Source: Actinomycetales bacterium
GTDB lineage: Bacteria; Actinomycetota; Actinomycetes; Actinomycetales; CAVURS01
Direction of reading: 5' to 3'
Length of the DNA: 64,000 nt
Assembly: GCA_045807245.1 (NCBI GenBank)
Contig: JBJMHS010000036.1
Coordinates: forward strand, 303 to 64,302
Position numbers and translations under genes: made by a program. A model generated the notes under the pieces. The model saw nothing but the letters and a program-made list of their open reading frames with translations, did not search any database and was not told the origin of the DNA. This document shows positions 1-64,000 of the stretch, one piece after another; the first letter of the stretch is position 1, and the number at the start of each line of letters is the position of its first letter.

Positions 1-2
1 GC

Positions 3-2210
3 AAGTTCCACCCACACGGTGACGCCGCGATCTACGACGCGCTGGTCCGGATGGCCCAGCCGTTCTCGCTGCGGCTGCCTCTGGTGGACGGGCACGGCAA
101 CTTCGGGTCCCCGGACGACGGACCGGCCGCGGCGCGCTACACCGAGGCCCGGCCGGCACCGGCCGCTCTGCTGATGACGACCGGCCTGGACGAGGCGACC
201 GTCGACTTCGTCCCGACGTACGACGACGCCCACGTCCAGCCCGACGTGCTCCCGTCGGCGCTGCCGAACCTGCTGGTCAACGGCGCCAGCGGCATTGCCG
301 TCGGCATGGCCACGAACATGGCCCCGCACAACCTGGTCGAGGTCATCGGGGCCGCCCGACACCTCATCGCCCACCCGGACGCCACGCTCGAGGACCTCAT
401 GCGCTACGTCCCGGGGCCGGACCTGCCGACCGGCGGGCTGATCGTCGGCCTGGAGGGCATCCGCGAGGCCTACGCCACCGGACGCGGCAGCTTCCGCACC
501 CGCGCGACCACGCGCATCGAGTCGGTCTCCGCTCGGCGCAAGGGCATCGTCGTGACCGAGCTGCCGTACACGGTCGGCCCGGAGAAGGTGGTCGAGAAGA
601 TCAAGGAGCTCGTCCAGTCCAAGAAGCTGCAGGGCATCGCCGATCTCAAGGACCTGACCGACCGCACCCACGGGCTACGGCTCGTGGTCGAGGTCAAGAA
701 CGGCTTCAACCCCGAGGCGATCCTCGACCAGCTGTACCGGCTCACCCCGATGGAGGACTCGTTCGGCATCAACAACGTCGCCCTCGTGGACGGGCAGCCA
801 CGCACCCTCGGGCTGCGCGAGCTCCTGCAGGTGTACGTCAGGTTCCGCATCGGCGTGGTCCGCCGCCGTACGACGCACCGGCTGGCCCGGCGCGAGGAAC
901 GGCTGCACCTGGTCGAGGGCCTGCTCATCGCGATCGTCGACATCGACGAGGTCATCCAGCTGATCCGGGGCAGTGACGACGCGCCTGCCGCGAAGGCCCG
1001 GCTGATGGAGGTCTTCGACCTCTCGGACGCCCAGGCCACGTACATCCTCGACCTGCAGCTGCGCCGGCTGACCAAGTTCTCCCGGATCGAGCTGGAGGCC
1101 GAACGCGAGGAGCTGCGCACCGAGATCGAGGACCTGCGCGCGATCCTGGAGCAGGACCACCTGCTGCGCGAGGTCGTCTCGACGGAGCTGGCCGAGGTCG
1201 CCAAGGCGCACGGCACCCCCCGGCGTACCGTCCTGCTCGAGTCGGCCGGCGCACCGGTGACGAGCAGCACGCCGCTCGAGGTCGCGGACGAGCCGTGCTG
1301 GGTCCTGCTCTCCTCGACCGGCTTGCTCGCCCGCACGAGCGGCGCCGCCCAGCTGCCGGCTGGTCCCGAGCGGCAGAGCCATGACGTGATCACCTCGGTG
1401 GTGCGGGCGACCGCGCGCGGTGAGGTCGGTCTGGTGACATCCCGCGGCCGCGTCATCCGGCTCTCGGTCCTCGAGCTGCCGGCCCTCCCGCCGACCAGCT
1501 CGCCCCCGAGCCTGTCCGGCGGCGCTCCGCTGGGCGCCTTCGTCGACCTGCCGCCCGGTGAGGCCGTCCTGTGCCTGACCACCTTCGCCGCGACCTCGCC
1601 CGGCCTGGCGCTCGGCACGGCCCAGGGTGTGGTCAAGCGCGTCGTCCCCGAGCACCTCAGCAACCGCGACGAGTGGGAGGTCATCGGGCTCAAGGACGGC
1701 GACACGGTCGTGGGTGCCGTCGAGCTGCGGTCCGGTGACGAGGACCTGGTCTTCGTCACCTCGGACGGCCAACTGCTCCACTTCGGGGCCGCGTCGGTCC
1801 GGCCGCAGGGCCGCCCGGCCGGCGGCATGGCCGGCATCAAGGTCACGCCGGGGCAGCGGGTGGTCGCGTTCACGGCGCTCGACCCCGGCCGGGACAACGT
1901 GGTGGTCACGATCGCCGGGTCGTCGGCGTCGCTACCCGGCACCGAACCGGGTTCGGTCAAGGTCACGCCGTACGCCGAGTACCCCGCCAAAGGGCGCGGC
2001 ACCGGGGGCGTGCGCTGCCACCGGTTCCTCAAGGGAGAGGACGAGCTCATCCTGGGCTGGGCCGGGCCGGCGCCCGCGCTGGCGGCGTCGGGGAGTGGCG
2101 TCGCGGTCGAGCTCCCACCCCCGACCGGCCGGCGCGACGGCTCGGGTACGCCGGGCACGACCCCGGTCGTGGCGGTCTCCGGCCCCGCTGCCCTCGCCAC
2201 GACAACGTGA
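3..2210 (+). CDS. parC: DNA topoisomerase IV subunit A (GyrA/ParC family), 5'-truncated by window edge
   Basis: Frame open from position 3 ([17 protein letters not shown]); GNFGS..AARYTE active-site Tyr; [18 protein letters not shown]-terminal beta-pinwheel repeats; convergent GyrB-like partner nearby as for the actinobacterial topo IV. Confidence 0.9.
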
Positions 2211-3166
2211 GCGGCCTGCCCGCCAGCGCCTGCTCGCTGTCCACGGCCGCCGTCGGTGAGCCCGCCTACGGCTCTGCGGCGCCCGCCCAGGTCTGGGTTG
2301 CTCTGGAGCAGCCGGGACCGTGGGGTCGTGAGGCCCTCGAGCAGAGCCATCTCGACGCCGGGCTCGGCCGCACCCTGCGCGCCATGGTGAGCGCCGCCGG
2401 CGGCCGGATGGCCCTGCTGCGCTCGGCCCGCAAGCATCCGGACCTCAAACCTCGGCCCGAGCCGTTCGTCGCCATCGCCAGCGCCGTCGAAGGCCGCTCC
2501 TGGCTGCTCACCGGGCATCTGAGCGGGCCGGATGCGCTGCGCGACATGGATTTCGGCGCACTCGCGGCCGCAGATCTGGATGGCGTACGGGCCAGCCTGC
2601 CCGACGTGGAGGAGTCGGCCACCCCCCTGCTCCTCGTCTGTACGAACGGTCGCCGCGACGTCTGCTGTGCCGTGTTCGGCCGACCGCTCGCGCATGACGT
2701 CGCGCGGCAACGGCCCGGTCAGGTGTGGGAGACGTCGCACACCGGGGGACACCGGTTCTCGCCGACCGCGGTCCTGCTGCCGTGGGGCTTCACCTTCGCC
2801 CGGCTGGACGCGCGCCTCGGCGTCGCGACGCTGGACGAGGCCCCGCACGGGCGGCTCCCCCGCGACGTCCTCGGGCCACAGCACGATCGCGGGCGGTCCA
2901 GTTTGCCTCCACCGGGGCAGGCCGCCGAGTCGGCGGTCCGCGCCGAGCTGGCCGAGACGGGGATCGACGCACTGACCACCACCGTGGCGGCCAGCGGGAG
3001 TGCCGCCTGGCGGGCGCAGGTCCAGCACACCGACGGCCGGACCTGGGCCGGTGCCGTACGGCGCGGTGCACCGACGGCGCTCCGGGCCCCCTCCTGTGGA
3101 CGCACCCCGGAGCCGTACACGGCGTACGAGGTCGACCTCCTCCCGGCTGGTGCGGTGGCGTCATGA
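2207..3166 (+). CDS. Sucrase/ferredoxin-like protein (thioredoxin-like 2Fe-2S)
   Basis: [27 protein letters not shown] and [14 protein letters not shown] motifs; GTGA overlap with parC stop. Confidence 0.85.
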
Positions 3167-3903
3167 CCGGGCGACGGGTCGTCCTGGTCACCGGAGCGAG
3201 CAGCGGCATCGGGCGCGCGACGGCGCTGCGGGCCGCGGCCGCCGGCTGGGATGTCGCGGTCGGCTACCGGACCGGCTGGCAGGCAGCCGATGAGACGGCC
3301 CGCTCGTGCGAGGCACATGGAGTTCGCGCCGTAACGGCTCCCGGCGACGTCACCACTGCGGCCGGTGTCGACTCGTCCTTCGCCATGGTGGACGAGCAGT
3401 TCGGCCGGCTGGACGCCCTCGTGACCAGCGCAGGTGTCGTCTCTCCGCTCGGACGGGTCGAGGAGATGACCGAGGACCGCATCGCCCGCGTGCTGCAGGT
3501 CAACGTCGTCGGCACGCTCTTGTGCGCCGGTGCCGCCGTCCGGCGCATGTCCACCCACCACGGCGGCCAGGGTGGGGTCATCGTGACAGTGTCGTCACGG
3601 GCAGCCGTGCGCGGCGGAGCCGGCGAGTACGTCGACTACGCAGCGAGCAAGGCGGCGGTCGACGCCGTGACCGTCGGGCTGGCGGCAGAGGTGCTGGCCG
3701 AAGGGATCCGGGTCGTCGGTGTCCGGCCCGGCGTAATCGCCACCGGCATCCACGCACCCGGTCGCCTGGAGCGGGTGTCGCCGAGCCTGCCCATGCAGCG
3801 GGCCGGCACGCCGGACGAGGTCGCCGCGGCGATCGTCTGGCTCATGTCGGACGAGGCGTCGTACGTCGTGGGCACGCTCCTGGACGTCGGCGGTGGTCGC
3901 TGA
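3163..3903 (+). CDS. Short-chain dehydrogenase/reductase
   Basis: VTGASSGIG Rossmann motif, YAASK catalytic motif; ATGA overlap with previous gene. Confidence 0.9.
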   Translation: MTGRRVVLVTGASSGIGRATALRAAAAGWDVAVGYRTGWQAADETARSCEAHGVRAVTAPGDVTTAAGVDSSFAMVDEQFGRLDALVTSAGVVSPLGRVEEMTEDRIARVLQVNVVGTLLCAGAAVRRMSTHHGGQGGVIVTVSSRAAVRGGAGEYVDYAASKAAVDAVTVGLAAEVLAEGIRVVGVRPGVIATGIHAPGRLERVSPSLPMQRAGTPDEVAAAIVWLMSDEASYVVGTLLDVGGGR

Positions 3904-3928
3904 CCGGACCGGCAGGCATGATGTCGGC

Positions 3929-4228
3929 ATGCCGTTCGAGCCGGCCCGGGACGTCCCGTGGGACGAGGACGCCGCCGGCATGCCCGACCCGTGGGCGCAG
4001 CTGCGGCCACGCGGTTTCAGTAGCTACGGCCCCGAGGGCGAGATCCTGTTCATCGGCCAGTTCGCCGGCGGCGTACGGCGCGCGACGGGGTGGCGGCGCG
4101 TGGTCGGTGTCGCCGTCGCCGCCTTGTTGCTGACCTCCATCCTCGGCTCGGCATTCGTGAGCGTCCTGCAGCTGGCCGACGGAGCCTCGCCCCATCACGC
4201 CTACCAGAGCCCGGCGCACGTGCCGTAG
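3929..4228 (+). CDS. Small hypothetical membrane protein
   Basis: ORF with one hydrophobic segment (VVGVAVAALLLTSILGSAFVSVL); ATG 6 nt after a CATGAT -10-like hexamer. Confidence 0.55.
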   Translation: MPFEPARDVPWDEDAAGMPDPWAQLRPRGFSSYGPEGEILFIGQFAGGVRRATGWRRVVGVAVAALLLTSILGSAFVSVLQLADGASPHHAYQSPAHVP

Positions 4229-4307
4229 GCAGTCCGGCAGCTCTCGCCGCCGATCCTCGACAGTGTCCTCGACCCACCTGCCTCCAGCGCGCTTGCCTTC
4301 CGGCGTG

Positions 4308-4331
4308 ATACTCGGTATACATACTCAGTAT
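4308..4331. promoter_or_regulatory. Tandem palindromic operator-like site (ATACTCGGTAT / ATACTCAGTAT) upstream of the M15 peptidase gene
   Basis: Two ATAC-N3-GTAT palindromes 13 bp apart in an AT-rich island; TTGCCT -35-like hexamer at 4293-4298. Confidence 0.55.
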
Positions 4332-4371
4332 TACGTGCTCAGCGGACCGATCGTGAGGCAAGGGGGCTTCC

Positions 4372-4950
4372 ATGCAGGCCGACATCAAGAGCAACCACCG
4401 GACCGGGACGATCGCGGTGCTCATCGCCACCGTTCTGGTCGTCCTGGCCATCTCGGCGGCCGGGTACGACGTCCTGTCCGGTCGCCTCGGGACGGTTCCC
4501 GCACAGGCTGGGCCGCTCGTGCCGACCCGCCCGGCCTCAGCGGCACCGACGACGCCCAGCGGGCCGACCGCCACAGGCACGGCCGGGCTCAAGCCCGCGC
4601 TGCAGCGGGCGCTCGACCGGGCCATCGCCGCCGCCGGCGCGGACGGTGTTGAGCTGCGACTCACCTCGGGTTGGCGGACCAGAGCCGAGCAACAGCAGCT
4701 CTTCGACGCCGCCGTGAAGAAGTACGGCTCTCGGCAGAAGGCATCGCGGTGGGTGCTGCCGCCCGACGAGTCCGCGCATGTCCGTGGCGAGGCCGTGGAC
4801 GTCGGTCCTCGGGCCGGTGCGAAGTGGCTGGAGCGGCACGGCAGCCGGTTCGGCCTGTGCCGTCGCTACGACAACGAGTGGTGGCACTTCGAGCTGCTGA
4901 CCACACCCGGCGGCACCTGCCCGGCGCGCGAGGCGAACGCGGCCGGTTAG
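4372..4950 (+). CDS. M15-family Zn D,D-carboxypeptidase (VanY-like), membrane-anchored/secreted
   Basis: N-terminal TM helix; SGWRT, SAHVRGEAVD (SxHxxGxAxD) and EWWH motifs. Confidence 0.85.
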   Translation: MQADIKSNHRTGTIAVLIATVLVVLAISAAGYDVLSGRLGTVPAQAGPLVPTRPASAAPTTPSGPTATGTAGLKPALQRALDRAIAAAGADGVELRLTSGWRTRAEQQQLFDAAVKKYGSRQKASRWVLPPDESAHVRGEAVDVGPRAGAKWLERHGSRFGLCRRYDNEWWHFELLTTPGGTCPAREANAAG

Positions 4951-7130
4951 GCGTCGATGCGCTCCCGGTCCAGCTCGCCCGCCCCCGCCACCAGGAAGTC
5001 CTTGCGCGGCGCCACGTCACTGCCCATGAGCAGGTCGAAGATCTGGTCGGCTCGCTCGGCATCGGCCAAGGTGACGCGGCGCAGGGTCCGGTGCCGGGGG
5101 TCCATGGTCGTGACGGCCAGCTGGTCGGCGTCCATCTCGCCCAGGCCCTTGTAGCGCTGCAACGGCTCCTTCCACCGCTGACCCTTGCGCACGAGGTCGG
5201 CCTGCACCTTGCGCAGCTCGGCCTCCGAGTAGGTGTACACGTACTTGTCCTGGCCCTTCTTGGGGCTCACGACCTCGAGCCGGTGCAGCGGCGGGACGGC
5301 GGCGTACACGCGCCCGTCATCCACCAGCGGGCGCATGTACTTGAAGAACAGAGTGAGCAGCAGCGTCCGGATGTGCGCGCCGTCGACGTCGGCGTCGGTC
5401 ATCACGATCACCTTGCCGTAGCGGGCGGTGTCCAGGTCGAACGTCCGCCCCGACCCGGCCCCGATGACCTGGATGATCGCCGCGCACTCCGCGTTGCGCA
5501 GCATGTCCGCGATCGACGCCTTCTGGACGTTGAGGATCTTGCCTCGGATCGGCAGCAGGGCCTGGTACTCCGAGCTGCGGGCCAGCTTGGCGGTGCCCAG
5601 GGCGCTGTCGCCCTCGACGATGAACAGCTCGCTGCGCCCTACGTCGTCAGTGCGGCAGTCGGCGAGCTTCGCGGGCAGCGACGAGGACTCGAGCGCGTTC
5701 TTGCGGCGCTGCGTCTCCTTGTGCTGGCGCGCGCTGACCCGCGCCTTCATCTCGGCGACGACCTTCTCCAACAGCGCCGCCGCCTGGTGCTTCTCCCCGC
5801 GCTTGGTCGAGGTGAGATGCCGGGTGAGCTCGCGTTCGACGATCTTGGCGACGATGCCGCGCACGGCGCTCGTGCCGAGGACCTCCTTGGTCTGGCCCTC
5901 AAACTGCGGCTCGGCCAGCCGGACGGTGACGACCGCCGTGATCCCGGCCAGGACGTCCTCCTTGTCCAGCCGGTCGTCCTTGCCGCTGACCTTGAGCCGG
6001 CGGGAGTTCAGCTCCACCTGGCGCTTGAACGTCTTCAGCAGGGCGGCCTCGAACCCGGCCAGGTGGGTGCCGCCCTTCGGCGTCGCGATGATGTTGACGA
6101 ACGAGCGCACGGCCGTCTCGTAGCCCGTGTCCCAGCGCACCGCGATGTCGACCGTGCACTCGCGCTCGACCTCGGTCGCCGTCATGTGGCCCCGCTCGTC
6201 CAGGACCGGCACCGTCTCGCGGAAGTGGTCCGAACCGGACAGCCGCCAGGCGTCGGTGACGGCGTCCCCCGAGCCCAGGAACTCGACGTACTCCACGATG
6301 CCGCCGCGGTGACAGAACGTCTCCTCGTGCGGTCCGTCGGCCCCCAGGGTGCCGGGCAGGCCACGCTCGTCCCGCAGCGCGATGGTCAGGCCGGGCACGA
6401 GGTACGACGTCTGCCGGGCCCGGGTGACCAGCTCGTCGTAGCTGAACTGGGCGTCCTTGAGGAAGATCTGCCGGTCGGCCCAGTACCGCACCCGGGTGCC
6501 GGTGACGCCGCGCTTGGTCCGCGCGACGACCCGCAGCTCCGAATGGTCGACGTACGGCGCGAAGGTCGCGTCCGGCGACGGGCTTTTGCGGCCGTCCGCG
6601 AACTCGCCGGGCTCGCCGCGCCGGAAGCTCATGGCATGGGTCTTGCCGCCCCGGTCCACTTCCACGTCGAGCCGGGCGGACAGGGCGTTGACGACACTGG
6701 CGCCTACGCCGTGCAGGCCGCCCGACGCGGTGTACGAGCCGCCGCCGAACTTTCCACCTGCGTGCAGCTTCGTGAACACGACCTCGACCCCCGAGAGGCC
6801 CGTCTTGGGCTCCTCGTCCACCGGGATGCCACGCCCGTCGTCCCGCACCTCGACCGAGCCGTCGGCCAGGAGCTGGACCTCGATCCGGTCGGCGTGGCCG
6901 GCCAGTGCCTCGTCGACGGAGTTGTCGATGATCTCCCACAGGCAGTGCATCAGCCCCCGGGAGTCGGTCGACCCGACGTACATGCCCGGCCGCTTGCGAA
7001 CCGCCTCCAGCCCCTCCAGCACGGACAGGTGCCGGGCGGTGTAGTCGGACTCCACCGACACCCGGGCCCGGCCGGTGCGGGAGGTGCGTACAGCGGTACG
7101 GCTCACAGGCTCGGTCGGCTGGACAGCCAC
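4947..7130 (-). CDS. parE: DNA topoisomerase IV subunit B (GyrB/ParE family)
   Basis: LEGLEAVRKRPGMYVG, EIIDNSVDE, LHAGGKF, VEGDSA, PIRGKILN, MTDADVDGAHI, RYKGLGEM. Confidence 0.92.
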   Translation of the reverse strand: MAVQPTEPVSRTAVRTSRTGRARVSVESDYTARHLSVLEGLEAVRKRPGMYVGSTDSRGLMHCLWEIIDNSVDEALAGHADRIEVQLLADGSVEVRDDGRGIPVDEEPKTGLSGVEVVFTKLHAGGKFGGGSYTASGGLHGVGASVVNALSARLDVEVDRGGKTHAMSFRRGEPGEFADGRKSPSPDATFAPYVDHSELRVVARTKRGVTGTRVRYWADRQIFLKDAQFSYDELVTRARQTSYLVPGLTIALRDERGLPGTLGADGPHEETFCHRGGIVEYVEFLGSGDAVTDAWRLSGSDHFRETVPVLDERGHMTATEVERECTVDIAVRWDTGYETAVRSFVNIIATPKGGTHLAGFEAALLKTFKRQVELNSRRLKVSGKDDRLDKEDVLAGITAVVTVRLAEPQFEGQTKEVLGTSAVRGIVAKIVERELTRHLTSTKRGEKHQAAALLEKVVAEMKARVSARQHKETQRRKNALESSSLPAKLADCRTDDVGRSELFIVEGDSALGTAKLARSSEYQALLPIRGKILNVQKASIADMLRNAECAAIIQVIGAGSGRTFDLDTARYGKVIVMTDADVDGAHIRTLLLTLFFKYMRPLVDDGRVYAAVPPLHRLEVVSPKKGQDKYVYTYSEAELRKVQADLVRKGQRWKEPLQRYKGLGEMDADQLAVTTMDPRHRTLRRVTLADAERADQIFDLLMGSDVAPRKDFLVAGAGELDRERIDA

Positions 7131-7399
7131 AGGCAGAGGTGCTCCAACTTCTCCAGATCAGCGCCGGAACGGCCGATGGGGTGACACGAGCCGGGTTGCT
7201 CGCCGTCAGGCTATAGCCGGTGGTGGACGATGAACGTCTGCGCCGCTGTACCAGGCGGGGCGTGTCCCGGCTCCTGAAACGCAGTTGCAGAGTCGTCCTG
7301 GACGGCTGAAGGTGAAGGAAGTCACGAACTCGGCCACCAGCCGGCGCCCGCGACGAGGCGGTTGTCCGCAGTCAGCGAACACCGCGCAGGTCCGACGTG

Positions 7400-7426
7400 G
7401 GAACGCAGCGGGATGGTTGACTGTTG
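7400..7426 (+). promoter_or_regulatory. SigR/SigH-type ECF sigma promoter GGAAC-N18-GTTG
   Basis: ggaac at 7400-7404, exactly 18 nt, gttg at 7423-7426, upstream of small Cys-rich ORF. Confidence 0.6.
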
Positions 7427-7483
7427 TGACAGGCGCACAGGGACTTCGGCCGGCCGGCCGGAACCCAGGAGGAGGAAGGTTTC

Positions 7484-7708
7484 GTGACAGCTGCACTTGC
7501 CAGTCCGCTCACCGCAGCCGACCGTTGCGACCGGTGTGGCGCGCAGGCCTACGTGCGGGTCACCCTCAACGGTGGCGCCGAGCTGCTGTTCTGCGCCCAC
7601 CACGGCCGGGTCCACGCTGACGCCCTGCGCCGAGTCGCAACGGACGTCCAGGACGAGTCGGACCGCTTGACCGAGGCCCCGGGATCCGCACCCGCTGAGG
7701 ACCGCTGA
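7484..7708 (+). CDS. Small conserved actinobacterial zinc-ribbon-like protein (DUF7455-like)
   Basis: LTAADRCDRCGAQAYVRV...LLFCAHH; AGGAGGA RBS; followed by a hairpin. Confidence 0.8.
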   Translation: MTAALASPLTAADRCDRCGAQAYVRVTLNGGAELLFCAHHGRVHADALRRVATDVQDESDRLTEAPGSAPAEDR

Positions 7709-7724
7709 GCCTCACTCCCACGTT

Positions 7725-7756
7725 CGAGAGGCCCCGGCAGATGCCGGGGCCTCTCG
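7725..7756 (+). terminator. Intrinsic terminator-like hairpin
   Basis: Perfect 15-bp inverted repeat cgagaggccccggca-ga-tgccggggcctctcg just after the stop codon. Confidence 0.75.
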
Positions 7757-7775
7757 CGTCTGCCGTGGTCCTCGA

Positions 7776-8258
7776 GTGAGTGCCGCCGGCGAGATCCTGG
7801 TCGGTGCCGTGATCGTGGTGGGGCTGGTCGGTGTGCTGGTGCCCGTGCTGCCCGGGCTCGCGCTGGTCTGGGCCGCGGTCCTGGTCTGGGCAATGGTCGT
7901 GCAGAGCACGGTCGGGTGGGCGGTCCTGGCCGGGGCGAGCGCCCTGCTGGTGGTCGGCACCGTGGTGAAGTACGTCGTGCCGGGCCGGCGGCTGCGCCGC
8001 GTCGGCGTGCCCTGGCGCAGTACCGCTCTCGGCGGGGCGCTCGCGGTCGTGGGGTTCTTCGTGATCCCGGTGGTGGGCCTGCTGATCGGGTTCGTGCTCG
8101 GCGTCTACCTGGCCGAGCGGCAGCGCCTCGGTGCACACACGGCGGCGTGGCAGTCGACCCGGCAGGCCCTGGCGGCGGCCGGGTGGAGCGTGCTGATCGA
8201 GCTGTTCGCAGGAATGGCGATGGCCGGCACCTGGCTGGCCGGGGTGCTGGTGGGCTAG
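7776..8258 (+). CDS. DUF456-family membrane protein
   Basis: GLVGVLVPVLPG, GFFVIPVVGLLIGFVLGVYLAE motifs. Confidence 0.8.
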   Translation: MSAAGEILVGAVIVVGLVGVLVPVLPGLALVWAAVLVWAMVVQSTVGWAVLAGASALLVVGTVVKYVVPGRRLRRVGVPWRSTALGGALAVVGFFVIPVVGLLIGFVLGVYLAERQRLGAHTAAWQSTRQALAAAGWSVLIELFAGMAMAGTWLAGVLVG

Positions 8259-8722
8259 GCGTCCCAGCCGCCGCCGCCGCGGCGGCGCTCCCAGCGCTGC
8301 TCCATGCGGGACATGAACCCACCGGAGCCACGGTTGGCGCGGCCCTTGCGACCACGGCGACCCTGGCCCTTGGCGCCGCGCTGGCCCTTCGGCACCCGCG
8401 GGTTGGTGGAGCCGTCAGCGGTGACGGTGCCGACCGGGCCGGCGTTCTTGCGTCGCGGAGGCGTCACGGCGAGCCAGGCCCCGGCCACCATCACGGCGAA
8501 CCCGGCGATGCCCAACGCCAGCCCGGCAGCGCCACCCCGGGCGACGCCCAGGACGACCAGACCGAGTCCGACGAGGACGCCGAGGGCGCCGAGAACCATC
8601 CGGCGGCGAGCCTTGGCCTTGGTGGTGGAACCGCGCATGGCGTTGGCGAACTTGGGGTCCTCAACAGACAGCTGCTGCTCCATCTGTTCGAGCAGCCGCT
8701 GCTCGTGCTCGGAGAGCGGCAC
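8255..8722 (-). CDS. DUF3040-family membrane protein
   Basis: (M)PLSEHEQRLLEQMEQQLSVEDPKFA, two TM helices, FMSRMEQRWERRR tail; GGGAGG RBS. Confidence 0.85.
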   Translation of the reverse strand: MPLSEHEQRLLEQMEQQLSVEDPKFANAMRGSTTKAKARRRMVLGALGVLVGLGLVVLGVARGGAAGLALGIAGFAVMVAGAWLAVTPPRRKNAGPVGTVTADGSTNPRVPKGQRGAKGQGRRGRKGRANRGSGGFMSRMEQRWERRRGGGGWDA

Positions 8723-8911
8723 GATGACCTCCCGCAACGACACAGTGGTGCCGACGCCTGGCGACACCAGGGGGTGACAGCTTCACAGAACTCATCGGCG
8801 CGTCACGCCCTTGGCCTAAGGATAAGTCGCCGCTGCGGAGTTCGATACCCGGACGGCCGGTCTGGAGATATCGGTCTGGTGTCGGGGCTGCGTCGATCCG
8901 CGGGCAGAACG

Positions 8912-10174
8912 TCACCCCGGTGCGTCCCGCTTGGCCTGGGCTGGGCCGTCACGGCGGTCCGGAACCAGGCTGGCCGGGCGCACCACACCGGCCCCGAACC
9001 GGGCGCTGGCCGCGTCCACAGCCCGGTCGGCCTCCCGCCAGCCGACCGGCCGGTCGTCCAGCGCCAGCTGGCGCGGTGCGCTGTCGGCCTCGAGCAGTCC
9101 CTCCAGTCGGACCCCGACCAGTCGCAGCCGGGCCCGCTGCAGGCCCAACCCGTCGTACAGGCTCCGGGCCGCGGCGTACACCTCACGCCCGGTGTCCGTG
9201 GCATCGCGCAGCGTCCGGGACCGGGTGATCGTCGTGAAGTCGGCGAACCGGATCTTGATCGAGACGGTGCGGGCGACCAACCCGTGCGTGCGCAACCGGG
9301 CCGCGGACCGCTCGGACAGCTTGAGCAGCTCGCGGCGGACTACGTCGGGGTCGTCCACGTCGCGGGAGAACGTCTCCTCGTGACCGATGCTGCGGTCCTC
9401 GACGACCGGCTCCACCGACCGCGGGTCACGCCCCCAGGCCAGCTCGTGCAGGTGGGCGCCGACCGCCTGACCCAGACCGCGCAACAAGGTGTCGCGCGGC
9501 ACGTGTGCGATGTCACCGACGGTACGCAGGCCGAGCCGATGCAGCGTCTCCTCGGTCTTGTCGCCGACCCCCCACAGGGCGCCGACCGGCAGCGGGTGCA
9601 GGAACGAGACGACCTGGTTCGGCGGGACGACGATCAGGCCGTCGGGCTTGGCCATCGAGGACGCGAGCTTCGCGACGAACTTGGTCGCGGCCACACCCAC
9701 CGAGCAGGTGATCCGTTGCTCGTCCGCCACGCGGTCCCGGATCAGCTGCCCGATCCGCGCCGGTGGCCCCAGCCGCCGGACCGCACCCGAGACGTCGAGG
9801 AAGGCCTCGTCCAGGGAGAGCGGCTCGACCAGCGGTGTCACGTCGGCGAACACGGCCATCACACCGGCCGACGCGGCCTGGTAGGCCTCGAAGTCCGGCG
9901 GCAGGACGATCGCCTCGGGGCACAGCCGGCGGGCCCGGCTCATCGGCATCGCCGCGTGGATCCCGAAGCGGCGGGCCTCGTAGGTCGCGGACAGCACCAC
10001 GCCCCTGCTGCCGCTGCCGCCGACGATGACCTCCCGCCCGCGCAGGTCCGGATGCTCGAGGAGCGACACGGAGGCATAGAACGCATCCATGTCGACGTGC
10101 AGGACCATGCAGGACGAGTCGTCCGCGCCGCTGTCGTCGAACGCGTCCGGCCGCTCGATCTGGCGCCGGCTCAT
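8912..10174 (-). CDS. dinB: DNA polymerase IV (Y family)
   Basis: HVDMDAFYASV, SATYEAR, SLDEAFLD, AKLASSMAKPDG; C-terminal QLALD clamp-binding-like motif. Confidence 0.93.
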   Translation of the reverse strand: MSRRQIERPDAFDDSGADDSSCMVLHVDMDAFYASVSLLEHPDLRGREVIVGGSGSRGVVLSATYEARRFGIHAAMPMSRARRLCPEAIVLPPDFEAYQAASAGVMAVFADVTPLVEPLSLDEAFLDVSGAVRRLGPPARIGQLIRDRVADEQRITCSVGVAATKFVAKLASSMAKPDGLIVVPPNQVVSFLHPLPVGALWGVGDKTEETLHRLGLRTVGDIAHVPRDTLLRGLGQAVGAHLHELAWGRDPRSVEPVVEDRSIGHEETFSRDVDDPDVVRRELLKLSERSAARLRTHGLVARTVSIKIRFADFTTITRSRTLRDATDTGREVYAAARSLYDGLGLQRARLRLVGVRLEGLLEADSAPRQLALDDRPVGWREADRAVDAASARFGAGVVRPASLVPDRRDGPAQAKRDAPG

Positions 10175-10210
10175 GGCCGCACCCCGGTGCGGGCCTTCGT
10201 CCGCGCCTGG

Positions 10211-10969
10211 CTACTCGGCAGTCCGCGGGCGCTCGCCGGTCGGCGCCGGTCGGTGGGCCCGCAGGTGCAGGGACGCGGACAGGCCGGCGTAGTCCGGTCC
10301 ACCGACCAACCGGGCGTCCAGGTCGTGCAGCCGGGCCGTCGCCGTCGGGTCGGTCTCGAGCAGCTGACCCGCGACCAGGTCGGCCAGGACGCGCACCCCT
10401 TCGACGCCGTCGACCTCCAGACCGGCCGACGCGACCAGTGCGACGATCCGGTCGCGGTCGAACCGCCGGACCAGGGGGTCGTGCTCGCCCCACCGGCCCT
10501 CCGGGTCGTCCAGGAGGGCCTGCGCGCGGGCCAGGTGGCCGGCCAGGGCAGCGCCGATGACCGCCGCGCTGCGTTGGGCCGCCAGCAGGCTGAGCCGTGC
10601 GCCGGGGCGCAGCGCCCGCGCGATGCCGGCCAGGGCGGTGCTGGGGTCATCGACGTGTTCCAGGACGCCATGGCACAAGGCCAGGTCGAACGACTCGTCG
10701 GCCACCTGCAGGTCGTCGGCGTCGGCCTGCCGGGCCACGATGAGGCGCTCCACGCCGGACTCGCTGGCCCGTCGGGCCAGGGCGGCCAAGGCGTCCGGGC
10801 TCGGGTCGACGACGGTGACGCGGTGGCCGAGCGCCGCCAGCGGAACGGCCAGGCCACCGGTCCCCCCTCCGACGTCGAGGACGTCGGCCGGCGGTGCGCC
10901 GGAGGCGCCGGAGCGGGGCAGCAAGGCGCGGACCGCGTCCCACAGCAACGCATCCGGCACGGCGACCAC
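10211..10969 (-). CDS. Class I SAM-dependent methyltransferase
   Basis: VLDVGGGTGG motif I; FDLALCHGVLEHVDDP. Confidence 0.85.
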   Translation of the reverse strand: MVAVPDALLWDAVRALLPRSGASGAPPADVLDVGGGTGGLAVPLAALGHRVTVVDPSPDALAALARRASESGVERLIVARQADADDLQVADESFDLALCHGVLEHVDDPSTALAGIARALRPGARLSLLAAQRSAAVIGAALAGHLARAQALLDDPEGRWGEHDPLVRRFDRDRIVALVASAGLEVDGVEGVRVLADLVAGQLLETDPTATARLHDLDARLVGGPDYAGLSASLHLRAHRPAPTGERPRTAE

Positions 10970-11026
10970 CCTAGTGACGTGTGCGGCGGCGGCTGCGGCT
11001 CAGCCGTCGAGTCGGCCGGTGCGCGG

Positions 11027-11599
11027 TCAGGCATCGAGCAGCTCGAGCAGCTTGGTCGTCGTACGCCAGTTGCGAGCGGTCGCGACCAGGGACTTCTGAC
11101 CGGTCACGCGCTCCCACCTCACGGCACCCAGCACGCTGACACCCATGCCGTTGGGCAGCCAGAGGTAGAGGTCGCGTCCGCCGCGGGCCAGAGCGAGCTG
11201 CTCCGGCTCGTACGTCGCGGGGTCGAGGCCGGCGAGGTCGCTCTTCGTCAGCTGGTGGGACAGGAAGACGCAGAACAGCTTGGTCGGGTCGGACTCGCGG
11301 TCGGTGAACGGGTTGGCCTTCAGCAGTGCGGCGAGCTCCGAGCGGGTCCGGACGACGACGCGCACGTCCATGCCGAGGTGCTCGGTGATCGCGTCGTCGA
11401 TGTCCGCCGCCAGCCGCTCGGCTGCCGCAGCCGTGGCCGCGGCATCGGCGGAGAACACGACCTGACCGCTGCGCAGGTAGGTCTTCACGTCGTCGTACCC
11501 GAGACCCTCCATGACCCGCGCGAGCTCGGCCATCGGGAGCTGCTTGTTGCGGCCGACGTTGATCCCCCGCAGCAGCGCGACGTAGCGGTTCGCGGTCAT
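11027..11599 (-). CDS. DUF1697-family protein
   Basis: YVALLRGINVG, VKTYLRSGQVVF, TARNWRT. Confidence 0.85.
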   Translation of the reverse strand: MTANRYVALLRGINVGRNKQLPMAELARVMEGLGYDDVKTYLRSGQVVFSADAAATAAAAERLAADIDDAITEHLGMDVRVVVRTRSELAALLKANPFTDRESDPTKLFCVFLSHQLTKSDLAGLDPATYEPEQLALARGGRDLYLWLPNGMGVSVLGAVRWERVTGQKSLVATARNWRTTTKLLELLDA

Positions 11600-11694
11600 G
11601 GTGCTCAGCCTCCCAGCCCGGTCCGTCAATGAGCGTGCATCACGGCCAGGTGATGAGTGGTGCGTGGTTGGCGTTGCCTGGCTCTTGCGAGTGG

Positions 11695-14600
11695 CTAGTG
11701 GCCGGAGCTGCCCGGGCTGGCGTGCCAGAGCTTGCGGGGAGCCTTCGGGTCGCGCAGCGCGTCCTGGGCTTCGTCGACCGTGCGGCCCAGCTTGCGGGCG
11801 TCCTTGACGTCCTCACCGGGCGGGCGCACATCGGCGTACGGCGACTGCTTGAAGCCGCTCGCGTGCACCAGCACCCGCCGATGCCGGACCCCGCCTCCCA
11901 TGCCACCCGCCGCCGGGCCGTCCTCGTCGGCCGGACCCGGTGGGGCGCCGGCCATGACGGGCCGGGAGGACCGGCTGGCCGCTGCCCCGGCGATGGCCGA
12001 AGCGGAGAAGGGCGCGTACTCCTGGTTCTCCCGCACGGCCCGGGCCCGCTCCTCGGCCGTCGCCAGCGTCGCCTGCACCGCCGGCAGGCCGCCGTCGCAC
12101 CACGCCTCCCACAGTGAGGACAGCTCCCAGGCGCCCGTGGCCCGCAGCGAGACGCCGCGCGGCCCGGTACGACGCAGGATGCCCCGCACGAGCAGCAGCC
12201 AGGAGTGGAAAACCGTTGCGGCGTAAGGACCTTGGACATCCTCGAAGAACGTCGCATCCACCGGGCCGGTGGCATCGTCGAGAGTCAGGAAGACGACCCG
12301 GCGCCCGGACCGGACCGGAGGTGTCTGGGTGGCGACCTTCACCCCGGCGACGAGCAGCTCGGCCCGGCTCCGCTGGCCCAGGATGTCCTTGGACCGCGTG
12401 ATGCCCAGCGCGTCCAGCAGCGGCTCGTAGAACTCCAGCACGTGGGCGCTGGCGTCCAGGCCGAGCACCTCGAGCTCGGCCTTGACCCGTTCCGCGCCGG
12501 ACATCTCCGGCAGCCCGGTGGACCGCGTCTCGTTCGGTGCGTCGCCGAGGTCCAGGGTCAGCTGGACGCTCTGCTCGGCCGCCGGGACGGCCGCCCGCGG
12601 CGCCTGGGACTGGGCCGCTGCCATCAGCCGGACGTCCCGCGTGTCAGCCCAGTCGGCCCACTCCCCGCGTCCGGACCGCGGTCCGGTGCTGCTGCCCGAG
12701 CCGTCCCAGCGCGCATCCCCCTCCGGGTCCACCCCGGCCCGCGGCAGCGACCGCTCCGGCGCGTCCAGGTCCGGCCGGGCCGGCTGCGCCTTGTGCGCCG
12801 ACGGCCGGGCACTCCGCGCACCGGCCCGGGTCGCCGAGCGCGCCGTCGCCCGGCTCCAGCCGTCCAGCTCGACGACCTGCAGGAGCAGGTCACGCCGGGT
12901 CACCCGCCCACGTCGTCGCAGCGGCAGCCCGGCGGTCGGCCCGCCCAGGCCGTAGAGGCCGTCGAAGGCGCCGGCCACCACCAGCCGCTCGACCACCGGG
13001 CGGGAGACCTGCGCGCGGTGCCAGAAGTCGGCCAGTGAGTGGTACGGCCGGCCGGCCACGATCCGCTGCACCTCGGCCGCGCTGATGCCTTTGACGTCGG
13101 CCAGTGAGAGCCGGATGCCGTAGGCCCGGCCGTCCGGCAGGTCCGGCGGCGGCGCCGGCCGTGGACCCCCGTCGGGCATCAGGGGGCCGGCCTCGACCTG
13201 GCCCAGGATCGCGGGCGGCGGCTCGTCCCACGAGGCGACCTTCTCCACCCGGTAGGTGTCGTCGGAGGCGTTGACGTCCAGGCTCAGCACGGCGATCCCG
13301 AGGCTGCGGGCGTCGTCCAGGATGAGCCGCTTCGGATACATGCCGGGGTCATGGGTGAGCACCCCGGCGAGGAACGCCGCCGGATGATGCGCCTTGAGCC
13401 AGGCGGACTGGTACGTCGGGAGGGCGAACGCCGCCGCATGGGCCTTGCAGAAGCCGAACGAGGCAAAAGCCTTGAGTACCAACCAGATCCGCTCGACGTC
13501 GGCGGCACTGTAGCCCCGCGACCGGGCCAGCGGCCGCCACCACGCCTCGACCTCCCGCTGACCGGCCGGTGACCCGAGCGCGCGGCGCACCTCGTCGGCC
13601 TCGGCGAGCGTCACCCCCGTGGTGACCGCGACGATCTGCAGCACCTGCTCGTGGAACACCACGACGCCGTGTGTCTCGCGCAGGGCCGGCTCCAGGCTGG
13701 GGTGGAGGTACTCGGTGCCGCGCCAGCGCTGCCGGGCCAGCAGGAACGGCGTCACCATGTCGGACTTCACCGGACCGGGGCGGAACAGCGAGATGTCGAT
13801 GATGAGGTCGCCGAAGGTCTCCGGCCCGAACTTGCCGACCAGCTCGCGCTGGCCGGGCGACTCGATCTGGAAGCAGCCCAGGGTGTGGGTCGACCGGATC
13901 AGCCGGAACGTCGCCTCGTCGTCGAGCGCGACGCAGTCCCGGTCGTCGAGGTCGACCTGCACCTGGTCGACCCGCTCGACCTCCTGCACCGCGTGGGCCA
14001 TGGCGGACTGCATCCGGATGCCGAGCACGTCGAGCTTGAGCAGCCCCATGGTCTCGACGTCGTCCTTGTCGAACTGGCTCATCGGGAACCCGATCCAGCT
14101 CGCCTCGACCGGGGTCCGGTCCAGCAGCGAGCCGTCGGAGAGCACGACGCCGCACGGGTGCAGGGCGACGTGACGGGGCAGGCCGTCGAGCCGTTCGACC
14201 AGCTCGAAGAGCAGGTCGAGCCGGGGCGCGGACAGGCCGCTCGCCTGCAGCTCGGGCAGCTCGGCGATCGCGTGGCGCGCGTCGCGGGCCCGGATGTGCG
14301 GGAAGGCCTTGGCGATCGCGTCGATCTCGACCGGCGGCAGGCCCAGGGCGGCACCCACGTCACGGATCGCGTGCCGGACCCGGTAGGTGTCCATCATCGA
14401 CACGCAGGTCACCCGCTCGCCCCCGAACCGGGCCAGGACCTTCTCGTAGACCTCGGTCCGCCGCGCGGACTCCACATCGACGTCGATGTCCGGGAGCTGG
14501 GCCCGCAGCGGTGAGCAGAACCGTTCCATCAGCAGGCCGTGCTCCAGCGGGTCGACACCGGAGATGCCGAGCAGGTAGTTGACCAGGCTGCCCGCGCCGG

Positions 14601-15915
14601 AGCCGCGGGCCGCCACCCGGACGTCCAGGTCGCGGATCAGGTCGCAGACCGCCGCCACGGTCAGGAAGTACGTCGGGTAACCGAGCCGGGCCACGATGCC
14701 GAGCTCGTCCTCGAGCCGGGTCCTGATCGCCCGGACCTCGCGCTCCGCACGGCCCGGGTAGCGCATCCCGACCGCGCCCTCGCAGCGGGCTCGCAGCACC
14801 GCATCGGCGTCGTCGTCCGGGGTCAGGCCGAGCACCTCGGGCTCGGGCAGGTGGACCGAGCCGATACCCAGATCGGCGTACGGGTCCAGGACGCACCGGT
14901 CGGTCAGGCGCAACGTCTCGTCCAGGAGCGCGTGGACCTCCTCGCGTCCTGACCCGTGGGGCGCGCCGGCAGCAGCGACGACCTCCTCGGCCACCCGGGC
15001 CATCTCGGCCCCCGACCGCAGGTGCCCGGCCGCCGTCACCCGGTCCAGGTGCCGGGTGTCGAGGGCCACCAGCCGCCGCGCGGCGTCGAGTACGTCGACC
15101 GTGGCGGCGCCGCCGGGGTCGGCGTGCCGCACGGCGTTCGTCAGCACCGCGGGTACGCCGGCCTGCCGGGCCAGCGCTAGCAGCCGGGCGGCGTGTCCCG
15201 CGCTGGCCGGGCTGCCGGGCGGTCCGCCGTGACAGACGACCTCGAGGGCGAGCGACCCCGGCGGCAGCGCCGCCTGCCACCGGCGCAGCTCATCGTGCGC
15301 CCGGTCGGTCCGGCCGGCGAGCAGCGCCTGTCCCACCGTCGAGGCCGGCCCCAGCAGGACGACGAGTGCGGCCGTACCGCTGACCGGGTCGAACGCGTGC
15401 TCGGCGACCAGGTCGAGGTCGGCGACCGGCGAGCCGCGCTGGCCGCCCAGCTGCGTCGCCGACACGAGTCGGCACAGCCGGGCCCAACCTCGGGCCGGCG
15501 CCAGCCCTGTGCCGGAACCAGTGCCGGAACCTGTGTCGAAACCTGTGCCGGAACCGGTGCCGGAACCGGTGCCGAGCGCGAGCACCGTGACCCGGGGATG
15601 CCGCGGGTCGACCTCGGCCCCACCTCGCACCGGTGTCCGGGCTCCCGGCGTACGGGGTGTCGCCTGGGCTGCCGAGGTCCGTGGCGCGTCAGGAACCGGC
15701 CGGACGGCGAGGTCGACCCCCAGGATCGGCGCGACCCCGCTGCGCTGGCAGGCCCGTACGAACCGGACCGCGCCGTACAGCCCGTCCCGGTCGGTGAGCG
15801 CGAGCGCGGGCTGGCCCAGCTCGGCCGCCCGCTCGACCAGGGCCTGGGGCGACGAGGCGCCGTGGCGCAAGGAGTAGCCCGACGACACGTGGAGGTGGGC
15901 GAACCGGGTAGTCAC
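11695..15915 (-). CDS. dnaE2: Error-prone DNA polymerase III alpha subunit (DnaE2 type)
   Basis: PHP domain FAHLHVSSGYS/LALTDRDGLYG; ARGSGAGS; catalytic PDIDVD; LKLDVLG; OB-fold VVFLTLDD; LexA box upstream of its operon. Confidence 0.92.
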   Translation of the reverse strand: MTTRFAHLHVSSGYSLRHGASSPQALVERAAELGQPALALTDRDGLYGAVRFVRACQRSGVAPILGVDLAVRPVPDAPRTSAAQATPRTPGARTPVRGGAEVDPRHPRVTVLALGTGSGTGSGTGFDTGSGTGSGTGLAPARGWARLCRLVSATQLGGQRGSPVADLDLVAEHAFDPVSGTAALVVLLGPASTVGQALLAGRTDRAHDELRRWQAALPPGSLALEVVCHGGPPGSPASAGHAARLLALARQAGVPAVLTNAVRHADPGGAATVDVLDAARRLVALDTRHLDRVTAAGHLRSGAEMARVAEEVVAAAGAPHGSGREEVHALLDETLRLTDRCVLDPYADLGIGSVHLPEPEVLGLTPDDDADAVLRARCEGAVGMRYPGRAEREVRAIRTRLEDELGIVARLGYPTYFLTVAAVCDLIRDLDVRVAARGSGAGSLVNYLLGISGVDPLEHGLLMERFCSPLRAQLPDIDVDVESARRTEVYEKVLARFGGERVTCVSMMDTYRVRHAIRDVGAALGLPPVEIDAIAKAFPHIRARDARHAIAELPELQASGLSAPRLDLLFELVERLDGLPRHVALHPCGVVLSDGSLLDRTPVEASWIGFPMSQFDKDDVETMGLLKLDVLGIRMQSAMAHAVQEVERVDQVQVDLDDRDCVALDDEATFRLIRSTHTLGCFQIESPGQRELVGKFGPETFGDLIIDISLFRPGPVKSDMVTPFLLARQRWRGTEYLHPSLEPALRETHGVVVFHEQVLQIVAVTTGVTLAEADEVRRALGSPAGQREVEAWWRPLARSRGYSAADVERIWLVLKAFASFGFCKAHAAAFALPTYQSAWLKAHHPAAFLAGVLTHDPGMYPKRLILDDARSLGIAVLSLDVNASDDTYRVEKVASWDEPPPAILGQVEAGPLMPDGGPRPAPPPDLPDGRAYGIRLSLADVKGISAAEVQRIVAGRPYHSLADFWHRAQVSRPVVERLVVAGAFDGLYGLGGPTAGLPLRRRGRVTRRDLLLQVVELDGWSRATARSATRAGARSARPSAHKAQPARPDLDAPERSLPRAGVDPEGDARWDGSGSSTGPRSGRGEWADWADTRDVRLMAAAQSQAPRAAVPAAEQSVQLTLDLGDAPNETRSTGLPEMSGAERVKAELEVLGLDASAHVLEFYEPLLDALGITRSKDILGQRSRAELLVAGVKVATQTPPVRSGRRVVFLTLDDATGPVDATFFEDVQGPYAATVFHSWLLLVRGILRRTGPRGVSLRATGAWELSSLWEAWCDGGLPAVQATLATAEERARAVRENQEYAPFSASAIAGAAASRSSRPVMAGAPPGPADEDGPAAGGMGGGVRHRRVLVHASGFKQSPYADVRPPGEDVKDARKLGRTVDEAQDALRDPKAPRKLWHASPGSSGH
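15506..15574. repeat. 12-bp in-frame tandem repeat (about 5.8 copies, cc[t/a/g]gtgccggaa) encoding a (GTGS)n loop in the DnaE2 PHP domain
   Basis: cctgtgccggaa ccagtgccggaa cctgtgtcgaaa cctgtgccggaa ccggtgccggaa ccggtgccg. Confidence 0.85.
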
Positions 15916-15937
15916 CGGCTGATCACCAGACGACCGG

Positions 15938-16375
15938 TCAGGGCAGGGCTGGGCGCAGGACGGGCAGGGCCGGATGCCGTTCCAGCCCGAGCGCGTCCTC
16001 CACGAGCTGGACGAAGGTCTCGGCTGCCCGTAGCTGGTCGTCGGCCTCCCGGACGGGGAGCGCCTCGACCCGGCCGGCCTCCACGGCCGCCCGGCGGTCC
16101 GCACCGGCGGCGAAGAACGCGGCCCACTCGGTGAGCTCGGGCGCCACGCGGGGCAGCACCTCCCAGACACTGCGCGGACCGGCACCCCGGCCACTGGGCC
16201 GGCCGCGCGTGGCCAGGACGGCCGCCGCCGCCCGGAGCGCGGACAGGTGAGCGGCGACGTACCGCTCTCCCGCATGGACAGCCATGGCTGCAGCGAACAG
16301 GCCGGCCCGGGACCGCTCGAGCAGCTCGACCGCGGGGACGGGAACCGGCGCTGCCGCCGTCGCCAGCCCGGCCAT
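15938..16375 (-). CDS. SAV_6107-like HEPN domain protein
   Basis: ERYVAAHLSALRAAAAVLA..SVWEVLPRVAPELTEWAAFFAA..READDQLR; all-helical; typical actinobacterial context. Confidence 0.8.
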   Translation of the reverse strand: MAGLATAAAPVPVPAVELLERSRAGLFAAAMAVHAGERYVAAHLSALRAAAAVLATRGRPSGRGAGPRSVWEVLPRVAPELTEWAAFFAAGADRRAAVEAGRVEALPVREADDQLRAAETFVQLVEDALGLERHPALPVLRPALP

Positions 16376-16788
16376 CAGTCGGCGACCTGGAGCAGGCGCC
16401 AGTGCGCCTTGACGTCATCGGGCTCGCCCAGACCGACCCCCAGGTCGGCCCGGTCGTCCGGTGGGTCACCCGCGTCGTCGACGAGGTCACGGCCCAAGTC
16501 GTAGACCCCCACCCGGTCGCTGCGCCCGGCCCCGGCCTCGACCCGCCAGATCTCGCGCTCGAGGACGTCCGCCATCGCGGCCTCCGGTCCGCTGTCGAAG
16601 TCCGGCGGTCCCTCCGGATCCAGCCCGAGCAGCCGGGCGGTGGCACCCTCCAGCCACCAGGCCCGGCGCTCGCGCCAGTGCCCGAGAATCGACCGGACCG
16701 AGTAGACGCGGCCGCGCCAGAGGAAGAGAGCCGGTCCGCTGGCGGGGCTCTCTCGTACCTCGATGACCTCGTCGTAGCGCCGAACCAT
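16375..16788 (-). CDS. DUF6504-family protein
   Basis: MVRRYDEVIEV..PALFLWRGRVYSV..HWRERRAWW..EREIWRVEA..GVYDL..WRLLQVAD. Confidence 0.8.
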   Translation of the reverse strand: MVRRYDEVIEVRESPASGPALFLWRGRVYSVRSILGHWRERRAWWLEGATARLLGLDPEGPPDFDSGPEAAMADVLEREIWRVEAGAGRSDRVGVYDLGRDLVDDAGDPPDDRADLGVGLGEPDDVKAHWRLLQVAD

Positions 16789-16837
16789 CAGCCCACCCCT
16801 TCTGTGTCTCGAGACGGATGCCTCGAACCATCGATCC

Positions 16838-16882
16838 CTGAACATCTCGAACATCCCGAGCATCGTGAACATCTCGAACGTG
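16838..16882. repeat. Five tandem 9-bp repeats (NNGAACATC-like) running into the SOS box
   Basis: ctgaacatc tcgaacatc ccgagcatc gtgaacatc tcgaacgtg. Confidence 0.8.
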
Positions 16883-16889
16883 TGTTCGA
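16874..16889. promoter_or_regulatory. LexA (SOS) box, actinobacterial consensus TCGAAC-N4-GTTCGA
   Basis: tcgaac gtgt gttcga, perfect match, upstream of DUF6504-HEPN-dnaE2. Confidence 0.9.
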
Positions 16890-16897
16890 ATACTTCG

Positions 16898-16919
16898 ACA
16901 GTACACCCGGGCCCCGACA
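16898..16919 (-). promoter_or_regulatory. PafBC-type (RecA-NDp) DNA-damage promoter TGTCGG-N10-TANNNT
   Basis: Minus strand TGTCGG ggcccgggtg TACTGT, immediately upstream of the LexA box. Confidence 0.75.
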
Positions 16920-16945
16920 GGGCGTCAACCGCTACTCTCCGCCGC

Positions 16946-17461
16946 ATGACCGACTCTCCCGAGCGCTCGGCCGAGGCCCTGCTCTCCCATCCCGGCGTCG
17001 TCCGGGTGACGGAGGCGCTGCGCGCGGCCGGCTCCGGGGACCAGGTCCGGATCCTGGACGTGACGGCCCGCACCGCGCAGGACGCAGCGGACGCGCTCGG
17101 CGTCGAGGTCGGCCAGATCGTCAAGTCCCTGGTGTTCACGACGCCCGGCGCGCACGGACCGGAGCCACTGCTCGTCCTGACCGCCGGAGAGCACCAGGTC
17201 GACGTCCACAAGGTCGCCGACCTGCTCGGTCTGGAGGCGCTCGGCCGGGCCGACGCGGACTTCGTCCGCCAGCACACCGGGTTCGCCATCGGCGGCGTCG
17301 CGCCGGTCGGGACGACATCGCCCATCCACACCCTCATCGACGTCGACTTCGCGCGGTACGACGTGATCTGGGCGGCGGCCGGACATCCGCATGCCGTCTT
17401 CCCCACGACGTACGAGGAGCTGCTGCGGCTCACCGCCGGCCATCCCGCCGAGGTCGCCTGA
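16946..17461 (+). CDS. YbaK/EbsC aminoacyl-tRNA editing family protein
   Basis: TAQDAADALGVEVGQIVKSLVF, TGFAIGGVAPVG, WAAAGHPHAVF; TACTCT -10 7 nt before the ATG. Confidence 0.88.
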   Translation: MTDSPERSAEALLSHPGVVRVTEALRAAGSGDQVRILDVTARTAQDAADALGVEVGQIVKSLVFTTPGAHGPEPLLVLTAGEHQVDVHKVADLLGLEALGRADADFVRQHTGFAIGGVAPVGTTSPIHTLIDVDFARYDVIWAAAGHPHAVFPTTYEELLRLTAGHPAEVA

Positions 17462-17462
17462 C

Positions 17463-18173
17463 GTGACGGGTGCGCGGGGGACGGCCGACCTGGTCGAGGC
17501 GGCGGTCCACGTCTTCGGTGTCCCCCGGCGGTCGATCCCGCGCGCCATGCTCCATGTCGGCCGCGACGGCCGGGCGCTGGCCTCCACACCCGGCCTCGCT
17601 TTCGGCCGCATCCTCGGCACCGGCGACGGCCGGTCCTTCACGGTGCGCGGCACCGACCTCCGGCACTGGGCCCTCGTCACCTCGTGGCGCGACGCGGAGG
17701 CGGCCCGCGCCTTCGAGCAGTCGCCCGTCGTCCGCGGCTGGGGCGCGATGAGCGAGGAGCGCCTGCTCGTCCGCCTGCGCCCGCTCACCTCGCGCGGGCG
17801 ATGGAGCGGCCGCGAGCCCTTCGGCGACCCCACGCCGTACCCGGTCACCGGTGCCGTCGCGAGCATCACCCGCGCCCGGATCGCTCCCCGCTCGATGGTC
17901 CGGTTCTGGCGGGCCGTGCCTGCGGTGGCCCGCGACCTGGCCGCGGTCGACGGGGTGCGCCTGGCCATCGGCATCGGTGAGGCGCCGGTGGGCTTCCAGG
18001 GCACCTTCTCGATCTGGGCGACCAGCGCCGCCGTCAGCGAGTTCGCGCACCACCGGTCGCCGCACCAGGTCGCGGTTCGGCGCAGCGACACGGAACACTG
18101 GTACGCCGAGGAGCTGTTCGCGCGGTTCGAGGTCCTCGCCGTCGAGGGCACGTACGCCGGCCGCACGCCGTAG
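17463..18173 (+). CDS. Spheroidene monooxygenase (CrtA)-like carotenoid oxygenase/hydroxylase
   Basis: PGLAFGRILGTG, SRGRWSG, ASITRARI, FWRAVP, GIGEAP..QGTFSIW, WYAEELFARF; carotenoid context; start uncertain. Confidence 0.7.
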   Translation: MTGARGTADLVEAAVHVFGVPRRSIPRAMLHVGRDGRALASTPGLAFGRILGTGDGRSFTVRGTDLRHWALVTSWRDAEAARAFEQSPVVRGWGAMSEERLLVRLRPLTSRGRWSGREPFGDPTPYPVTGAVASITRARIAPRSMVRFWRAVPAVARDLAAVDGVRLAIGIGEAPVGFQGTFSIWATSAAVSEFAHHRSPHQVAVRRSDTEHWYAEELFARFEVLAVEGTYAGRTP

Positions 18174-18202
18174 CGGGCGTTGGTCCGGGGAGGGGCGTCG
18201 CC

Positions 18203-18790
18203 ATGGGTGTCGAGCAGCTCGTCCCCTGGGTCTTCACGACCAGCTGGGCCAGCGGCGTCAACGCGTACGCGACCGTCCTCGTGCTGGGCCTGCTCGGCCG
18301 GTTCGCCGACGTGTCGGAGATCCCGGACGGCCTGACCAGGACCGACGTGCTGATCGCCGCCGCCGTCCTGTTCGTGGTCGAGTTCGTCGCCGACAAGATC
18401 CCCTACGTCGACTCGATCTGGGACGCGATCCACACCGTCGTCAGGCCGGTGGTCGGTGCCACGATCGCGGCCCTGCTGGCCGGCCAGGACACCACCCTGG
18501 GCCAGGCGTTCGCAGCGACGACGGGCGGGCTGGTGGCGCTGGCCAGCCACCTCGCGAAAGCGGGTCTGCGCGCCGCGGTGAACACGTCGCCGGAGCCGGC
18601 CAGCAACGTGATCGTCAGCTCGGCCGAGGACATCTCGGTGGCGGCGCTGGTGGCGCTCGCATCGGCCCACCCGTGGGTCTCGGCGAGCATCGCGGCCGCC
18701 TTGCTGCTGGCGACGACGGTGCTCGTGGTCAAGCTGTGGCGGCGGGTGCTCGCGTTCCGGGCCCGATGGCGCGGCCGCTGGGTGCAATGA
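18203..18790 (+). CDS. DUF4126-family membrane protein
   Basis: WASGVNAY, EFVADKIPYVDSIWD, NTSPEPASN..S.AED. Confidence 0.85.
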   Translation: MGVEQLVPWVFTTSWASGVNAYATVLVLGLLGRFADVSEIPDGLTRTDVLIAAAVLFVVEFVADKIPYVDSIWDAIHTVVRPVVGATIAALLAGQDTTLGQAFAATTGGLVALASHLAKAGLRAAVNTSPEPASNVIVSSAEDISVAALVALASAHPWVSASIAAALLLATTVLVVKLWRRVLAFRARWRGRWVQ

Positions 18791-19638
18791 CGCCACCACC
18801 GTCTCGCTCCCGTCGACTCCTGACCGGGTCGGCGGCCCTGGCCGGCGCGACCGTGCTGCTCCAGATCGCCTACCCGCTCACGAGCGACCGCCAGCTGGGT
18901 CGGCTCAGTGTGGTGACGGTCGTTGTCGCCTGCGGCGCCTGCGTGGTCCATGCGCTGGCCGAGTGGGGCCCGGTGCCGACAGTGGCCTTCACTGCGGTGG
19001 TCGTGGGCGGCGCCTTCGCCGTCGAGGCCCTCGGCGTCGCGACCGGCTTCCCGTTCGGTCACTACATGTATGCGCACAGCCTGGGTCCACTCCTGCTCGG
19101 CGTTCCACTGCTGGTGCCTCTGGCCTGGCTCATGATGGCCTACCCGTGCTTGCTGCTGAGCATCGAGCTGGCGCCGAACATCGTTGCGCCGCAACGCCTT
19201 CTGGCCACCACCGCCGTCTCAGCCCTGCTCGGCGGCGGCGCCATGGCGGCCTGGGACCTGTTCCTCGACCCGCAGATGGTGGCCGCCGGTCACTGGACCT
19301 GGCGCGACCCGACTCCGGCGCTGCCCGGGGTGGAGCGCGTTCCCCTCACCAACCTGGCCGGCTGGCTGCTCAGCGCGACAGTCCTCATGGCCGTGTCGAC
19401 CGCGCTGCTCCAGCGTCTGGGCACCTGGGCCGTCACCGGGCCGCTCGCTCGCCACCCGGACAACCGCCTGTCCTCGGCCACGCCGATGATCCTGCTCGGC
19501 TGGGCGTGGCTGGGCGGCATCGTGGCCAACGCGGTCTTCTTCGACCGGGCGGCCATCGCCGGCTGGGGCGGCCTGTTGCTCGGCGTACTGGTCCTGCCGT
19601 ACCTCGTCTCGGTCCTCGTCTCGGTCGGGGTGCGGTGA
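18787..19638 (+). CDS. cruF: Carotenoid 1,2-hydratase (CruF/DUF422 family)
   Basis: EALGVATGFPFGHYMY..LGP..GVPLLVPLAW, AWDLFLDP, VPLTNLAGW; ATGA overlap. Confidence 0.8.
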   Translation: MTPPPSRSRRLLTGSAALAGATVLLQIAYPLTSDRQLGRLSVVTVVVACGACVVHALAEWGPVPTVAFTAVVVGGAFAVEALGVATGFPFGHYMYAHSLGPLLLGVPLLVPLAWLMMAYPCLLLSIELAPNIVAPQRLLATTAVSALLGGGAMAAWDLFLDPQMVAAGHWTWRDPTPALPGVERVPLTNLAGWLLSATVLMAVSTALLQRLGTWAVTGPLARHPDNRLSSATPMILLGWAWLGGIVANAVFFDRAAIAGWGGLLLGVLVLPYLVSVLVSVGVR

Positions 19639-20783
19639 GCCGCATGACCCGCTCGCGGCTGGACCGCGCGGCTCGGCTCGCGACCATGACCGGCACCGCG
19701 GGCGCCCTGGCCCTCACCGCACACACGGCGATGAACCTGGCCCGCCTGCGACGCCCGGACCGCGACGCCGCCCCGGTTCGTGAGCCCGTGTCGGTGCTGC
19801 TCCCGGTCCGGGACGAGGCGCAACGGGTCGAGCCGGGCCTGCGGGCCCTGCTGGCCGCACTGGACCGGTGCGCCGCACCGGCCGAGCTGCTCGTCCTGGA
19901 CGACGGGTCGACCGACGGCACCGCTGACGTCGTACGCCGGGTGGCCGAGTCCCACCCCGGGCTGCGGCTGCTGACCGGCGAGCCGCTGCCACCGGGCTGG
20001 CTCGGCAAACCGCACGCCTGCGCTCAGCTGGCCGACGCGGCCTCGCCCGAGTCGACCGTCCTGGTGTTCGTCGACGCCGACACGGTGCTCGAGCCGTTCG
20101 CACTGAGCGCGGCGGTCGACCTGTTGCGGCGCAACGACCTGGACCTGGTCTGCCCCTACCCACGCCAGGTCGCCGAGTCCGTGGCTGAACGGCTGGTCCA
20201 GCCACTCCTTCAGTGGTCCTGGCTGACCACCCTGCCGCTGCGCCTGGCCGAGCGCTCGTCGCGGCCGTCATTGTCGGCCGGCAATGGTCAGTTCCTCGTC
20301 GTCGACCGGGCGACGTACCGGCGGGCGGGCGGTCACGCCGAGGTCCGGGGCGAGGTGCTGGACGACGTCGCCCTGGTCCGCGCGGTCAAGGCCGCCGGCG
20401 GCCGGGGCGGCATGGTCGACGGCACCGACCTCGCGAACTGCCGGATGTACCAGGGGTGGGCCGAGCTGCGCGACGGCTACGCCAAGTCCCTGTGGTCAGC
20501 CTTCGGTACGCCGAGCGGCGCCGCGGCCGTCAACGCCGGCCTCGTTCTCGTCTACGTCCTGCCGCCGCTCGCGGCCGTGCTGCGGCGGTCGCCCGTCGGA
20601 CTGGTCGGCTACGTCGCCGGCGTCGCAGGCCGGGTGCTGGTCGCGCGGCGTACCGGTGCCCGCGTGTGGCCGGACGCCCTCGCGCACCCGGCCTCGGTCA
20701 CCACCTTCGCCTGGCTCACCGCTCTGTCGTGGCGGCGTCACCGCCGCGGCGAGCTGACCTGGAAGGGCCGCCACCTCCCGTGA
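19635..20783 (+). CDS. GT2 glycosyltransferase, probable carotenoid glycosyltransferase (CruG/CrtQ-like)
   Basis: SVLLPVRDE, VLDDGSTDGT, GWLGKPHAC, FVDAD, GNGQF, CRMY, WKGR. Confidence 0.85.
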   Translation: MSRMTRSRLDRAARLATMTGTAGALALTAHTAMNLARLRRPDRDAAPVREPVSVLLPVRDEAQRVEPGLRALLAALDRCAAPAELLVLDDGSTDGTADVVRRVAESHPGLRLLTGEPLPPGWLGKPHACAQLADAASPESTVLVFVDADTVLEPFALSAAVDLLRRNDLDLVCPYPRQVAESVAERLVQPLLQWSWLTTLPLRLAERSSRPSLSAGNGQFLVVDRATYRRAGGHAEVRGEVLDDVALVRAVKAAGGRGGMVDGTDLANCRMYQGWAELRDGYAKSLWSAFGTPSGAAAVNAGLVLVYVLPPLAAVLRRSPVGLVGYVAGVAGRVLVARRTGARVWPDALAHPASVTTFAWLTALSWRRHRRGELTWKGRHLP

Positions 20784-20811
20784 GCGGGGCCCGCACCTAG
20801 ACTCGCGCGGC

Positions 20812-22323
20812 GTGGCCCATGTCGTCGTCGTCGGCGCCGGCATGGGTGGACTGGCCGTCGCGGCCCGGCTCGCGACCCTGGGGCACCGGGTGACGGTGTG
20901 CGAGCAGTCCGGTCAGGTCGGCGGCAAGCTCGGCTGGTTCCAGCGCGACGGTTTCGCGTTCGACACGGGGCCTTCGCTGCTGACTCTGCCCGCGGTCTAT
21001 CGCGACCTGTTCCTGAAGACGGGTGGTCCGCTCGAGGACGAGGTCGACCTCACGCCGGTTGACCCCGTGTGCCGCTACCGGTTCGCCGACGGGAGCAAGG
21101 TGGACCTGCCGAACGCATCCCGGTCCGGCGTCGCGGCGGCGCTCGACGGCGCGTTCGGCGGCGGGGCCGGTGACGACTGGACCGGCCTGATGGACCGGGC
21201 AGGCCGCATCTGGGACGTGACCCGGCGGCCGTTCCTCGAGCGCCCGCTGGACGGCTGGCGCACCCTGGCCCGGCTCTCACTCCGCGTCTCGGACCTGCGG
21301 ACAGTGGCTCCGTGGCGGTCCCTGCGTGGGCTCGGGTCGGCCTACCTGCGTGACCCGCACCTGCGCATGATGCTGGACCGCTACGCGACGTACACCGGTT
21401 CCGACCCGCGGCGGGCGCCGGCCGCACTGGCCACCGTGCCCTATGTCGAGCAGACGTTCGGCGCGTGGTACGTGCGCGGCGGCCTGCGCCGGCTCGGCGA
21501 GGCGTTGCACCAACGGGCGGTGGACCGCGGAGTCGTGGTGCGCCTGTCCAGCGGCGTCGCAGCGGTGGAGACGAACGGCGGGCGGGTCAGCGGCGTTCGT
21601 CTCGTGGACGGGGAGCAGATCCCGGCCGATGTCGTCGTGTCGGACGTCGACGCCCAGGTCTTGTACGCCGATCTGCTTGCGGCACAGGCGATCTCGGGAC
21701 CATTGCGCCGCATCGAGAGAGCCACGCCGTCGTTGTCGGGCTTCGTCCTGCTGCTGGCGCTGCGCGGACGCACGCCCGGCCTGGCGCATCACAGCGTGCT
21801 GTTCCCCTCGGACTACGACGACGAGTTCGACTCGGTGTTCGGGTCTGGACCGCACAACGGAAGCCCACGGCCGGCACCGGACCCGACGATCTACGTCAGC
21901 GCACCGGACGATGCCGCGCTCCGCCCGGACGACGATCACGAGAGCTGGTTCGTGCTGGTCAACGCGCCGCGTCACGACCCCGCCGACCGGGGCCGCGGCG
22001 TGGACTGGGACGAGGCGGGCCGGGCCGCGTCGTACGCCGACCACATCCTCGCCCTGATGGCCGCCCGCGGCCTCGATGTGCGGGATCGCCTGCTGTGGAA
22101 GGAGATCCGTACGCCGGCCGACCTCGAGCGAGCGACCGGCAGCCGCGGTGGCGCGATCTACGGTACGTCGAGCAACGGGCTCCGGGCGGCGTTCCTGCGC
22201 CCGGCCAACCGGTCCCCCGTCTCCGGGCTGTTCCTGGTCGGCGGATCTGCCCACCCGGGCGGTGGGCTGCCGCTGGTCGGGCTGTCGGCCGCGATCGTCG
22301 CGGAGATGGTCGGCCGGGCCTGA
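20812..22323 (+). CDS. CrtI-family FAD desaturase, probably CrtD-type 3,4-desaturase
   Basis: VVVGAGMGGL, FDTGPSLLTLP, GAIYG..SNG..AFLRPAN, GGSAHPGGGLPLV; next to cruF and GT. Confidence 0.75.
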   Translation: MAHVVVVGAGMGGLAVAARLATLGHRVTVCEQSGQVGGKLGWFQRDGFAFDTGPSLLTLPAVYRDLFLKTGGPLEDEVDLTPVDPVCRYRFADGSKVDLPNASRSGVAAALDGAFGGGAGDDWTGLMDRAGRIWDVTRRPFLERPLDGWRTLARLSLRVSDLRTVAPWRSLRGLGSAYLRDPHLRMMLDRYATYTGSDPRRAPAALATVPYVEQTFGAWYVRGGLRRLGEALHQRAVDRGVVVRLSSGVAAVETNGGRVSGVRLVDGEQIPADVVVSDVDAQVLYADLLAAQAISGPLRRIERATPSLSGFVLLLALRGRTPGLAHHSVLFPSDYDDEFDSVFGSGPHNGSPRPAPDPTIYVSAPDDAALRPDDDHESWFVLVNAPRHDPADRGRGVDWDEAGRAASYADHILALMAARGLDVRDRLLWKEIRTPADLERATGSRGGAIYGTSSNGLRAAFLRPANRSPVSGLFLVGGSAHPGGGLPLVGLSAAIVAEMVGRA

Positions 22324-22350
22324 CCAACCCAGCGACTCGGCCGTCGTCGC

Positions 22351-23034
22351 TCAGGTGAGGCGACGCCGTACCACGAACATCAGCTGGGTCAGGCCGCCTG
22401 CCGCGGTGAGCGTCCCGACGGCCCCGCCGACGACGGCGACGTCACTGCCGCGGGAGGAGATCACTCCGGCGACGAGGAGCGTGACGAAGGTGACGATGAC
22501 CCGGGTCGGCCGCTCCCCTACGGTGACGACGTCGAGCGGCTCGCCCATCAGGGCCTGCCCGCGCGCTCGGGTGTACTCCGTCAGTGAGGACAGGCCGACC
22601 CACGCCAGCACCAGCCACACCGGTGCGCCGAGGACCCAGAGCGCCCCTCCGTAGGCCGCATCAGCGAGCCGGTCGCAGACTGCGTCGAGGACGGCACCCC
22701 ACGACGTGACCCGGTCGGTCATCACCGCGACAGCGCCGTCCAGGCTGTCGAACAGCGCCGACGTCAACACCAGAACCGCTGCGGCCAAAGCCCATTCGTC
22801 GCCCGTCCAGGTCACCAACGGGACCGTCCCGGCCGCGACCAGACCGGCCAGCGTGACTGCCGAAGGAGGCACGCGCGCCGCCGCGAACGGGCGAGCCGCC
22901 ACGTAGACGAGGGACAGCCACCCGCGGACGAAGAGGACGCCGTCCGGCTCGATGCCGTCGTGCAGCACGGACCACCGACGGAGGAAGGCGGCCCGGTCCA
23001 GGGTCAACGGTCGGTCAGCCTTCGGCCCGCGCAC
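22351..23034 (-). CDS. CDP-alcohol phosphatidyltransferase family protein
   Basis: DSLDGAVA...GAVLDAVCD signature; EYTRAR, ERPTR; start uncertain. Confidence 0.85.
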
Positions 23035-23947
23035 CGGCGAGGCCGAGCTGCTCGAAGATCTCCAATGACGATGTCGACCGGTTCAACGTGATGAAGTGCA
23101 GCCCGGGCACGCCCTCGCTCAACAGCCGCTCGCACAGCGCCGTCGCATGCTCGACCCCGATCGCCCGGACGGCGTCGGCGTCGTCCTCGACCGCGTGCAG
23201 CCGCTCGGCCAGGTCGGCCGGGAACGTCGCGTTGGACAGGATCGCGAACCGCTCGATCTGCCCGACGTTCGTCACGGGCATGATCCCCGGGATGATCGGG
23301 ACCTCGGAACCGGCGGCGACGACCCGGTCTCGCAGGCGGAGGTAGTCGTCCGCCGAGAAGAACATCTGGGTGATGGCGAAGTCGGCACCCGCGCGAACCT
23401 TGGCGACGAAGTGCTGGATGTCGCTGTCCCAGTCCGGCGAGCGCGGATGCCGCTCGGGGAAGGCCGCGACGCCGACGCAGAAGTCCCCCGACGCCTTGAT
23501 GAGCGCGACGAGCTGCTCGGCGTACTGGAGCCCGTCGGGGTGGGCCAGCCACTCCGCTCGCGGGTCGCCGGGAGGGTCGCCGCGCAGCGCCAGCACGTTC
23601 CGGACACCGGCCGCTGCGAACCCGCCGACGATCCGGCGCAGCTCCGCGACCGAGTGGTTGACGGTGGTCAGGTGCCCGACCGGACGGAGCGTCGTGTCTC
23701 GTGCCATCCGCTCGACCACGCCCAGGGTGCGCTCGCGGGTCGACCCGCCCGCGCCGTACGTCACGGAGACGAAGGTGGGGTGCAGCGGCTCCAAGCGGCG
23801 GATCGCGTCCCACAGCGTCCGCTCGCCCGCATCGGTCTTCGGCGGGAAGAACTCGAACGAGTACGACGGCACCCCCGCCGCGATCAGCTCGCGGAGGCTC
23901 TCGTGAACAGTCGGCTCGCTGACCGTCTGCGAGCGTGCGCTCACCAT
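23015..23947 (-). CDS. metF: 5,10-methylenetetrahydrofolate reductase
   Basis: [46 protein letters not shown]. Confidence 0.93.
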
Positions 23948-24034
23948 GCGACCCAGGGTAGATCGAGGGCCCGGCAAAGCGTTGCGACCGACCGAGCCGT
24001 GGACAGGTGGACCACCTACCCTCAGGACGTGGAC

Positions 24035-25111
24035 ATGCCGTCGCCGCTGGACGTCGAGGACCTGCGCTCCCGGGTGCAGAAGGTCATCGACGACCACCTC
24101 TCGCTGCAGGAGCGGCGGCTGGACGAGGTAGGCCCGGACCTGGCGGTGCTGGTCGAGGGGATCCGCGAGCTGCTCTCCGGCGGCAAGCGGCTGCGGCCGG
24201 CCTTCTGCTACTGGGGCTGGCGGGGCCTGGGGGGCGAGGACTGCGCAGAGATCGTCAACGCGGCCACCGGGCTCGAGCTGTTCCAGGCGGCGGCGCTGCT
24301 GCACGACGACGTCATGGACGGCAGCGCGATGCGGCGCGGGCGGCCGGCCATGCACCAGCACGTGGCGGGCATCCACACCGCCTTGGGCTGGTCCGGCGAC
24401 AGCGCGCGGTTCGGTGCGGCGGCCGCCACTTTGGCCGGCGACCTCTGCCTGGTCTGGAGCGACGAGCTGCTCGCGACGAGCGGTCTGCGGCCCGACCAGC
24501 TGGCGGCCGGCCGGGCGGTGTTCGACACCATGCGGACCCAGCTCATGGGCGGCCAGTACCTCGACGTCCTCGAACAGGCTGCGGCCGAGCAGCAGGGCGG
24601 CGCGGACGTGGAACGGGCCCTGCAGGTGCTGCGGTTCAAGTCGGCCAAGTACACCGTGGAGCACCCTCTGCTCCTCGGGGCCTCGATGGCGGGGGCGTCC
24701 GGGGAGGTGCTGGCCGGGCTCTCGTCGTACGGGCTGCCGCTCGGCGAGGCGTTCCAGCTGCGGGACGACGTCCTGGGCGTGTTCGGGGACCCCGAGGTGA
24801 CGGGCAAGCCGGCCGGGGACGACCTGCGCGAGGGCAAGCGCACGGTGCTCGTAGCCCAGGTACGGCGGCTGGGCACCGCGGCCGAACAGGCGGTCGTGTC
24901 AGTGCATCTCGGCGACCCTGCGCTGACCGATGCCGGGGTGCAGGAGGTGCGTGCGGCCATGGTGTCCAGCGGTGCGCTCGACAGCGTCGAGGCCATGATC
25001 GACGAACGGGCCGAGCGGGCGCGTGCCGCCCTGCGCCGGGTACCGCTCCAGGAGCCGGCCACGGAGGTGCTCGAGGCGCTCGTCGGCACCGCCACCGCGC
25101 GGCAGGCGTGA
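24035..25111 (+). CDS. crtE: Geranylgeranyl diphosphate (polyprenyl) synthase
   Basis: [44 protein letters not shown]. Confidence 0.85.
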
Positions 25112-26643
25112 TGCCGGGCCGGCGTCGCCGGGACCGACCTCGCCGAGTCAGCGGACCTACCGATCGGGTGGTCGTGGTCGGGGCCGGCCTGTCCGGTCTG
25201 TCGGCGGCCATGCGGCTGGCCGGGGCGGGGCGCGAGGTCACGGTGCTGGAGTCGGCATCCGTGCCGGGCGGTCGGGCCGGGCTGCTCGAGCTGGCGGCCC
25301 TCGATGGAGCAGGCACGTACCGGATCGACCCCGGCCCGACCGTGCTGACCATGCCCAGCCTGATCGACGACTGCTTCGACGCGCTCGGCGAGCGCAGGTC
25401 GGACTGGCTCGAGCTGCGCCGGGTCGAGCCGGCGTACCGGGCCCACTTCGCCGACGGCTCGCGCCTCGACGTGCACACGGATGTCGAGCGGATGGCGGCC
25501 GAGGTGGCGGCGGTCTGCGGTGGGGCGGCAGCCGACGGCTATCGCCGCTACGTCGAGTTCGTGACCCGGCTGTACCGCTGGGAGATGCGCAGCTTCATCG
25601 ACCGCAACGTCGACTCGCCCCTGGACCTCATGCGACCGGACCTCGTGCGACTGGCCGTCGCGGGCGGGTTCCGGCGGCTCGCACCGGTGCTCGCGTCGTA
25701 CCTGCCGGACGAGCGGCTGCAGCGCGTCTTCGGGTTCCAGGCGATGTACGCCGGACTGTCGCCGTACGAGGCGTTGGCCATCTACGCGGTGATCTCCTAC
25801 ATGGATTCCGTTGCGGGCGTGTGGTTCCCGGTCGGCGGTATGCACGCGCTGCCGGTTGCGATGGCTGCTGCCGCGACGTCGCACGGTGTCAAGGTGCGTT
25901 ACGACACACGGGTCGTCTCGATCGAGCGCCGGGGTGAACGCGCGGTCGGTGTCGTGACGGCTCACGGCGAGCACGTGCCCGCGGACGTCGTCGTGGTGAC
26001 GGCCGACCTGCCCGTGGCGTACCGCGAGCTGCTCGGGACAGAGCTGCGCCGGTTGCGCTACTCACCGTCGTGCTGGCTGATGCTGGCGGGCTCGCGACGC
26101 AAGGACGCCCGCGCGGTGCATCACGAGATCCACTTCGGGGCGGCGTGGCGGCGGACCTTCGAGGAGATCCTGGGCGGACGGCTGCAGTCGGATCCTTCGC
26201 TGCTGGTGAGCACGCCGACCGTCACCGACCGCGAGCTCGCCCCACCTGGCCGGTCGGTCCACTATGTGCTCGTCCCGACGCCGAACCTGGACGGTCCGGT
26301 CGACTGGGCAGCGGTGGGGCCGGCGTACCGGCAGCACGTGCTCGGTGTGCTGGAGCAGCGGGGCTACGGCGGGTTCGAGAGCGGGGTCGAGGTGGAGTCG
26401 GTCGTCACGCCGGCCGACTGGGCGGCACGTGGCATGGAGCGTGGGACGCCCTTCGCCGCGGCGCACACGTTCGGCCAGACCGGGCCGTTCCGCCCGGGCA
26501 ACCTGCTCGGCGAGAACGTCGTGTTCGCCGGGTCAGGAACCGTGCCGGGGGTCGGCGTGCCGATGGTGCTGGTGAGCGGACGGCTGGCCGCCGAGCGGGT
26601 CACCGGCCCGGACCCGGCCTACCGCTCTCGCGCTTACCCCTGA
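25111..26643 (+). CDS. crtI: Phytoene desaturase
   Basis: VVVGAGLSGL, DPGPTVLTMP, FQAMYAG, AHTFGQTGPFRP, GSGTVPGVGVPMVLVSG. Confidence 0.9.
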   Translation: MPGRRRRDRPRRVSGPTDRVVVVGAGLSGLSAAMRLAGAGREVTVLESASVPGGRAGLLELAALDGAGTYRIDPGPTVLTMPSLIDDCFDALGERRSDWLELRRVEPAYRAHFADGSRLDVHTDVERMAAEVAAVCGGAAADGYRRYVEFVTRLYRWEMRSFIDRNVDSPLDLMRPDLVRLAVAGGFRRLAPVLASYLPDERLQRVFGFQAMYAGLSPYEALAIYAVISYMDSVAGVWFPVGGMHALPVAMAAAATSHGVKVRYDTRVVSIERRGERAVGVVTAHGEHVPADVVVVTADLPVAYRELLGTELRRLRYSPSCWLMLAGSRRKDARAVHHEIHFGAAWRRTFEEILGGRLQSDPSLLVSTPTVTDRELAPPGRSVHYVLVPTPNLDGPVDWAAVGPAYRQHVLGVLEQRGYGGFESGVEVESVVTPADWAARGMERGTPFAAAHTFGQTGPFRPGNLLGENVVFAGSGTVPGVGVPMVLVSGRLAAERVTGPDPAYRSRAYP

Positions 26644-26728
26644 CAGTCCGTCGAATGGGCGCCCACGACACGCCGCCCCTCGACCGTCAATGACCGGCGT
26701 GGCCCGAGTCTGGGTCGACGGAGTGTCA
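26641..26728. repeat. 88-nt palindromic (REP-like) unit, copy 1, at the 3' end of the DUF559 gene
   Basis: cctgacagtccgtcga (26639-26654) pairs with tcgacggagtgtcagg (26715-26730), 15/16; inner cacgccg/cggcgtg stem. Confidence 0.7.
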
Positions 26729-27583
26729 GGCCGGGCGGGCCGGGTGGAACCACAGCGGCGGGTGTCCGCGATCCAGTGTCTCGGCCACGACGGCGCTGAA
26801 CCACCTCCGGCGACGGAGCAGGTCGCCATACGTGAAGCGAAGCACCACAAAGCCGAGGCGAGTGAGCTCGGCATCGCGCCGTCTGTCCTCCCGGAATGTC
26901 TCGCGGTGGTGCGCCCAGCCGTCGAGCTCGAGCACCAACCACCGAGCCACAACGAGGTCCACCCAGCCGACCTGGTCCACGTAGACCTGGCTCGCGACGT
27001 CGACCTGGCCATCCAGCCGCAGCTGGACCCGTGCCACCGACTCCAGGACCGACTGGGCGGCGGGGTCCGCCAGCGACATGACCCGCGCCGAACGGGCCGA
27101 GCGCGGGCCAGCGCGGGTGATGCGACTCAGATCAGAGGCGTCCACACGTCCCGCCCGTAGGGCCGAGTCGACGACAGCCACTGCCTCGGGCAGCGGCAGA
27201 CAGATCGTGCAGTCATGGAGCACGGCATCCAGGGCCACCAGTCGGCCCGGTCCTCGACCCCAGGGATGCCGGACCACGGTGCGGTCACGCAGATCGGGAC
27301 GGGGAGCGGCAATGGTTCGCACATGGACCTCTCCGTCGTCGTGGAAAGTTTCCAGTCCATGGGCACGAGCCCCAGTCCCGCACGTGAGCTGACCGCTGGC
27401 GACGACCGCACGCACCACGGGTGTGGCGACCATCTCGGGCCGGCAGAAGACTCCACGCGCTGGGCGCGCGATGCTTCCCGCCGTCGCCAACGCCAGCAGC
27501 GAGCCTCGACTGACTCCCAGTCGCGCCAGGTCGGCCCAGCGGGCGACCCCGCCGCTCAGGTCGAGGGCCGCGAGGGGATGCAC
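26726..27583 (-). CDS. AbiEi-like N-terminal domain / DUF559 (Vsr-like PD-(D/E)xK) endonuclease protein
   Basis: GGVARWADL..ARGVF N-terminus; AVVDSAL, AQSVLESVARV, WVDLVV..LVLELDGWAHH..DRRRDAELTRLGFVVLRFTY. Confidence 0.8.
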   Translation of the reverse strand: MHPLAALDLSGGVARWADLARLGVSRGSLLALATAGSIARPARGVFCRPEMVATPVVRAVVASGQLTCGTGARAHGLETFHDDGEVHVRTIAAPRPDLRDRTVVRHPWGRGPGRLVALDAVLHDCTICLPLPEAVAVVDSALRAGRVDASDLSRITRAGPRSARSARVMSLADPAAQSVLESVARVQLRLDGQVDVASQVYVDQVGWVDLVVARWLVLELDGWAHHRETFREDRRRDAELTRLGFVVLRFTYGDLLRRRRWFSAVVAETLDRGHPPLWFHPARPA

Positions 27584-27635
27584 CGGTGGACCATCCCGTA
27601 GATCCCCAGACACCGTCGGCGTCCATCCACACCCG

Positions 27636-27723
27636 TGAAAGTTCGTCGAGAGGCAGCGGCGACACGCGGCCGGAGCACCCGCAGATGCGCGGCGCGTCTC
27701 ATTGTTGGCACGACGCAATGTCG
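27636..27723. repeat. 88-nt palindromic (REP-like) unit, diverged copy 2, upstream of the DUF559 gene
   Basis: tgaaagttcgtcga...cgacacgcggcc...cggcgcg...cgacgcaatgtcg aligns end-to-end with copy 1. Confidence 0.6.
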
Positions 27724-27778
27724 AGGACGAAGCGCGTCAGCGGGCAAGGGTTGCGCACCGGGCCGGGACAATGAGGGC

Positions 27779-28708
27779 GTGGTCCATCCCGCGCACTCTC
27801 ACGCCCTGACGAGTGCCGGCATCGACGACCCGGAGCTGCGCGCGTCCTACCAGCTGTGCCGCCAGCTGGCGGCCGAGCACGGCAAGACCTACTACCTGGC
27901 CACCTGGCTGCTGCCGCCGGCGAAGCGCCCGCACGTCTGGGCGCTCTACGGTTTCGCGCGCTGGGCGGACGAGTTCGTCGACTCGATGACCCACCCCGAC
28001 CCGGAGGGCCTGCTCGTCTGGGGCAAGCAGGCCCTTGACGACCTGGTCCGCGGTCAGTCCGACGACCCGGTCGTCAAGGCCACCGCGCACACCGTGCGCA
28101 GCCTGGACCTCGACGTCGAGCTGTTCGAGACGTTCCTGGCGTCCATGCGGATGGACATCACCGTGACGGCCTACCCGACCTTCGCGGAGCTGCAGCGCTA
28201 CACCCGCGGCTCGGCCATGGTGATCGGCCTCATGATGCTGCCGGTGCTGGGGCCGCTCACGACGGAGGCGGCAGCACCGGCGGAGGCTCTGGGCGAGGCA
28301 TTCCAGCTGACCAACTTCATCCGGGACGTCCCCGAGGACCTGGCCCGTGGCCGGATCTACCTGCCGCAGGAGGACCTCGACCGCTACGGCGTGACCCGGG
28401 CCGATCTGGTCCGCGGCGTCGTGACCGAGCCGGTCCGCCGGCTGCTGGCGTTCGAGGTCGATCGCACCCGTGCCCTCTACGAGCGGGCCCGCCCCGGCGT
28501 CGCCCTGGTCGAGCCGGCCAGCCGCCCGTGCCTGCGCACGGCGATCGAGCTGTACGGCGGCATCCTCGACGAGGTGGAGCGCGCGGGCTACGACGTCTTC
28601 CGCAGCCGCCTCGCCGTCCCGAACCGGCGCCGAGCATCGGTCGCGGTCCCGGCCTGGGTCAGCTCCCTGCGAGCCCGTCGCGACGCCGCGCGCTGGCGCC
28701 AGACCTGA
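27779..28708 (+). CDS. crtB: Phytoene synthase
   Basis: HGKTYY, ALYGFARWADEFVD, SMRMD, GEAFQLTNFIRDVPEDLARGRIYLP. Confidence 0.92.
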   Translation: MVHPAHSHALTSAGIDDPELRASYQLCRQLAAEHGKTYYLATWLLPPAKRPHVWALYGFARWADEFVDSMTHPDPEGLLVWGKQALDDLVRGQSDDPVVKATAHTVRSLDLDVELFETFLASMRMDITVTAYPTFAELQRYTRGSAMVIGLMMLPVLGPLTTEAAAPAEALGEAFQLTNFIRDVPEDLARGRIYLPQEDLDRYGVTRADLVRGVVTEPVRRLLAFEVDRTRALYERARPGVALVEPASRPCLRTAIELYGGILDEVERAGYDVFRSRLAVPNRRRASVAVPAWVSSLRARRDAARWRQT

Positions 28709-29045
28709 CCGACGCCGACGGGTCCACGCCGCGCCGCCCCCAGAACATCCACCAGGCCAAGGTCTGCAGCACCAGCGCAAACCCGAAGCCGATGTCCTCG
28801 ACCGGCGCGTACAGAACCCGACCGTCCCCGAACGCCACCGCCCCTGACCCGCCGATCACAGAGTCTCCCGAGTACGCGACGATCCCCCGGCCGGTCAGCC
28901 ACCCGTTCGTCAGGAGCTGGAAGCCGAGCATGATCGCGTACGCCACCCAGAACGCCCGCCGCCCCAGCAGCCTGGTCCGCAGCACCACCAGGTCGAGCCC
29001 GCACGACAGCCCGACCGCCACCACGGCCAACAGGGAGTAGCTCAC
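28659..29045 (-). CDS. crtYd: Heterodimeric lycopene cyclase subunit
   Basis: Small membrane protein; FQLLTNGWLTG, APVEDIGFGF (PxE(D/E) motif). Confidence 0.75.
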   Translation of the reverse strand: MSYSLLAVVAVGLSCGLDLVVLRTRLLGRRAFWVAYAIMLGFQLLTNGWLTGRGIVAYSGDSVIGGSGAVAFGDGRVLYAPVEDIGFGFALVLQTLAWWMFWGRRGVDPSASVRSGASARRRDGLAGS

Positions 29046-29395
29046 CGGTCAGCCCCGCCCTCGTCGCCCGCGGGCCAGCCTCGCACCGCCTGGACCGCTT
29101 CGAGCGTGAGCACGGCGGCGATGGGTACGACGAGGAAGAACAGCACCTCCTCGACGGGCAGCCCGCCCAGCAACCCCGAGGGCAGCCGCACGCCGAGGGT
29201 CTGGGCCCGGTCGAAGGACCACTGTCCGCGATCGACCGCATACAGGTCCCACGCGACGAAGACCGGCACCACCGGCAGCAGGGTCAGCAACAGCCGCCGC
29301 CAGCGGCGGTAGACCCCGACGTGCAGGAAGAGCTCCAACGGCGCGGTCCCGGCCAGGCAGAACGCCAGCATGGCCAGATAGCTCAGATGCCGCAC
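29042..29395 (-). CDS. crtYc: Heterodimeric lycopene cyclase subunit
   Basis: FVAWDLYA..GQWSF..LPVEEVLFF. Confidence 0.78.
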   Translation of the reverse strand: MRHLSYLAMLAFCLAGTAPLELFLHVGVYRRWRRLLLTLLPVVPVFVAWDLYAVDRGQWSFDRAQTLGVRLPSGLLGGLPVEEVLFFLVVPIAAVLTLEAVQAVRGWPAGDEGGADR

Positions 29396-29426
29396 GAACC
29401 CGCCGAGACCCCGACTGCGGTGACCG

Positions 29427-29798
29427 TCAGAACGCCAGGGCCTGGGCCCGGCGCCGGATCTCGGTCTTACGCCCCGACCGCAAGTTCTCGATCGGCGAGC
29501 CGGGCAGGGACGGGTCCGGTGTGAACAGCCAGCGCAGTGTGTCCTCGTCGCTGTACCCCGCATCGGACAGGAGGGTCACGGTCCCGGGCAGCTCGGACAA
29601 CGGTTGGCCGTCCATGACCAACAGGGCCGGCACGCACAGCTCCGCACCCGACCCGGCCGACGGGCGGCGCCGTACCGCGACCAGCTGGCGGTCACGCAAC
29701 AGCCGGCGGACCCGGCGTACGTCGATCTCGAGCAGGTCGGCCACCTCCTGCATGGTGAGCCAGCTCTCGACCAGCGACTCGAGCTCAGCGTCCGGCAC
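29427..29798 (-). CDS. Rv2175c-family DNA-binding (wHTH) protein
   Basis: WLTMQEVADLL, LPGTVTLLSDAGYSDEDTLRWLFT, EIRRRAQALAF; divergent from pknL. Confidence 0.85.
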   Translation of the reverse strand: MPDAELESLVESWLTMQEVADLLEIDVRRVRRLLRDRQLVAVRRRPSAGSGAELCVPALLVMDGQPLSELPGTVTLLSDAGYSDEDTLRWLFTPDPSLPGSPIENLRSGRKTEIRRRAQALAF

Positions 29799-29907
29799 GC
29801 GGCCCAGCCTGCCACCGTGCCGTCCGGCGAGGGAACTATCACCAAACCCGCACGCACGCGACACTCCGTTGCCCGGGGTTGGCGCTGCGCGAACGTAGAC
29901 TCCTCGG

Positions 29908-31866
29908 GTGGATACGACCGTCGCCGACCCCTTGGTGGGCCGGGTGCTGGAGGGCCGGTACGCCGTGCGCTCCCGCATCGCACGCGGCGGCATGGCCACC
30001 GTCTACCTCGCCGTCGACCAGCGGCTGGACCGTGACGTCGCGCTCAAGGTGATGCACGCCGACCTGGCCCAGGACCAGGAGTTCCTGCGCCGGTTCGTGC
30101 GAGAGGCGCGCTCGGCGGCCCGGTTGTCGCACCCGGGGGTCGTCGCGGTCTACGACCAGGGCGAGGACGACGGCTCGTGGTTCCTGGTGATGGAGTACGT
30201 CGCCGGCCATACCCTGCGGGACCTGCTCAACGAGCGCGGGCGGCTGACCCCGCGCGAGGCCCTCGCGCTGCTCGACCCCGTGCTGGATGCGCTCGCCGCG
30301 GCGCATTGGAACGGCATCATCCACCGGGACATCAAGCCCGAGAACGTGTTGCTGGCCGACGACGGCCGGCTCAAGGTCGCCGACTTCGGGCTGGCGCGTG
30401 CCGTCACCACGACGACCACGACGCAGCAGGACAGCAAGGTCCTGCTCGGCACGGTCGCGTACCTCGCACCCGAGCAGGTCGAGCGCAACGTCGCGGACGC
30501 GCGCAGCGACGTCTACGCCGTCGGGATCCTGCTGTTCGAGATGCTCACCGGGCGCAAGCCGTTCGTCGGTGACACACCGATCCAGGTCGCGTACCAGCAT
30601 GTCCACTCCGACGTCCCGCTCCCCTCCGCCATGGCGACCGGCATCGCGCCGGCTCTCGACGAGCTGGTACGACGCGCAACGTCGCGCGACGCGGACCAGC
30701 GGCCGGCGGACGCCGGTGAGCTGCTGGTCGAGGCGCGTCGCACGCGGGCGTCCCTGACGCCGGACGAGCTCGACGGCACGGCGGCCATCCCGATGACCCA
30801 GCTCGACGCCGACCAGACCGTCGCGGTCGCCGCCCCGATACCGAGCGCGGTGCCGGCTCCGGGTGCCTTCGCGGCGCCCGGCGGCCCGCCACCGGGCGCG
30901 GCGTACGTCCCGGGCGCGCACTCCTCACCCACCGGAGTGCTGGACCTGCGCGACGTACCACCGACCCGTGGCGGCACCCGCCGGCGGCACACGGGTCGCA
31001 ACGCCGCCATCCTGATCCTGGTCGCGGCTCTCGTCCTCGGCATCGCGGGCTGGTACGTCGGCGCCGGTCCGGGCTCGAAGATCTCCACGCCCAACGTGTT
31101 GCGGCAGAGCCAGGCGGCCGCGGAGAAAGCACTCCAGGCCAAGGGGCTGGACAGCAAGGTCGTCCAGGTGTTCAGCGAGACCGTCAGCGCCGGCCTGGTC
31201 GCGATGACCGACCCCGCGCCCGGCCAGCCGGTCAGCAAACACGGCACCGTGACGTTGCAGGTGTCCAAGGGGCCGGAGCGTTATCCGGTGCCGCAGGTCG
31301 TCGGCAAGGACAAGGACGTCGCCGAGGCCGCCATCACGGACCAACACCTGGCCGTTGGCGAGGTCCGGAGCCAGTACAGCGACACCGTCGCGCCGGGACT
31401 GGTCATCTCGACCAACCCGCCGACGGGCACGCAGCTCGCTCCCGGCAAGGCGGTTGACCTGGTGGTGAGCAAGGGTCCCGCGCCGGTCGACATCGTGGAC
31501 TGGACCGGCCAGCCCATCGACGAGGCGACCCAGGCTCTGAACGCCGACGGCCTCAAGGTCAAGGTCACCGAGAAGTACAACGAGAAGGTCGCCGAGGGCG
31601 TCATCGTCTCGCAGTCCCCGGGCGCGGGCACCGTGCACCGTGGCGACACGATCACCTTCGTGGTCTCCAAGGGGCCGCCCCTCGTCGAGGTCCCGTCGGT
31701 GACCGGCAAGTCGGAGAAGGACGCCAGGCGGATCCTGCACCAGGCGGGCTTCAAGGTGAAGGTCAGCAACATCTTCGGCGGGATCTTCGGCACGGTGCGG
31801 TTCCAGGACCCCGGCGGCGGCGAGCAGGCGCCCAAGGGCAGCGTCGTCACGATCTCCGTCGTCTAG
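29908..31866 (+). CDS. pknL: PASTA-domain Ser/Thr protein kinase (PknL-like)
   Basis: IARGGMATVY, VALKVM, HRDIKPEN, DFG, YLAPE; TM helix; four PASTA repeats. Confidence 0.88.
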   Translation: MDTTVADPLVGRVLEGRYAVRSRIARGGMATVYLAVDQRLDRDVALKVMHADLAQDQEFLRRFVREARSAARLSHPGVVAVYDQGEDDGSWFLVMEYVAGHTLRDLLNERGRLTPREALALLDPVLDALAAAHWNGIIHRDIKPENVLLADDGRLKVADFGLARAVTTTTTTQQDSKVLLGTVAYLAPEQVERNVADARSDVYAVGILLFEMLTGRKPFVGDTPIQVAYQHVHSDVPLPSAMATGIAPALDELVRRATSRDADQRPADAGELLVEARRTRASLTPDELDGTAAIPMTQLDADQTVAVAAPIPSAVPAPGAFAAPGGPPPGAAYVPGAHSSPTGVLDLRDVPPTRGGTRRRHTGRNAAILILVAALVLGIAGWYVGAGPGSKISTPNVLRQSQAAAEKALQAKGLDSKVVQVFSETVSAGLVAMTDPAPGQPVSKHGTVTLQVSKGPERYPVPQVVGKDKDVAEAAITDQHLAVGEVRSQYSDTVAPGLVISTNPPTGTQLAPGKAVDLVVSKGPAPVDIVDWTGQPIDEATQALNADGLKVKVTEKYNEKVAEGVIVSQSPGAGTVHRGDTITFVVSKGPPLVEVPSVTGKSEKDARRILHQAGFKVKVSNIFGGIFGTVRFQDPGGGEQAPKGSVVTISVV

Positions 31867-32780
31867 TGCCGGCAGTCCGCCGGACGCGCAGGGAACAGCT
31901 CGCGACACTGGCGCTCGTCGCCGTCACGACGGTGTGGGGCTCGACGTTCGTCCTCATCAAGCACGTCGTCGAGACGGTGCCGGTGGCCGACTTCCTGGCC
32001 GTCCGGTTCGTCATCGCCGCGGCGTTGATGCTCGCGCTGTTCGGCCGGCGGGTGGCCCGGCTCAGCCGCGCGGCGGCGCTGCGCGGGCTCGGTCTAGGCG
32101 CGGTGTACGGCGCGGCCCAGCTGCTCCAGACGGCCGGTCTGGCGCGCACCTCCGCGTCGGTCGCCGGCTTCGTGACGGGCATGTACGTCGTCCTCACACC
32201 CGTGCTGGGTCTGCTCCTGCTGCGGCAGAAGGCCGGCCGTTCGACCTGGCTGGCGGTGGCCTCCGCGACGCTCGGGCTCGGCCTGCTGTCCCTGCGCGGC
32301 ACCGAGGTCAGCGCCGGCGTCCTGCTGGTCCTGGCGTCGACCGTGCTCTACGCCTTGCACATCCTCGGGCTCGGCCTCTGGTCGTCGTCACGGGACGCGA
32401 TGGGCCTGGCCGCCGTACAGATGGCCGGGATCGCCGCCGTCTGCACGGTCGGCGCGCTCCCGGGTGGCGTCACCCTGCCGCCCGACGGCTCGGCCTGGAC
32501 GGCCACCCTCTACACCGCCATCGGCGCCGGAGCGCTCGCCATCTTGTTGCAGACCTGGGCGCAGGCCCACCTGACCGCGACCCGGGCCGCCATCGTCATG
32601 ACGCTGGAGCCTGTGGCGGCAGCGGCCTTCGCCGTCGGGTTCGGCGAGGCCCTGACCGGTCGCATGGTGCTCGGCGGCCTGTTCGTGCTCGGGGCCATGT
32701 ACCTGGTCGAGCTCTCACCGCGCCCACCCGGCCCCGCGGCTCAGTCACCCCCGCGGGAGATGCTGCATCACGAGGTCTAG
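31866..32780 (+). CDS. DMT/EamA-family transporter
   Basis: VWGSTF, multiple TM helices, AQAHLTATRAAIVMTLEPV. Confidence 0.85.
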   Translation: MPAVRRTRREQLATLALVAVTTVWGSTFVLIKHVVETVPVADFLAVRFVIAAALMLALFGRRVARLSRAAALRGLGLGAVYGAAQLLQTAGLARTSASVAGFVTGMYVVLTPVLGLLLLRQKAGRSTWLAVASATLGLGLLSLRGTEVSAGVLLVLASTVLYALHILGLGLWSSSRDAMGLAAVQMAGIAAVCTVGALPGGVTLPPDGSAWTATLYTAIGAGALAILLQTWAQAHLTATRAAIVMTLEPVAAAAFAVGFGEALTGRMVLGGLFVLGAMYLVELSPRPPGPAAQSPPREMLHHEV

Positions 32781-32801
32781 CGCCGGTTCGAGACGCGCTG
32801 G

Positions 32802-33872
32802 CTAGACCGCAAGCACTCGGCGGAGGACGTCGGCTGCGTACTTGATGCCGTCGGTGTCGACGTCCAGATGGGTCACCAGGCGAGCCGTGCGCGGCCCGAG
32901 GACAGAGACCCGCACTCCATGTTCGCCGGCCGCGGCCGCAAGTGCAGGCGCGTCGAGCGGGTGACCCGTGAGGTCCAGCGCGACGATGTTGGTCGGCGCG
33001 TGGTACGGGTCCACCAAGGAAGGGGCCACCTCGTGGCAGGCCACCGCCAGAAGATGCGCGTGTTCGTGATCCTCCGCCAGGCGCTCGACGTTGTGCTCGA
33101 GAGCGAAAAGCCCTGCCGCGGCGAGGATTCCGGCCTGCCGCATCCCCGCGCCGTACCGCTTGCGCCAGACCCGCGCTTCGGCGATCCTCTCGCGTGAGGA
33201 GACCAGGACCGAGCCGACGGGGGCGCCAAGACCCTTGGAGAGGCAGACCGACACGGTGTCGAACAGGCCGCCGTACGTCGAGAGTGGCACGCCCGTCGCC
33301 ACGTGGGCGTTCCAGAGCCGCGCGCCGTCAAGGTGCATCGTGACGCCGGCCGCCTGCGTGCCGGCGCGCAACGCCTCGATCTGGTCGAGCGGCTGGATCG
33401 TGCCCCCGCCGAAGTTGTGGGTGTTCTCGACGGCGACGGCCGCCGTCGAGACGAGGTACGGACCGGCGTCGGGTGTCATCATCGCGAGCGGCACCGAGGC
33501 GTCAAGCAGCCCGCGCGGCGCGGCCCACGACCGGGTCGTCACGCCGGAGAACGTCGCCGCGGCTCCCAGCTCGGCGCGCAGCACGTGCGCCGTCGAGTCG
33601 GCCAGGAGCTCCTGGCCGGGCCGCACGTGCAGGCGTACGCCGAGCTGGTTGGCCAGCGAGCCGGACGGCGTGAACAGGCCGGCCTCGTGGCCGAGCAGAT
33701 CGGCGACCGTCGCCTCGAGCCGGGTCAGTGTCGGGTCCTCGCCGTAGACGTCGTCACCGACCTCGGCCTCCGCCATGGCGCGGCGCATGTCGGGCGTCGG
33801 CCGGGTGACCGTGTCGCTGCGCAGGTCGACCAGGCGTTCGGGCGCGGTCGACGACCGCGGTCCCACCGTCAC
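32802..33872 (-). CDS. ltaE: Low-specificity L-threonine aldolase
   Basis: DLRSDTVTRP, GDDVYGEDP, ENTHN, HLDGARLWNA, CLSKGLGAPVG. Confidence 0.9.
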   Translation of the reverse strand: MTVGPRSSTAPERLVDLRSDTVTRPTPDMRRAMAEAEVGDDVYGEDPTLTRLEATVADLLGHEAGLFTPSGSLANQLGVRLHVRPGQELLADSTAHVLRAELGAAATFSGVTTRSWAAPRGLLDASVPLAMMTPDAGPYLVSTAAVAVENTHNFGGGTIQPLDQIEALRAGTQAAGVTMHLDGARLWNAHVATGVPLSTYGGLFDTVSVCLSKGLGAPVGSVLVSSRERIAEARVWRKRYGAGMRQAGILAAAGLFALEHNVERLAEDHEHAHLLAVACHEVAPSLVDPYHAPTNIVALDLTGHPLDAPALAAAAGEHGVRVSVLGPRTARLVTHLDVDTDGIKYAADVLRRVLAV

Positions 33873-35242
33873 GAAGGTGACCCCAGCATCTCGGCGACGA
33901 GGAAGGCGAGCTCCAGGCTCTGCTGGTGGTTCAGCCGCGGGTCGCACACGGACTCGTAGCGGGTCGCCAGAGCCGCGTCGTCGATGTGCTCCGCACCGCC
34001 CAGGCACTCGGTCACGTCGTCACCGGTCAGCTCGATGTGCAGACCGCCCGGCACCGTGCCCAGCCCGCGGTGGACCTCGAAGAACCCACGCACCTCGTCG
34101 ATCACGTCGTCGAACCGGCGCGTCTTGTAGCCGCTCGGCGACTCGAACGTGTTGCCGTGCATGGGATCGCAGATCCAGGTGACCTGGGCCCCGCTGCCAG
34201 TGACCTTCTGCACCAGATCGGGCAGCGCGTCACGGATGTGACCCGCGCCCATCCGGGTGATGAAGGTGAGCCGGCCCGGGCTGCGGTCCGGGTCCAGCTT
34301 GTCGATGAGGGCGAGCGCCTCATCCGCAGTCGTCCGAGCGCTGAGCTTGACGCCGATCGGGTTGCTGATCCGCGAGGCGAAGTCGATGTGGGCACCGTCC
34401 AGCGAGCGGGTGCGCTCCCCCACCCACACGAAGTGCGCCGACACGTCGTACGGCTGGCCGGTGCGTGAGTCGACCCGGGTCAGCGCGCGTTCGTAGTCCA
34501 GCAGCAGGGCCTCGTGGCACGAGTAGAAGTCGACCGCCTTGAGCGCCTCGAAGTCCGCGCCGCACGCCGCCATGAACCGCATGGCCCGGTCGATCTGGCC
34601 GGCGAGCGCTTCGTAACGGGCGTTGGCCGCGTTGGAGACGAAGCCACGGTTCCACTCGTGCACCTGGCGCAGGTCGGCGAAGCCGCCTTGGGTGAAGGCC
34701 CGGATGAGGTTCAGCGTCGCGCTGGACGTGTGGTACGCCTTCACCAGTCGGGCCGGGTTCGGCTGGCGCGCCTCGGCGGTGAAGGCGAAGTCGTTGACGG
34801 CGTCACCGCGGTACGCCGGGAGCGTCACCCCCTCGCGGGTCTCGTCGTCGCTCGTGCGGGGCTTGGCGAACTGCCCGGCCATGCGGCCGATCTTGACGAC
34901 GGGCAGGCTGCCGCCGTACGTCAGCACCGCGGCCATCTGCAGCACCGTCTTGATCCGGTTACGGATCTTGTTGGCCGTCGCGTCGACGAAGGTCTCGGCG
35001 CAGTCACCGCCTTGCAACACGAACGCCTCACCACGTCCGGCGGCAGCCATCCGGTCGCGCAGGTTGTCGCACTCGCCGGCGAACACCAGTGGTGGGAGGA
35101 CGGACAGCTCGGCGACGGCGTTGTCCAGTGCGGCCAGGTCGGGCCATTGGGGCTGCTGGGCGGCGGGCAGCTCGCGCCAGCGGTCCAGGCCCTCGACCGC
35201 CACCGGGTCGACGGGGTCCATGGGCCCGAGCTCGACGTTCAC
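33869..35242 (-). CDS. aroG: Class II DAHP synthase
   Basis: LQGGDCAETF, GRMAGQFAKPR, WVGERTR, CDPMHGNT, CDPRLN; start approximate. Confidence 0.92.
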   Translation of the reverse strand: MNVELGPMDPVDPVAVEGLDRWRELPAAQQPQWPDLAALDNAVAELSVLPPLVFAGECDNLRDRMAAAGRGEAFVLQGGDCAETFVDATANKIRNRIKTVLQMAAVLTYGGSLPVVKIGRMAGQFAKPRTSDDETREGVTLPAYRGDAVNDFAFTAEARQPNPARLVKAYHTSSATLNLIRAFTQGGFADLRQVHEWNRGFVSNAANARYEALAGQIDRAMRFMAACGADFEALKAVDFYSCHEALLLDYERALTRVDSRTGQPYDVSAHFVWVGERTRSLDGAHIDFASRISNPIGVKLSARTTADEALALIDKLDPDRSPGRLTFITRMGAGHIRDALPDLVQKVTGSGAQVTWICDPMHGNTFESPSGYKTRRFDDVIDEVRGFFEVHRGLGTVPGGLHIELTGDDVTECLGGAEHIDDAALATRYESVCDPRLNHQQSLELAFLVAEMLGSPS

Positions 35243-35353
35243 CGCACCAGCGTAGAGACCGTCTCGAAATGAGAGCGACGATTCCGCCATCCGGACAGGC
35301 GCTCGGCAGGGCCGGCGGCGAGGACAGCACCGAGTGCCTCCCCTCCCGCCGGC

Positions 35354-36379
35354 TCAGCCGAAGAAGACCTGCGCCTCCTGGTAGCGCTCCAACGGCACCG
35401 TCTTGAGCTCAGCGGTGGCCTCGGACAGCGGCACGCGCACGATGTCGGTGCCGCGGAGCGCCACCATCACCCCGAACTCCTTGTCGTCCACGGCGTCGAT
35501 CGCGTGCAGGCCGAACCGGGTGGACAGCACGCGGTCGTACGCCGTCGGCGTGCCGCCGCGCTGGACGTGACCGAGCACGACGGACCGCGACTCCTGGCCG
35601 GTGCGCTTCTCCAGCTCTTCGGCGAGCCAGGTGGCGATGCCGCCCAGGCGGACATGGCCGAACGCGTCCAGCTCGCCGTTGACGAGCGACTCACCGCCTG
35701 TCGCCGGCGTGGCGCCCTCGGCGACGACGATGATCGGCGCGTGCCCACGCTGGTAGCACTGCCGGGCCCAACCGGCGACCTGCTCGACGTCGAACGGGTT
35801 CTCCGGGATGAGGATCGCGTTGGCGCCGCCGGCCAGCCCGGAGTGCAGCGCGATCCAGCCGGCGTGCCGGCCCATGACCTCGACGACGAGCGTGCGGTGG
35901 TGCGACTCGGCCGTCGTCCGCAGCCGGTCGATCGCCTCGGTGGCGATGCCCACGGCCGTGTCGAAGCCGAACGTGTAGTCCGTGGCGCCCAGGTCGTTGT
36001 CGATCGTCTTCGGCACTCCCACGACACCGATGCCGTCGTCGGTGAGCCGCTTGGCGACACCGAGGGTGTCCTCGCCGCCGATCGCCACGAGCGCGTCGAT
36101 CCGCTGCGCTTCGAAGGTCTCTCGGATCCGGTCCAGGCCACCGTCGATCTTGTACGGGTTGGTCCGCGACGAGCCCAGGATCGTGCCGCCCCGGCCGAGG
36201 ACCTCCTGGACGTCCTCGAGGGTCAGCGACCGGGTCAGACCCTCGACCGGTCCCTTCCACCCGTCACGGAACCCCACGAACTCGTGGCCGAAGGCGTTCG
36301 TGCCCTTGGTCACGACCGCGCGGATGACTGCGTTCAGGCCGGGGCAGTCGCCGCCTCCGGTCAGCACACCGATTCTCAT
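35354..36379 (-). CDS. pfkA: 6-phosphofructokinase
   Basis: MRIGVLTGGGDCPGLNA, GGTILGSSR, IGGEDT, PKTIDND, EVMGRHAG, LGHVQRGG. Confidence 0.93.
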   Translation of the reverse strand: MRIGVLTGGGDCPGLNAVIRAVVTKGTNAFGHEFVGFRDGWKGPVEGLTRSLTLEDVQEVLGRGGTILGSSRTNPYKIDGGLDRIRETFEAQRIDALVAIGGEDTLGVAKRLTDDGIGVVGVPKTIDNDLGATDYTFGFDTAVGIATEAIDRLRTTAESHHRTLVVEVMGRHAGWIALHSGLAGGANAILIPENPFDVEQVAGWARQCYQRGHAPIIVVAEGATPATGGESLVNGELDAFGHVRLGGIATWLAEELEKRTGQESRSVVLGHVQRGGTPTAYDRVLSTRFGLHAIDAVDDKEFGVMVALRGTDIVRVPLSEATAELKTVPLERYQEAQVFFG

Positions 36380-36490
36380 GCGGGAAACGCTAGCGGCGCA
36401 GTGCGCCGGCCGGTCACCGGTGCCCGCAGGGTGAGAGGGGCCCGGTCGCCCCCTCACTCCCGCGACCCTCGCCCGGTAGGGTCGCCAGCC

Positions 36491-37318
36491 ATGACTTTCT
36501 CCGTCGTCGGGCGCGACGGCACGTCGTACGGCGTGGCCGTCGCCAGCAAGTTCCTCGCGGTCGGTTCGGCCGTTCCGGCCGCCTGGGCCGGCACCGGCGC
36601 CATCGCCACCCAGGCCTGGGCGAACCTCGCTTACCGACCCCAAGGTGGTGTCCTGCTGAGCGCGGGCCGGACCGCCGCAGAGACGGTGGCCGAGCTCACG
36701 CGGGCCGACCCGAGCGCCGACCAGCGTCAGACGGGTGTGGTGAGCGTCAGTGACGCGGCCACGTTCACCGGTGAGCACTGCATGAGCTGGGCCGGGGGCA
36801 TCGCCGAAGGTGATGTCGCCATCCAGGGCAACATCCTGACCGGCCCCGAGGTGGTCGACGCCATGCACGCCGCCTGGAAGGACAACGCCGGGGCGCGGCT
36901 CGCCGAGCGGCTGCTCGCGGTGGTGACGGCCGGCGATGCGGCCGGCGGCGACCGCAGAGGCCGACAGTCCGCGGCGCTGCTCGTGACGTCGCCGGGTGCC
37001 GGGTACAACGGCGACGACACCGAGGTCGACCTGCGAGTCGACGACCACCCGAACCCGGTGCCCGAGCTGGCCCGCCTGCTGGAGCTGCACCGGCTGTACT
37101 TCGACGCGCCGGACGAGGCGAGCCTGCTGCCACTCGAAGGCGACCTGGCCGAGGAGGTCGGTGCGCTCCTGGCGCGCGCGGGCCATCGCGGTGATGACGT
37201 CCAGTCCGCGCTCGAGGCCTGGGCCGGCGTGGAGAACTTCGAGGAACGCATGCGGCCCGGCCGCATCGACCCGTTGGTGCTCGAGCAGCTCCGGCAACAG
37301 GTGGGCGGGGTCAGGTAG
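36491..37318 (+). CDS. DUF1028-family (Ntn-hydrolase-like) protein
   Basis: MTFSVV..GVAVASKFLAVG, QGNIL, GGDRRGRQSAAL, DLRVDDH. Confidence 0.88.
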   Translation: MTFSVVGRDGTSYGVAVASKFLAVGSAVPAAWAGTGAIATQAWANLAYRPQGGVLLSAGRTAAETVAELTRADPSADQRQTGVVSVSDAATFTGEHCMSWAGGIAEGDVAIQGNILTGPEVVDAMHAAWKDNAGARLAERLLAVVTAGDAAGGDRRGRQSAALLVTSPGAGYNGDDTEVDLRVDDHPNPVPELARLLELHRLYFDAPDEASLLPLEGDLAEEVGALLARAGHRGDDVQSALEAWAGVENFEERMRPGRIDPLVLEQLRQQVGGVR

Positions 37319-38223
37319 TGGGACTCGGGCGTCAGGGGGGCACACCCTCCCCCGTCGCCCGTAGGGCCAAGGGCGCCGTCACGGTGGCCCTGACGGTCGC
37401 CGTCCTCGCGTCGGCCTGCTCGGGCGGGTCCGACGCGGCCTCGGGCGGGTCCAGCACGGCGCCCGGCCGGTCAACGCCCCCGGCCAGCACGCCGACCCCG
37501 ACGGCGACGCCGTCCACCACGACGTTGAAGCAACCGCCGAAGCCCGCCTCGACCGGCCTGTCCGTCGTACCGGCGGCCGGTGCCGGGCCGACGGTCCGGT
37601 TCCCGGCCGCCCCCGCCGCAGTCGGGTCGGGCGCCAACGCGACGGTGTCGCAGGTCCCGGACTCGGTGTGGAGCCGGATGGTCGGCTACTCGTGGACGTC
37701 TGGCTGCCCCGTCGGACGCAGCTCGCTGCGGCTGGTGCAGGTCAACTACTGGGGCTTCGACGGGCTCCGGCACCGCGGCAGCCTGGTCGTCGCCTCGGCG
37801 ATCGCCGACCGGGCGGCGAGCGCGTTCACCACGCTGTACGCCATCACCTTCCGGATCAGGCAGATGCGGCCCATGGACCGCGGGTGGGGACACAACCCCA
37901 AGGGCCCGGGAGCGGACGACTATGCGGCGATGAGCGCTGACAACACCTCGGCGTTCAACTGCCGGTACGTCGGCGGGGAGGAGTCCCGCAAGGTCTGGTC
38001 GAACCACGCGTACGGCCGGGCGATCGACGTCAACGACTTCGAGAACCCGTACGTCGCGTCGAACGGCACGGTCTACCCGTCTCGGTACTTCCTGCACCGC
38101 CGCAGCGGCCCCGGCGTGTTCGGCTCCTCCTCGAGCGCCGCCGTACGCGCGTTCACCCGGCTCGGGTTCTCCTGGGGTGGTCGCTGGAGCGCCCCGGACT
38201 ACCAGCACATGGAGCTGAGGTGA
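37318..38223 (+). CDS. M15-family peptidase lipoprotein
   Basis: Lipobox-like LASAC; GCPV, YWGFDG, NTSAFNCR, SNHAYGRAIDVN, DYQH. Confidence 0.8.
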   Translation: MGLGRQGGTPSPVARRAKGAVTVALTVAVLASACSGGSDAASGGSSTAPGRSTPPASTPTPTATPSTTTLKQPPKPASTGLSVVPAAGAGPTVRFPAAPAAVGSGANATVSQVPDSVWSRMVGYSWTSGCPVGRSSLRLVQVNYWGFDGLRHRGSLVVASAIADRAASAFTTLYAITFRIRQMRPMDRGWGHNPKGPGADDYAAMSADNTSAFNCRYVGGEESRKVWSNHAYGRAIDVNDFENPYVASNGTVYPSRYFLHRRSGPGVFGSSSSAAVRAFTRLGFSWGGRWSAPDYQHMELR

Positions 38224-39029
38224 GCCCGGTCCAGGTCCTCCGCTGCGGCGTGTTGGCGGGCGGGGTGCTGGCCGGCGGCCTGCTCGCCGCCTGCGGTTCC
38301 TCCCCCACGCCGGCGGCCGACCGGGCCCCGGCCCACGCATCGACGACCGCCACCAGCGCGGCGCCGACCAGCGCCACGGCGACCACCGTCTTGGCCGAGC
38401 CGGGCCTGAGCCCGCCGGCCAGCCGCAGCGCGGCCCGCACACCCACGCCGGGCGGCCAGGGGTCGTCCTCGACAGCCTGCTCCGTCCCGTCGGGCGTGCA
38501 CGCGACGCAGGTCGTCGTCGTGCGGTCGAGCGGCTCGAGCGCGACGGTGCGGGCCTGCACCCGCAGCGGTTCCCGATACCTGCTCGCGCTCGGGCCGTAC
38601 TCCGGCCACGTCGGGCTGCACGGTGTGTCGCCGAGCAAGCGCGAGGGCGACCTCAAGACGCCCGGCGGCGTGTTCCCGCTGCGCGGCGGGTTCGGGATCT
38701 ACGGCAACCCCGGGCTGGACCTGGGCTGGTTCCGGGTCGACTCCCGGGACGTCTGGGTCGACGACTCGAGGTCGTCGCTGTACAACACCCACCAGCGCAC
38801 GCCAGTGGGCGGCCGCTGGACGTCCGCTGAGCCCTTGGACAACGCACCGGCCTACAACTACGCGCAGGTCATCGGCTACAACGAGGGGCGCACTCCGGGC
38901 CGGGGGTCCGCGATCTTCCTGCACGTCGACCACGGCAGCGGTACGGCGGGCTGCGTGTCCCTGCCGACGTCCAACCTGCTGTCGATCTTCCGCTGGGAGC
39001 GCCCGGGTGCCGTGATCGCGATCAGCTAG
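38220..39029 (+). CDS. L,D-transpeptidase (YkuD-like) family lipoprotein
   Basis: Lipobox LAAC; KREGDLKTPGG, GSAIFLHV..TAGCV. Confidence 0.8.
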   Translation: MSPVQVLRCGVLAGGVLAGGLLAACGSSPTPAADRAPAHASTTATSAAPTSATATTVLAEPGLSPPASRSAARTPTPGGQGSSSTACSVPSGVHATQVVVVRSSGSSATVRACTRSGSRYLLALGPYSGHVGLHGVSPSKREGDLKTPGGVFPLRGGFGIYGNPGLDLGWFRVDSRDVWVDDSRSSLYNTHQRTPVGGRWTSAEPLDNAPAYNYAQVIGYNEGRTPGRGSAIFLHVDHGSGTAGCVSLPTSNLLSIFRWERPGAVIAIS

Positions 39030-39839
39030 CTAGCTGGCCTGCTGGTCGTCTTCGCTGTGGCTGTCCTCGGGGCGCTCGGGCTCGGGCAGAGGGGCGGTCG
39101 GGCGCTGGCCGGGTGCCTGTCCGCGAACGGTCGTCGGCTCGGGGGCCTTGCCCTTCTTGGCCGCCGCGAGCCGCTCCTTCATGGTCGCGGCGTAGATGTC
39201 GACGTACTCCTGGCCGGACAGCTCCATCAGGCGGTACATGACCTCGTCGGTGATCGACCGGAGGATGAAGCGGTCGTCCTCCATGCCCTCGTACCGCCTG
39301 AAGTCCATCGGCTCACCGATCTTGACGCCGATCCGGACGATCTTCGGGATCCTGCGCCCGATCGGCTGCGCCTTGTCGGTGCCGACCATGGCCACCGGCA
39401 GGACCGGCACGAGCCCCTCGAGGGCCATCCGGGCCACACCGGTCTTGCCGCGGTAGAGCCGGCCGTCGGGCGAGCGCGTGCCCTCGGGGTAGATGCCGAG
39501 CAGGTCGCCGCGGTTCAGCACGCGCATCCCCGTGCGCAGGGCCGCGTCACCGGCCCGGCCACCGGAGCGGTCGATGGGCAGCTGGTCGAGCAGCTTGAAG
39601 AACAGCGCGGTCAGGCGGCCCTTCGCGCCCGGCGTCGTGAAGTAGTCCGCCTTGGCGAGGAACGTGACGCGGCGGTCCAGCACCAGCGGCAGGAACACCG
39701 AGTCGGAGAAGGACAGGTGGTTGCTGGCCAGGATGGCGCCGCCGGACTCGGGGATGTTCTCCGCGCCTTCGACCCACGGCCGGAAGAGCAGGCGCAGCAC
39801 CGGCCCGAGCACGACCGACTTCATCAGCCAGTAGAACAC
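39030..39839 (-). CDS. plsC: 1-acylglycerol-3-phosphate acyltransferase (PlsC family)
   Basis: ASNHLSFSDS (HxxxxD), FLAK, IYPEGTRS. Confidence 0.88.
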   Translation of the reverse strand: MFYWLMKSVVLGPVLRLLFRPWVEGAENIPESGGAILASNHLSFSDSVFLPLVLDRRVTFLAKADYFTTPGAKGRLTALFFKLLDQLPIDRSGGRAGDAALRTGMRVLNRGDLLGIYPEGTRSPDGRLYRGKTGVARMALEGLVPVLPVAMVGTDKAQPIGRRIPKIVRIGVKIGEPMDFRRYEGMEDDRFILRSITDEVMYRLMELSGQEYVDIYAATMKERLAAAKKGKAPEPTTVRGQAPGQRPTAPLPEPERPEDSHSEDDQQAS

Positions 39840-39948
39840 CCGCCACACCTCCCTTGACCAGCCAAGCACGTGTGGTCACGCTCCGAGAACTGTAGGCCGT
39901 CTGGGCCGACTCTCGACCATCCGCTGGCGCGCATGGGACCATCGGGGT

Positions 39949-40707
39949 GTGCCCGTCCTCCCCGGCGCCGAGCCGTTCAGCCACGACGTCGCAGGACCCG
40001 GTGGCGAGACCGGCGTGCTGCTCAGCCACGGCTTCACCGGCTCGCCGCAGAGCATGCGTCCGTGGGCCGAACACCTGGCGTCCGAAGGCTTCAGCGTCCG
40101 GCTGCCCCGGCTGCCCGGTCACGGCACGTCCTGGCCCGAGCTCAACCGGACCCGGTTCGAGGACTGGTACGCCACGATCCAGCAGGCCTTCGACGAGCTC
40201 AAGCAGCGATGCTCCACGGTCGTCGTCGGGGGCCTGTCGATGGGCGGGACCCTCGTGACGAAGCTCGCCGAGGACCGGGGCGCGGAGGTCGCGGGCATCA
40301 TGGTCGTCAACCCGGCGTTCCGGTTCGAGGACTGGCGGCTCGTGGCCCTGCCCGCTCTCAAGTGGGTGGTTCCCGCCACGCCCGCGATCGGCAACGACAT
40401 CCGCAAGGAGGGCGTCGAGGAGCTGGCCTACCCCAAGACACCACTCAAGGCGTTGCACTCGTTGGTGAAGGCGTGCGCGGTCGTGGTCCACGACCTGCCG
40501 AGCGTGACCCAGCCTCTGTTGCTGATGCGTTCGGCCGAGGACCACGTCGTACCGGCCAGCGGCTCCGCCTTGATGCTCTCGCGGGTGTCGAGCAAGGACG
40601 TGACGGAGGTCGTGCTGGAGAACAGTTACCACGTGGCAACTCTCGACAACGACGCTCCGCAGATCTTCGAGATGTCGGCCAAGTTCGTCCGCCAGGTGAC
40701 GGCATGA
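39949..40707 (+). CDS. Alpha/beta hydrolase (carboxylesterase/monoacylglycerol lipase-like)
   Basis: HGFTGSP, LPGHGT, GLSMGG nucleophile elbow, DHVV, SYHVATLD. Confidence 0.88.
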   Translation: MPVLPGAEPFSHDVAGPGGETGVLLSHGFTGSPQSMRPWAEHLASEGFSVRLPRLPGHGTSWPELNRTRFEDWYATIQQAFDELKQRCSTVVVGGLSMGGTLVTKLAEDRGAEVAGIMVVNPAFRFEDWRLVALPALKWVVPATPAIGNDIRKEGVEELAYPKTPLKALHSLVKACAVVVHDLPSVTQPLLLMRSAEDHVVPASGSALMLSRVSSKDVTEVVLENSYHVATLDNDAPQIFEMSAKFVRQVTA

Positions 40708-41228
40708 GCGACGAGCAGCGCCCCGAGGGCTCCGAGGGCCGCGGGCCGCTGGACGTCGAGGCCGCGTTCGCGGACATCGTGGCCCACTGGGACGACACGA
40801 GCCGTACGCCGATCGGCAGCTGGCCGGCGCAGGAGGACATCCCTCCGATCATCATCGGCGACGACCTGACCGACGACACCGAAGAGCTGCCCGATGTGGC
40901 GAGCCGTGGGGCGGTGTCGTCGTACGACGTTCCGCTGGTCCCGACCGACTGGGCGCCGCGGCTGGAGGAGCCGGCCGAGGAGCCCGATGGGTTCGTGCCG
41001 CCGGAGCCGCCACCGCTGCCTCGCGGCGACCTGGTGGGATGGCTGGCCTGGACGGCCGTCATCGGCGGCCCCTTGTTCCTGCTGCTCGCCTCCCAGGTCT
41101 GGACCGACATCGGCCGGATCTGGATCATGCTCGCCGTCCTGGCGTTCATCGGCGGGTTCGCGGCGATCGTGGCTCGGTTGCCGAACTCGCGCAACGAGGA
41201 CGACCCGGACGACGGCGCGGTCGTCTAG
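40704..41228 (+). CDS. Conserved hypothetical membrane protein
   Basis: DVEAAFADIVA, FVPPEPPPLP, two TM helices, DDGAVV C-terminus; ATGA overlap. Confidence 0.75.
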   Translation: MSDEQRPEGSEGRGPLDVEAAFADIVAHWDDTSRTPIGSWPAQEDIPPIIIGDDLTDDTEELPDVASRGAVSSYDVPLVPTDWAPRLEEPAEEPDGFVPPEPPPLPRGDLVGWLAWTAVIGGPLFLLLASQVWTDIGRIWIMLAVLAFIGGFAAIVARLPNSRNEDDPDDGAVV

Positions 41229-41253
41229 CCGGCGGATCTGGAAGTGTGGGCCC

Positions 41254-42531
41254 GTGCACTCCGAAACCGTCGAGATCCGCGGTCACCTGCTCGACACCGG
41301 CGTCCTGACCCGCTGCGTCGACGACGTCCTGTCGTTGGGCGGCGACTACGTCATCGAGAAGTTCACCGTCGGACGCGACCACGACGACGAGTCGTATGCG
41401 CGAATCCGGATCGACACCGCCGACCAAGGGCTCTTGGACTCGATCCTCATGCGGCTGAACGCCCACGGGGTCAACCTCACCGACCCCGGTGAGGCACGGA
41501 CCCGGGTCGTCGACCGGGACGGCGTCTTCCCCGATGACTTCTACTCGACCACGAACCTCGACACGCAGGTGCGGCTCGACGGGCACTGGCTCGATGTCGA
41601 GCAGCCGGAGATGGACTGTGGCCTGGTCGTGACCGGTGCCGGCGCGGAGACCCGGGTGCGCACGGTGCCGGTGAGCGACGTGAAGGTCGGCGACCGGGTG
41701 GTGTGCGGTCCCGCCGGCGTCCGGGTGCTGATGTCGCCGACGGTCCCCGGCCCTGAGGACACCCAAGTCTTCGAGTTCATGAACTCCGAGGTCTCGAGCG
41801 AGAAGCCGCAGGCGCTCATCGTGCACCAGGTCGCGGACGAGATGCGGGCCACGAAGGCTGCCGGCAAGCGCGTGCTGTGGGTCGCCGGGCCAGCCGTCGT
41901 GCACACCGGGGCGGCACCCGCCATGGTCGCCTTGGTCGAGGCCGGGTACGTCGACGTGCTGTTCGGCGGCAACGCGATCGCCACGCACGACATCGAGTCG
42001 TCGCTGTACGGCACGTCGCTCGGGATCGACCTGTCCAAGGGCCGGGGCGTCGAGCACGGTCACGAGCACCACATCCGCGCGATCAACGCTGTACGGCGGG
42101 CCGGCTCGATCGCTGACGCGGTGAAGCACGGTGTGCTGACGGGCGGGGTCATGCACGCGCTGGTCGTGCACGACAAGCCGTTCGTCCTGGTGGGGTCGGT
42201 GCGCGACGACGGGCCGCTGCCGGACGTGTACACCGACGTCATCGAGGGGCAGCGCGCGATGCGGGCCGAGCTGAACGACGTCGGCTTCGCGATCATGGTC
42301 GCGACCATGCTGCACTCGGTCGCGACCGGGAACCTGCTCCCGGCGTCCATCCCGCTGGTCTGCGTCGATATCAACCCGGCGACCGTGACCAAGCTCGCGG
42401 ACCGCGGCTCGTCGCAGGCTCGCGGCGTCGTCACCGACATCGGGCTGTTCCTCGAGCAGCTCGCCGGCGAGCTCACCCCGGGCTGGCGCGACCGATCCGC
42501 AGATCGGCAACGACCGGCAGGTGATCGGTAG
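41254..42531 (+). CDS. TIGR00300-family protein (LOR/SDH-like; ornithine cyclodeaminase-type domain)
   Basis: GHLLDTG, PDDFYSTTN, EMDC, FEFMNSEVSSEKP, GNAIATHDIE, GSVRDDGPLP, MLHSVATGN, KLADRGS. Confidence 0.8.
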   Translation: MHSETVEIRGHLLDTGVLTRCVDDVLSLGGDYVIEKFTVGRDHDDESYARIRIDTADQGLLDSILMRLNAHGVNLTDPGEARTRVVDRDGVFPDDFYSTTNLDTQVRLDGHWLDVEQPEMDCGLVVTGAGAETRVRTVPVSDVKVGDRVVCGPAGVRVLMSPTVPGPEDTQVFEFMNSEVSSEKPQALIVHQVADEMRATKAAGKRVLWVAGPAVVHTGAAPAMVALVEAGYVDVLFGGNAIATHDIESSLYGTSLGIDLSKGRGVEHGHEHHIRAINAVRRAGSIADAVKHGVLTGGVMHALVVHDKPFVLVGSVRDDGPLPDVYTDVIEGQRAMRAELNDVGFAIMVATMLHSVATGNLLPASIPLVCVDINPATVTKLADRGSSQARGVVTDIGLFLEQLAGELTPGWRDRSADRQRPAGDR

Positions 42532-43204
42532 CCAGGGCGAGGTCGACCGGGTCGACGTCGTCATCCGGGCCAGGCACGCGCACCGCCTCGACCTCGATGC
42601 CCGCGGAGACGAGCACCGCGTCGATCCGCTGCCGAGGCGCGCGAGCCGGGAAGGTCGGTGCCCCCAGGGGAGCCGAGTCACCCACCAGCTGGCCGAGCTC
42701 GCCCCAGGCCGCCCCCTCCGGCGGCTCGTTCAGGTCGCCGGCCACGACGTAGGGTGCCGGCCCGAACGCGCGCAGGGCCGACACAACGGCCCGCGCGTGC
42801 GCCCGGCGCTCGTCCGGCAGCAGGCTCAGATGCACACTCGCGACGGTGACCGACGGGCCGCCCGGCACGCCCACCACCGCCGCCGCCCAACCCCGCCGAC
42901 GGGTCAGCAGTCCCCTCACCGGCAACCGGCCGGCACCCGACGTGCGCTGGTCGATCCGCAGGGAGGTGAGCACCGCCGTACCGCCTGTCGGCTGCGCGCC
43001 GCCGGACCACAACATCCGGCAGGCGTCCGCGAGCGCGCCCACGCGATGCCCGCCGAACAGCCGGCGGGGCACCTCCTGCAGGCACGCGACGTCCGGAGCC
43101 ACCGCGCTGATGACCCGCACCAAGGCATCGACGTCGTCCTTGAGGTCGCGCACGTTGTAGGTCAGGACCCGGATCCGGTCCGGGCCGGCGGGTCGCGACG
43201 CCAT
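42473..43204 (-). CDS. Endonuclease/exonuclease/phosphatase family protein
   Basis: LTYNV, CLQEVP, AGDLNE, RIDAV, TDHLPV. Confidence 0.85.
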   Translation of the reverse strand: MASRPAGPDRIRVLTYNVRDLKDDVDALVRVISAVAPDVACLQEVPRRLFGGHRVGALADACRMLWSGGAQPTGGTAVLTSLRIDQRTSGAGRLPVRGLLTRRRGWAAAVVGVPGGPSVTVASVHLSLLPDERRAHARAVVSALRAFGPAPYVVAGDLNEPPEGAAWGELGQLVGDSAPLGAPTFPARAPRQRIDAVLVSAGIEVEAVRVPGPDDDVDPVDLALATDHLPVVADLRIGRASPG

Positions 43205-43213
43205 GTCGAGCCC

Positions 43214-44347
43214 CTACCAGGCCCGGCGGTGCGGCCGGGACTTGCGGCGGCGGAAGATCCGCGTATGCTCTCGCGCCAGGTCGGCGGCACCGATCAGGCC
43301 CGCCTCGTTGCCCAGCCGGGCCCGTACGACGCGCGCTTCCGGCCGGAAGCCGCGGCCGGTGAGCTGACGCCGGTACGCCGTTCGTGCTGGCCCGATAAGA
43401 ACGTCACCGGCTTCGGAGACTCCACCGCCGATGATGAAGCCACCGGGGTCGAACGCCGCGGCCAGGTTGGCCAGCCCGATGCCGAGCCACTGACCCACCT
43501 CGTCGAACAGCTCGATCGCTGCCGGGTCCCCGGCCAGAGCGGCATCGGCCACGATCGGACCGGTCAGTCGTGACGGGTCTCCCTCCACGCGCTCGAGCAG
43601 GCCCTGCGCGACCGGCGAGTCGGCCTGGGCCAGCTCCTTGGCCTCGCGCACGAGCGCGTTGCCGCTCGCGTACTGCTCCCAGCAGCCGCGGTTCCCGCAC
43701 TCGCACCGATGTCCACCCGGCACCACCTGCATGTGCCCGAACTCCCCTGCGACGCCGTACTTTCCGCGCTGCAGCTCGCCGCCGATCATGATGCTTCCGC
43801 CGATGCCCGTGCCGAGGTTGACGCAGACCAGGTCCTCCTCGCCCTGCCCGGCTCCGAACCGCCACTCGGCCCACAGCGCGGCGTTGGCGTCGTTCTCGAC
43901 GACGACGGGCAGCCGCAGCCGTTGGTGGATCGCGTCGCGCAGCGGTTCATTGCGCCATGACAAGTGTGGCGCGAACAGCACGGTGGACCGAGCTGCGTCG
44001 ACGAACCCCGCGGCCCCGATCCCGACTGCCGCGATGTCGTGCTCCGCGGCCAGCTCCGCGACCAGGTCGACGATCGTGTCCTCGACGACCTGAGGGCTCT
44101 TGCTCCGATGGGGCGTCTCGCGCCGACCGCGTTGCAGGATCCGCCCGTCGACGTCCACGACGCCGCCGGCGACCTTGGTGCCGCCGATGTCGATGCCGAT
44201 GGTCGGGCGCCGCAACAGCTGCGACAGCGGGCGGACCGGCTCGGCGTAGCGCTCGGACCGGCGTTCTGCTCGCCGCCGCTCCCGCGCCTCGGCCCACCGT
44301 TCGAGCGGCCGTTCCTCACGGGTCCTACGGCGTTCCGGCGCTGCCAT
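43214..44347 (-). CDS. glkA: ROK-family glucokinase
   Basis: IGIDIGGTK, ENDANAA, LGTGIGG, GEFGH, CECGNRGCWEQYASG. Confidence 0.88.
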   Translation of the reverse strand: MAAPERRRTREERPLERWAEARERRRAERRSERYAEPVRPLSQLLRRPTIGIDIGGTKVAGGVVDVDGRILQRGRRETPHRSKSPQVVEDTIVDLVAELAAEHDIAAVGIGAAGFVDAARSTVLFAPHLSWRNEPLRDAIHQRLRLPVVVENDANAALWAEWRFGAGQGEEDLVCVNLGTGIGGSIMIGGELQRGKYGVAGEFGHMQVVPGGHRCECGNRGCWEQYASGNALVREAKELAQADSPVAQGLLERVEGDPSRLTGPIVADAALAGDPAAIELFDEVGQWLGIGLANLAAAFDPGGFIIGGGVSEAGDVLIGPARTAYRRQLTGRGFRPEARVVRARLGNEAGLIGAADLAREHTRIFRRRKSRPHRRAW

Positions 44348-44742
44348 CAGCCGGCTGCCCCGGTGGTCTCGTCGGTGCCGTCGTCCCCCGTCACGTCGAT
44401 GTGCTGGGCCCGATCCGGGCGGCTTCGCCCGCCGCGACCCGGCGCCGCCTCCGCGTCGCCCGGCACCAGCGCACCCAGTGCGGACAGGAACGACGTCGCC
44501 GCGTCGCTGAGGTGTTCGGCGACCTCCGGGCGCGTGTTACGGAGCAAGCGCACGGCCTGGCAGATCGGGCAGACCGCGCACTCGGGCGAGTGGCCCATGC
44601 CCTCGGTCGAGCTCTCCAACCCGTCCGCGAGGCCGCGCGCCGTCGTACGCCCCTTCGCTGCCCACTCCTGGAGAGCCGCGAGCAGCCGCGCCGACTCCTC
44701 GGCGAAGCTGCCCGCACCGGTCCCGGACGACGTGTCGCTCAT
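44347..44742 (-). CDS. Conserved hypothetical protein (Rv2183c-like, CxxCPxC motif)
   Basis: ECAVCPICQAV...PEVAEHL...QHIDV; operon with arsA-like and glkA. Confidence 0.7.
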   Translation of the reverse strand: MSDTSSGTGAGSFAEESARLLAALQEWAAKGRTTARGLADGLESSTEGMGHSPECAVCPICQAVRLLRNTRPEVAEHLSDAATSFLSALGALVPGDAEAAPGRGGRSRPDRAQHIDVTGDDGTDETTGAAG

Positions 44743-45932
44743 AGTGGCCGCCACAGCGCCGGGTCCGGCTCGAACCGGACCCGCAGGCACCCGTTCCGCA
44801 CTGCCGCCCCGACCACGACGCATCGGCGCAGCGCGCTCGGCAGCGCGATGACGCGCCGGTGCCCCCCGACAAGCAGCCACAGGTCGTCGCCGCGGCGCTC
44901 CAGGTCCACGTCCGAGGCCTGGGCGAGCGGCAGGTCCAGGACCAGGACGAACTCCTGGCCGGACCGCTCCACGCGCATCGGCTCCGGCCGCTCGGTGCGC
45001 GACCAGGGTTCGGTAACCCCGGCGTACAGATCCGCGGCCAGCGCCGCCAGCTCGTCGCACCCGACCGGCTCCCCGGACCGGTACGCCGCGTGCGCGACCG
45101 GCACGGGAGCACAGGACGCCTCGACCTCGGCCAACAGCGCGCGCTGCCGCGAGGCCCAGGTCGAGCGCCAGGGGTCGTCGCCGTCCGGGAAGACACGGTT
45201 CGCCACGACGCCGTCGACGCGGTAGCCGTAGAGCGCGAGCGAGGTCAGTGTGCGGCGCGCCTCGGCCACGACGACCGCTTCCGGAGTCAGCACCAGACGC
45301 ACGGACGTGTCGCGCGCCGCCAACATCTCCTGCACGGCGCCGAGCTCGTGGTGCAGACGCTGGACCGAAGCGAAGACCGAGTCCTTCGGCAACGGCACTG
45401 CGACGGCGCGTTCGAGCACCGGGCGCGCCGTCCGCACGAGCAGCCGACCCGCCGGGAGGACCCGCTCCATGGCCCAGCGCAACGCCTCCGGCATGGCCAG
45501 CAGCCGCAACGTCTCGGCGGTCGGAGCGCAGTCGACCACCACGAGGTCCCACGGCCCGTGCTCGACCTGCTCGCGCAGCTCGAGCAGCGCCAGCACCTCC
45601 TCCGCCCCAGGCAGCATGGTCAGCTCCTCGGCCGCCACGGGGTCGCCCCCGGCGCTGTCGAGGACGTCGAGCAGGTAGTCCTGGACGTCGCCCCACCAGC
45701 GGCGGGCGCGGGCCCGTGCGTCGACCTGCTGCGCGCTCAGCCCGTCCTCGATCTCGACCGGGCGGCCGTCGACACCATCGAGCCGGACAGCCAGGGCGTC
45801 ACCGAGGGAGTGGGCCGGGTCCGTCGACAGGACAAGGGACTTCACCCCGGCCCGAGCGGCGTGGACGGCGGTTGCGGCGGCCGTGGTCGTCTTGCCGACG
45901 CCACCCTTGCCGGTGAACAGCAGTACGCGCAC
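44739..45932 (-). CDS. ArsA/GET3-family ATPase with C-terminal HSP20-like domain
   Basis: FTGKGGVGKTT, STDPAHSL, VDCAPTAETLRLL, VVANR. Confidence 0.88.
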   Translation of the reverse strand: MRVLLFTGKGGVGKTTTAAATAVHAARAGVKSLVLSTDPAHSLGDALAVRLDGVDGRPVEIEDGLSAQQVDARARARRWWGDVQDYLLDVLDSAGGDPVAAEELTMLPGAEEVLALLELREQVEHGPWDLVVVDCAPTAETLRLLAMPEALRWAMERVLPAGRLLVRTARPVLERAVAVPLPKDSVFASVQRLHHELGAVQEMLAARDTSVRLVLTPEAVVVAEARRTLTSLALYGYRVDGVVANRVFPDGDDPWRSTWASRQRALLAEVEASCAPVPVAHAAYRSGEPVGCDELAALAADLYAGVTEPWSRTERPEPMRVERSGQEFVLVLDLPLAQASDVDLERRGDDLWLLVGGHRRVIALPSALRRCVVVGAAVRNGCLRVRFEPDPALWRPL

Positions 45933-45937
45933 TTCGA

Positions 45938-46381
45938 TCAGCCCTCGACGCGCTTCTTGAGCTCGTTCAGCGCGGTCTCGATGATCACCTTCTCGGCCTT
46001 GCGGCGCAGCATCCCGAGCATCGGGATCTTCAGGTCCACCGCCAGCCGGTAGGTCACGTCGGTCGTCACACCGGTCGAACGCAGCTCGTAGGACCCCTGC
46101 ATGGCCTTGAGCATCTGGCCCTCGACCAGGTGCCACGACACCGTGCCTGAACCGTCCTGGTCGACGTCCCAGTCATAGCCGAGGGTGTAGGTGTCCTTGA
46201 TCGCGCCCGCGTCGAGCACGAACTTGACCTGCTCGGCCCACCCGTCGACGTCGGTCACGAGCGTCTCGGTCTGCTTCACCGCACCGGTCCACTCGGGGTA
46301 GGAGTCGAAGTCGGCGATGACGTCGAGGATGGCGGCCGCCGGGGCCTGGATGGTGATGCGCGACTCGGTGCGGTCGGCCAT
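45938..46381 (-). CDS. SRPBCC/START-like (polyketide cyclase) protein
   Basis: VIADFDSYPEW, KDTYTLGY, GSYEL, RKAEKVII.TAL.ELKKRVE. Confidence 0.85.
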   Translation of the reverse strand: MADRTESRITIQAPAAAILDVIADFDSYPEWTGAVKQTETLVTDVDGWAEQVKFVLDAGAIKDTYTLGYDWDVDQDGSGTVSWHLVEGQMLKAMQGSYELRSTGVTTDVTYRLAVDLKIPMLGMLRRKAEKVIIETALNELKKRVEG

Positions 46382-46451
46382 GTGCCCTCCCAGGCCGCTC
46401 GGCTGCGCGCGCCGTACGGCGTGCCGCCCGAACGTTACCGGGAGCGGGCAC

Positions 46452-46498
46452 GGGACTCGCGCCCGGCGGGTGGGTCCGGTGGCTGGGCGCGGAGTCCC
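46452..46498. terminator. Imperfect hairpin, possible terminator of the 46505-46972 gene
   Basis: gggactc-gcgcccggc ... gctgggcgc-g-gagtccc. Confidence 0.4.
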
Positions 46499-46504
46499 AC
46501 CGGG

Positions 46505-46972
46505 TCAGCCGAGGATGCGACCGAGCACACCCATGGCGGCCAGGCAGGCGCCGGACAGGACGGTCATCGCGACCGTCACGAAGACCGCGATCCGGGCCTT
46601 GGAGTCCAGGAACGGCGGGACCGTGAAGCTGTCCCGCCTGGTGTCGATGGCCAGTTGGCTGAGCAGAGCCTCCGCGGCGGCTTCGACGTCGATCCGGGCC
46701 TGGGTTGCGGCCTCGGTTTCCGCCGTTTCGCCGGTCTCCGCCACTGCAGCGGGTACGGCGGCCGGCCCGCTCACCGGAGCGGGTGGAGGTTCGGGGGCGC
46801 GCAGGACGTGCAGGCACAGCGTGCACCACTCCTGGCCGGGACGGATCGCCGCGCCACACTTCGGGCAGGTCGAGGCCGCGTCGTCCTCCGCGAACATCCT
46901 CCGGGCCGTGCCGGCGTCGGGCGTGCCGCTGCGCGCATCGCCCACGCGACGGCTCCCGGTGTAGTCGGCCAC
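46505..46972 (-). CDS. Hypothetical zinc-ribbon membrane protein
   Basis: CPKCGA..WCTLC plus C-terminal TM helix; start uncertain. Confidence 0.6.
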   Translation of the reverse strand: MADYTGSRRVGDARSGTPDAGTARRMFAEDDAASTCPKCGAAIRPGQEWCTLCLHVLRAPEPPPAPVSGPAAVPAAVAETGETAETEAATQARIDVEAAAEALLSQLAIDTRRDSFTVPPFLDSKARIAVFVTVAMTVLSGACLAAMGVLGRILG

Positions 46973-46994
46973 GCGCGACTATCGGCCATACGGG

Positions 46995-47357
46995 TCATGG
47001 ACTTGAGCGCCGTACCGGGGTTCCAGCCGTCCGCCCGGGCTCCAGAGCATCCTTGACGGCGTACACCGACCGCTTCCAGGCGAGCGCCCTGCGGCGCCGC
47101 TCCCGGCCGCCCATCGCGGCCCGGAGGTAGAAGTGGACGACCGTGCCGTCCGCCACCGGCTCGAGCCAGATCTCGGCCGTCCCCCGCAGCCCGCCCGTGA
47201 CGTCCCACTCCACCCCCTCCGCGCCCCGGTCGCGCGTGACGGTCAGTGTCAGGTCCGGCCACCATCCCCGCCAGCGCGCGGGATCGCCGGTCACGGCGGC
47301 GACATCGCGGGGCGCGGCCGCGACGTACGTGTCGTCCGAGAGGTCCTCGCCGTGCAC
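46995..47357 (-). CDS. Polyketide cyclase/dehydrase-like protein (Rv2186c-like)
   Basis: DDTYVAA, WWPDL, DRGAEGVEW, EIWLEP, HFYLR. Confidence 0.75.
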   Translation of the reverse strand: MHGEDLSDDTYVAAAPRDVAAVTGDPARWRGWWPDLTLTVTRDRGAEGVEWDVTGGLRGTAEIWLEPVADGTVVHFYLRAAMGGRERRRRALAWKRSVYAVKDALEPGRTAGTPVRRSSP

Positions 47358-47425
47358 CCGACTGATCGTGGTCGCCCTCCCTGCGCAGGTAAAGTCCTGA
47401 CCACCACCCCGACCGAGGAGACCGC

Positions 47426-49210
47426 GTGCAGGAGTTCGCCGCGCCGCTGCTGGCGCCGCTCTCGACCACCGAGGGCATCGCGGACTACGTCGTCCGCAAC
47501 GCCGGCGCCGAACCCGCCGGCGTCGCCTTCCGGCGGCGTACGACGGGCGCTTGGCAGGACGTCACCCACGCGATGTTCCGCGACGAGGTCTTCGCACTGG
47601 CCCGGGGCCTCGTGGCGGCCGGCATCAACCCCGGCGACCGGGTCGCGCTGATGTCCCGCACCCGCTACGAGTGGACGCTCGCGGACTTCGCGATCTGGGC
47701 CGCCGGCGCGATCACGGTCCCGATCTACGAGACCTCGTCGGCCGAGCAGGTGCAGTGGATCCTCAGCGACTCGGGCGCCGTCGCCGTGATCGTCGAGACG
47801 CCGGCCCACGCCAGCACCGTGGGCGAGGTACGCAGCGACACCCCCGACTTGCGCGACGTCTGGCAGATCGAGTCCGGGGCCTTCGAGGACCTGGTGACGG
47901 CGGGCGCCGACAGCCCTGAGCGGGCGGTCCTGGACCGCATCGACGCGGTCAGCCCGGACGACATCGCCACGATCATCTACACGTCCGGCACGACCGGGCG
48001 GCCCAAGGGCTGCGAGCTCAGCCACCGCAACTTCGTCGACCTGACCAACAACGCGTACGCGATCTTCGGCGACCTGCTGCGGCCGGGCGCCTCGACCCTG
48101 CTCTTCCTGCCCCTGGCGCACGTCTTCGCCCGGTTTATCGAGATCATCTGCGTCGGCACCCGCGTGACCATGGGGCACACCGCGGACATCAAGGGCCTGG
48201 TCGAGGACCTCGGCCAGTTCCAGCCGACCTTCATCCTGTCGGTTCCCCGCGTGTTCGAGAAGGTCTACAACTCGGCCGAGCAGAAGGCCGAGTCCGAGGG
48301 CAAGGGCAAGATCTTCCGCGCCGCGGCCGCGACGGCGATCGCATGGAGCGAGGCCCAGGACAACGGCGGCGCCGGCCTGGCCCTGCGGCTCAAGCACGGG
48401 CTCTTCGACCGCCTCGTGTACGGCAAGCTGCGCGCCGCCCTGGGCGGCCGGGTCGAGTACGCGGTCTCCGGCGGTGCGCCGCTCGGCACCCGGCTCGGCC
48501 ATTTCTACCGCGGCATCGGCGTCGTGGTCCTGGAGGGCTACGGGCTGACCGAGACCACCGCGCCGTCGACCGTGAACCGGCCGAACTCGCTCAAGATCGG
48601 AACCGTCGGGCTGCCGCTGCCCGGGGTGACGATCCGGATCGCGGACGACGGCGAGATCCTGGTCAAGGGCTACCACGTGTTCGGCGCCTACTGGCACAAC
48701 CAGACCGCGACCGACGAGGCCAAGCTCGGCGACTGGTTCCACACCGGTGACGTGGGTGAGCTCGACGCCGCGGGCTACCTGCGGATCACCGGGCGCAAGA
48801 AGGAGATCCTGGTCACCGCCGGTGGCAAGAACGTCGCACCCGCTGTGCTCGAGGACCGGCTGCGCGCGCATCCGCTGGTGTCCCAGTGCATCGTGGTCGG
48901 CGACCAGAAGCCGTTCATCGCGGCGCTGGTCACGCTGGATGCCGAGATGCTCCCGACCTGGCTGTCGAACAACGGCAAGGCCGAGATGGACGTCGCTGCC
49001 GCCGCCCAGGACCCGGACGTGCACGCGGCGATCCAGACCGCGGTCGACGAGGCGAACAAGGCGGTCAGCCGGGCGGAGGCGATCCGCAGGTTCGAGATCC
49101 TCGACGAGGACTTCACCGAGGCCAACGGCTACCTCACCCCCTCGCTCAAGCTCAAGCGCAACCTGGTGATGAAGGACTACGCCACCCAGGTCGAGGCGCT
49201 CTACTCGTGA
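47426..49210 (+). CDS. Long-chain fatty acid-CoA ligase (FadD15-like)
   Basis: IIYTSGTTGRPKG, EGYGLTET, WFHTGD, ITGRKKE, LTPSLKLKR. Confidence 0.92.
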   Translation: MQEFAAPLLAPLSTTEGIADYVVRNAGAEPAGVAFRRRTTGAWQDVTHAMFRDEVFALARGLVAAGINPGDRVALMSRTRYEWTLADFAIWAAGAITVPIYETSSAEQVQWILSDSGAVAVIVETPAHASTVGEVRSDTPDLRDVWQIESGAFEDLVTAGADSPERAVLDRIDAVSPDDIATIIYTSGTTGRPKGCELSHRNFVDLTNNAYAIFGDLLRPGASTLLFLPLAHVFARFIEIICVGTRVTMGHTADIKGLVEDLGQFQPTFILSVPRVFEKVYNSAEQKAESEGKGKIFRAAAATAIAWSEAQDNGGAGLALRLKHGLFDRLVYGKLRAALGGRVEYAVSGGAPLGTRLGHFYRGIGVVVLEGYGLTETTAPSTVNRPNSLKIGTVGLPLPGVTIRIADDGEILVKGYHVFGAYWHNQTATDEAKLGDWFHTGDVGELDAAGYLRITGRKKEILVTAGGKNVAPAVLEDRLRAHPLVSQCIVVGDQKPFIAALVTLDAEMLPTWLSNNGKAEMDVAAAAQDPDVHAAIQTAVDEANKAVSRAEAIRRFEILDEDFTEANGYLTPSLKLKRNLVMKDYATQVEALYS

Positions 49211-49216
49211 CCTGAC

Positions 49217-50581
49217 GTGGGCCGGCGGTCCGGTCTCTGGGCGCCGGTCTGGCTGGCCGCGACGGCCGCCATCACCTGGAGCGTCGTCCGGTACGAGCTG
49301 CTCATCGTGGCCGTCCTCACGGCCAGTGCCGTGCTGCTCGCCGTCGCCGTGTCGCGGGGCGTGCGGTTCGGGCTCGGCGGCCGCTGGACCATGCCCCTGG
49401 TGCTGGTCGGCACGGCGGCCATCGTCGAGCTGGTCCCGTCGTTCACCTACGCCTCGCGGTCGGAGCACCGGGCAGCGGTGCACCTGGCGGCCCTGACGGC
49501 GCTCGTCGTCGCTGCCGCCTGGGTCGGACCCGTTCGCCGGCTGGCCCCCTGGCTGGCGGGCGCCGGTTTCCTCGCGGTCGCGGTCTGGGTGATCCGGGCC
49601 GACCCCGCGCCGCGGATCGACGTGTGGGTAATCCTGCAGCAGGCCTCGGACGGTCTGGCCCACGGCTCGAACGCCTACAGCTCGACCTGGCGAGGCTCAC
49701 CCGGGGAGACGGACGCCTTCACCTACCTGCCCATGACCCTCGTCCTGGTGGCGCCGGGCCGGTGGCTCGCCGGCGACGTGCGCTGGGCCCTGACCTTCTG
49801 GACACTGGCCGGTGCGGCGCTGCTTTGGGCCTTCGCCCGGGGGGCTCCGGCGAGGGACTCGGCCCCCGCCTGGGGCGCGGCAGCGCTGCTGCTCCTCGTG
49901 CCCGGTACGACGACCCAGGTCGAGCAGTCCTGGACCGAGCCGCTTCTCTTCGCCCTGCTCGGTGCCTGGGCGCTGCTGGTGAGCCGCGAGCGAGCCTGGT
50001 GGGCCGTCGTACCCCTCGCACTCGCGCTGGCGAGCAAGCAGCACATCCTCCTGCTGCTCCCATTGCTTGCTTTATGGCAACCGTTTGGCTGGCGGCGTAG
50101 TGCCGCCTCGGCCGGGCTGGGTGGACTGCTCGTGCTGCCATGGTTCCTGGCCTCACCGGCCGACCTGTGGCACGACACCGTGACCCTGTTGGTTCACTTC
50201 CACGCGATCCGCTTCGCGGACACGCTGTACCTGGCCGCCGTACACGAGCTGGGCTGGCCGCCGCCGTTCTGGCTGGTCGGCCTGGTCGTGCTCGGTGTCC
50301 TGGCCGTCGCGGCGGTCGTGATCCAGCGACGCCAGCCTCCGCTGGATCAGCTCCTCCTGTGGTGCGCGCTGGTCCTGTTCGTGGCCAACCTGGTCAACAA
50401 GCAGGCGTTCTACAACCAGTACTGGCTGGTGGCCGCGCTGGTCCTACTCGCGGTGGCCGCCGGCCCTGGCGCCTCACTCAAGGGACAGCGTCGTGAGGTA
50501 GCGCAGCCAGTACCTGGTGAACGCGGCCTGGGTAGTGCCGAGGACGGCCGGGAACGCCTGCGCCGTGGCCACCTCGGGTGA
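49217..50581 (+). CDS. Polytopic membrane protein, GT-C/GT87-like glycosyltransferase
   Basis: Many TM helices; RIDVW, FTYLP, GDVRW, WTEP, SKQH, KQAFYNQYW. Confidence 0.6.
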   Translation: MGRRSGLWAPVWLAATAAITWSVVRYELLIVAVLTASAVLLAVAVSRGVRFGLGGRWTMPLVLVGTAAIVELVPSFTYASRSEHRAAVHLAALTALVVAAAWVGPVRRLAPWLAGAGFLAVAVWVIRADPAPRIDVWVILQQASDGLAHGSNAYSSTWRGSPGETDAFTYLPMTLVLVAPGRWLAGDVRWALTFWTLAGAALLWAFARGAPARDSAPAWGAAALLLLVPGTTTQVEQSWTEPLLFALLGAWALLVSRERAWWAVVPLALALASKQHILLLLPLLALWQPFGWRRSAASAGLGGLLVLPWFLASPADLWHDTVTLLVHFHAIRFADTLYLAAVHELGWPPPFWLVGLVVLGVLAVAAVVIQRRQPPLDQLLLWCALVLFVANLVNKQAFYNQYWLVAALVLLAVAAGPGASLKGQRREVAQPVPGERGLGSAEDGRERLRRGHLG

Positions 50582-51934
50582 CATCTCCGCCGTCACGCCC
50601 TTGACCGTGGTCGCCCCTGACGCCGCGCGGTACAGCGCGAGCAGCTTGGCCGGCCCGTAGCGGTCGGCGATGAGGCTGCAGGCGAGCCAGGAGGCCGAGT
50701 ACGCCGGCCCGATGGTCGCGTGGGTGGCGTCGAAGTCCTCGTTGTCCGGCAGCGCCTTGGGTCCGGTCCCGCGCCGGACCAGGCCCAGGACGTCGGACGC
50801 GACCTCGGTCCGGGGCAGGCCGAGCCCCGAGTACCCGATGTAGTCCGCGAACCCCTCGGACAGCCAGATCGACACCTGCCGGGGCGTGCTGCCGCGCACC
50901 GCCACGTGGGTCGCCTCGTGCGTGATCACGACCCGCCGCCCGAGCGCGCCGAGCTTCGCGAAACCCGCGGGGTTGACGATGATCTGGTCGGCGCCGCCCG
51001 CCGCGGAACCCTCGGCCGCCGTCAGCTCGCCGGTCGTCACCGCCGCGATCTGGTCCAGGGTGTCGGAGCTGCGGTCCAGTAGGCGGCCCATCTCGGCCTG
51101 GGTCTTCGGGACCAGGACGACGACCCGACGCGGCCACGCGGTGCCCCAGATCGCCGAGACCCGCGTGACGGCGGCGTCTGCCTGGCTGGCGTAGGCGGTC
51201 AACGACGCGCGCGGGCCGAGCCCGATGATGACGCTGCTGTGCCCGGTCAGGACGGTCAGTGGGCCGAGGTCCCAGATCTCGGTCGCCGAGTGCGCGTCGC
51301 TGTCGCTCGCGATCCGCCAGGTGCCGTCGCGGTCCACCATGGTCAGGTACTCGGTGCTGTGCACGTCCGTGCGGTCGGCCGCACCGAACCGGTAGCCCAG
51401 GTCGACCTGCGCCACCCATGCGTCCGCACCGAGCTCGGCCTGGCGCGCCGCCGACAGGGCCGGACCGGGACCCACGACGCCGTACGTCCAGCGGGAGAGG
51501 GGCAGCCGGGCCAGGTTGGCGAACTCGGCCTGCTGCTTGGCCCGGAACGAGCGCTGCGCCGGGTCGACGGTGCTCAGCCAGGTGCTCGCATCCCGGTCGA
51601 GCACCGCCCGCTCGCGGATGTGGAGCACCTCCTCCAGCGCAGCCAACCTGACCTGCTCGGCGTCGGTCGTGCTCGTCGTCGGGCTGGGCGTCTGGCTGGG
51701 AACGGGGGTGGACGGCAGCGGGCTCGGCGCGGCCGAGCCACCCGGCTCGCGCAGGAAGACGGCCCACGCAGCGACCAGCAGCACGAGCAGGAGAACCAGG
51801 ACGCCCGCGAGCCAACCGAGTGCTCCCCGGCGGCGGCTGGGACCTGCCCCGAACCCCGAACCGAGCCCGGAAACGCGTCCCGAACCCAGCCCGGACTCGT
51901 CAACGGGCCCGTCCGTGGGCCCGTCGTCGATCAC
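50474..51934 (-). CDS. Membrane-anchored HEXXH zinc metallopeptidase-like protein (Rv2189c-like)
   Basis: TM helix; VITHEATHVA, WLSEGFADY (gluzincin-like). Confidence 0.75.
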   Translation of the reverse strand: MIDDGPTDGPVDESGLGSGRVSGLGSGFGAGPSRRRGALGWLAGVLVLLLVLLVAAWAVFLREPGGSAAPSPLPSTPVPSQTPSPTTSTTDAEQVRLAALEEVLHIRERAVLDRDASTWLSTVDPAQRSFRAKQQAEFANLARLPLSRWTYGVVGPGPALSAARQAELGADAWVAQVDLGYRFGAADRTDVHSTEYLTMVDRDGTWRIASDSDAHSATEIWDLGPLTVLTGHSSVIIGLGPRASLTAYASQADAAVTRVSAIWGTAWPRRVVVLVPKTQAEMGRLLDRSSDTLDQIAAVTTGELTAAEGSAAGGADQIIVNPAGFAKLGALGRRVVITHEATHVAVRGSTPRQVSIWLSEGFADYIGYSGLGLPRTEVASDVLGLVRRGTGPKALPDNEDFDATHATIGPAYSASWLACSLIADRYGPAKLLALYRAASGATTVKGVTAEMSPEVATAQAFPAVLGTTQAAFTRYWLRYLTTLSLE

Positions 51935-52131
51935 CCGGTCATCGTAGGTGGCACATCACCCGTCACGAGGCGAAGCGGTGGGACGAGGCCGGAGTCGGCC
52001 AGTGCCTCGATGGCGACCCGCTCCTCGTCGTCCAGCTGCACACCGCTCGGCGGCCGGGAGAGCAAGACCGTCACCACGCAGTCCCCGCACGCGAGGCCAC
52101 GAACCGCACAACGGTCGCAGTCGATCAGCAC
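51931..52131 (-). CDS. Small Cys-rich conserved actinobacterial protein
   Basis: IDCDRCAVRGLACGDCVVTVLL..ERVAIEALADSGLVPPLR; GGAGG RBS; ATGA overlap with next gene. Confidence 0.8.
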   Translation of the reverse strand: MLIDCDRCAVRGLACGDCVVTVLLSRPPSGVQLDDEERVAIEALADSGLVPPLRLVTGDVPPTMTG

Positions 52132-52180
52132 GAGTCACCTCCATCCCGCCGGCGGCAGGGGCGCCGCTTCGGTGAGAACG

Positions 52181-52203
52181 ACGCTAGAGGCCCCCACTGA
52201 CAA
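52181..52203 (-). promoter_or_regulatory. PafBC-type (RecA-NDp) promoter tTGTCRgtg-N8-TAnnnT
   Basis: Minus strand TTGTCAGTG ggggcctc TAGCGT. Confidence 0.7.
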
Positions 52204-52207
52204 CCGC

Positions 52208-52243
52208 CTCAGTCGACGGCTCAGTCGACGGCTCAGTCGACGG
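52208..52243. repeat. Perfect 12-bp tandem triplication ctcagtcgacgg
   Basis: Three exact copies; one contains the stop codon of the 52233-52505 gene. Confidence 0.9.
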
Positions 52244-52505
52244 CGGGGTCGATGTCCTTGCGGGCCACCAGGTCGACGCTGTTGACGGCGTCGCACCATC
52301 TGCAGCGGACCTGCTCGACCACCTCGGACAGCACCTGAGCCTCCTCGACGGCGGGCGCACCGGCGAGGTCGAAGTGCACGAACTCGACGACGCGCGAGGC
52401 CTTCGTCACGTCGAACCGGGTGAGGTTGCCGCACTGCCGGCAGCGCCATCGCGTCGTCTCGCTGGGGCCCGGCACACTCGGCGGCACGGTGGACGCGGAG
52501 GCCAT
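52233..52505 (-). CDS. Small zinc-ribbon protein
   Basis: WRCRQCGNLTRFDV..VRCRWC; TAGGCT -10 7 nt before the ATG. Confidence 0.8.
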   Translation of the reverse strand: MASASTVPPSVPGPSETTRWRCRQCGNLTRFDVTKASRVVEFVHFDLAGAPAVEEAQVLSEVVEQVRCRWCDAVNSVDLVARKDIDPAVD

Positions 52506-52537
52506 GTCAGCCAGCCTAGGGCGTGGCTCCCGGGCAC

Positions 52538-52559
52538 TGTCGGCGGCTCGACCTACCGT
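52538..52559 (+). promoter_or_regulatory. PafBC-type promoter TGTCGG-N10-TANNNT, leaderless transcript
   Basis: TGTCGG cggctcgacc TACCGT, ATG 6 nt downstream. Confidence 0.75.
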
Positions 52560-52565
52560 CGGCGC

Positions 52566-54365
52566 ATGGTCACCGCGGTCCAGGGCACGCTCGACGACCT
52601 GGGCACCCCGCTGTCGGGCGTGACCTTCGTCGTGGTGGATCTGGAGACCACGGGCGGCTCACCCGCCGATGCGGCGATCACCGAGGTCGGTGCGGTCAAG
52701 GTCCGGGCGGGCGAGGTGCTCGGCGAGTTCCACACCCTGGTCAACCCCGGCGCACCCATCCCGCCCTTCATCGCCGTCCTCACCGGCATCACGGACGCCA
52801 TGGTCGCCGGATCGCCAACGATGGCAACGGTTCTGCCCGCGTTCCTGGAGTTCGCGAACGGCAGCGTCCTGGTCGCGCACAACGCCGGCTTCGACATCTC
52901 GTTCCTGCGCGCGTCGGCCGTGACCCTCGGGCACGCGTGGCCGCCGTTCCGCGTCCTCGACACGGTCCACCTGGCCCGACAGGTCGTGACGCGTGACGAG
53001 GCGAGCAACCACAAGCTCGCCACCCTGGCCCGGGTCTTCCGTTCCCCGGTCGCGCCGGACCACCGCGCCCTCACCGACGCGCGGGCCACGGTCCACGTGC
53101 TGCACGGCCTGCTCGAACGGGTCGGCAACCTCGGCGTGACGTCGATCGAGGAGCTGGCCAGCTTCACCTCGCGGGTGACCCCGCAGCAACGCCGCAAGCG
53201 ATATCTCGCCGACGGCCTGCCGTCCGGCCCGGGGGTCTACGTCTTCCGGGACGCTCGCGGGCGGGCCCTGTACGTCGGTACGTCGCGCGATGTCCGCTCC
53301 CGGGTCCGGACGTACTTCACGGCATCCGAGCAGCGGACCCGGATGTCGGAGATGGTGGGCGTCGCGGAGCGCGTCGACGCCGTCCCCTGCGCGACGGCGC
53401 TCGAGGCCCAGGTGCGCGAGCTGCGACTGATCGCCGAACACAAACCCCGCTACAACCGGCGCTCACGGTTCCCGGAGCGCTCGGCCTGGGTCAAGCTCAC
53501 CGTCGAGCCGTTCCCACGGCTGTCGATCGTCCGCAAGGTCAGTGACGACGGCCAGGCCTACCTCGGCCCGTTCGGCACCAAGCGTTCGGCCGAGCAGGCG
53601 GTCATGGCGCTGCACGAGGCCGTGCCGTTGCGCCAGTGCACCCAACGGCTCTCCCGGCACGGCGGTGGCAGCGCCTGCATCCTGGCCGAGATGGGTCGTT
53701 GCAGCGCACCCTGCGAGGGTGGCCGGGCCGAGGACGAGTACGCCGTCGTGGTCCGGCAAGCCGTGGCCGCGATGACCGGTGACGCGCGCTTCGTGGTGGC
53801 CATCCTCCGTTCGCGGATCTTCCGCCTGGCCGCGGGTCAGCGCTACGAGGAGGCGGCCATGGCCCGCGACCGCATGCTGGCCCTGCTGCGGGCCGCCGCC
53901 CGGTCGCAGCGCCTGACGCCGCTCGCCGCGGCGGCCGAGCTGGTCGCCGCCAAACGCTGGCCGGCGGGCGGCTGGGAGCTGGTGCTCGTGCGGCACGGCC
54001 GCCTGGCCGGCACCTGTGTCAGCCCGGCCGGCGCCGACCCGATGCCGTACCTCGACGCGCTGCGCGAGACCGGCGAGGTTGTCGAGCCGCCCAGAGGCCC
54101 CGTTCCAGCCGCCAGCCCGGAGGAGACCGAGAAGGTCCTGAACTGGCTCGAGGGCGACGGCGTCCGGCTCGTGTCGCTGTCCGGTGAGTGGACCTGCCCG
54201 GTCCACGGGGCGGGCGCGCAGCGCTGGGAGCTCGAGCCACTCGCCGTACGGTCCGGTCAGATCTCCCCGTTCGACGAGCCACGCGCGAGCCGCATGCTGC
54301 ACCAGCCACCCGGTGCCGTCCCCTCGGGTGACGCCGCGACCGACCCGGTCGCGGCCGCCGGCTGA
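52566..54365 (+). CDS. DEDDh exonuclease / GIY-YIG (UvrC/Cho-like) fusion (Rv2191-like)
   Basis: VVVDLETTG, VAHNAGFD, HRALTDA; PGVYVF..LYVG..R; Cys cluster; UVR-like RYEEAAMARD. Confidence 0.88.
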   Translation: MVTAVQGTLDDLGTPLSGVTFVVVDLETTGGSPADAAITEVGAVKVRAGEVLGEFHTLVNPGAPIPPFIAVLTGITDAMVAGSPTMATVLPAFLEFANGSVLVAHNAGFDISFLRASAVTLGHAWPPFRVLDTVHLARQVVTRDEASNHKLATLARVFRSPVAPDHRALTDARATVHVLHGLLERVGNLGVTSIEELASFTSRVTPQQRRKRYLADGLPSGPGVYVFRDARGRALYVGTSRDVRSRVRTYFTASEQRTRMSEMVGVAERVDAVPCATALEAQVRELRLIAEHKPRYNRRSRFPERSAWVKLTVEPFPRLSIVRKVSDDGQAYLGPFGTKRSAEQAVMALHEAVPLRQCTQRLSRHGGGSACILAEMGRCSAPCEGGRAEDEYAVVVRQAVAAMTGDARFVVAILRSRIFRLAAGQRYEEAAMARDRMLALLRAAARSQRLTPLAAAAELVAAKRWPAGGWELVLVRHGRLAGTCVSPAGADPMPYLDALRETGEVVEPPRGPVPAASPEETEKVLNWLEGDGVRLVSLSGEWTCPVHGAGAQRWELEPLAVRSGQISPFDEPRASRMLHQPPGAVPSGDAATDPVAAAG

Positions 54366-54406
54366 CTGACGGGAGTACGCGGGCGACGCCGGGCTAGGCT
54401 CGGCGC

Positions 54407-54691
54407 GTGATCACCGCGATCGTCCTGCTCCAGGCCGAGGTGGACCGGATCCCCGAGGTCGCCGAGGCGCTCGCCGAGCTGGAGGGCGTGAGCGAGGTGT
54501 ACTCGGTCACCGGTGATGTCGACCTCATCGCCGTGGTCCGCGTCCGCCGCCACGACGAGCTGGCCGACGTGATCGCGGACCGGATCGGCAAGGTGGCGGG
54601 CGTGCGGGCCATGGACACCCACATCGCCTTCCGCACCTACTCCCAGCACGACCTCGAGGCTGCCTTCGCCCTCGGCTTCGAGGAGGCCTGA
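54407..54691 (+). CDS. Lrp/AsnC ligand-binding domain protein
   Basis: MITAIVL..GVSEVYSVTGDVDLIAVVR..THIAF. Confidence 0.85.
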   Translation: MITAIVLLQAEVDRIPEVAEALAELEGVSEVYSVTGDVDLIAVVRVRRHDELADVIADRIGKVAGVRAMDTHIAFRTYSQHDLEAAFALGFEEA

Positions 54692-54720
54692 CCAGACCCC
54701 TGGGTCGGTCCGGCGAAGAG

Positions 54721-55626
54721 TCAAACCCGTTCGGCCACAACGGCTTCCAGCTCTCGCTGGACGTGCCTGCGCACCGGGTTGTCCGCACTGGCGCGTCGCC
54801 AGAGCGCTGACACATCCCGCATCGGCGCCGGATCGGTCACCGGCACCGCGCGCACCCGGTCCGGCAGCCGGTCGCGGCCGAGCCGCGGCACCAGGGCGAC
54901 TGCGACATCCTGCTCGACCAGGGCGACATGCGTGGCGAACGACGCGTCGAAGTAGCGGATGTCCGGCCGAGCGCCGTGCTGACCGAACATCTGGTGCAGC
55001 CACTCATGGCAGATGCTGCCGACCGGCGTACTCACCCAGTGCTCGTCGACCAGCTGCTGCGCCTGCACGCAGGGCGCTCCGGCGAGCGGGTGGTCCCGGT
55101 GGAGCAGGACGTCGGCCGCGTCGTGGAACAGGTGGTGACGCACCAGCCCGGGCGGCACGTCGAGCGGCACCGAGTTCCAGTCGTGCACGACCCCGAGGTC
55201 CGCACCGCCGCGCTCCACGACCGTCACGACGTCGCGCGGGTCATGCTCGGTGAAGGTCACGGTCAGGGCCGGTGCCGACCGGGACAGCCGGGCCACCAGC
55301 GGCGCGAGCACGCCTCGGCACGCGGTCGAGAAGGACGCCAGCCGGAACTCGCCGGTCAGCTCGTCCTGGCCGTCCAGCGCGAGGTTCTGGACCTCCTCCA
55401 GATCGGCGAGCAGCCGGCTGCCGCGCTCGGCCAGCAGCCGGCCCTTGTCGGTCAGGATCACCCCGCGCCCCACCCGCTCCAGCATCGGGACGCGGCTCTG
55501 CTGCTCCAGCCGCTTGATCTGCTGCGAGACCGCCGACGGGGTGTACCCGAGCGCGGCGGCTGCGGCCACCACGCTCCCGTGGTCGCGGACCGCGATCAAC
55601 GAACGCAGCGAGCCGATGTCGATCAT
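54721..55626 (-). CDS. LysR-family transcriptional regulator
   Basis: GSVVAAAAALGYTPSAVSQQIKRLE..ERVGRGVILT; divergent from EamA gene. Confidence 0.9.
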   Translation of the reverse strand: MIDIGSLRSLIAVRDHGSVVAAAAALGYTPSAVSQQIKRLEQQSRVPMLERVGRGVILTDKGRLLAERGSRLLADLEEVQNLALDGQDELTGEFRLASFSTACRGVLAPLVARLSRSAPALTVTFTEHDPRDVVTVVERGGADLGVVHDWNSVPLDVPPGLVRHHLFHDAADVLLHRDHPLAGAPCVQAQQLVDEHWVSTPVGSICHEWLHQMFGQHGARPDIRYFDASFATHVALVEQDVAVALVPRLGRDRLPDRVRAVPVTDPAPMRDVSALWRRASADNPVRRHVQRELEAVVAERV

Positions 55627-55721
55627 GCCAGGCGCCGAGGGCTCATCATGTAGTGACGCTACCGGAAACCGTCCAGAAACCACCGCTGGTCCTTCAACGA
55701 CCTGTCCCCCACGCTGGAGGG

Positions 55722-56771
55722 GTGACCCCGAAGCACAGCGCACTCGCCGTCCTCGTCGCCGTCGTCTGGGGCGTGAACTTCGTGGTGATCGACGAAGGGC
55801 TGGCCGGGGTGCCGCCGCTGCTGCTCGTCGCCATCCGGTTCGTGCTGGTCGCGCTGCCGCTCGTGCTCTTCGTCCCGCGGCCGACGTCCGGCTGGCGCAC
55901 CGTGGTCGCCATCGGCGGGTTCATGAGCCTCGGCCAGTTCAGCCTGCTCTACCTGGCGATGCACCTTGGCATGCCGGCCGGGCTGGCCTCACTCGTCCTG
56001 CAGGCCCAGGTCGTCTTCACGCTGGTCATCGCCCGGCTGGCGCTGGGCGAGCGGTCGACCCGGCGCCAGGTGGCCGGCGCGCTCGTCGGCACGGCCGGGC
56101 TCGGGCTGGTCGCCGTCGCCCACGGCGCGCGAGCACCCGTCGTACCGCTGCTCGTCACCCTCGGTGCGGGGCTGTCCTGGGCCATCGGCAACGTCGTCAG
56201 CCGCCGGGCCCGGGTCTCGTCCGGCCTGTCGCTCGTCGTCTGGTCGGCCCTCGTCGTACCCGTCCCGGCGTTCGCGCTCTCGCTGGTGCTGGACGGACCC
56301 CGCCGGGTCGCCGACACCCTCGCTCACCTGCCGGGCGCCGCGGTCCTCAGCACGCTGTACACCGTCTTCGGCGCGTCGCTGCTCGGGTACGTCGTGTGGA
56401 ACAGCCTGCTGGCCCGCTACCCGGCAGGCGCGGTGGTGCCCTACGTCCTGCTGGTCCCCCCGGTCGGGATCCTCGCCGCCTGGCTGGTGCAGGGCGAGAC
56501 CCCGAGCGCGCTGGAGGTCGTCGGCGGCGCGGTGATGCTGGCCGGCGTCGCGGCAGCGACGGTCAGGCCACGCTCACGCGGCCGAGGCGGCGACCCAGCG
56601 GTCCAGCACGCCGGCCGCGGACCCGTCGTCCACGCTGCGCGCGGCGAGCACCAGAGCAGTCCGCATCCGTTCGACGAGGGCGGTGCCCGGCGCACCGACA
56701 CCAGCCGCGACGAGCGCGCCAGCGGCGTTGAGCACGACGGCGTCCCGGACCGGGCCGCTCTGCCCACCTAG
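55722..56771 (+). CDS. EamA-family (amino acid/cysteine metabolite) exporter
   Basis: [35 protein letters not shown]; 3' tail overlaps trpD. Confidence 0.85.
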
Positions 56772-57623
56772 GACGGCGCGCACGACCGAGGAGTTGTACG
56801 CCGCGTCGGCACCCCTGAGCGACTCGAGCGGAGAGCGTTCCAGGCCGAGCTCGGCCGGGTCGAGGAGCTGCTCAGTGACCGAGCCCTGGGCGACCTCCCA
56901 CACCCGCGACGGCGCGCCGACGCTCAGCTCGTCCAGGCCGTCCTCACCGCGGAACACCAATGCTGACCGACCCCGGCCGGCCAGCACGCCGGCCACCAGC
57001 GGTGCCATCCGGGCGTCCGCCACGCCGACCGCGGAGGCGTGCGGCTGAGCCGGGTTGGTCAGCGGTCCGAGGAAGTTCAGCGCGGTCGGCACGCCCAGGT
57101 CGCGGCGCGGCCCCGCGGCGTGGCGGAAGGCCGGGTGGAACGCCTGGGCGAAGCAGAAGGTGATGCCGACCTCCACCGCCAGCTCGGCGACCCGCTCGGG
57201 CGGCAGGTCCAGCCGCACGCCCAGCGCCTCGAGCACGTCGGCGGCGCCGCAGGCGGAGGTCGCCGCGCGGTTGCCGTGCTTGACGACCCGGTGGCCGGCG
57301 CCGGCGACGACGAGCGAGGCCATGGTGGAGATGTTGACGGTGTGGGCCCGGTCGCCACCCGTGCCGACGACGTCGACGCACTCCCCCGGCACCTCGATCC
57401 GGATGGCGCGGTCGAGCATCGCGCCGGCCAGGCCGGCCAGCTCGTCCACGGTCTCACCCTTGGCCCGCAGGGCGACGAGGAACCCGGCGACCTGAGCCGG
57501 TGAGGCCTCGCCCTCCATCACCTGGCTCATCGCCCACTCGGCTTCGGCCCGGGCCAGGTCAGCGCCGCCGATGAGCGTCGTCAGCAGGTGCGGCCAGCTC
57601 GGCTCGGGCGTCTCGCTGCTCAT
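56574..57623 (-). CDS. trpD: Anthranilate phosphoribosyltransferase
   Basis: [37 protein letters not shown]. Confidence 0.93.
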
Positions 57624-57628
57624 GCGCC

Positions 57629-58102
57629 TCAGCCGAGGCGGCGGCGAGCCAGCTCGGCGACGGCCTGCGCGACAGCGGCCGGGTCGAGCGGGTGCGGCAC
57701 GGCCAGGTCGGCCTGCGACCAGGAGGCCAGCCAGGCGTCCTCGCGCCGTCCGGTGAGCACCAGGATCGGAGGGCAGCGGTAGATCTCGTTCTTGAGCTGG
57801 CGGCTGATCCCCAGCCCGCCGTACGGCACCGCCTCACCGTCGAGCACGAGCACGTCGGCCTTGCCGGAGTCGGCCACTGCCACGACAGCGGGCTCGGTGG
57901 CGCACTCGATCCACTCGACCGGGGGCAGGTCGGCGGCGGGCCGGCGTCCGACGGCCAGCCGCACCTGCTCGCGGACCGTCGCGTCGTCGCTGTACAGCAG
58001 CACGGTCAGGGTGCGGGCTCGACCTTCACCGGCGGGCAGCTGAGTCGGGTGTCCGGCCGGCTGGTCGGCGGGCTGCACGGCCGCATCCTGCGTGGTCGCC
58101 AT
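57629..58102 (-). CDS. Receiver-domain-like conserved protein
   Basis: VLLYSDD..VGRRPA..LVLDGEA..GGLG..RQLKNEI..DAWLA.WS; conserved trpD-ctaE intergenic gene. Confidence 0.75.
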
Positions 58103-58169
58103 GGTCCCGGATGCTATCGGCACGATGCCCGGGGGGTCGCAGCCCCATGGACCGGCCGGTAGGGCAATA

Positions 58170-58814
58170 ATGACCGCCGTGGCGACCGCAACGGCTCTCG
58201 ATGCTCCGCACCACGCCCCCGTCAACCGGCCCAACATGACCTCGGTCGGGACGATCGTGTGGCTGGCCAGCGAGCTGATGTTCTTCGCCGGGCTGTTCGC
58301 GATGTACTTCACGATCCGGTCGGTCGTCCCGGACCTGTGGCAGGTCGAGCCGGCCAAGCTCAACGTCCCGTTCGCGACGGGCAACACGCTCGTGCTGGTG
58401 ATCAGCTCGGTGTGGTGCCAGATGGGGGTGTGGAAGGCCGAGCGCTTCCAGGCCGGCCGGACCGGCGCGTGGTACCAGCTGAAGGACTGGGGCATGCGCG
58501 AGTGGTACGTCGTCACCTACATCTTCGGCGCCATGTTCATCGCCGGTCAGATCTATGAGTACGCCGGCCTGACCGCGGACAACGTCACGATCCCGACCAA
58601 CGCCTACGGCTCGATCTTCTACCTGGCGACGGGGTTCCACGGTCTACACGTCACCGGCGGCCTGATCGCGTTCCTGTTGATCATCGGCCGGAGCTTCGCC
58701 GCCAAGAGATTCGGCCACCACGAGGCGACCAGCGCGATCGTGACGTCGTACTACTGGCACTTCGTCGATGTCGTCTGGATCGGTCTGTTCGCCACCATCT
58801 ATCTGTTGAAGTAG
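58170..58814 (+). CDS. ctaE: Cytochrome c oxidase subunit III
   Basis: [32 protein letters not shown]. Confidence 0.93.
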
Positions 58815-58857
58815 CCGGCCTCCAGCCAGACCCCGCCGCAGGCAACGAGACGAGGAA

Positions 58858-59649
58858 GTGGTCGTGAGCGCACTCGCCGCACGAAGGCGTCACCCGCTGA
58901 TGCTGGCGTTGCTCCTGCTCGCCGCGCTGCTGGTCACCGGGTTTGCGTACGCCGCGGCGAACCCCAAGGTCGCGGGTGCCGAGACGGCAGGGGCCGGCTC
59001 GATCACGAACGGCCAGAAGCTGTTCCTGGCCAACTGCGCCACCTGCCATGGCACGAACGCCCAGGGGCGCGCGGGCTTCGCCCCGACCCTCATCGGTGTG
59101 GGCGCGGCGGACGTCGACTTCCAGGTCGGCACCGGGCGCATGCCGGCCGCCCGGCCGGATGTCCAGCTGGAGCAGACCAAGGTCCAGTTCAGCCAGCAGC
59201 AGATCGCGGACCTGGCGGCGTGGGTGGCGTCGTTGGCGCCCGGACCGGCGATCCCCGGCGACGAGTACACGACCGCGGCCGGGGGCGACATCGCCAAAGG
59301 CGGTGACCTGTTCCGCGTGAACTGCGCGATGTGCCACAACTTCGCCGGCTCCGGTGGCGCACTCACCCGGGGCAAGTTCGCGCCGAGCCTCATGGGCGTC
59401 TCGGGCAAGCACGTCTACGAGGCGATGCTGGTCGGCCCGCAGTCCATGCCGGTCTTCAACGACACGAACATCGACCCCAAGGGCAAGCAGGACATCATCG
59501 CCTACCTGAACTCGGTCCACACCCAGGCCAGCCCGGGCGGCCTGAGCCTGGGCAACCTCGGCACGGTGCCGGAGGGCCTGTTCGTCTGGGTGGTCGGTCT
59601 CGCGCTGCTGGTCGGGTGCGCGGTGTGGCTGGGGTCGAAGTCCGCGTGA
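58858..59649 (+). CDS. qcrC: Cytochrome bc1 (bcc) diheme cytochrome c subunit
   Basis: Two CxxCH motifs (CATCH, CAMCH); GRMP; C-terminal TM. Confidence 0.93.
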   Translation: MVVSALAARRRHPLMLALLLLAALLVTGFAYAAANPKVAGAETAGAGSITNGQKLFLANCATCHGTNAQGRAGFAPTLIGVGAADVDFQVGTGRMPAARPDVQLEQTKVQFSQQQIADLAAWVASLAPGPAIPGDEYTTAAGGDIAKGGDLFRVNCAMCHNFAGSGGALTRGKFAPSLMGVSGKHVYEAMLVGPQSMPVFNDTNIDPKGKQDIIAYLNSVHTQASPGGLSLGNLGTVPEGLFVWVVGLALLVGCAVWLGSKSA

Positions 59650-59686
59650 GCAGCATGATCCAGACGATCGGGACGGACGGCACACG

Positions 59687-60730
59687 ATGAGCGACCAGCA
59701 CGACCCGCAGCCCGGCAGCGACGTCGTCGTCGCCGACGAGATCGCGCAGCTGCCCGAGCGGTTCGAGAACCCCGGGCTGGTCCCCCACCACCACCGCATG
59801 GGCGACACCGACCCGCTCGCGGCCCGCAGGGCCGAGCGTCAGGTGGCGACCCTGTTCACGATCTCGATGATCGGCACGGTCCTGTTCATCGTCGCCTACT
59901 TCGCCGTCGGCAAGACCGACACCGTGTTCATCCCCGCGATGGGCCGGGTCGGCGCGCAGAACCTCTTCTTCGGGCTCACCCTCGGCATCAGCCTGTTCTG
60001 CATCGGCGCCGGGGCGATCCACTGGGCCAAGACCCTCATGCCGGACGAGGAGATCATCGAGGACCGGCACGCGCTGCGCAGCTCTGACGCGGACCGCGAC
60101 GGCGCCGTCGCCACGCTGTCCGAGGGCGCTGCGGGTGCCGGGATCGGCCGCCGGCCGATGATCAAGTACACCCTCGGTGGCGCGCTCGGGCTGTTCGCGC
60201 TGCCCCTCGGCCTGCAGCTCGTCGGCGGCCTCGGACCGCTGCCCGGCGACGAGCTGTCCACGACGATGTGGAAGAAGGGCCTCAAGCTCCTGCGCGACCC
60301 GGAGCTGACCCCGATCAAGGCGTCGGACGTGACGCTCGGTTCGGTCTTCCACGTGATGCCAGAAGGCATCGACAAGGTCCCCGACGAGCTCGAGGAGAAG
60401 GCCAAGGCCGCCGTCCTCCTGATGCGCCTCAACCCCTCCGACATCAAAGTCGCGGAAGAGCGCGACAAGGGCTACCAGGGCATCGTCGCCTACTCCAAGA
60501 TCTGCACCCACGTCGGCTGTCCGGTCGGTCTCTACGAGCAGCAGACCCACCATCTGCTCTGCCCCTGCCACCAGTCGACGTTCGACGTGACCGAGAACTG
60601 CAAGGTGATCTTCGGTCCCGCGAACAGACCGCTTCCCCAGTTGCCGATCACCGTGGACGCGGACGGATACTTGGTAGCGACGGCCGGCTTCGGACAGGCC
60701 GTCGGCCCGAGCTTCTGGGAGCGTGGATGA
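59687..60730 (+). CDS. qcrA: Cytochrome bc1 Rieske iron-sulfur subunit
   Basis: CTHVGC and CPCHQS Rieske motifs; three TM helices. Confidence 0.94.
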   Translation: MSDQHDPQPGSDVVVADEIAQLPERFENPGLVPHHHRMGDTDPLAARRAERQVATLFTISMIGTVLFIVAYFAVGKTDTVFIPAMGRVGAQNLFFGLTLGISLFCIGAGAIHWAKTLMPDEEIIEDRHALRSSDADRDGAVATLSEGAAGAGIGRRPMIKYTLGGALGLFALPLGLQLVGGLGPLPGDELSTTMWKKGLKLLRDPELTPIKASDVTLGSVFHVMPEGIDKVPDELEEKAKAAVLLMRLNPSDIKVAEERDKGYQGIVAYSKICTHVGCPVGLYEQQTHHLLCPCHQSTFDVTENCKVIFGPANRPLPQLPITVDADGYLVATAGFGQAVGPSFWERG

Positions 60731-62406
60731 CCACCGACACGACCTCGAACACCAACCCGGCCGCCAAGGTCGCGGGAGGTGTCGCCGGCTGGGCCGACGA
60801 CCGCCTGGGCGTGGCCAAGCCGGCGAAGACGTTCATGCGCAAGGTCTTCCCCGACCACTGGTCGTTCATGCTCGGCGAGATCGCCATGTACAGCCTGGTC
60901 ATCCTGCTCTTGACCGGCACCTTCCTGACGTTCTGGTTCGTGCCCTCGGCCGGCCACGTCGTCTACAACGGCTCGTACCTCCCGCTCAGGGGCGTCTCGA
61001 TGTCCGAGGCGTACAAGTCGACTCTGGACATCTCGTTCGACGTACGCGGTGGGCTGATCATCCGGCAGATCCACCACTGGTCCGCCCTGGTCTTCGTGGC
61101 CGCGATCACGGTGCACATGTTCCGGGTGTTCTTCACCGGTGCGTTCCGCAAGCCGCGTGAGCTCAACTGGGTCATCGGCATCAACCTGCTGCTGCTGTCG
61201 ATGCTCGAGGGCTTCGCCGGATACTCGATCCCGGACGACCTGCTGTCCGGCACGGGCCTGCGCATCGCCGAGGGCTTCATCCAGTCCATCCCGGTGATCG
61301 GCACCTACGCGGCGTTCTTCCTGTTCGGCGGGCCGTTCCCGGGTGAGGCGATCATCCCGCGGCTGTACACGATCCACGTCCTGCTGCTGCCCGCGATCAT
61401 CGTGGGCCTGTTCACCGCCCACATCCTCCTGGTGACGTTCCAGAAGCACACGCAGTACCCCGGGCCCGGGCGCACCAACGAGAACGTGGTCGGCTACCCG
61501 TTCATGCCGGTGTACCTGGCCAAGGCCGGCGGGTTCTTCTTCATCGTCTTCGGTGTCACGTCGTTCCTCGCGGCGATCGCGACGATCAACCCGATCTGGA
61601 TGTATGGGCCGTACGACCCCTCACCTGTGACGGCGGGCTCACAGCCCGACTGGTACATGGGCTTCACGGAGGGCGCACTGCGGCTGATGCCGGGGTGGCC
61701 GGAGTTCCATCTCTTCGGCTACACGTTGAGCCTCAACGTGTTCATCCCGGGCGTGATCCTGCTCGGCGCTCTCTTCACCATCGCCGGTGCGTACCCGTTC
61801 ATCGAGTCCTGGGTCACCAAGGACAAGCGTGAGCACCACCTGCTCGACCGTCCGCGAAACGCTCCGACCCGCACCGGCCTGGGCATCATGGCCATCTCGT
61901 TCTACCTGGTGCTGTTCCTGGCGGGCGGCAACGACCTCATCGCCACGCACTTCCGCCTGTCCATCAACGACATCACCAACACGTTCCAGGTGCTGCTCTT
62001 CGTCATCCCACCGGTCGCCTTCGTGATCACCAAGCGGGTCTGCCTCGGCCTGCAGCGCCGCGACCGGGACCTGGTGCTGCACGGGCGCGAGTCCGGCCGG
62101 ATCGTCCGGCTCCCGCACGGCGAGTTCATCGAGGTGCACGAGCCGCTGGAGGAGCACGAGGCCTGGCGGCTGGTGTCGTACGAGGCACTGCCTCCGGCCG
62201 AGCTGCCCCAGGACGAGGACGAGAACGGCGTACGGCGCAAGGGTGCCCGCAAGGAGCGGCTCCGGGCCCGGCTGTCCCGGTTCTACTTCGACGACCGGAT
62301 CGAGCCGGTGACACCGGCCGAGCTCGCGGCGGCGCAGCACCACGGGCACGGGCCCGGCGAGATCGGGTCCGGCGACCACGAAGCGGCCATCACCACCGGC
62401 CACTGA
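60727..62406 (+). CDS. qcrB: Cytochrome bc1 cytochrome b subunit
   Basis: FPDHWSFMLGE, RQIHHW, HMFR, QPDWY. Confidence 0.94.
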   Translation: MTTDTTSNTNPAAKVAGGVAGWADDRLGVAKPAKTFMRKVFPDHWSFMLGEIAMYSLVILLLTGTFLTFWFVPSAGHVVYNGSYLPLRGVSMSEAYKSTLDISFDVRGGLIIRQIHHWSALVFVAAITVHMFRVFFTGAFRKPRELNWVIGINLLLLSMLEGFAGYSIPDDLLSGTGLRIAEGFIQSIPVIGTYAAFFLFGGPFPGEAIIPRLYTIHVLLLPAIIVGLFTAHILLVTFQKHTQYPGPGRTNENVVGYPFMPVYLAKAGGFFFIVFGVTSFLAAIATINPIWMYGPYDPSPVTAGSQPDWYMGFTEGALRLMPGWPEFHLFGYTLSLNVFIPGVILLGALFTIAGAYPFIESWVTKDKREHHLLDRPRNAPTRTGLGIMAISFYLVLFLAGGNDLIATHFRLSINDITNTFQVLLFVIPPVAFVITKRVCLGLQRRDRDLVLHGRESGRIVRLPHGEFIEVHEPLEEHEAWRLVSYEALPPAELPQDEDENGVRRKGARKERLRARLSRFYFDDRIEPVTPAELAAAQHHGHGPGEIGSGDHEAAITTGH

Positions 62407-62420
62407 GCCGGTCTGAGCCG

Positions 62421-63872
62421 CTAGCTGGTGTGGGTGGACGCCGTACGGAACTCGGTGTAGGTGTACGGGTTGTCCAGGATCTTGGTCTCGGGGATGTCCG
62501 GGTTCATGCCCGAGTCCCAGGCCTCCTGGCCCAGGGTGCCCCTGAGGTACTCGACAGTGGCCTCGACCGCTGACCGGGCCCGGTCGAGGTCGGAACCGAC
62601 CAGGCGCCCGTCCTGCTTCACCACTCGCCCGTTGACCATCACCGTGTGCACGTCGCCCCGCTGGGCCTGCAGCGCGATGTGGCCGTAGGGGTGCAGGACC
62701 GGGAACATCACCGGGGACCGGTCGTTCTTGACCAGGACCACGTCGGCCTTCTTGCCGGTCTCCAGGCTGCCGATGCGGTCGTCCATCCCGAGCGCCTTGG
62801 CGCCACCTCGCGTGGCCCAGTCGACGACCTGCTCGGCCCGCAGGTGGTGGTTGGTCACCGTCTCGTTCCGGACATGGGCCTCGAGGTGCTCGCGGGAGCG
62901 GTCGGCGCCGAGCGAGGCGCGCATCGCGGCGAACAGGTCGCCGCTCTGCCAGACGCTCGTGTCCATGGACAGGGACACCGGGATGTCGTGGTTGCGCAGC
63001 ACCCAGGTGGGTGGGTAGCCCTGCCCGCAGCTCTGCTCGCTCTCGGTCGACACCGAGACCGACCCGCCCGTCGCGGCGATCCGGTTGTAGGAGTCGGCGT
63101 TGAGCGACGCCGCATGCACGTAGATGTTGCCCGGGCGCATGAACCCGTTGTCGTACATCAGGCGGATGCCCTCGTCGTTCGTCGCGCCCCACACGCCGGC
63201 GTGGGTCGTCACCGGTACGTCGAGCTCGCGGGCGACCTCGAAGGCGGCCTTCTCCGGGAAGGCGGGGTCACCTGTGACGTCGAAGGCCATCTGGAAGCCG
63301 AGCAGGTCCGAACGCTTCATCCGGCGCTCCACGAAGTCGCCGAACTCCGGCGAGGTGGACCACTCCCATGGGCCGGCCTGGATGTTGCCGTAGGCCAGCA
63401 CGAACCGACCAGGCACCGACTCGAGCGCATCCACCGCCGCGTCGGCATGCTGCGCGGTCTGCAGGCCGTGCGACCAGTCCACGGTCGTCGTCACGCCGGA
63501 GTCGAGCGCCTCGACGGCGGACAGGAGGTTGCCGGCGTACACGTCCTCGGGACGGAACTGGCGGCCGTGCTCGAGGTAGTACCAGACGAAGTACTGGGTC
63601 AGCGTCCAGTCCGCGCCGTACCCGCGCATCGCCGTCTGCCACATGTGGCGGTGGGTGTCGACCATGCCCGGCATGACGATGCCACCGCCGGCGTCGATCT
63701 CGACGGTCCCGTCCGGAACGTCGAGGTCCGGGCCGACGGCCTCGATCCGCTCCCCCACCACCAGCACGTCCCCCCGCGGGAGCACCGTGTGAGCGTCGTC
63801 CATGGTCAGGACCAGCCCGTTCCTCAGGACGACCGGCTGGCCGGCCTCGGCTGCGGAGACGGTCTGGCTCAT
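62421..63872 (-). CDS. Metal-dependent amidohydrolase/deaminase (SsnA/TRZ-ATZ-like)
   Basis: MPGMVDTHRH (HxH), THAG, VHA, LSMD, GSLETGKKADVV; GAGGA RBS. Confidence 0.85.
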   Translation of the reverse strand: MSQTVSAAEAGQPVVLRNGLVLTMDDAHTVLPRGDVLVVGERIEAVGPDLDVPDGTVEIDAGGGIVMPGMVDTHRHMWQTAMRGYGADWTLTQYFVWYYLEHGRQFRPEDVYAGNLLSAVEALDSGVTTTVDWSHGLQTAQHADAAVDALESVPGRFVLAYGNIQAGPWEWSTSPEFGDFVERRMKRSDLLGFQMAFDVTGDPAFPEKAAFEVARELDVPVTTHAGVWGATNDEGIRLMYDNGFMRPGNIYVHAASLNADSYNRIAATGGSVSVSTESEQSCGQGYPPTWVLRNHDIPVSLSMDTSVWQSGDLFAAMRASLGADRSREHLEAHVRNETVTNHHLRAEQVVDWATRGGAKALGMDDRIGSLETGKKADVVLVKNDRSPVMFPVLHPYGHIALQAQRGDVHTVMVNGRVVKQDGRLVGSDLDRARSAVEATVEYLRGTLGQEAWDSGMNPDIPETKILDNPYTYTEFRTASTHTS

Positions 63873-64000
63873 CGGGCTCACCTGGCTTCCTCGTCCGGCC
63901 GGACCGGACGTCTGTCCGCAGGACGGCCCGGCACGCGTTTGCGTCACTCTGCGACTGGCAGTCGATGCGTGTCAAGGGCGCCCTGACCGAGGTAGTGTGC

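Follow-up and report, generated by a model that had tools for sequence, protein, structure and literature searches.

A probable damage-induced operon encoding a predicted ImuA-free mutasome with two polymerases in an actinobacterium, with a probably co-induced HEPN gene

Results

Gene order and features of the locus

Six open reading frames, all on the minus strand, occupy positions 8912-16788 of the window, which is the whole 64,000-nucleotide stretch of DNA that was analysed. In transcription order the cassette reads DUF6504 - HEPN - DnaE2 - DUF1697 - methyltransferase - DinB, and all six family labels pass the Pfam cut-offs. The features are as follows.

16898..16919, minus strand: PafBC (RecA-NDp) promoter motif TGTCGG-N10-TA-N3-T, perfect match to the consensus of PMC8635444
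16874..16889, no strand: LexA (SOS) box, perfect palindrome, TCGAACACACGTTCGA
16375..16788, minus strand: DUF6504, stand-alone ImuB-C domain and predicted DnaE2 adaptor, 137 aa (PF20114, E 2.6e-16)
15938..16375, minus strand: SAV_6107-family HEPN protein, 145 aa (PF18726, E 2.4e-34)
11695..15915, minus strand: DnaE2 (probably DnaE2B-type) error-prone C-family polymerase, 1406 aa (PRK05672, 623 bits, cut-off 939)
11027..11599, minus strand: DUF1697 protein (PF08002)
10211..10969, minus strand: class I SAM-dependent methyltransferase (Methyltransf_11, E 7.7e-24)
8912..10174, minus strand: DinB (PolY), active-type; clamp motif QLALD at 369-373, tail resembling RecA-NT by eye (PRK03858, 399 bits)
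8255..8722, minus strand: DUF3040/SCO2097-family membrane protein (PF11239, NF058603), conserved downstream anchor

DUF6504 and HEPN overlap by 1 nt (TGATG), and the following gaps are 22, 95, 57, and 36 nt. The original observation of six co-oriented genes downstream of an SOS box was confirmed, with gaps from -1 to 95 nt behind a perfect LexA box. The DUF3040 gene starts 189 nt after dinB and follows the gene run in most relatives. A tRNA-editing YbaK gene is frequently divergent from the cassette promoter. Class-wide, the order ImuB-C-HEPN-DnaE2-DinB-DUF3040 recurs in 42 of 80 loci. An Rfam search of nine loci gave no match, no RNA holder is listed for the region, and a simple sigma-70 and terminator scan of positions 8200-17500 returned nothing. 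Leader hairpins were considered as part of the 64-kb stretch and rejected, being absent here.

The two remaining genes of the run are less constant. DUF1697 is present in 4/4 loci of the same genus, 0/19 other loci of the order, and 0/80 class loci. Its inclusion as a conserved cassette member was therefore rejected, and it is regarded as a genus-level insertion. The methyltransferase is an optional member, which 24 of the 42 full cassettes contain and which also adjoins HEPN without polymerases in 6/80 loci; its best NCBIfam match, CmoM, reaches 83 bits, far under the cut-off of 366.

The promoter carries a LexA box and a PafBC motif

The LexA box lies 85 nt before the DUF6504 start and agrees with the S. 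venezuelae consensus tCGAAC-N4-GNNCGa. Only 4 perfect TCGAAC-N4-GTTCGA sites, including this one, exist in the 3.56-Mb host genome, and two of the other three are just upstream of recA and lexA. Among relatives, boxes differing by no more than 1 mismatch stand ahead of the run in 74/80 class loci and 22/23 order loci, against a background of 0.007 per 700 nt; no box at 1 mismatch was found before HEPN in four loci of small genomes and in four Streptomyces-like ones.

The PafBC motif and the LexA box are 8 nt apart, with the motif upstream, and the 3' half of the motif is likely the -10 element, judging from the sequence. The published consensus is a 22-nt element, tGTCgg-N10-tA-N3-T (PMC8635444). 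With at most 1 mismatch allowed, 43 of the 96 related loci that have a box carry the motif, compared with 17 of 4800 random windows, and in 37 of those 43 loci it stands 8-10 nt ahead of the box. The idea that it is a mere consequence of a standard -10 element was rejected, since all nine positions match in 24/96 loci versus 3/4800 random windows. The earlier description of this DNA had omitted the motif. A tandem WYL gene pair is located on contig C89 of the host genome, with N-termini that we take to be PafB/PafC-like. By the SOS box at its promoter the cassette is a predicted member of the LexA regulon, and by the promoter motif together with pafBC in the genome it is also a predicted member of the PafBC regulon. 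Mycobacterial promoters under PafBC and LexA are alike in having the exact 22-nt PafBC consensus stacked on an SOS box; here, the arrangement is known from sequence alone.

DUF6504 is a stand-alone homolog of the ImuB C-terminus

The resemblance of DUF6504 to the C-terminal module of ImuB, proposed initially from a tryptophan-rich pattern, was upheld by both a Pfam model and profile alignment with proteobacterial ImuB tails. Three ImuB-type proteins from alphaproteobacteria were tested, and PF20114 matches the C-terminus of each (E 2e-4, 0.058, and 3.3e-4, all under the curated cut-off); it also has a match over its cut-off somewhere in a Caulobacter control genome. Alignment of DUF6504 with those alphaproteobacterial tails by hhalign gave a probability of 81% (E 1.2e-5); with the actinobacterial ImuB tail it was not significant (3.6-3.7%, score 18.8 against a shuffle mean of 11.9 and maximum of 23.8). 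On these sequence comparisons, DUF6504 is judged to be homologous to the ImuB C-terminal domain.

The AF2 model of DUF6504 has six strands (pLDDT 78) and found no clear match in the PDB (best Foldseek E 0.33, best VIA Z 5.5), and no ImuB tail was found among solved sequences. These negative results fit, without proving, the view in the literature that the fold of ImuB-C is new. The best 150 of 932 DUF6504 profile matches include no protein of ImuB length. A search for longer relatives yielded, as weak evidence, three proteins resembling mis-started ORFs and no fusion.

DnaE2 and DinB both retain catalytic residues in a genome free of imuAB

In DnaE2 the catalytic D477, D479, and D628 are intact, the PHP metal sites are degenerate, and the C-terminus is HASPGSSGH with no SRDF motif. 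The error-prone polymerase model PRK05672 is its best NCBIfam match, at a score under the cut-off. Core identity is 62-95% to ImuB-C-linked DnaE2s, 33-36% to 14 ImuAB-type DnaE2s ending in RDF(R/C), and 32% to the DnaE1 of the same genome. When scored with a profile of the cassette DnaE2 PHP domain, Streptomyces-like DnaE2s reached 279-318 bits and all other match classes at most 155. By core identity and profile score, this DnaE2 appears to belong to a clade distinct and far from the ImuAB-type enzymes and close to Streptomyces-like DnaE2. A related S. coelicolor DnaE2 is cited in PMC3919608 as dispensable for UV resistance and mutagenesis; thus, a mutagenic role is not assured here.

DinB passes the cut-off of PRK03858 (399 bits versus 367) and also that of PRK02794. 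The DMDAF (D28) and SLDE (from S120) motifs that were originally described as intact are present, and the enzyme looks active. Its tail resembles the host RecA N-terminus by eye. Statistical tests did not confirm this likeness. In a profile search with the tail, RecA fell outside the top 10, and 12,893 of 5.05 million windows reach the in-register score of tail and RecA. DUF4113 matched 1 of 71 orthologs, at E 0.21.

The absence of imuA and imuB from the window, which had been pointed out originally, extends to the whole host genome (3.56 Mb, 89 contigs, completeness rating 100%) in profile searches. The genome search proposed along with the original prediction gave no separate imuAB locus, and such a locus serving DnaE2 was rejected. 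Searching the six-frame ORFs of the genome with ImuA and ImuB C-terminal profiles gave no match below E 0.06. A Y-family search gave two matches over the cut-off, neither of them ImuB; the product of the second Y-family gene, a DinB of 366 aa whose catalytic motifs are acidic and which has no ImuB tail, was rejected as an ImuB.

The HEPN protein lacks the conserved canonical RNase site

The AF2 model of the HEPN protein is all helical (pLDDT 91.6). With the match to PF18726, this predicted fold places the SAV_6107 protein in the HEPN superfamily. Its best structural match is AF_0298 (2hsb; Z 16.1, rmsd 2.2, 117 residues aligned), and the top matches further comprise TT1696, sacsin HEPN (3o10, Z 13.2), and ST0689. 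A PDB sequence search gave one weak match, and an Atlas search returned the protein's own family. Across 116 sequences, the charged and aromatic residues R38, H43, R48, W71, E83, W84, R95, R109, D112, D113, and R116 are 94-100% conserved.

It was suggested originally that HEPN might link induced mutagenesis to RNA cleavage. This is unsupported because the canonical C-terminal R-x4-6-H is not conserved, the pattern occurring after residue 70 in only 18/116 sequences. PMC3710099 agrees, listing SAV_6107 without an RNase motif and without gene context; the cassette protein belongs to this actinobacterial HEPN-M family (PF18726). A damage-induced RNase with a shifted active site, slowing translation or growth, is very unlikely. 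Such an enzyme would accord with the R-x4-H found within the first 60 residues of 110/116 sequences (R38 96%, H43 98%), with the conserved R95 and E99, and with the commonly divergent YbaK tRNA-editing gene, and HEPN RNases do appear in the fold search, at Z 9.0-9.4. However, these RNases rank below the top matches named above, R38-x4-H43 falls in helix 2 instead of the canonical C-terminal site, and no nucleotidyltransferase antitoxin gene occurs between the six cassette genes.

HEPN follows the damage promoter rather than either polymerase

The HEPN gene was found in 161 of 201 genomes and is single-copy in nearly all of them. In one family it occurs in 40 of 41 genomes, and 24 of the best 25 loci of that family have HEPN with DUF3040 within 1.5 kb and no polymerase. 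Those best 25 loci kept the LexA box in 23 cases and a perfect PafBC motif in 18. It can be seen that HEPN keeps its damage promoter where the polymerases are gone and tracks neither of them.

Such a distribution bears on whether HEPN is an accessory subunit or regulator of the damage-inducible polymerases (DinB, DnaE2B, or DnaE2A), comparable to UmuD, YqjX, or ImuB-C. All 42 full class cassettes have HEPN within the operon; it stays at the head where imuA-imuB-dnaE2 replaces imuB-C and dnaE2B, adjoins dinB in reduced loci (for example L046, L050, and L053), and has the strongly conserved residues described above. Against this, in a comparison of 47 hand-picked genomes with a lone or missing HEPN, with thresholds set after viewing and 1 weak case excluded, 22/30 HEPN-positive genomes are without a DinB-clade match of at least 500 bits, 23/30 are without a DnaE2 PHP-clade match of at least 250 bits, and 7/16 HEPN-negative genomes have the cassette DinB clade. 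In genome G215, HEPN is present while a DinB match at 1e-20 is lacking, and G103, G293, and G296 show one DnaE only. A role as subunit is considered unlikely, and the scaffold suggested originally is weakened as an obligate role because HEPN persists without the polymerases and polymerases occur without HEPN. The TGATG overlap and the position of HEPN between imuB-C and dnaE2 could mean more than shared control.

Two published observations connect this family with the SOS response. Cgl2169 of C. glutamicum, a species in which the HEPN gene has no polymerases beside it, has been called in passing a HEPN protein implicated in SOS, and cg2381, a LexA regulon member, rises by log2 3.86 with ciprofloxacin; by their numbering, these are probably the same gene. 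In the literature searched, which included few subscription journals, no link of HEPN to translesion polymerase operons or to a LexA and PafBC promoter was found, nor any report joining HEPN, DnaE2, and SOS. The interpretation that fits HEPN best is an SOS protein that is co-induced and probably not an RNase.

Discussion

The gene order, both promoter motifs, the catalytic residues, the homology of DUF6504 to ImuB-C, the absence of imuAB, and the distributions among relatives are established here. The locus is likely a DNA-damage-inducible operon for the predicted two-polymerase mutasome DnaE2B-PolY-[ImuB-C]-RecA, in which HEPN is probably co-induced and likely not a required subunit; a probability of about 0.78 is assigned to this reading.

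The arrangement has already been predicted in print for Actinobacteria. According to PMC12926913 (NAR 2026), DnaE2B groups occur in genomes without ImuA/ImuB, and one of them, found only in Actinobacteria, has an active PolY, a stand-alone ImuB-C, and RecA. This putative mutasome is represented by Tessaracoccus lapidicaptus and was derived computationally, with ImuB-C placed on the DnaE2 PHP domain by AlphaFold. The present locus likewise has a DnaE2 with intact catalytic aspartates and no imuA/imuB, a stand-alone ImuB-C nearby, and a Y-family polymerase that looks active, with a C-terminal tail, in an actinobacterial host. Given the homology of DUF6504 to ImuB-C, the core matches this module and is not a new system. 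The differences are the DUF1697 insertion and the HEPN gene, which the main text does not mention; the available part of the supplement mentions neither HEPN nor the methyltransferase. The three T. lapidicaptus accessions are consecutive, so HEPN is absent or unannotated there.

Other known systems share some of these features. ImuA'-ImuB-DnaE2 of M. tuberculosis, Caulobacter, and Pseudomonas shares LexA control, a DnaE2 catalytic subunit, ImuB-C, and a Y-family scaffold with a clamp motif. Unlike that system, the cassette has no ImuA, its Y-family protein keeps catalytic residues, its ImuB-C is a separate gene, and its DnaE2 is without the terminal RDFR and only 33-36% identical in the core; the inactive Y-family ImuB fused to ImuB-C of the canonical ImuA-ImuB-DnaE2A set is not found. 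The Streptomyces dnaE2-dinB2 pair (DnaE2B-iPolY-RecA) is similarly a LexA-controlled dnaE2 with a Y-family gene, but its PolY is inactive, ImuB-C is missing, and in Streptomyces-like genomes HEPN lies apart with the methyltransferase and DUF3040. In other actinomycetes, imuA-imuB-dnaE2 takes the equivalent position in 8 of 43 full-length named loci and additionally in L114, L116, and L122, which fits interchangeable modules.

The following mechanism is proposed. DNA damage would cause RecA-driven cleavage of LexA and activation of PafBC by ssDNA, both acting on the one shared promoter. DinB would attach to the beta clamp by means of QLALD, and its tail may bind RecA, which would then take the place of ImuA. 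DUF6504 would contact the PHP domain of DnaE2 in the manner of the ImuB C-terminal barrel, so that DinB and DUF6504 may act as a split ImuB retaining its own polymerase activity. HEPN would most likely be a non-RNase dimer that binds nucleotide or nucleic acid in the wider SOS response.

It is also possible, if doubtful, that the genes have a common promoter but form two independent polymerase systems, one of DnaE2B and ImuB-C and one of DinB and RecA. The modules catalogued in PMC12926913 include both DnaE2B-[ImuB-C] by itself and PolY-RecA by itself. In genome G013 imuB-C adjoins dnaE2 and the cassette DinB clade is 585 kb away, and in twelve class or order loci HEPN-(methyltransferase)-dinB-DUF3040 exists without dnaE2. 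However, ImuB-C, dnaE2, and dinB are together in 42/80 class loci, and the published four-part models score high, at 0.84-0.87 in the row for the DnaE2B-PolY-[ImuB-C]-RecA type.

The two-polymerase mutasome remains the preferred reading. The locus is a clean instance, in a single place, of an ImuA-free mutasome known from prediction, and mutation of its one promoter could distinguish control by LexA from control by PafBC. The Pfam label DUF6504 is now tied to ImuB-C. A broader proposal, considered rather unlikely, is that SAV_6107 HEPN is a near-universal actinomycete damage-response effector acting on translesion polymerases, either as an accessory factor for whichever mutasome is present (DnaE2B/ImuB-C/DinB or ImuA/ImuB/DnaE2A) or as a nuclease with the shifted R38-x4-H43. 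If true, the locus would represent the ancestral form of the Actinomycetia mutagenesis operon, under dual control, and canonical imuAB-dnaE2 cassettes would have been swapped into it. HEPN is among the most persistent damage-promoter genes of Actinomycetia, and an action on error-prone synthesis would make it an added component of bacterial induced mutagenesis.

Layout of the cassette and its host genome

The features of the cassette and its promoter are as follows.

Features of the cassette in the window
16874-16889, perfect LexA (SOS) box
16375-16788, minus strand, DUF6504 (gene call and profile match)
15938-16375, minus strand, SAV_6107-family HEPN gene (gene call and profile match)
11695-15915, minus strand, DnaE2 (gene call and profile match)
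downstream of DnaE2, minus strand, in this order: DUF1697, class I methyltransferase, DinB, then DUF3040

The six-gene run from DUF6504 to DinB, with intergenic gaps of -1, 22, 95, 57 and 36 nt, was originally noted behind a LexA box, and this was confirmed by gene calls, family profiles and the perfect box. The reported lack of imuA and imuB in the window extends to the whole genome, in which an ImuA profile and an ImuB-tail profile, both from relatives' sequences, found zero matches. In the genome, DnaE and Y-family genes above the cut-off number two each; the second Y-family protein, considered as a candidate ImuB, is an ordinary DinB instead. The host is a high-GC actinomycete, and Kineosporiaceae dominate the best named matches of the HEPN alignment.

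Several neighboring features were also observed. Downstream of DUF3040, positions 4947-8258 hold DUF456, DUF7455 and a gyrB/parE-type gene in place of mraZ and the cell-wall cluster, an arrangement shared by L052, L135 and the same-genus loci. A YbaK/EbsC-like tRNA-editing gene (16946-17461, plus strand) diverges from the cassette promoter, as in many relatives. The region 17391-22323 (plus strand) resembles a carotenoid cluster (monooxygenase-like gene, membrane protein, glycosyltransferase, desaturase), of which the monooxygenase-like gene alone was scanned. Elsewhere in the genome, recA lies within a 768-aa open frame (G000:C68:13126-15429; loci L276, L277). The frame is interrupted after model position 198 by ~355 additional in-frame residues, which probably form an intein.

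Promoter elements

The genome contains 4 perfect LexA boxes including that of the cassette, and two others lie upstream of recA and lexA. An exact match to the PafBC consensus of PMC8635444, TGTCGG-N10-TA-N3-T, is located 8 bases upstream of the cassette box. With at most one mismatch, the motif was found in 43 of 96 box-bearing relative loci; of 4800 random windows, 17 had it. In 37 of these 43 loci it lies 8-10 nt from the box; the remaining 53 of the 96 have no motif at this threshold. A tandem WYL gene pair resembling pafB-pafC is present in the genome. Judging from sequence, the cassette would be induced by DNA damage.

Other PafBC-type promoters were noted. Six near-identical ones with an identical downstream start occur on host contigs C12, C13, C26, C40 and C73 (two), which suggests a repeated, putatively damage-inducible gene family, and on C20 a perfect motif lies 70 nt before the dnaE1 match. 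Four Streptomyces-like loci (L066-L069) retain HEPN-methyltransferase-DUF3040 without a LexA box and share the variant TGTCAG-N10-CA-N3-T, which has 2 mismatches and alone is not above background. Many leaders of relatives (e.g. L031, L058, L063, L065, L101) form hairpins whose loops resemble CTCGACCCC and GTGGGGAAGC, with CTTCCCC following downstream; at least one of the two patterns appears in 65 of 96 leaders. These hairpins are absent from window positions 16789-16873 and from four same-genus loci. An Rfam search on nine loci gave zero matches.

DUF6504 as a stand-alone ImuB-C domain

DUF6504 had been proposed as a free-standing adaptor resembling the ImuB C-terminal domain (ImuB-C), and matches to alphaproteobacterial ImuB-type tails indicate that this reading is right as to homology, with the adaptor role predicted from it. 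Its Pfam model matches, below the curated cut-off, the last ~80 residues of 3/3 alphaproteobacterial Y-family proteins, all plasmid-encoded and each upstream of an error-prone polymerase. A trimmed alignment of 39 window-type DUF6504 proteins also matches the alphaproteobacterial tails (81%, E 1.2e-5), and similarity to actinobacterial ImuB tails is not significant. In the predicted structure, DUF6504 is an all-beta protein of six strands, and none of the solved structures compared is clearly related to it. Papers of 2013 (PMC3765255) and 2019 (PMC6511836) describe ImuB-C domains that stand alone.

Polymerases and the published module

D477, D479 and D628 are all present in DnaE2, which terminates in HASPGSSGH and not in RDFR. 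Its core is 62-95% identical to same-cassette DnaE2s and 33-36% identical to 14 ImuAB-type DnaE2s. The ending H(S/A)SPGS(S/A)G (11695-11730) is conserved among cassette DnaE2s, ImuAB-type DnaE2s ending in RDFR, and is possibly a different partner-binding end. A (GTGS)n-like low-complexity insertion lies within the PHP domain (residues 114-137, ~15500-15580). DinB has intact catalytic motifs and, after QLALD, a C-terminal tail likened by eye to the RecA N-terminus; in three profile tests the likeness did not reach significance.

In PMC12926913, an Actinobacteria-only module of DnaE2B, active PolY, stand-alone ImuB-C and RecA has been predicted with AlphaFold support. The cassette likewise pairs DnaE2 with an active-type DinB and a stand-alone ImuB-C homolog, and its core, as read from sequence, is a further instance of this predicted module.

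Distribution and conservation of the HEPN locus

HEPN was found in 26 of 41 order-sample and 161 of 201 class-sample genomes (the latter counting two unpublished genomes), nearly always in single copy. From the order sample 25 loci were fetched, 23 with a usable HEPN match; from the class sample 80 of the 150 matches listed were fetched, picked for long contigs and family spread. The order imuB-C, HEPN, dnaE2, optional methyltransferase, dinB, DUF3040 occurs in 18/23 order and 42/80 class loci, with the methyltransferase present in 24 of these 42. Upstream of the run, a LexA box is present in 22/23 order and 74/80 class loci. Among the loci compared, DUF1697 is restricted to 4 same-genus loci. 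In 8 of 43 named loci with full flanks (80 fetched), HEPN is followed instead by imuA-imuB-dnaE2. Ten of the 80 class loci have HEPN on its own behind the box.

In one family, HEPN is present in 40 of 41 genomes; in 24 of its best 25 loci the neighborhood within 1.5 kb includes DUF3040 and is free of polymerase genes. These polymerase-free loci mostly keep the LexA box and PafBC motif. Four lower-scoring, small-genome members show mraZ-DUF3040-HEPN-GNAT where scanned, with no LexA box at one mismatch, and this order equals cgl2167-cgl2170 of Corynebacterium glutamicum. Cgl2169 is named as a HEPN protein implicated in the SOS response (PMC12554045), and cg2381 is under LexA control and responds to ciprofloxacin with strong induction (PMC5055667); from the gene numbering, we infer that the two are the same gene. 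Across 47 hand-picked genomes, HEPN presence tracks neither the cassette DinB clade nor the DnaE2 clade.

Role of the HEPN protein

The protein is predicted to adopt the HEPN bundle fold, nearest to AF_0298, TT1696 and sacsin. The suggestion that it links damage to RNA cleavage as an RNase is unsupported by sequence, since 116 HEPN sequences show no conservation of the canonical R-x4-6-H at the C-terminus; the table in PMC3710099 likewise shows SAV_6107 without it. R38-x4-H43 in helix 2 is conserved in 110 of the 116. A literature search for a HEPN-DnaE2 link found none. A non-obligate role of HEPN on the polymerases is conceivable.

The DnaE2B-PolY-[ImuB-C]-RecA module is already predicted in print, and the core of the cassette adds another member to it. 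Because polymerase-free loci exist and HEPN does not track the polymerase clades, the preferred reading is that HEPN is the resident, putatively damage-inducible gene of the locus, around which polymerase modules would come and go.

Follow-up and report, generated by a model that had tools for sequence, protein, structure and literature searches.

The window analysed here, a 64,000-nucleotide stretch of a 3.56-Mb Actinomycetales genome (G000), carries a minus-strand nuclease gene that separates crtI from crtB. The features at this locus, in window coordinates, are as follows.

25108..26643, plus strand: crtI-type phytoene desaturase, the left neighbour (open reading frame end; Amino_oxidase match, 1e-43, over 25120-26643)
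26641..26728, no strand: unit 1, the downstream copy of an 88-bp four-box palindrome (motifs, profile), with box A at 26641-26653, B at 26666-26675, B' at 26695-26704 and A' at 26716-26728
26726..27583, minus strand: AbiEi-like plus Vsr-like DUF559 nuclease gene, 285 aa (Pfam, homologues, structure model)
27626..27631, minus strand: TGTGGA motif separating unit 2 from the start codon, conserved in each crt-linked relative examined
27636..27723, no strand: unit 2, the upstream copy and predicted operator, 52 bp before the start codon, in a position conserved across orthologues
27773..28708, plus strand: crtB phytoene synthase, the right neighbour (SQS_PSY, 3.5e-78)

The name crtI and the start position of that gene are provisional, assigned from fold family and gene order. 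The surroundings (20812-29999) are an ordinary carotenoid cluster, with a second crtI-like gene, MTHFR, a polyprenyl synthase, two lycopene cyclase genes and an Rv2175c-like gene, and part of the window is contained in 10 sequencing runs. A promoter and terminator scan gave no sigma-70 promoter match and no terminator match. The nuclease gene probably starts at GTG 27583, which yields 285 aa in agreement with database entry P0001 and with the homologues; on the same grounds we rejected TTG 27718, which lies inside unit 2. The TGA stop of crtI provides the first three bases of unit 1 (26641), and the stop of the nuclease gene, TCA at 26726-26728, forms its end. The initial annotation had placed both stop codons within the terminal arms of unit 1, and these arms indeed hold them, being 16 bp long (26639-26654 and 26715-26730) and 94% complementary.

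Shortly 5' of the start codon, TGTGGA (or TCCACA) occurs in every crt-linked relative and in several paralogues (loci L002, L003, L069, L149-L153, L156 and L250; paralogues on contigs C61, C70, C32 and C73). We take this motif to resemble a DnaA box, which might link expression of the nuclease gene to replication. One empty crtI-crtB gap (L246, genome G035) retains CTGTGGA, possibly as the scar of a lost gene.

Both AbiEi_4 and DUF559 exceed their Pfam cut-offs in the 285-residue protein, confirming its earlier identification as an AbiEi/DUF559 nuclease; NCBIfam gave no match to it. An AbiEi-like winged helix and a C-terminal module occupy residues ~1-170, followed by a Vsr-like DUF559 nuclease at ~171-272. 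Among 62 full-length homologues (out of 84 matches), S178, E181, D209, E219, D221, G222, H226 and D233 are invariant, and the spacing of E181, D209, D221 and H226 fits that of E170, D196, N208 and H213 in I-Bth0305I (extracts of PMC3239194). The structure model has a pLDDT of 93.7. Foldseek places Rv2827c and AbiEi first and then ngo0050, I-Bth0305I and Vsr, and there is sequence-level support too; its matches include 1zel (E = 2e-4), 6y8q (E = 5e-4) and 3r3p (rmsd 2.4 Å over 94 columns).

The units flanking the gene belong to a family of 13 loci in G000, each 87-88 bp and 11 of them solitary, identified by motif search and profile across the 3.56-Mb genome. Twelve of the 13 were first found by the arm-pair motif search; the profile, built from the same 13 loci, returns all of them at E <= 7e-9, with the next match at E = 2 and the best match in the reversed genome at E = 5.9. 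As described earlier, units 1 and 2 lie at 26641-26728 and 27636-27723, are identical at 12 of their first 14 bases and have an inner CGACACGC.GCC box in common. Their relatedness as palindromes holds in that both belong to the one family, but only unit 1 folds better than shuffled sequences (z -2.5/-2.3); unit 2 is degenerate and folds no better than shuffles (z +0.4/+0.7). The "direct orientation" attributed to the pair carries little meaning because the units are self-complementary.

A unit consists of box A (TGACASTYSGTCG), ~11 variable bases, box B (CGACACGCCG), ~19 variable bases, and then inverted B and inverted A. Among the half-units of 25 units, 13 from G000 and 12 from G002 after removal of one near-duplicate locus from the latter, box B stands at an offset of 24 in 45 of 50 cases and of 25 in the other 5. 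These half-units show no left-right covariation beyond the consensus. Pairing within a unit is no better than between halves taken from different units (arm 0.846 versus 0.841; spacer 0.346 versus 0.330); we rejected hairpin covariation, and the repeat fits binding sites better than a selected hairpin. What is conserved in the repeat is box sequence and spacing; base pairing is not conserved. The spacers show no recognisable sharing between copies (best-of-four identities of 0.43 and 0.49, figures that carry no random baseline). The earlier statement that target-site duplications are absent extends to 25 of 25 units, at which abutting direct repeats measure 0-2 nt. The arm consensus lacks a GTAG tag, and Rfam gave nothing at the gathering threshold, its two matches lying far below gathering scores. 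A lone perfect box A, with the remaining unit parts missing, is present at C41:15586-15598 of G000.

All 11 solitary copies are intergenic. By a rough, purpose-made gene caller, 5 are in convergent gaps, 6 in tandem gaps and 0 in divergent gaps, against a background of 106, 682 and 373 (1161 gaps), and the convergent enrichment is significant (5/11 versus 106/1161; Fisher p = 0.002). Four of the copies overlap a stop codon.

The same arrangement recurs within the genome. G000 has eight nuclease paralogues at eight sites, and six are bracketed on both sides, each by a repeat family of its own (13, 31, 34, 7, 2 and 2 copies). A seventh is accompanied by a 5-copy repeat on its downstream side, and none was found for the eighth. 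No repeat family adjoins a second paralogue, and reversed controls gave 0. The paralogues are all distant, so there is no recent duplicate among them. The three largest families together have 71 solitary copies, 36 in convergent gaps and 6 in divergent ones (background divergent, 373/1161). The pairs at C54:10172-11466 and C70:16024-17360 have 31 and 34 copies, and these larger families are better candidates for catching young copies. The HUH (RAYT) family Y1_Tnp (PF01797), the sole transposase family searched, was found in 0 of 5 congeners (control 6/14). With further genomic copies, paralogues with their own flanking repeats and no HUH transposase found, the REP/RAYT-like layout proposed in the initial annotation is borne out.

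We also surveyed flanks at 131 full-length homologue loci (out of 186), many of which have common upstream and downstream sequence; we took no count, because redundancy among near-identical loci made the control unusable and the known G002 pair escaped the score. Homologues of the Actinomyces group (L071-L094, L160-L175) have a different flank type, with long direct repeats on both sides of the gene (most scores 86-241).

Gene-linked and dispersed copies match genome by genome. In 9 of 10 crt-linked relatives, a palindrome of 76-96 bp lies 52-64 bp upstream of the start codon, with TGTGGA after it; the distant L156 is the one with no upstream palindrome. The downstream unit is found, besides G000, only in G002 and is absent from 8 of the 10. 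The arm sequence of the upstream palindrome varies by lineage. The G000-type pattern has 12 matches in G000 and 14 in G002 (one chance-like, two being versions of one locus); among 401 genomes of the order, more than two matches occur in only two, both gene carriers, and 11 other genomes match once or twice, compared with 6 genomes for the reversed control. The agreement extends to the first base: in G000, 21 of 26 ends begin with T, and in G002, 25 of 26 begin with A, the base that each genome's gene-linked copy has as well. In the G001 unit, length, GAC and box B are retained but the outer arms differ, and this arm variant occurs 6 times in G001 and 0 times in 7 other genomes. The palindrome of G091 occurs 6 times in that genome and 0 times in 4 others; for a third own-repeat pattern, three single 3-mismatch matches in other genomes were chance-like.

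Dispersed copy number ranges from 1 to 14 per genome. Own-pattern counts, which as single-pattern counts are lower bounds, were 2 in G402 and G404 and 1 in G403 and G405; with three carriers having only 1-2 such matches and a fourth having 2, an intact gene does not imply spread. In G012 the gene is broken, yet the genome's own pattern has 2 matches, likewise a lower bound. The congeners without the gene, G003 and G004, are also without the repeat, within genomes that are 82% and 53% complete, respectively: in G003 neither the two arm types nor the inner box gave a match, and G004 has two control-level matches and one inner-box remnant. Winged-helix identity is 74% and 68% in the two same-arm pairs and at most 58% in the other 43, which is only suggestive of covariation between protein and repeat, as the same-arm pairs are also close kin.

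The gene has a long history at this junction. G002 has a 61% orthologue with two units at the same junction, and G001 a 55% orthologue at the same junction but inverted, with one upstream unit; the closest homologues in contig scans are also located at crtI-crtB. G012 has a decayed gene copy, and G003 and G004 have a short, empty crtI-crtB junction and no close homologue. Among 31 loci chosen by crtB similarity, 6 have an intact gene, 1 a broken one and 20 none, with 4 unscorable, so that the gene is missing at 20 of 27 scorable junctions. An intact close orthologue is present in 5 of 15 genomes of a second family. Each genome has one close homologue, at the same junction. The empty junctions have no evident conserved site in common, as judged by eye. 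Nine crt-linked proteins form one clade (96/98) with two branches, the genus of G000 and a second group, and this deep split recurs in the crtB tree (100/99), where the empty G004 is sister to the carrier G002; the two trees were compared informally, their shallow nodes are not resolved, and the genomes are kin, hence non-independent samples, with only five congeners in existence. Occupancy of one junction in two families, with a deep split matching that of crtB, points to an old, vertically inherited resident gene with losses and one inversion, and no fresh insertion. Sister junctions yield empty sites in G003 and G004, and orthologues occupy the same junction in G002, G001 and the second family.

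The repeat, by comparison, differs in position between lineages. Synteny on both sides allows 4 of the 11 solitary G002 loci to be located in G000, where the unit is absent at three and present at one. One G001 unit sits where the G000 genes abut with 3 bases between them. For three G000 sites, a G000-type unit was found at 0 of 11 sister loci, several of which carry another palindrome at that gene end. Units are present at the ino1 junction in both G000 and G001, each with the arm type of its own genome around a similar core, which could mean in-place arm change under selection and not new copying. In the ino1 series (L037, L283/L300, L284, L286), G004 has the inner-box hairpin only and G003 is empty; the series is possibly one of arm replacement and decay. 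A single gene end carries a different palindrome in each of four congeners (L045, L280, L281, L282), and the G001 palindrome there resembles the repeat of the G000 paralogue on C32. No recent copying event was caught, whether from spacers, which are not recognisably shared between copies, or from metagenome contigs: at the locus and along a 19-kb stretch with three repeat copies, none of the contig joints listed skips or inverts a unit; the coverage is fragmentary, and this is evidence neither way.

In G000 and its relatives, then, a gene is paired with a repeat, the two match genome by genome, the positions of the repeat differ and the nuclease motif is intact. On balance we favour, if without great confidence, a REPIN/RAYT-like partnership of a long-resident gene with its own 88-bp repeat, in which an unrelated enzyme would bind the repeat as double-stranded DNA. 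The nuclease likely spreads or maintains its own repeat; the gene itself relocates rarely, whereas the repeat does change position. Monomers of AbiEi recognise inverted repeats of 23 bp located 5' of the gene that encodes them; Rv2827c has four such repeats (extracts of PMC7319586). The AbiEi-like winged-helix module may bind the boxes in duplex DNA, their 24-bp period being close to the 23 bp bound by a single AbiEi monomer, and the upstream unit may act as an autorepression operator. The Vsr-like domain would then nick at or beside a bound unit, and recombinational host repair would occasionally copy the repeat to new gene ends, where new copies would be tolerated, with no target duplication. 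Binding, cutting and copying are all inferred.

The strongest alternative is a host-selected network of binding sites, in which the nuclease binds its units in a cellular role (a replication or repair checkpoint, chromosome organisation or transcript handling at the ends of genes); new copies would seldom arise, would do so by unrelated means, and would then be kept matched to the protein by selection. This seems unlikely to us, although several findings agree with it: boxes and spacing are conserved and spacers are not, the ino1 arms differ in place, different palindrome families occupy one gene end in four congeners, and the gene is old and has kept its catalytic residues. The network would have to accommodate a gene and repeat that are often missing (20/27 scorable junctions), a copy number that spans 1 to 14 and positions mostly not common to congeners, and it offers no source for new copies of fixed length.

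The initial annotation viewed unit, gene and unit as an autonomous, transposase-free cassette recently inserted between crtI and crtB. Recent autonomous movement of this kind is largely refuted, and we consider the cassette improbable, since the same junction is occupied in two families with a split as deep as that in crtB, 8 of 10 crt-linked relatives have the upstream palindrome at most and no downstream unit, the G000 paralogues are all distant, and no relative emerged from viral contigs, none of whose 139 pattern matches was confirmed. Several observations favour the cassette, namely the patchy presence of the gene, the inversion of palindrome and gene as a module at the same junction in G001, the location of sister-clade genes elsewhere in Kineococcus records, the eight paralogues at eight sites, and the use of the same nuclease fold to drive homing in I-Bth0305I (extracts of PMC3239194).

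Repression of their own promoters by AbiEi-family proteins via inverted repeats (extracts of PMC7319586), together with the upstream palindrome being the conserved part, would suit an ordinary autoregulated nuclease or regulator whose dispersed palindromes are regulon operators. The orientation of the gaps makes this very improbable: 0 of 11 solitary copies, and 6 of 71 over three families, lie in divergent gaps, which make up 373 of 1161 in the background. Several copies overlap stop codons, and the neighbouring genes have no evident common function and differ by lineage. Least probable of all is an orphan type IV toxin-antitoxin or abortive-infection module lying among host repeats by chance, which the AbiEi-like N-terminus recommends but which fails its defining test in that the AbiEii toxin (PF08843) was not found in the G000 genome (control 3/14), PADLOC matches are confined to residues 9-66, and the pairing of one paralogue with one repeat goes beyond chance. 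Each of the three less likely alternatives (recently mobile cassette, regulon, orphan toxin-antitoxin module) fails a direct test.

The arrangement of a repeat with a dedicated AbiEi-Vsr nuclease is real and is undescribed in the literature we searched; that search, which covered main texts and few subscription papers, found no described link between DUF559 and repeats among the papers listed. DUF559 genes are enriched among predicted inversion targets (extracts of PMC9881135). We tentatively propose, with rather less confidence than we give the partnership itself, that a further class of repeat replicator acting within the genome, the second, arose independently in actinobacteria: several AbiEi-Vsr nucleases per genome, each recognising its own palindrome in duplex DNA, would copy it to gene ends by nicking and repair, with specificity and repeat turning over together. 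If so, DUF559 proteins with an AbiEi N-terminus, a large uncharacterised family, would gain a function, and an origin would be provided for the palindromes lying between genes in these actinobacteria. The locus combines a long vertical history with arm turnover that is tracked by the dispersed copies, and with no covariation. In G000, G002 and G001 the same locus has the same inner box and swapped outer arms, so binding and cutting of cognate and non-cognate sites can be assayed directly. Fast turnover of specificity on a small nuclease also means that the family may supply long-site nickases.

MITEs are short non-coding elements with terminal inverted arms. The G000 repeat is likewise short, non-coding and bounded by inverted arms, but it has no target-site duplication, its interiors are unshared and its terminal base varies by genome (T, A or G). 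Nor is the system an AbiE module or a homing endonuclease gene. AbiEi and Rv2827c are the best structural matches of the nuclease, and their inverted repeats, like the conserved palindrome here, lie upstream of their own gene. The AbiE type IV toxin-antitoxin systems differ in other respects: here there is no AbiEii, crtI and crtB flank the gene, the protein carries a nuclease domain in addition, the site has four boxes, two forward and then two reverse, and it is found also downstream of the gene and across the chromosome. With I-Bth0305I and Vsr (EDxHD) the protein has in common the nuclease fold, the catalytic E, D, H and D, and a DNA-binding domain N-terminal to the nuclease (extracts of PMC3239194). 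EDxHD homing endonucleases are encoded in an intron or intein and cut the empty allele. This gene, in contrast, is free-standing and intergenic, with no intron or intein, and the allele that carries it also retains its presumed site, next to the gene.

The closest likeness in layout is to REPIN/RAYT systems and TIRtrons. RAYTs are the sole enzymes we found described as partners of REP-type repeats, and none was found here; lacking the HUH transposase and the GTAG tag of REP hairpins, which are read as single-stranded DNA, the G000 system is not a REPIN/RAYT member. Its enzyme is AbiEi-like and Vsr-like in place of an HUH Y1 transposase, its halves do not covary, and its families number 1-34 copies, not hundreds. 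The enzyme is flanked by its cognate repeat, as in REPIN/RAYT systems, on both sides in G000 and G002 and upstream only in most other carriers. The system is also actinobacterial, and the main text of PMC3733652 has 0 mentions of Actinobacteria. Vertical inheritance with losses, as reported for RAYTs (extracts of PMC5581495), parallels the history of the nuclease gene. Like REPIN/RAYT systems and TIRtrons, the G000 system joins a mostly vertically inherited enzyme gene to a dispersed extragenic repeat of two inverted halves at a fixed distance, with several such gene-repeat pairs per genome (extracts of PMC3116915, PMC5581495 and PMC3733652).
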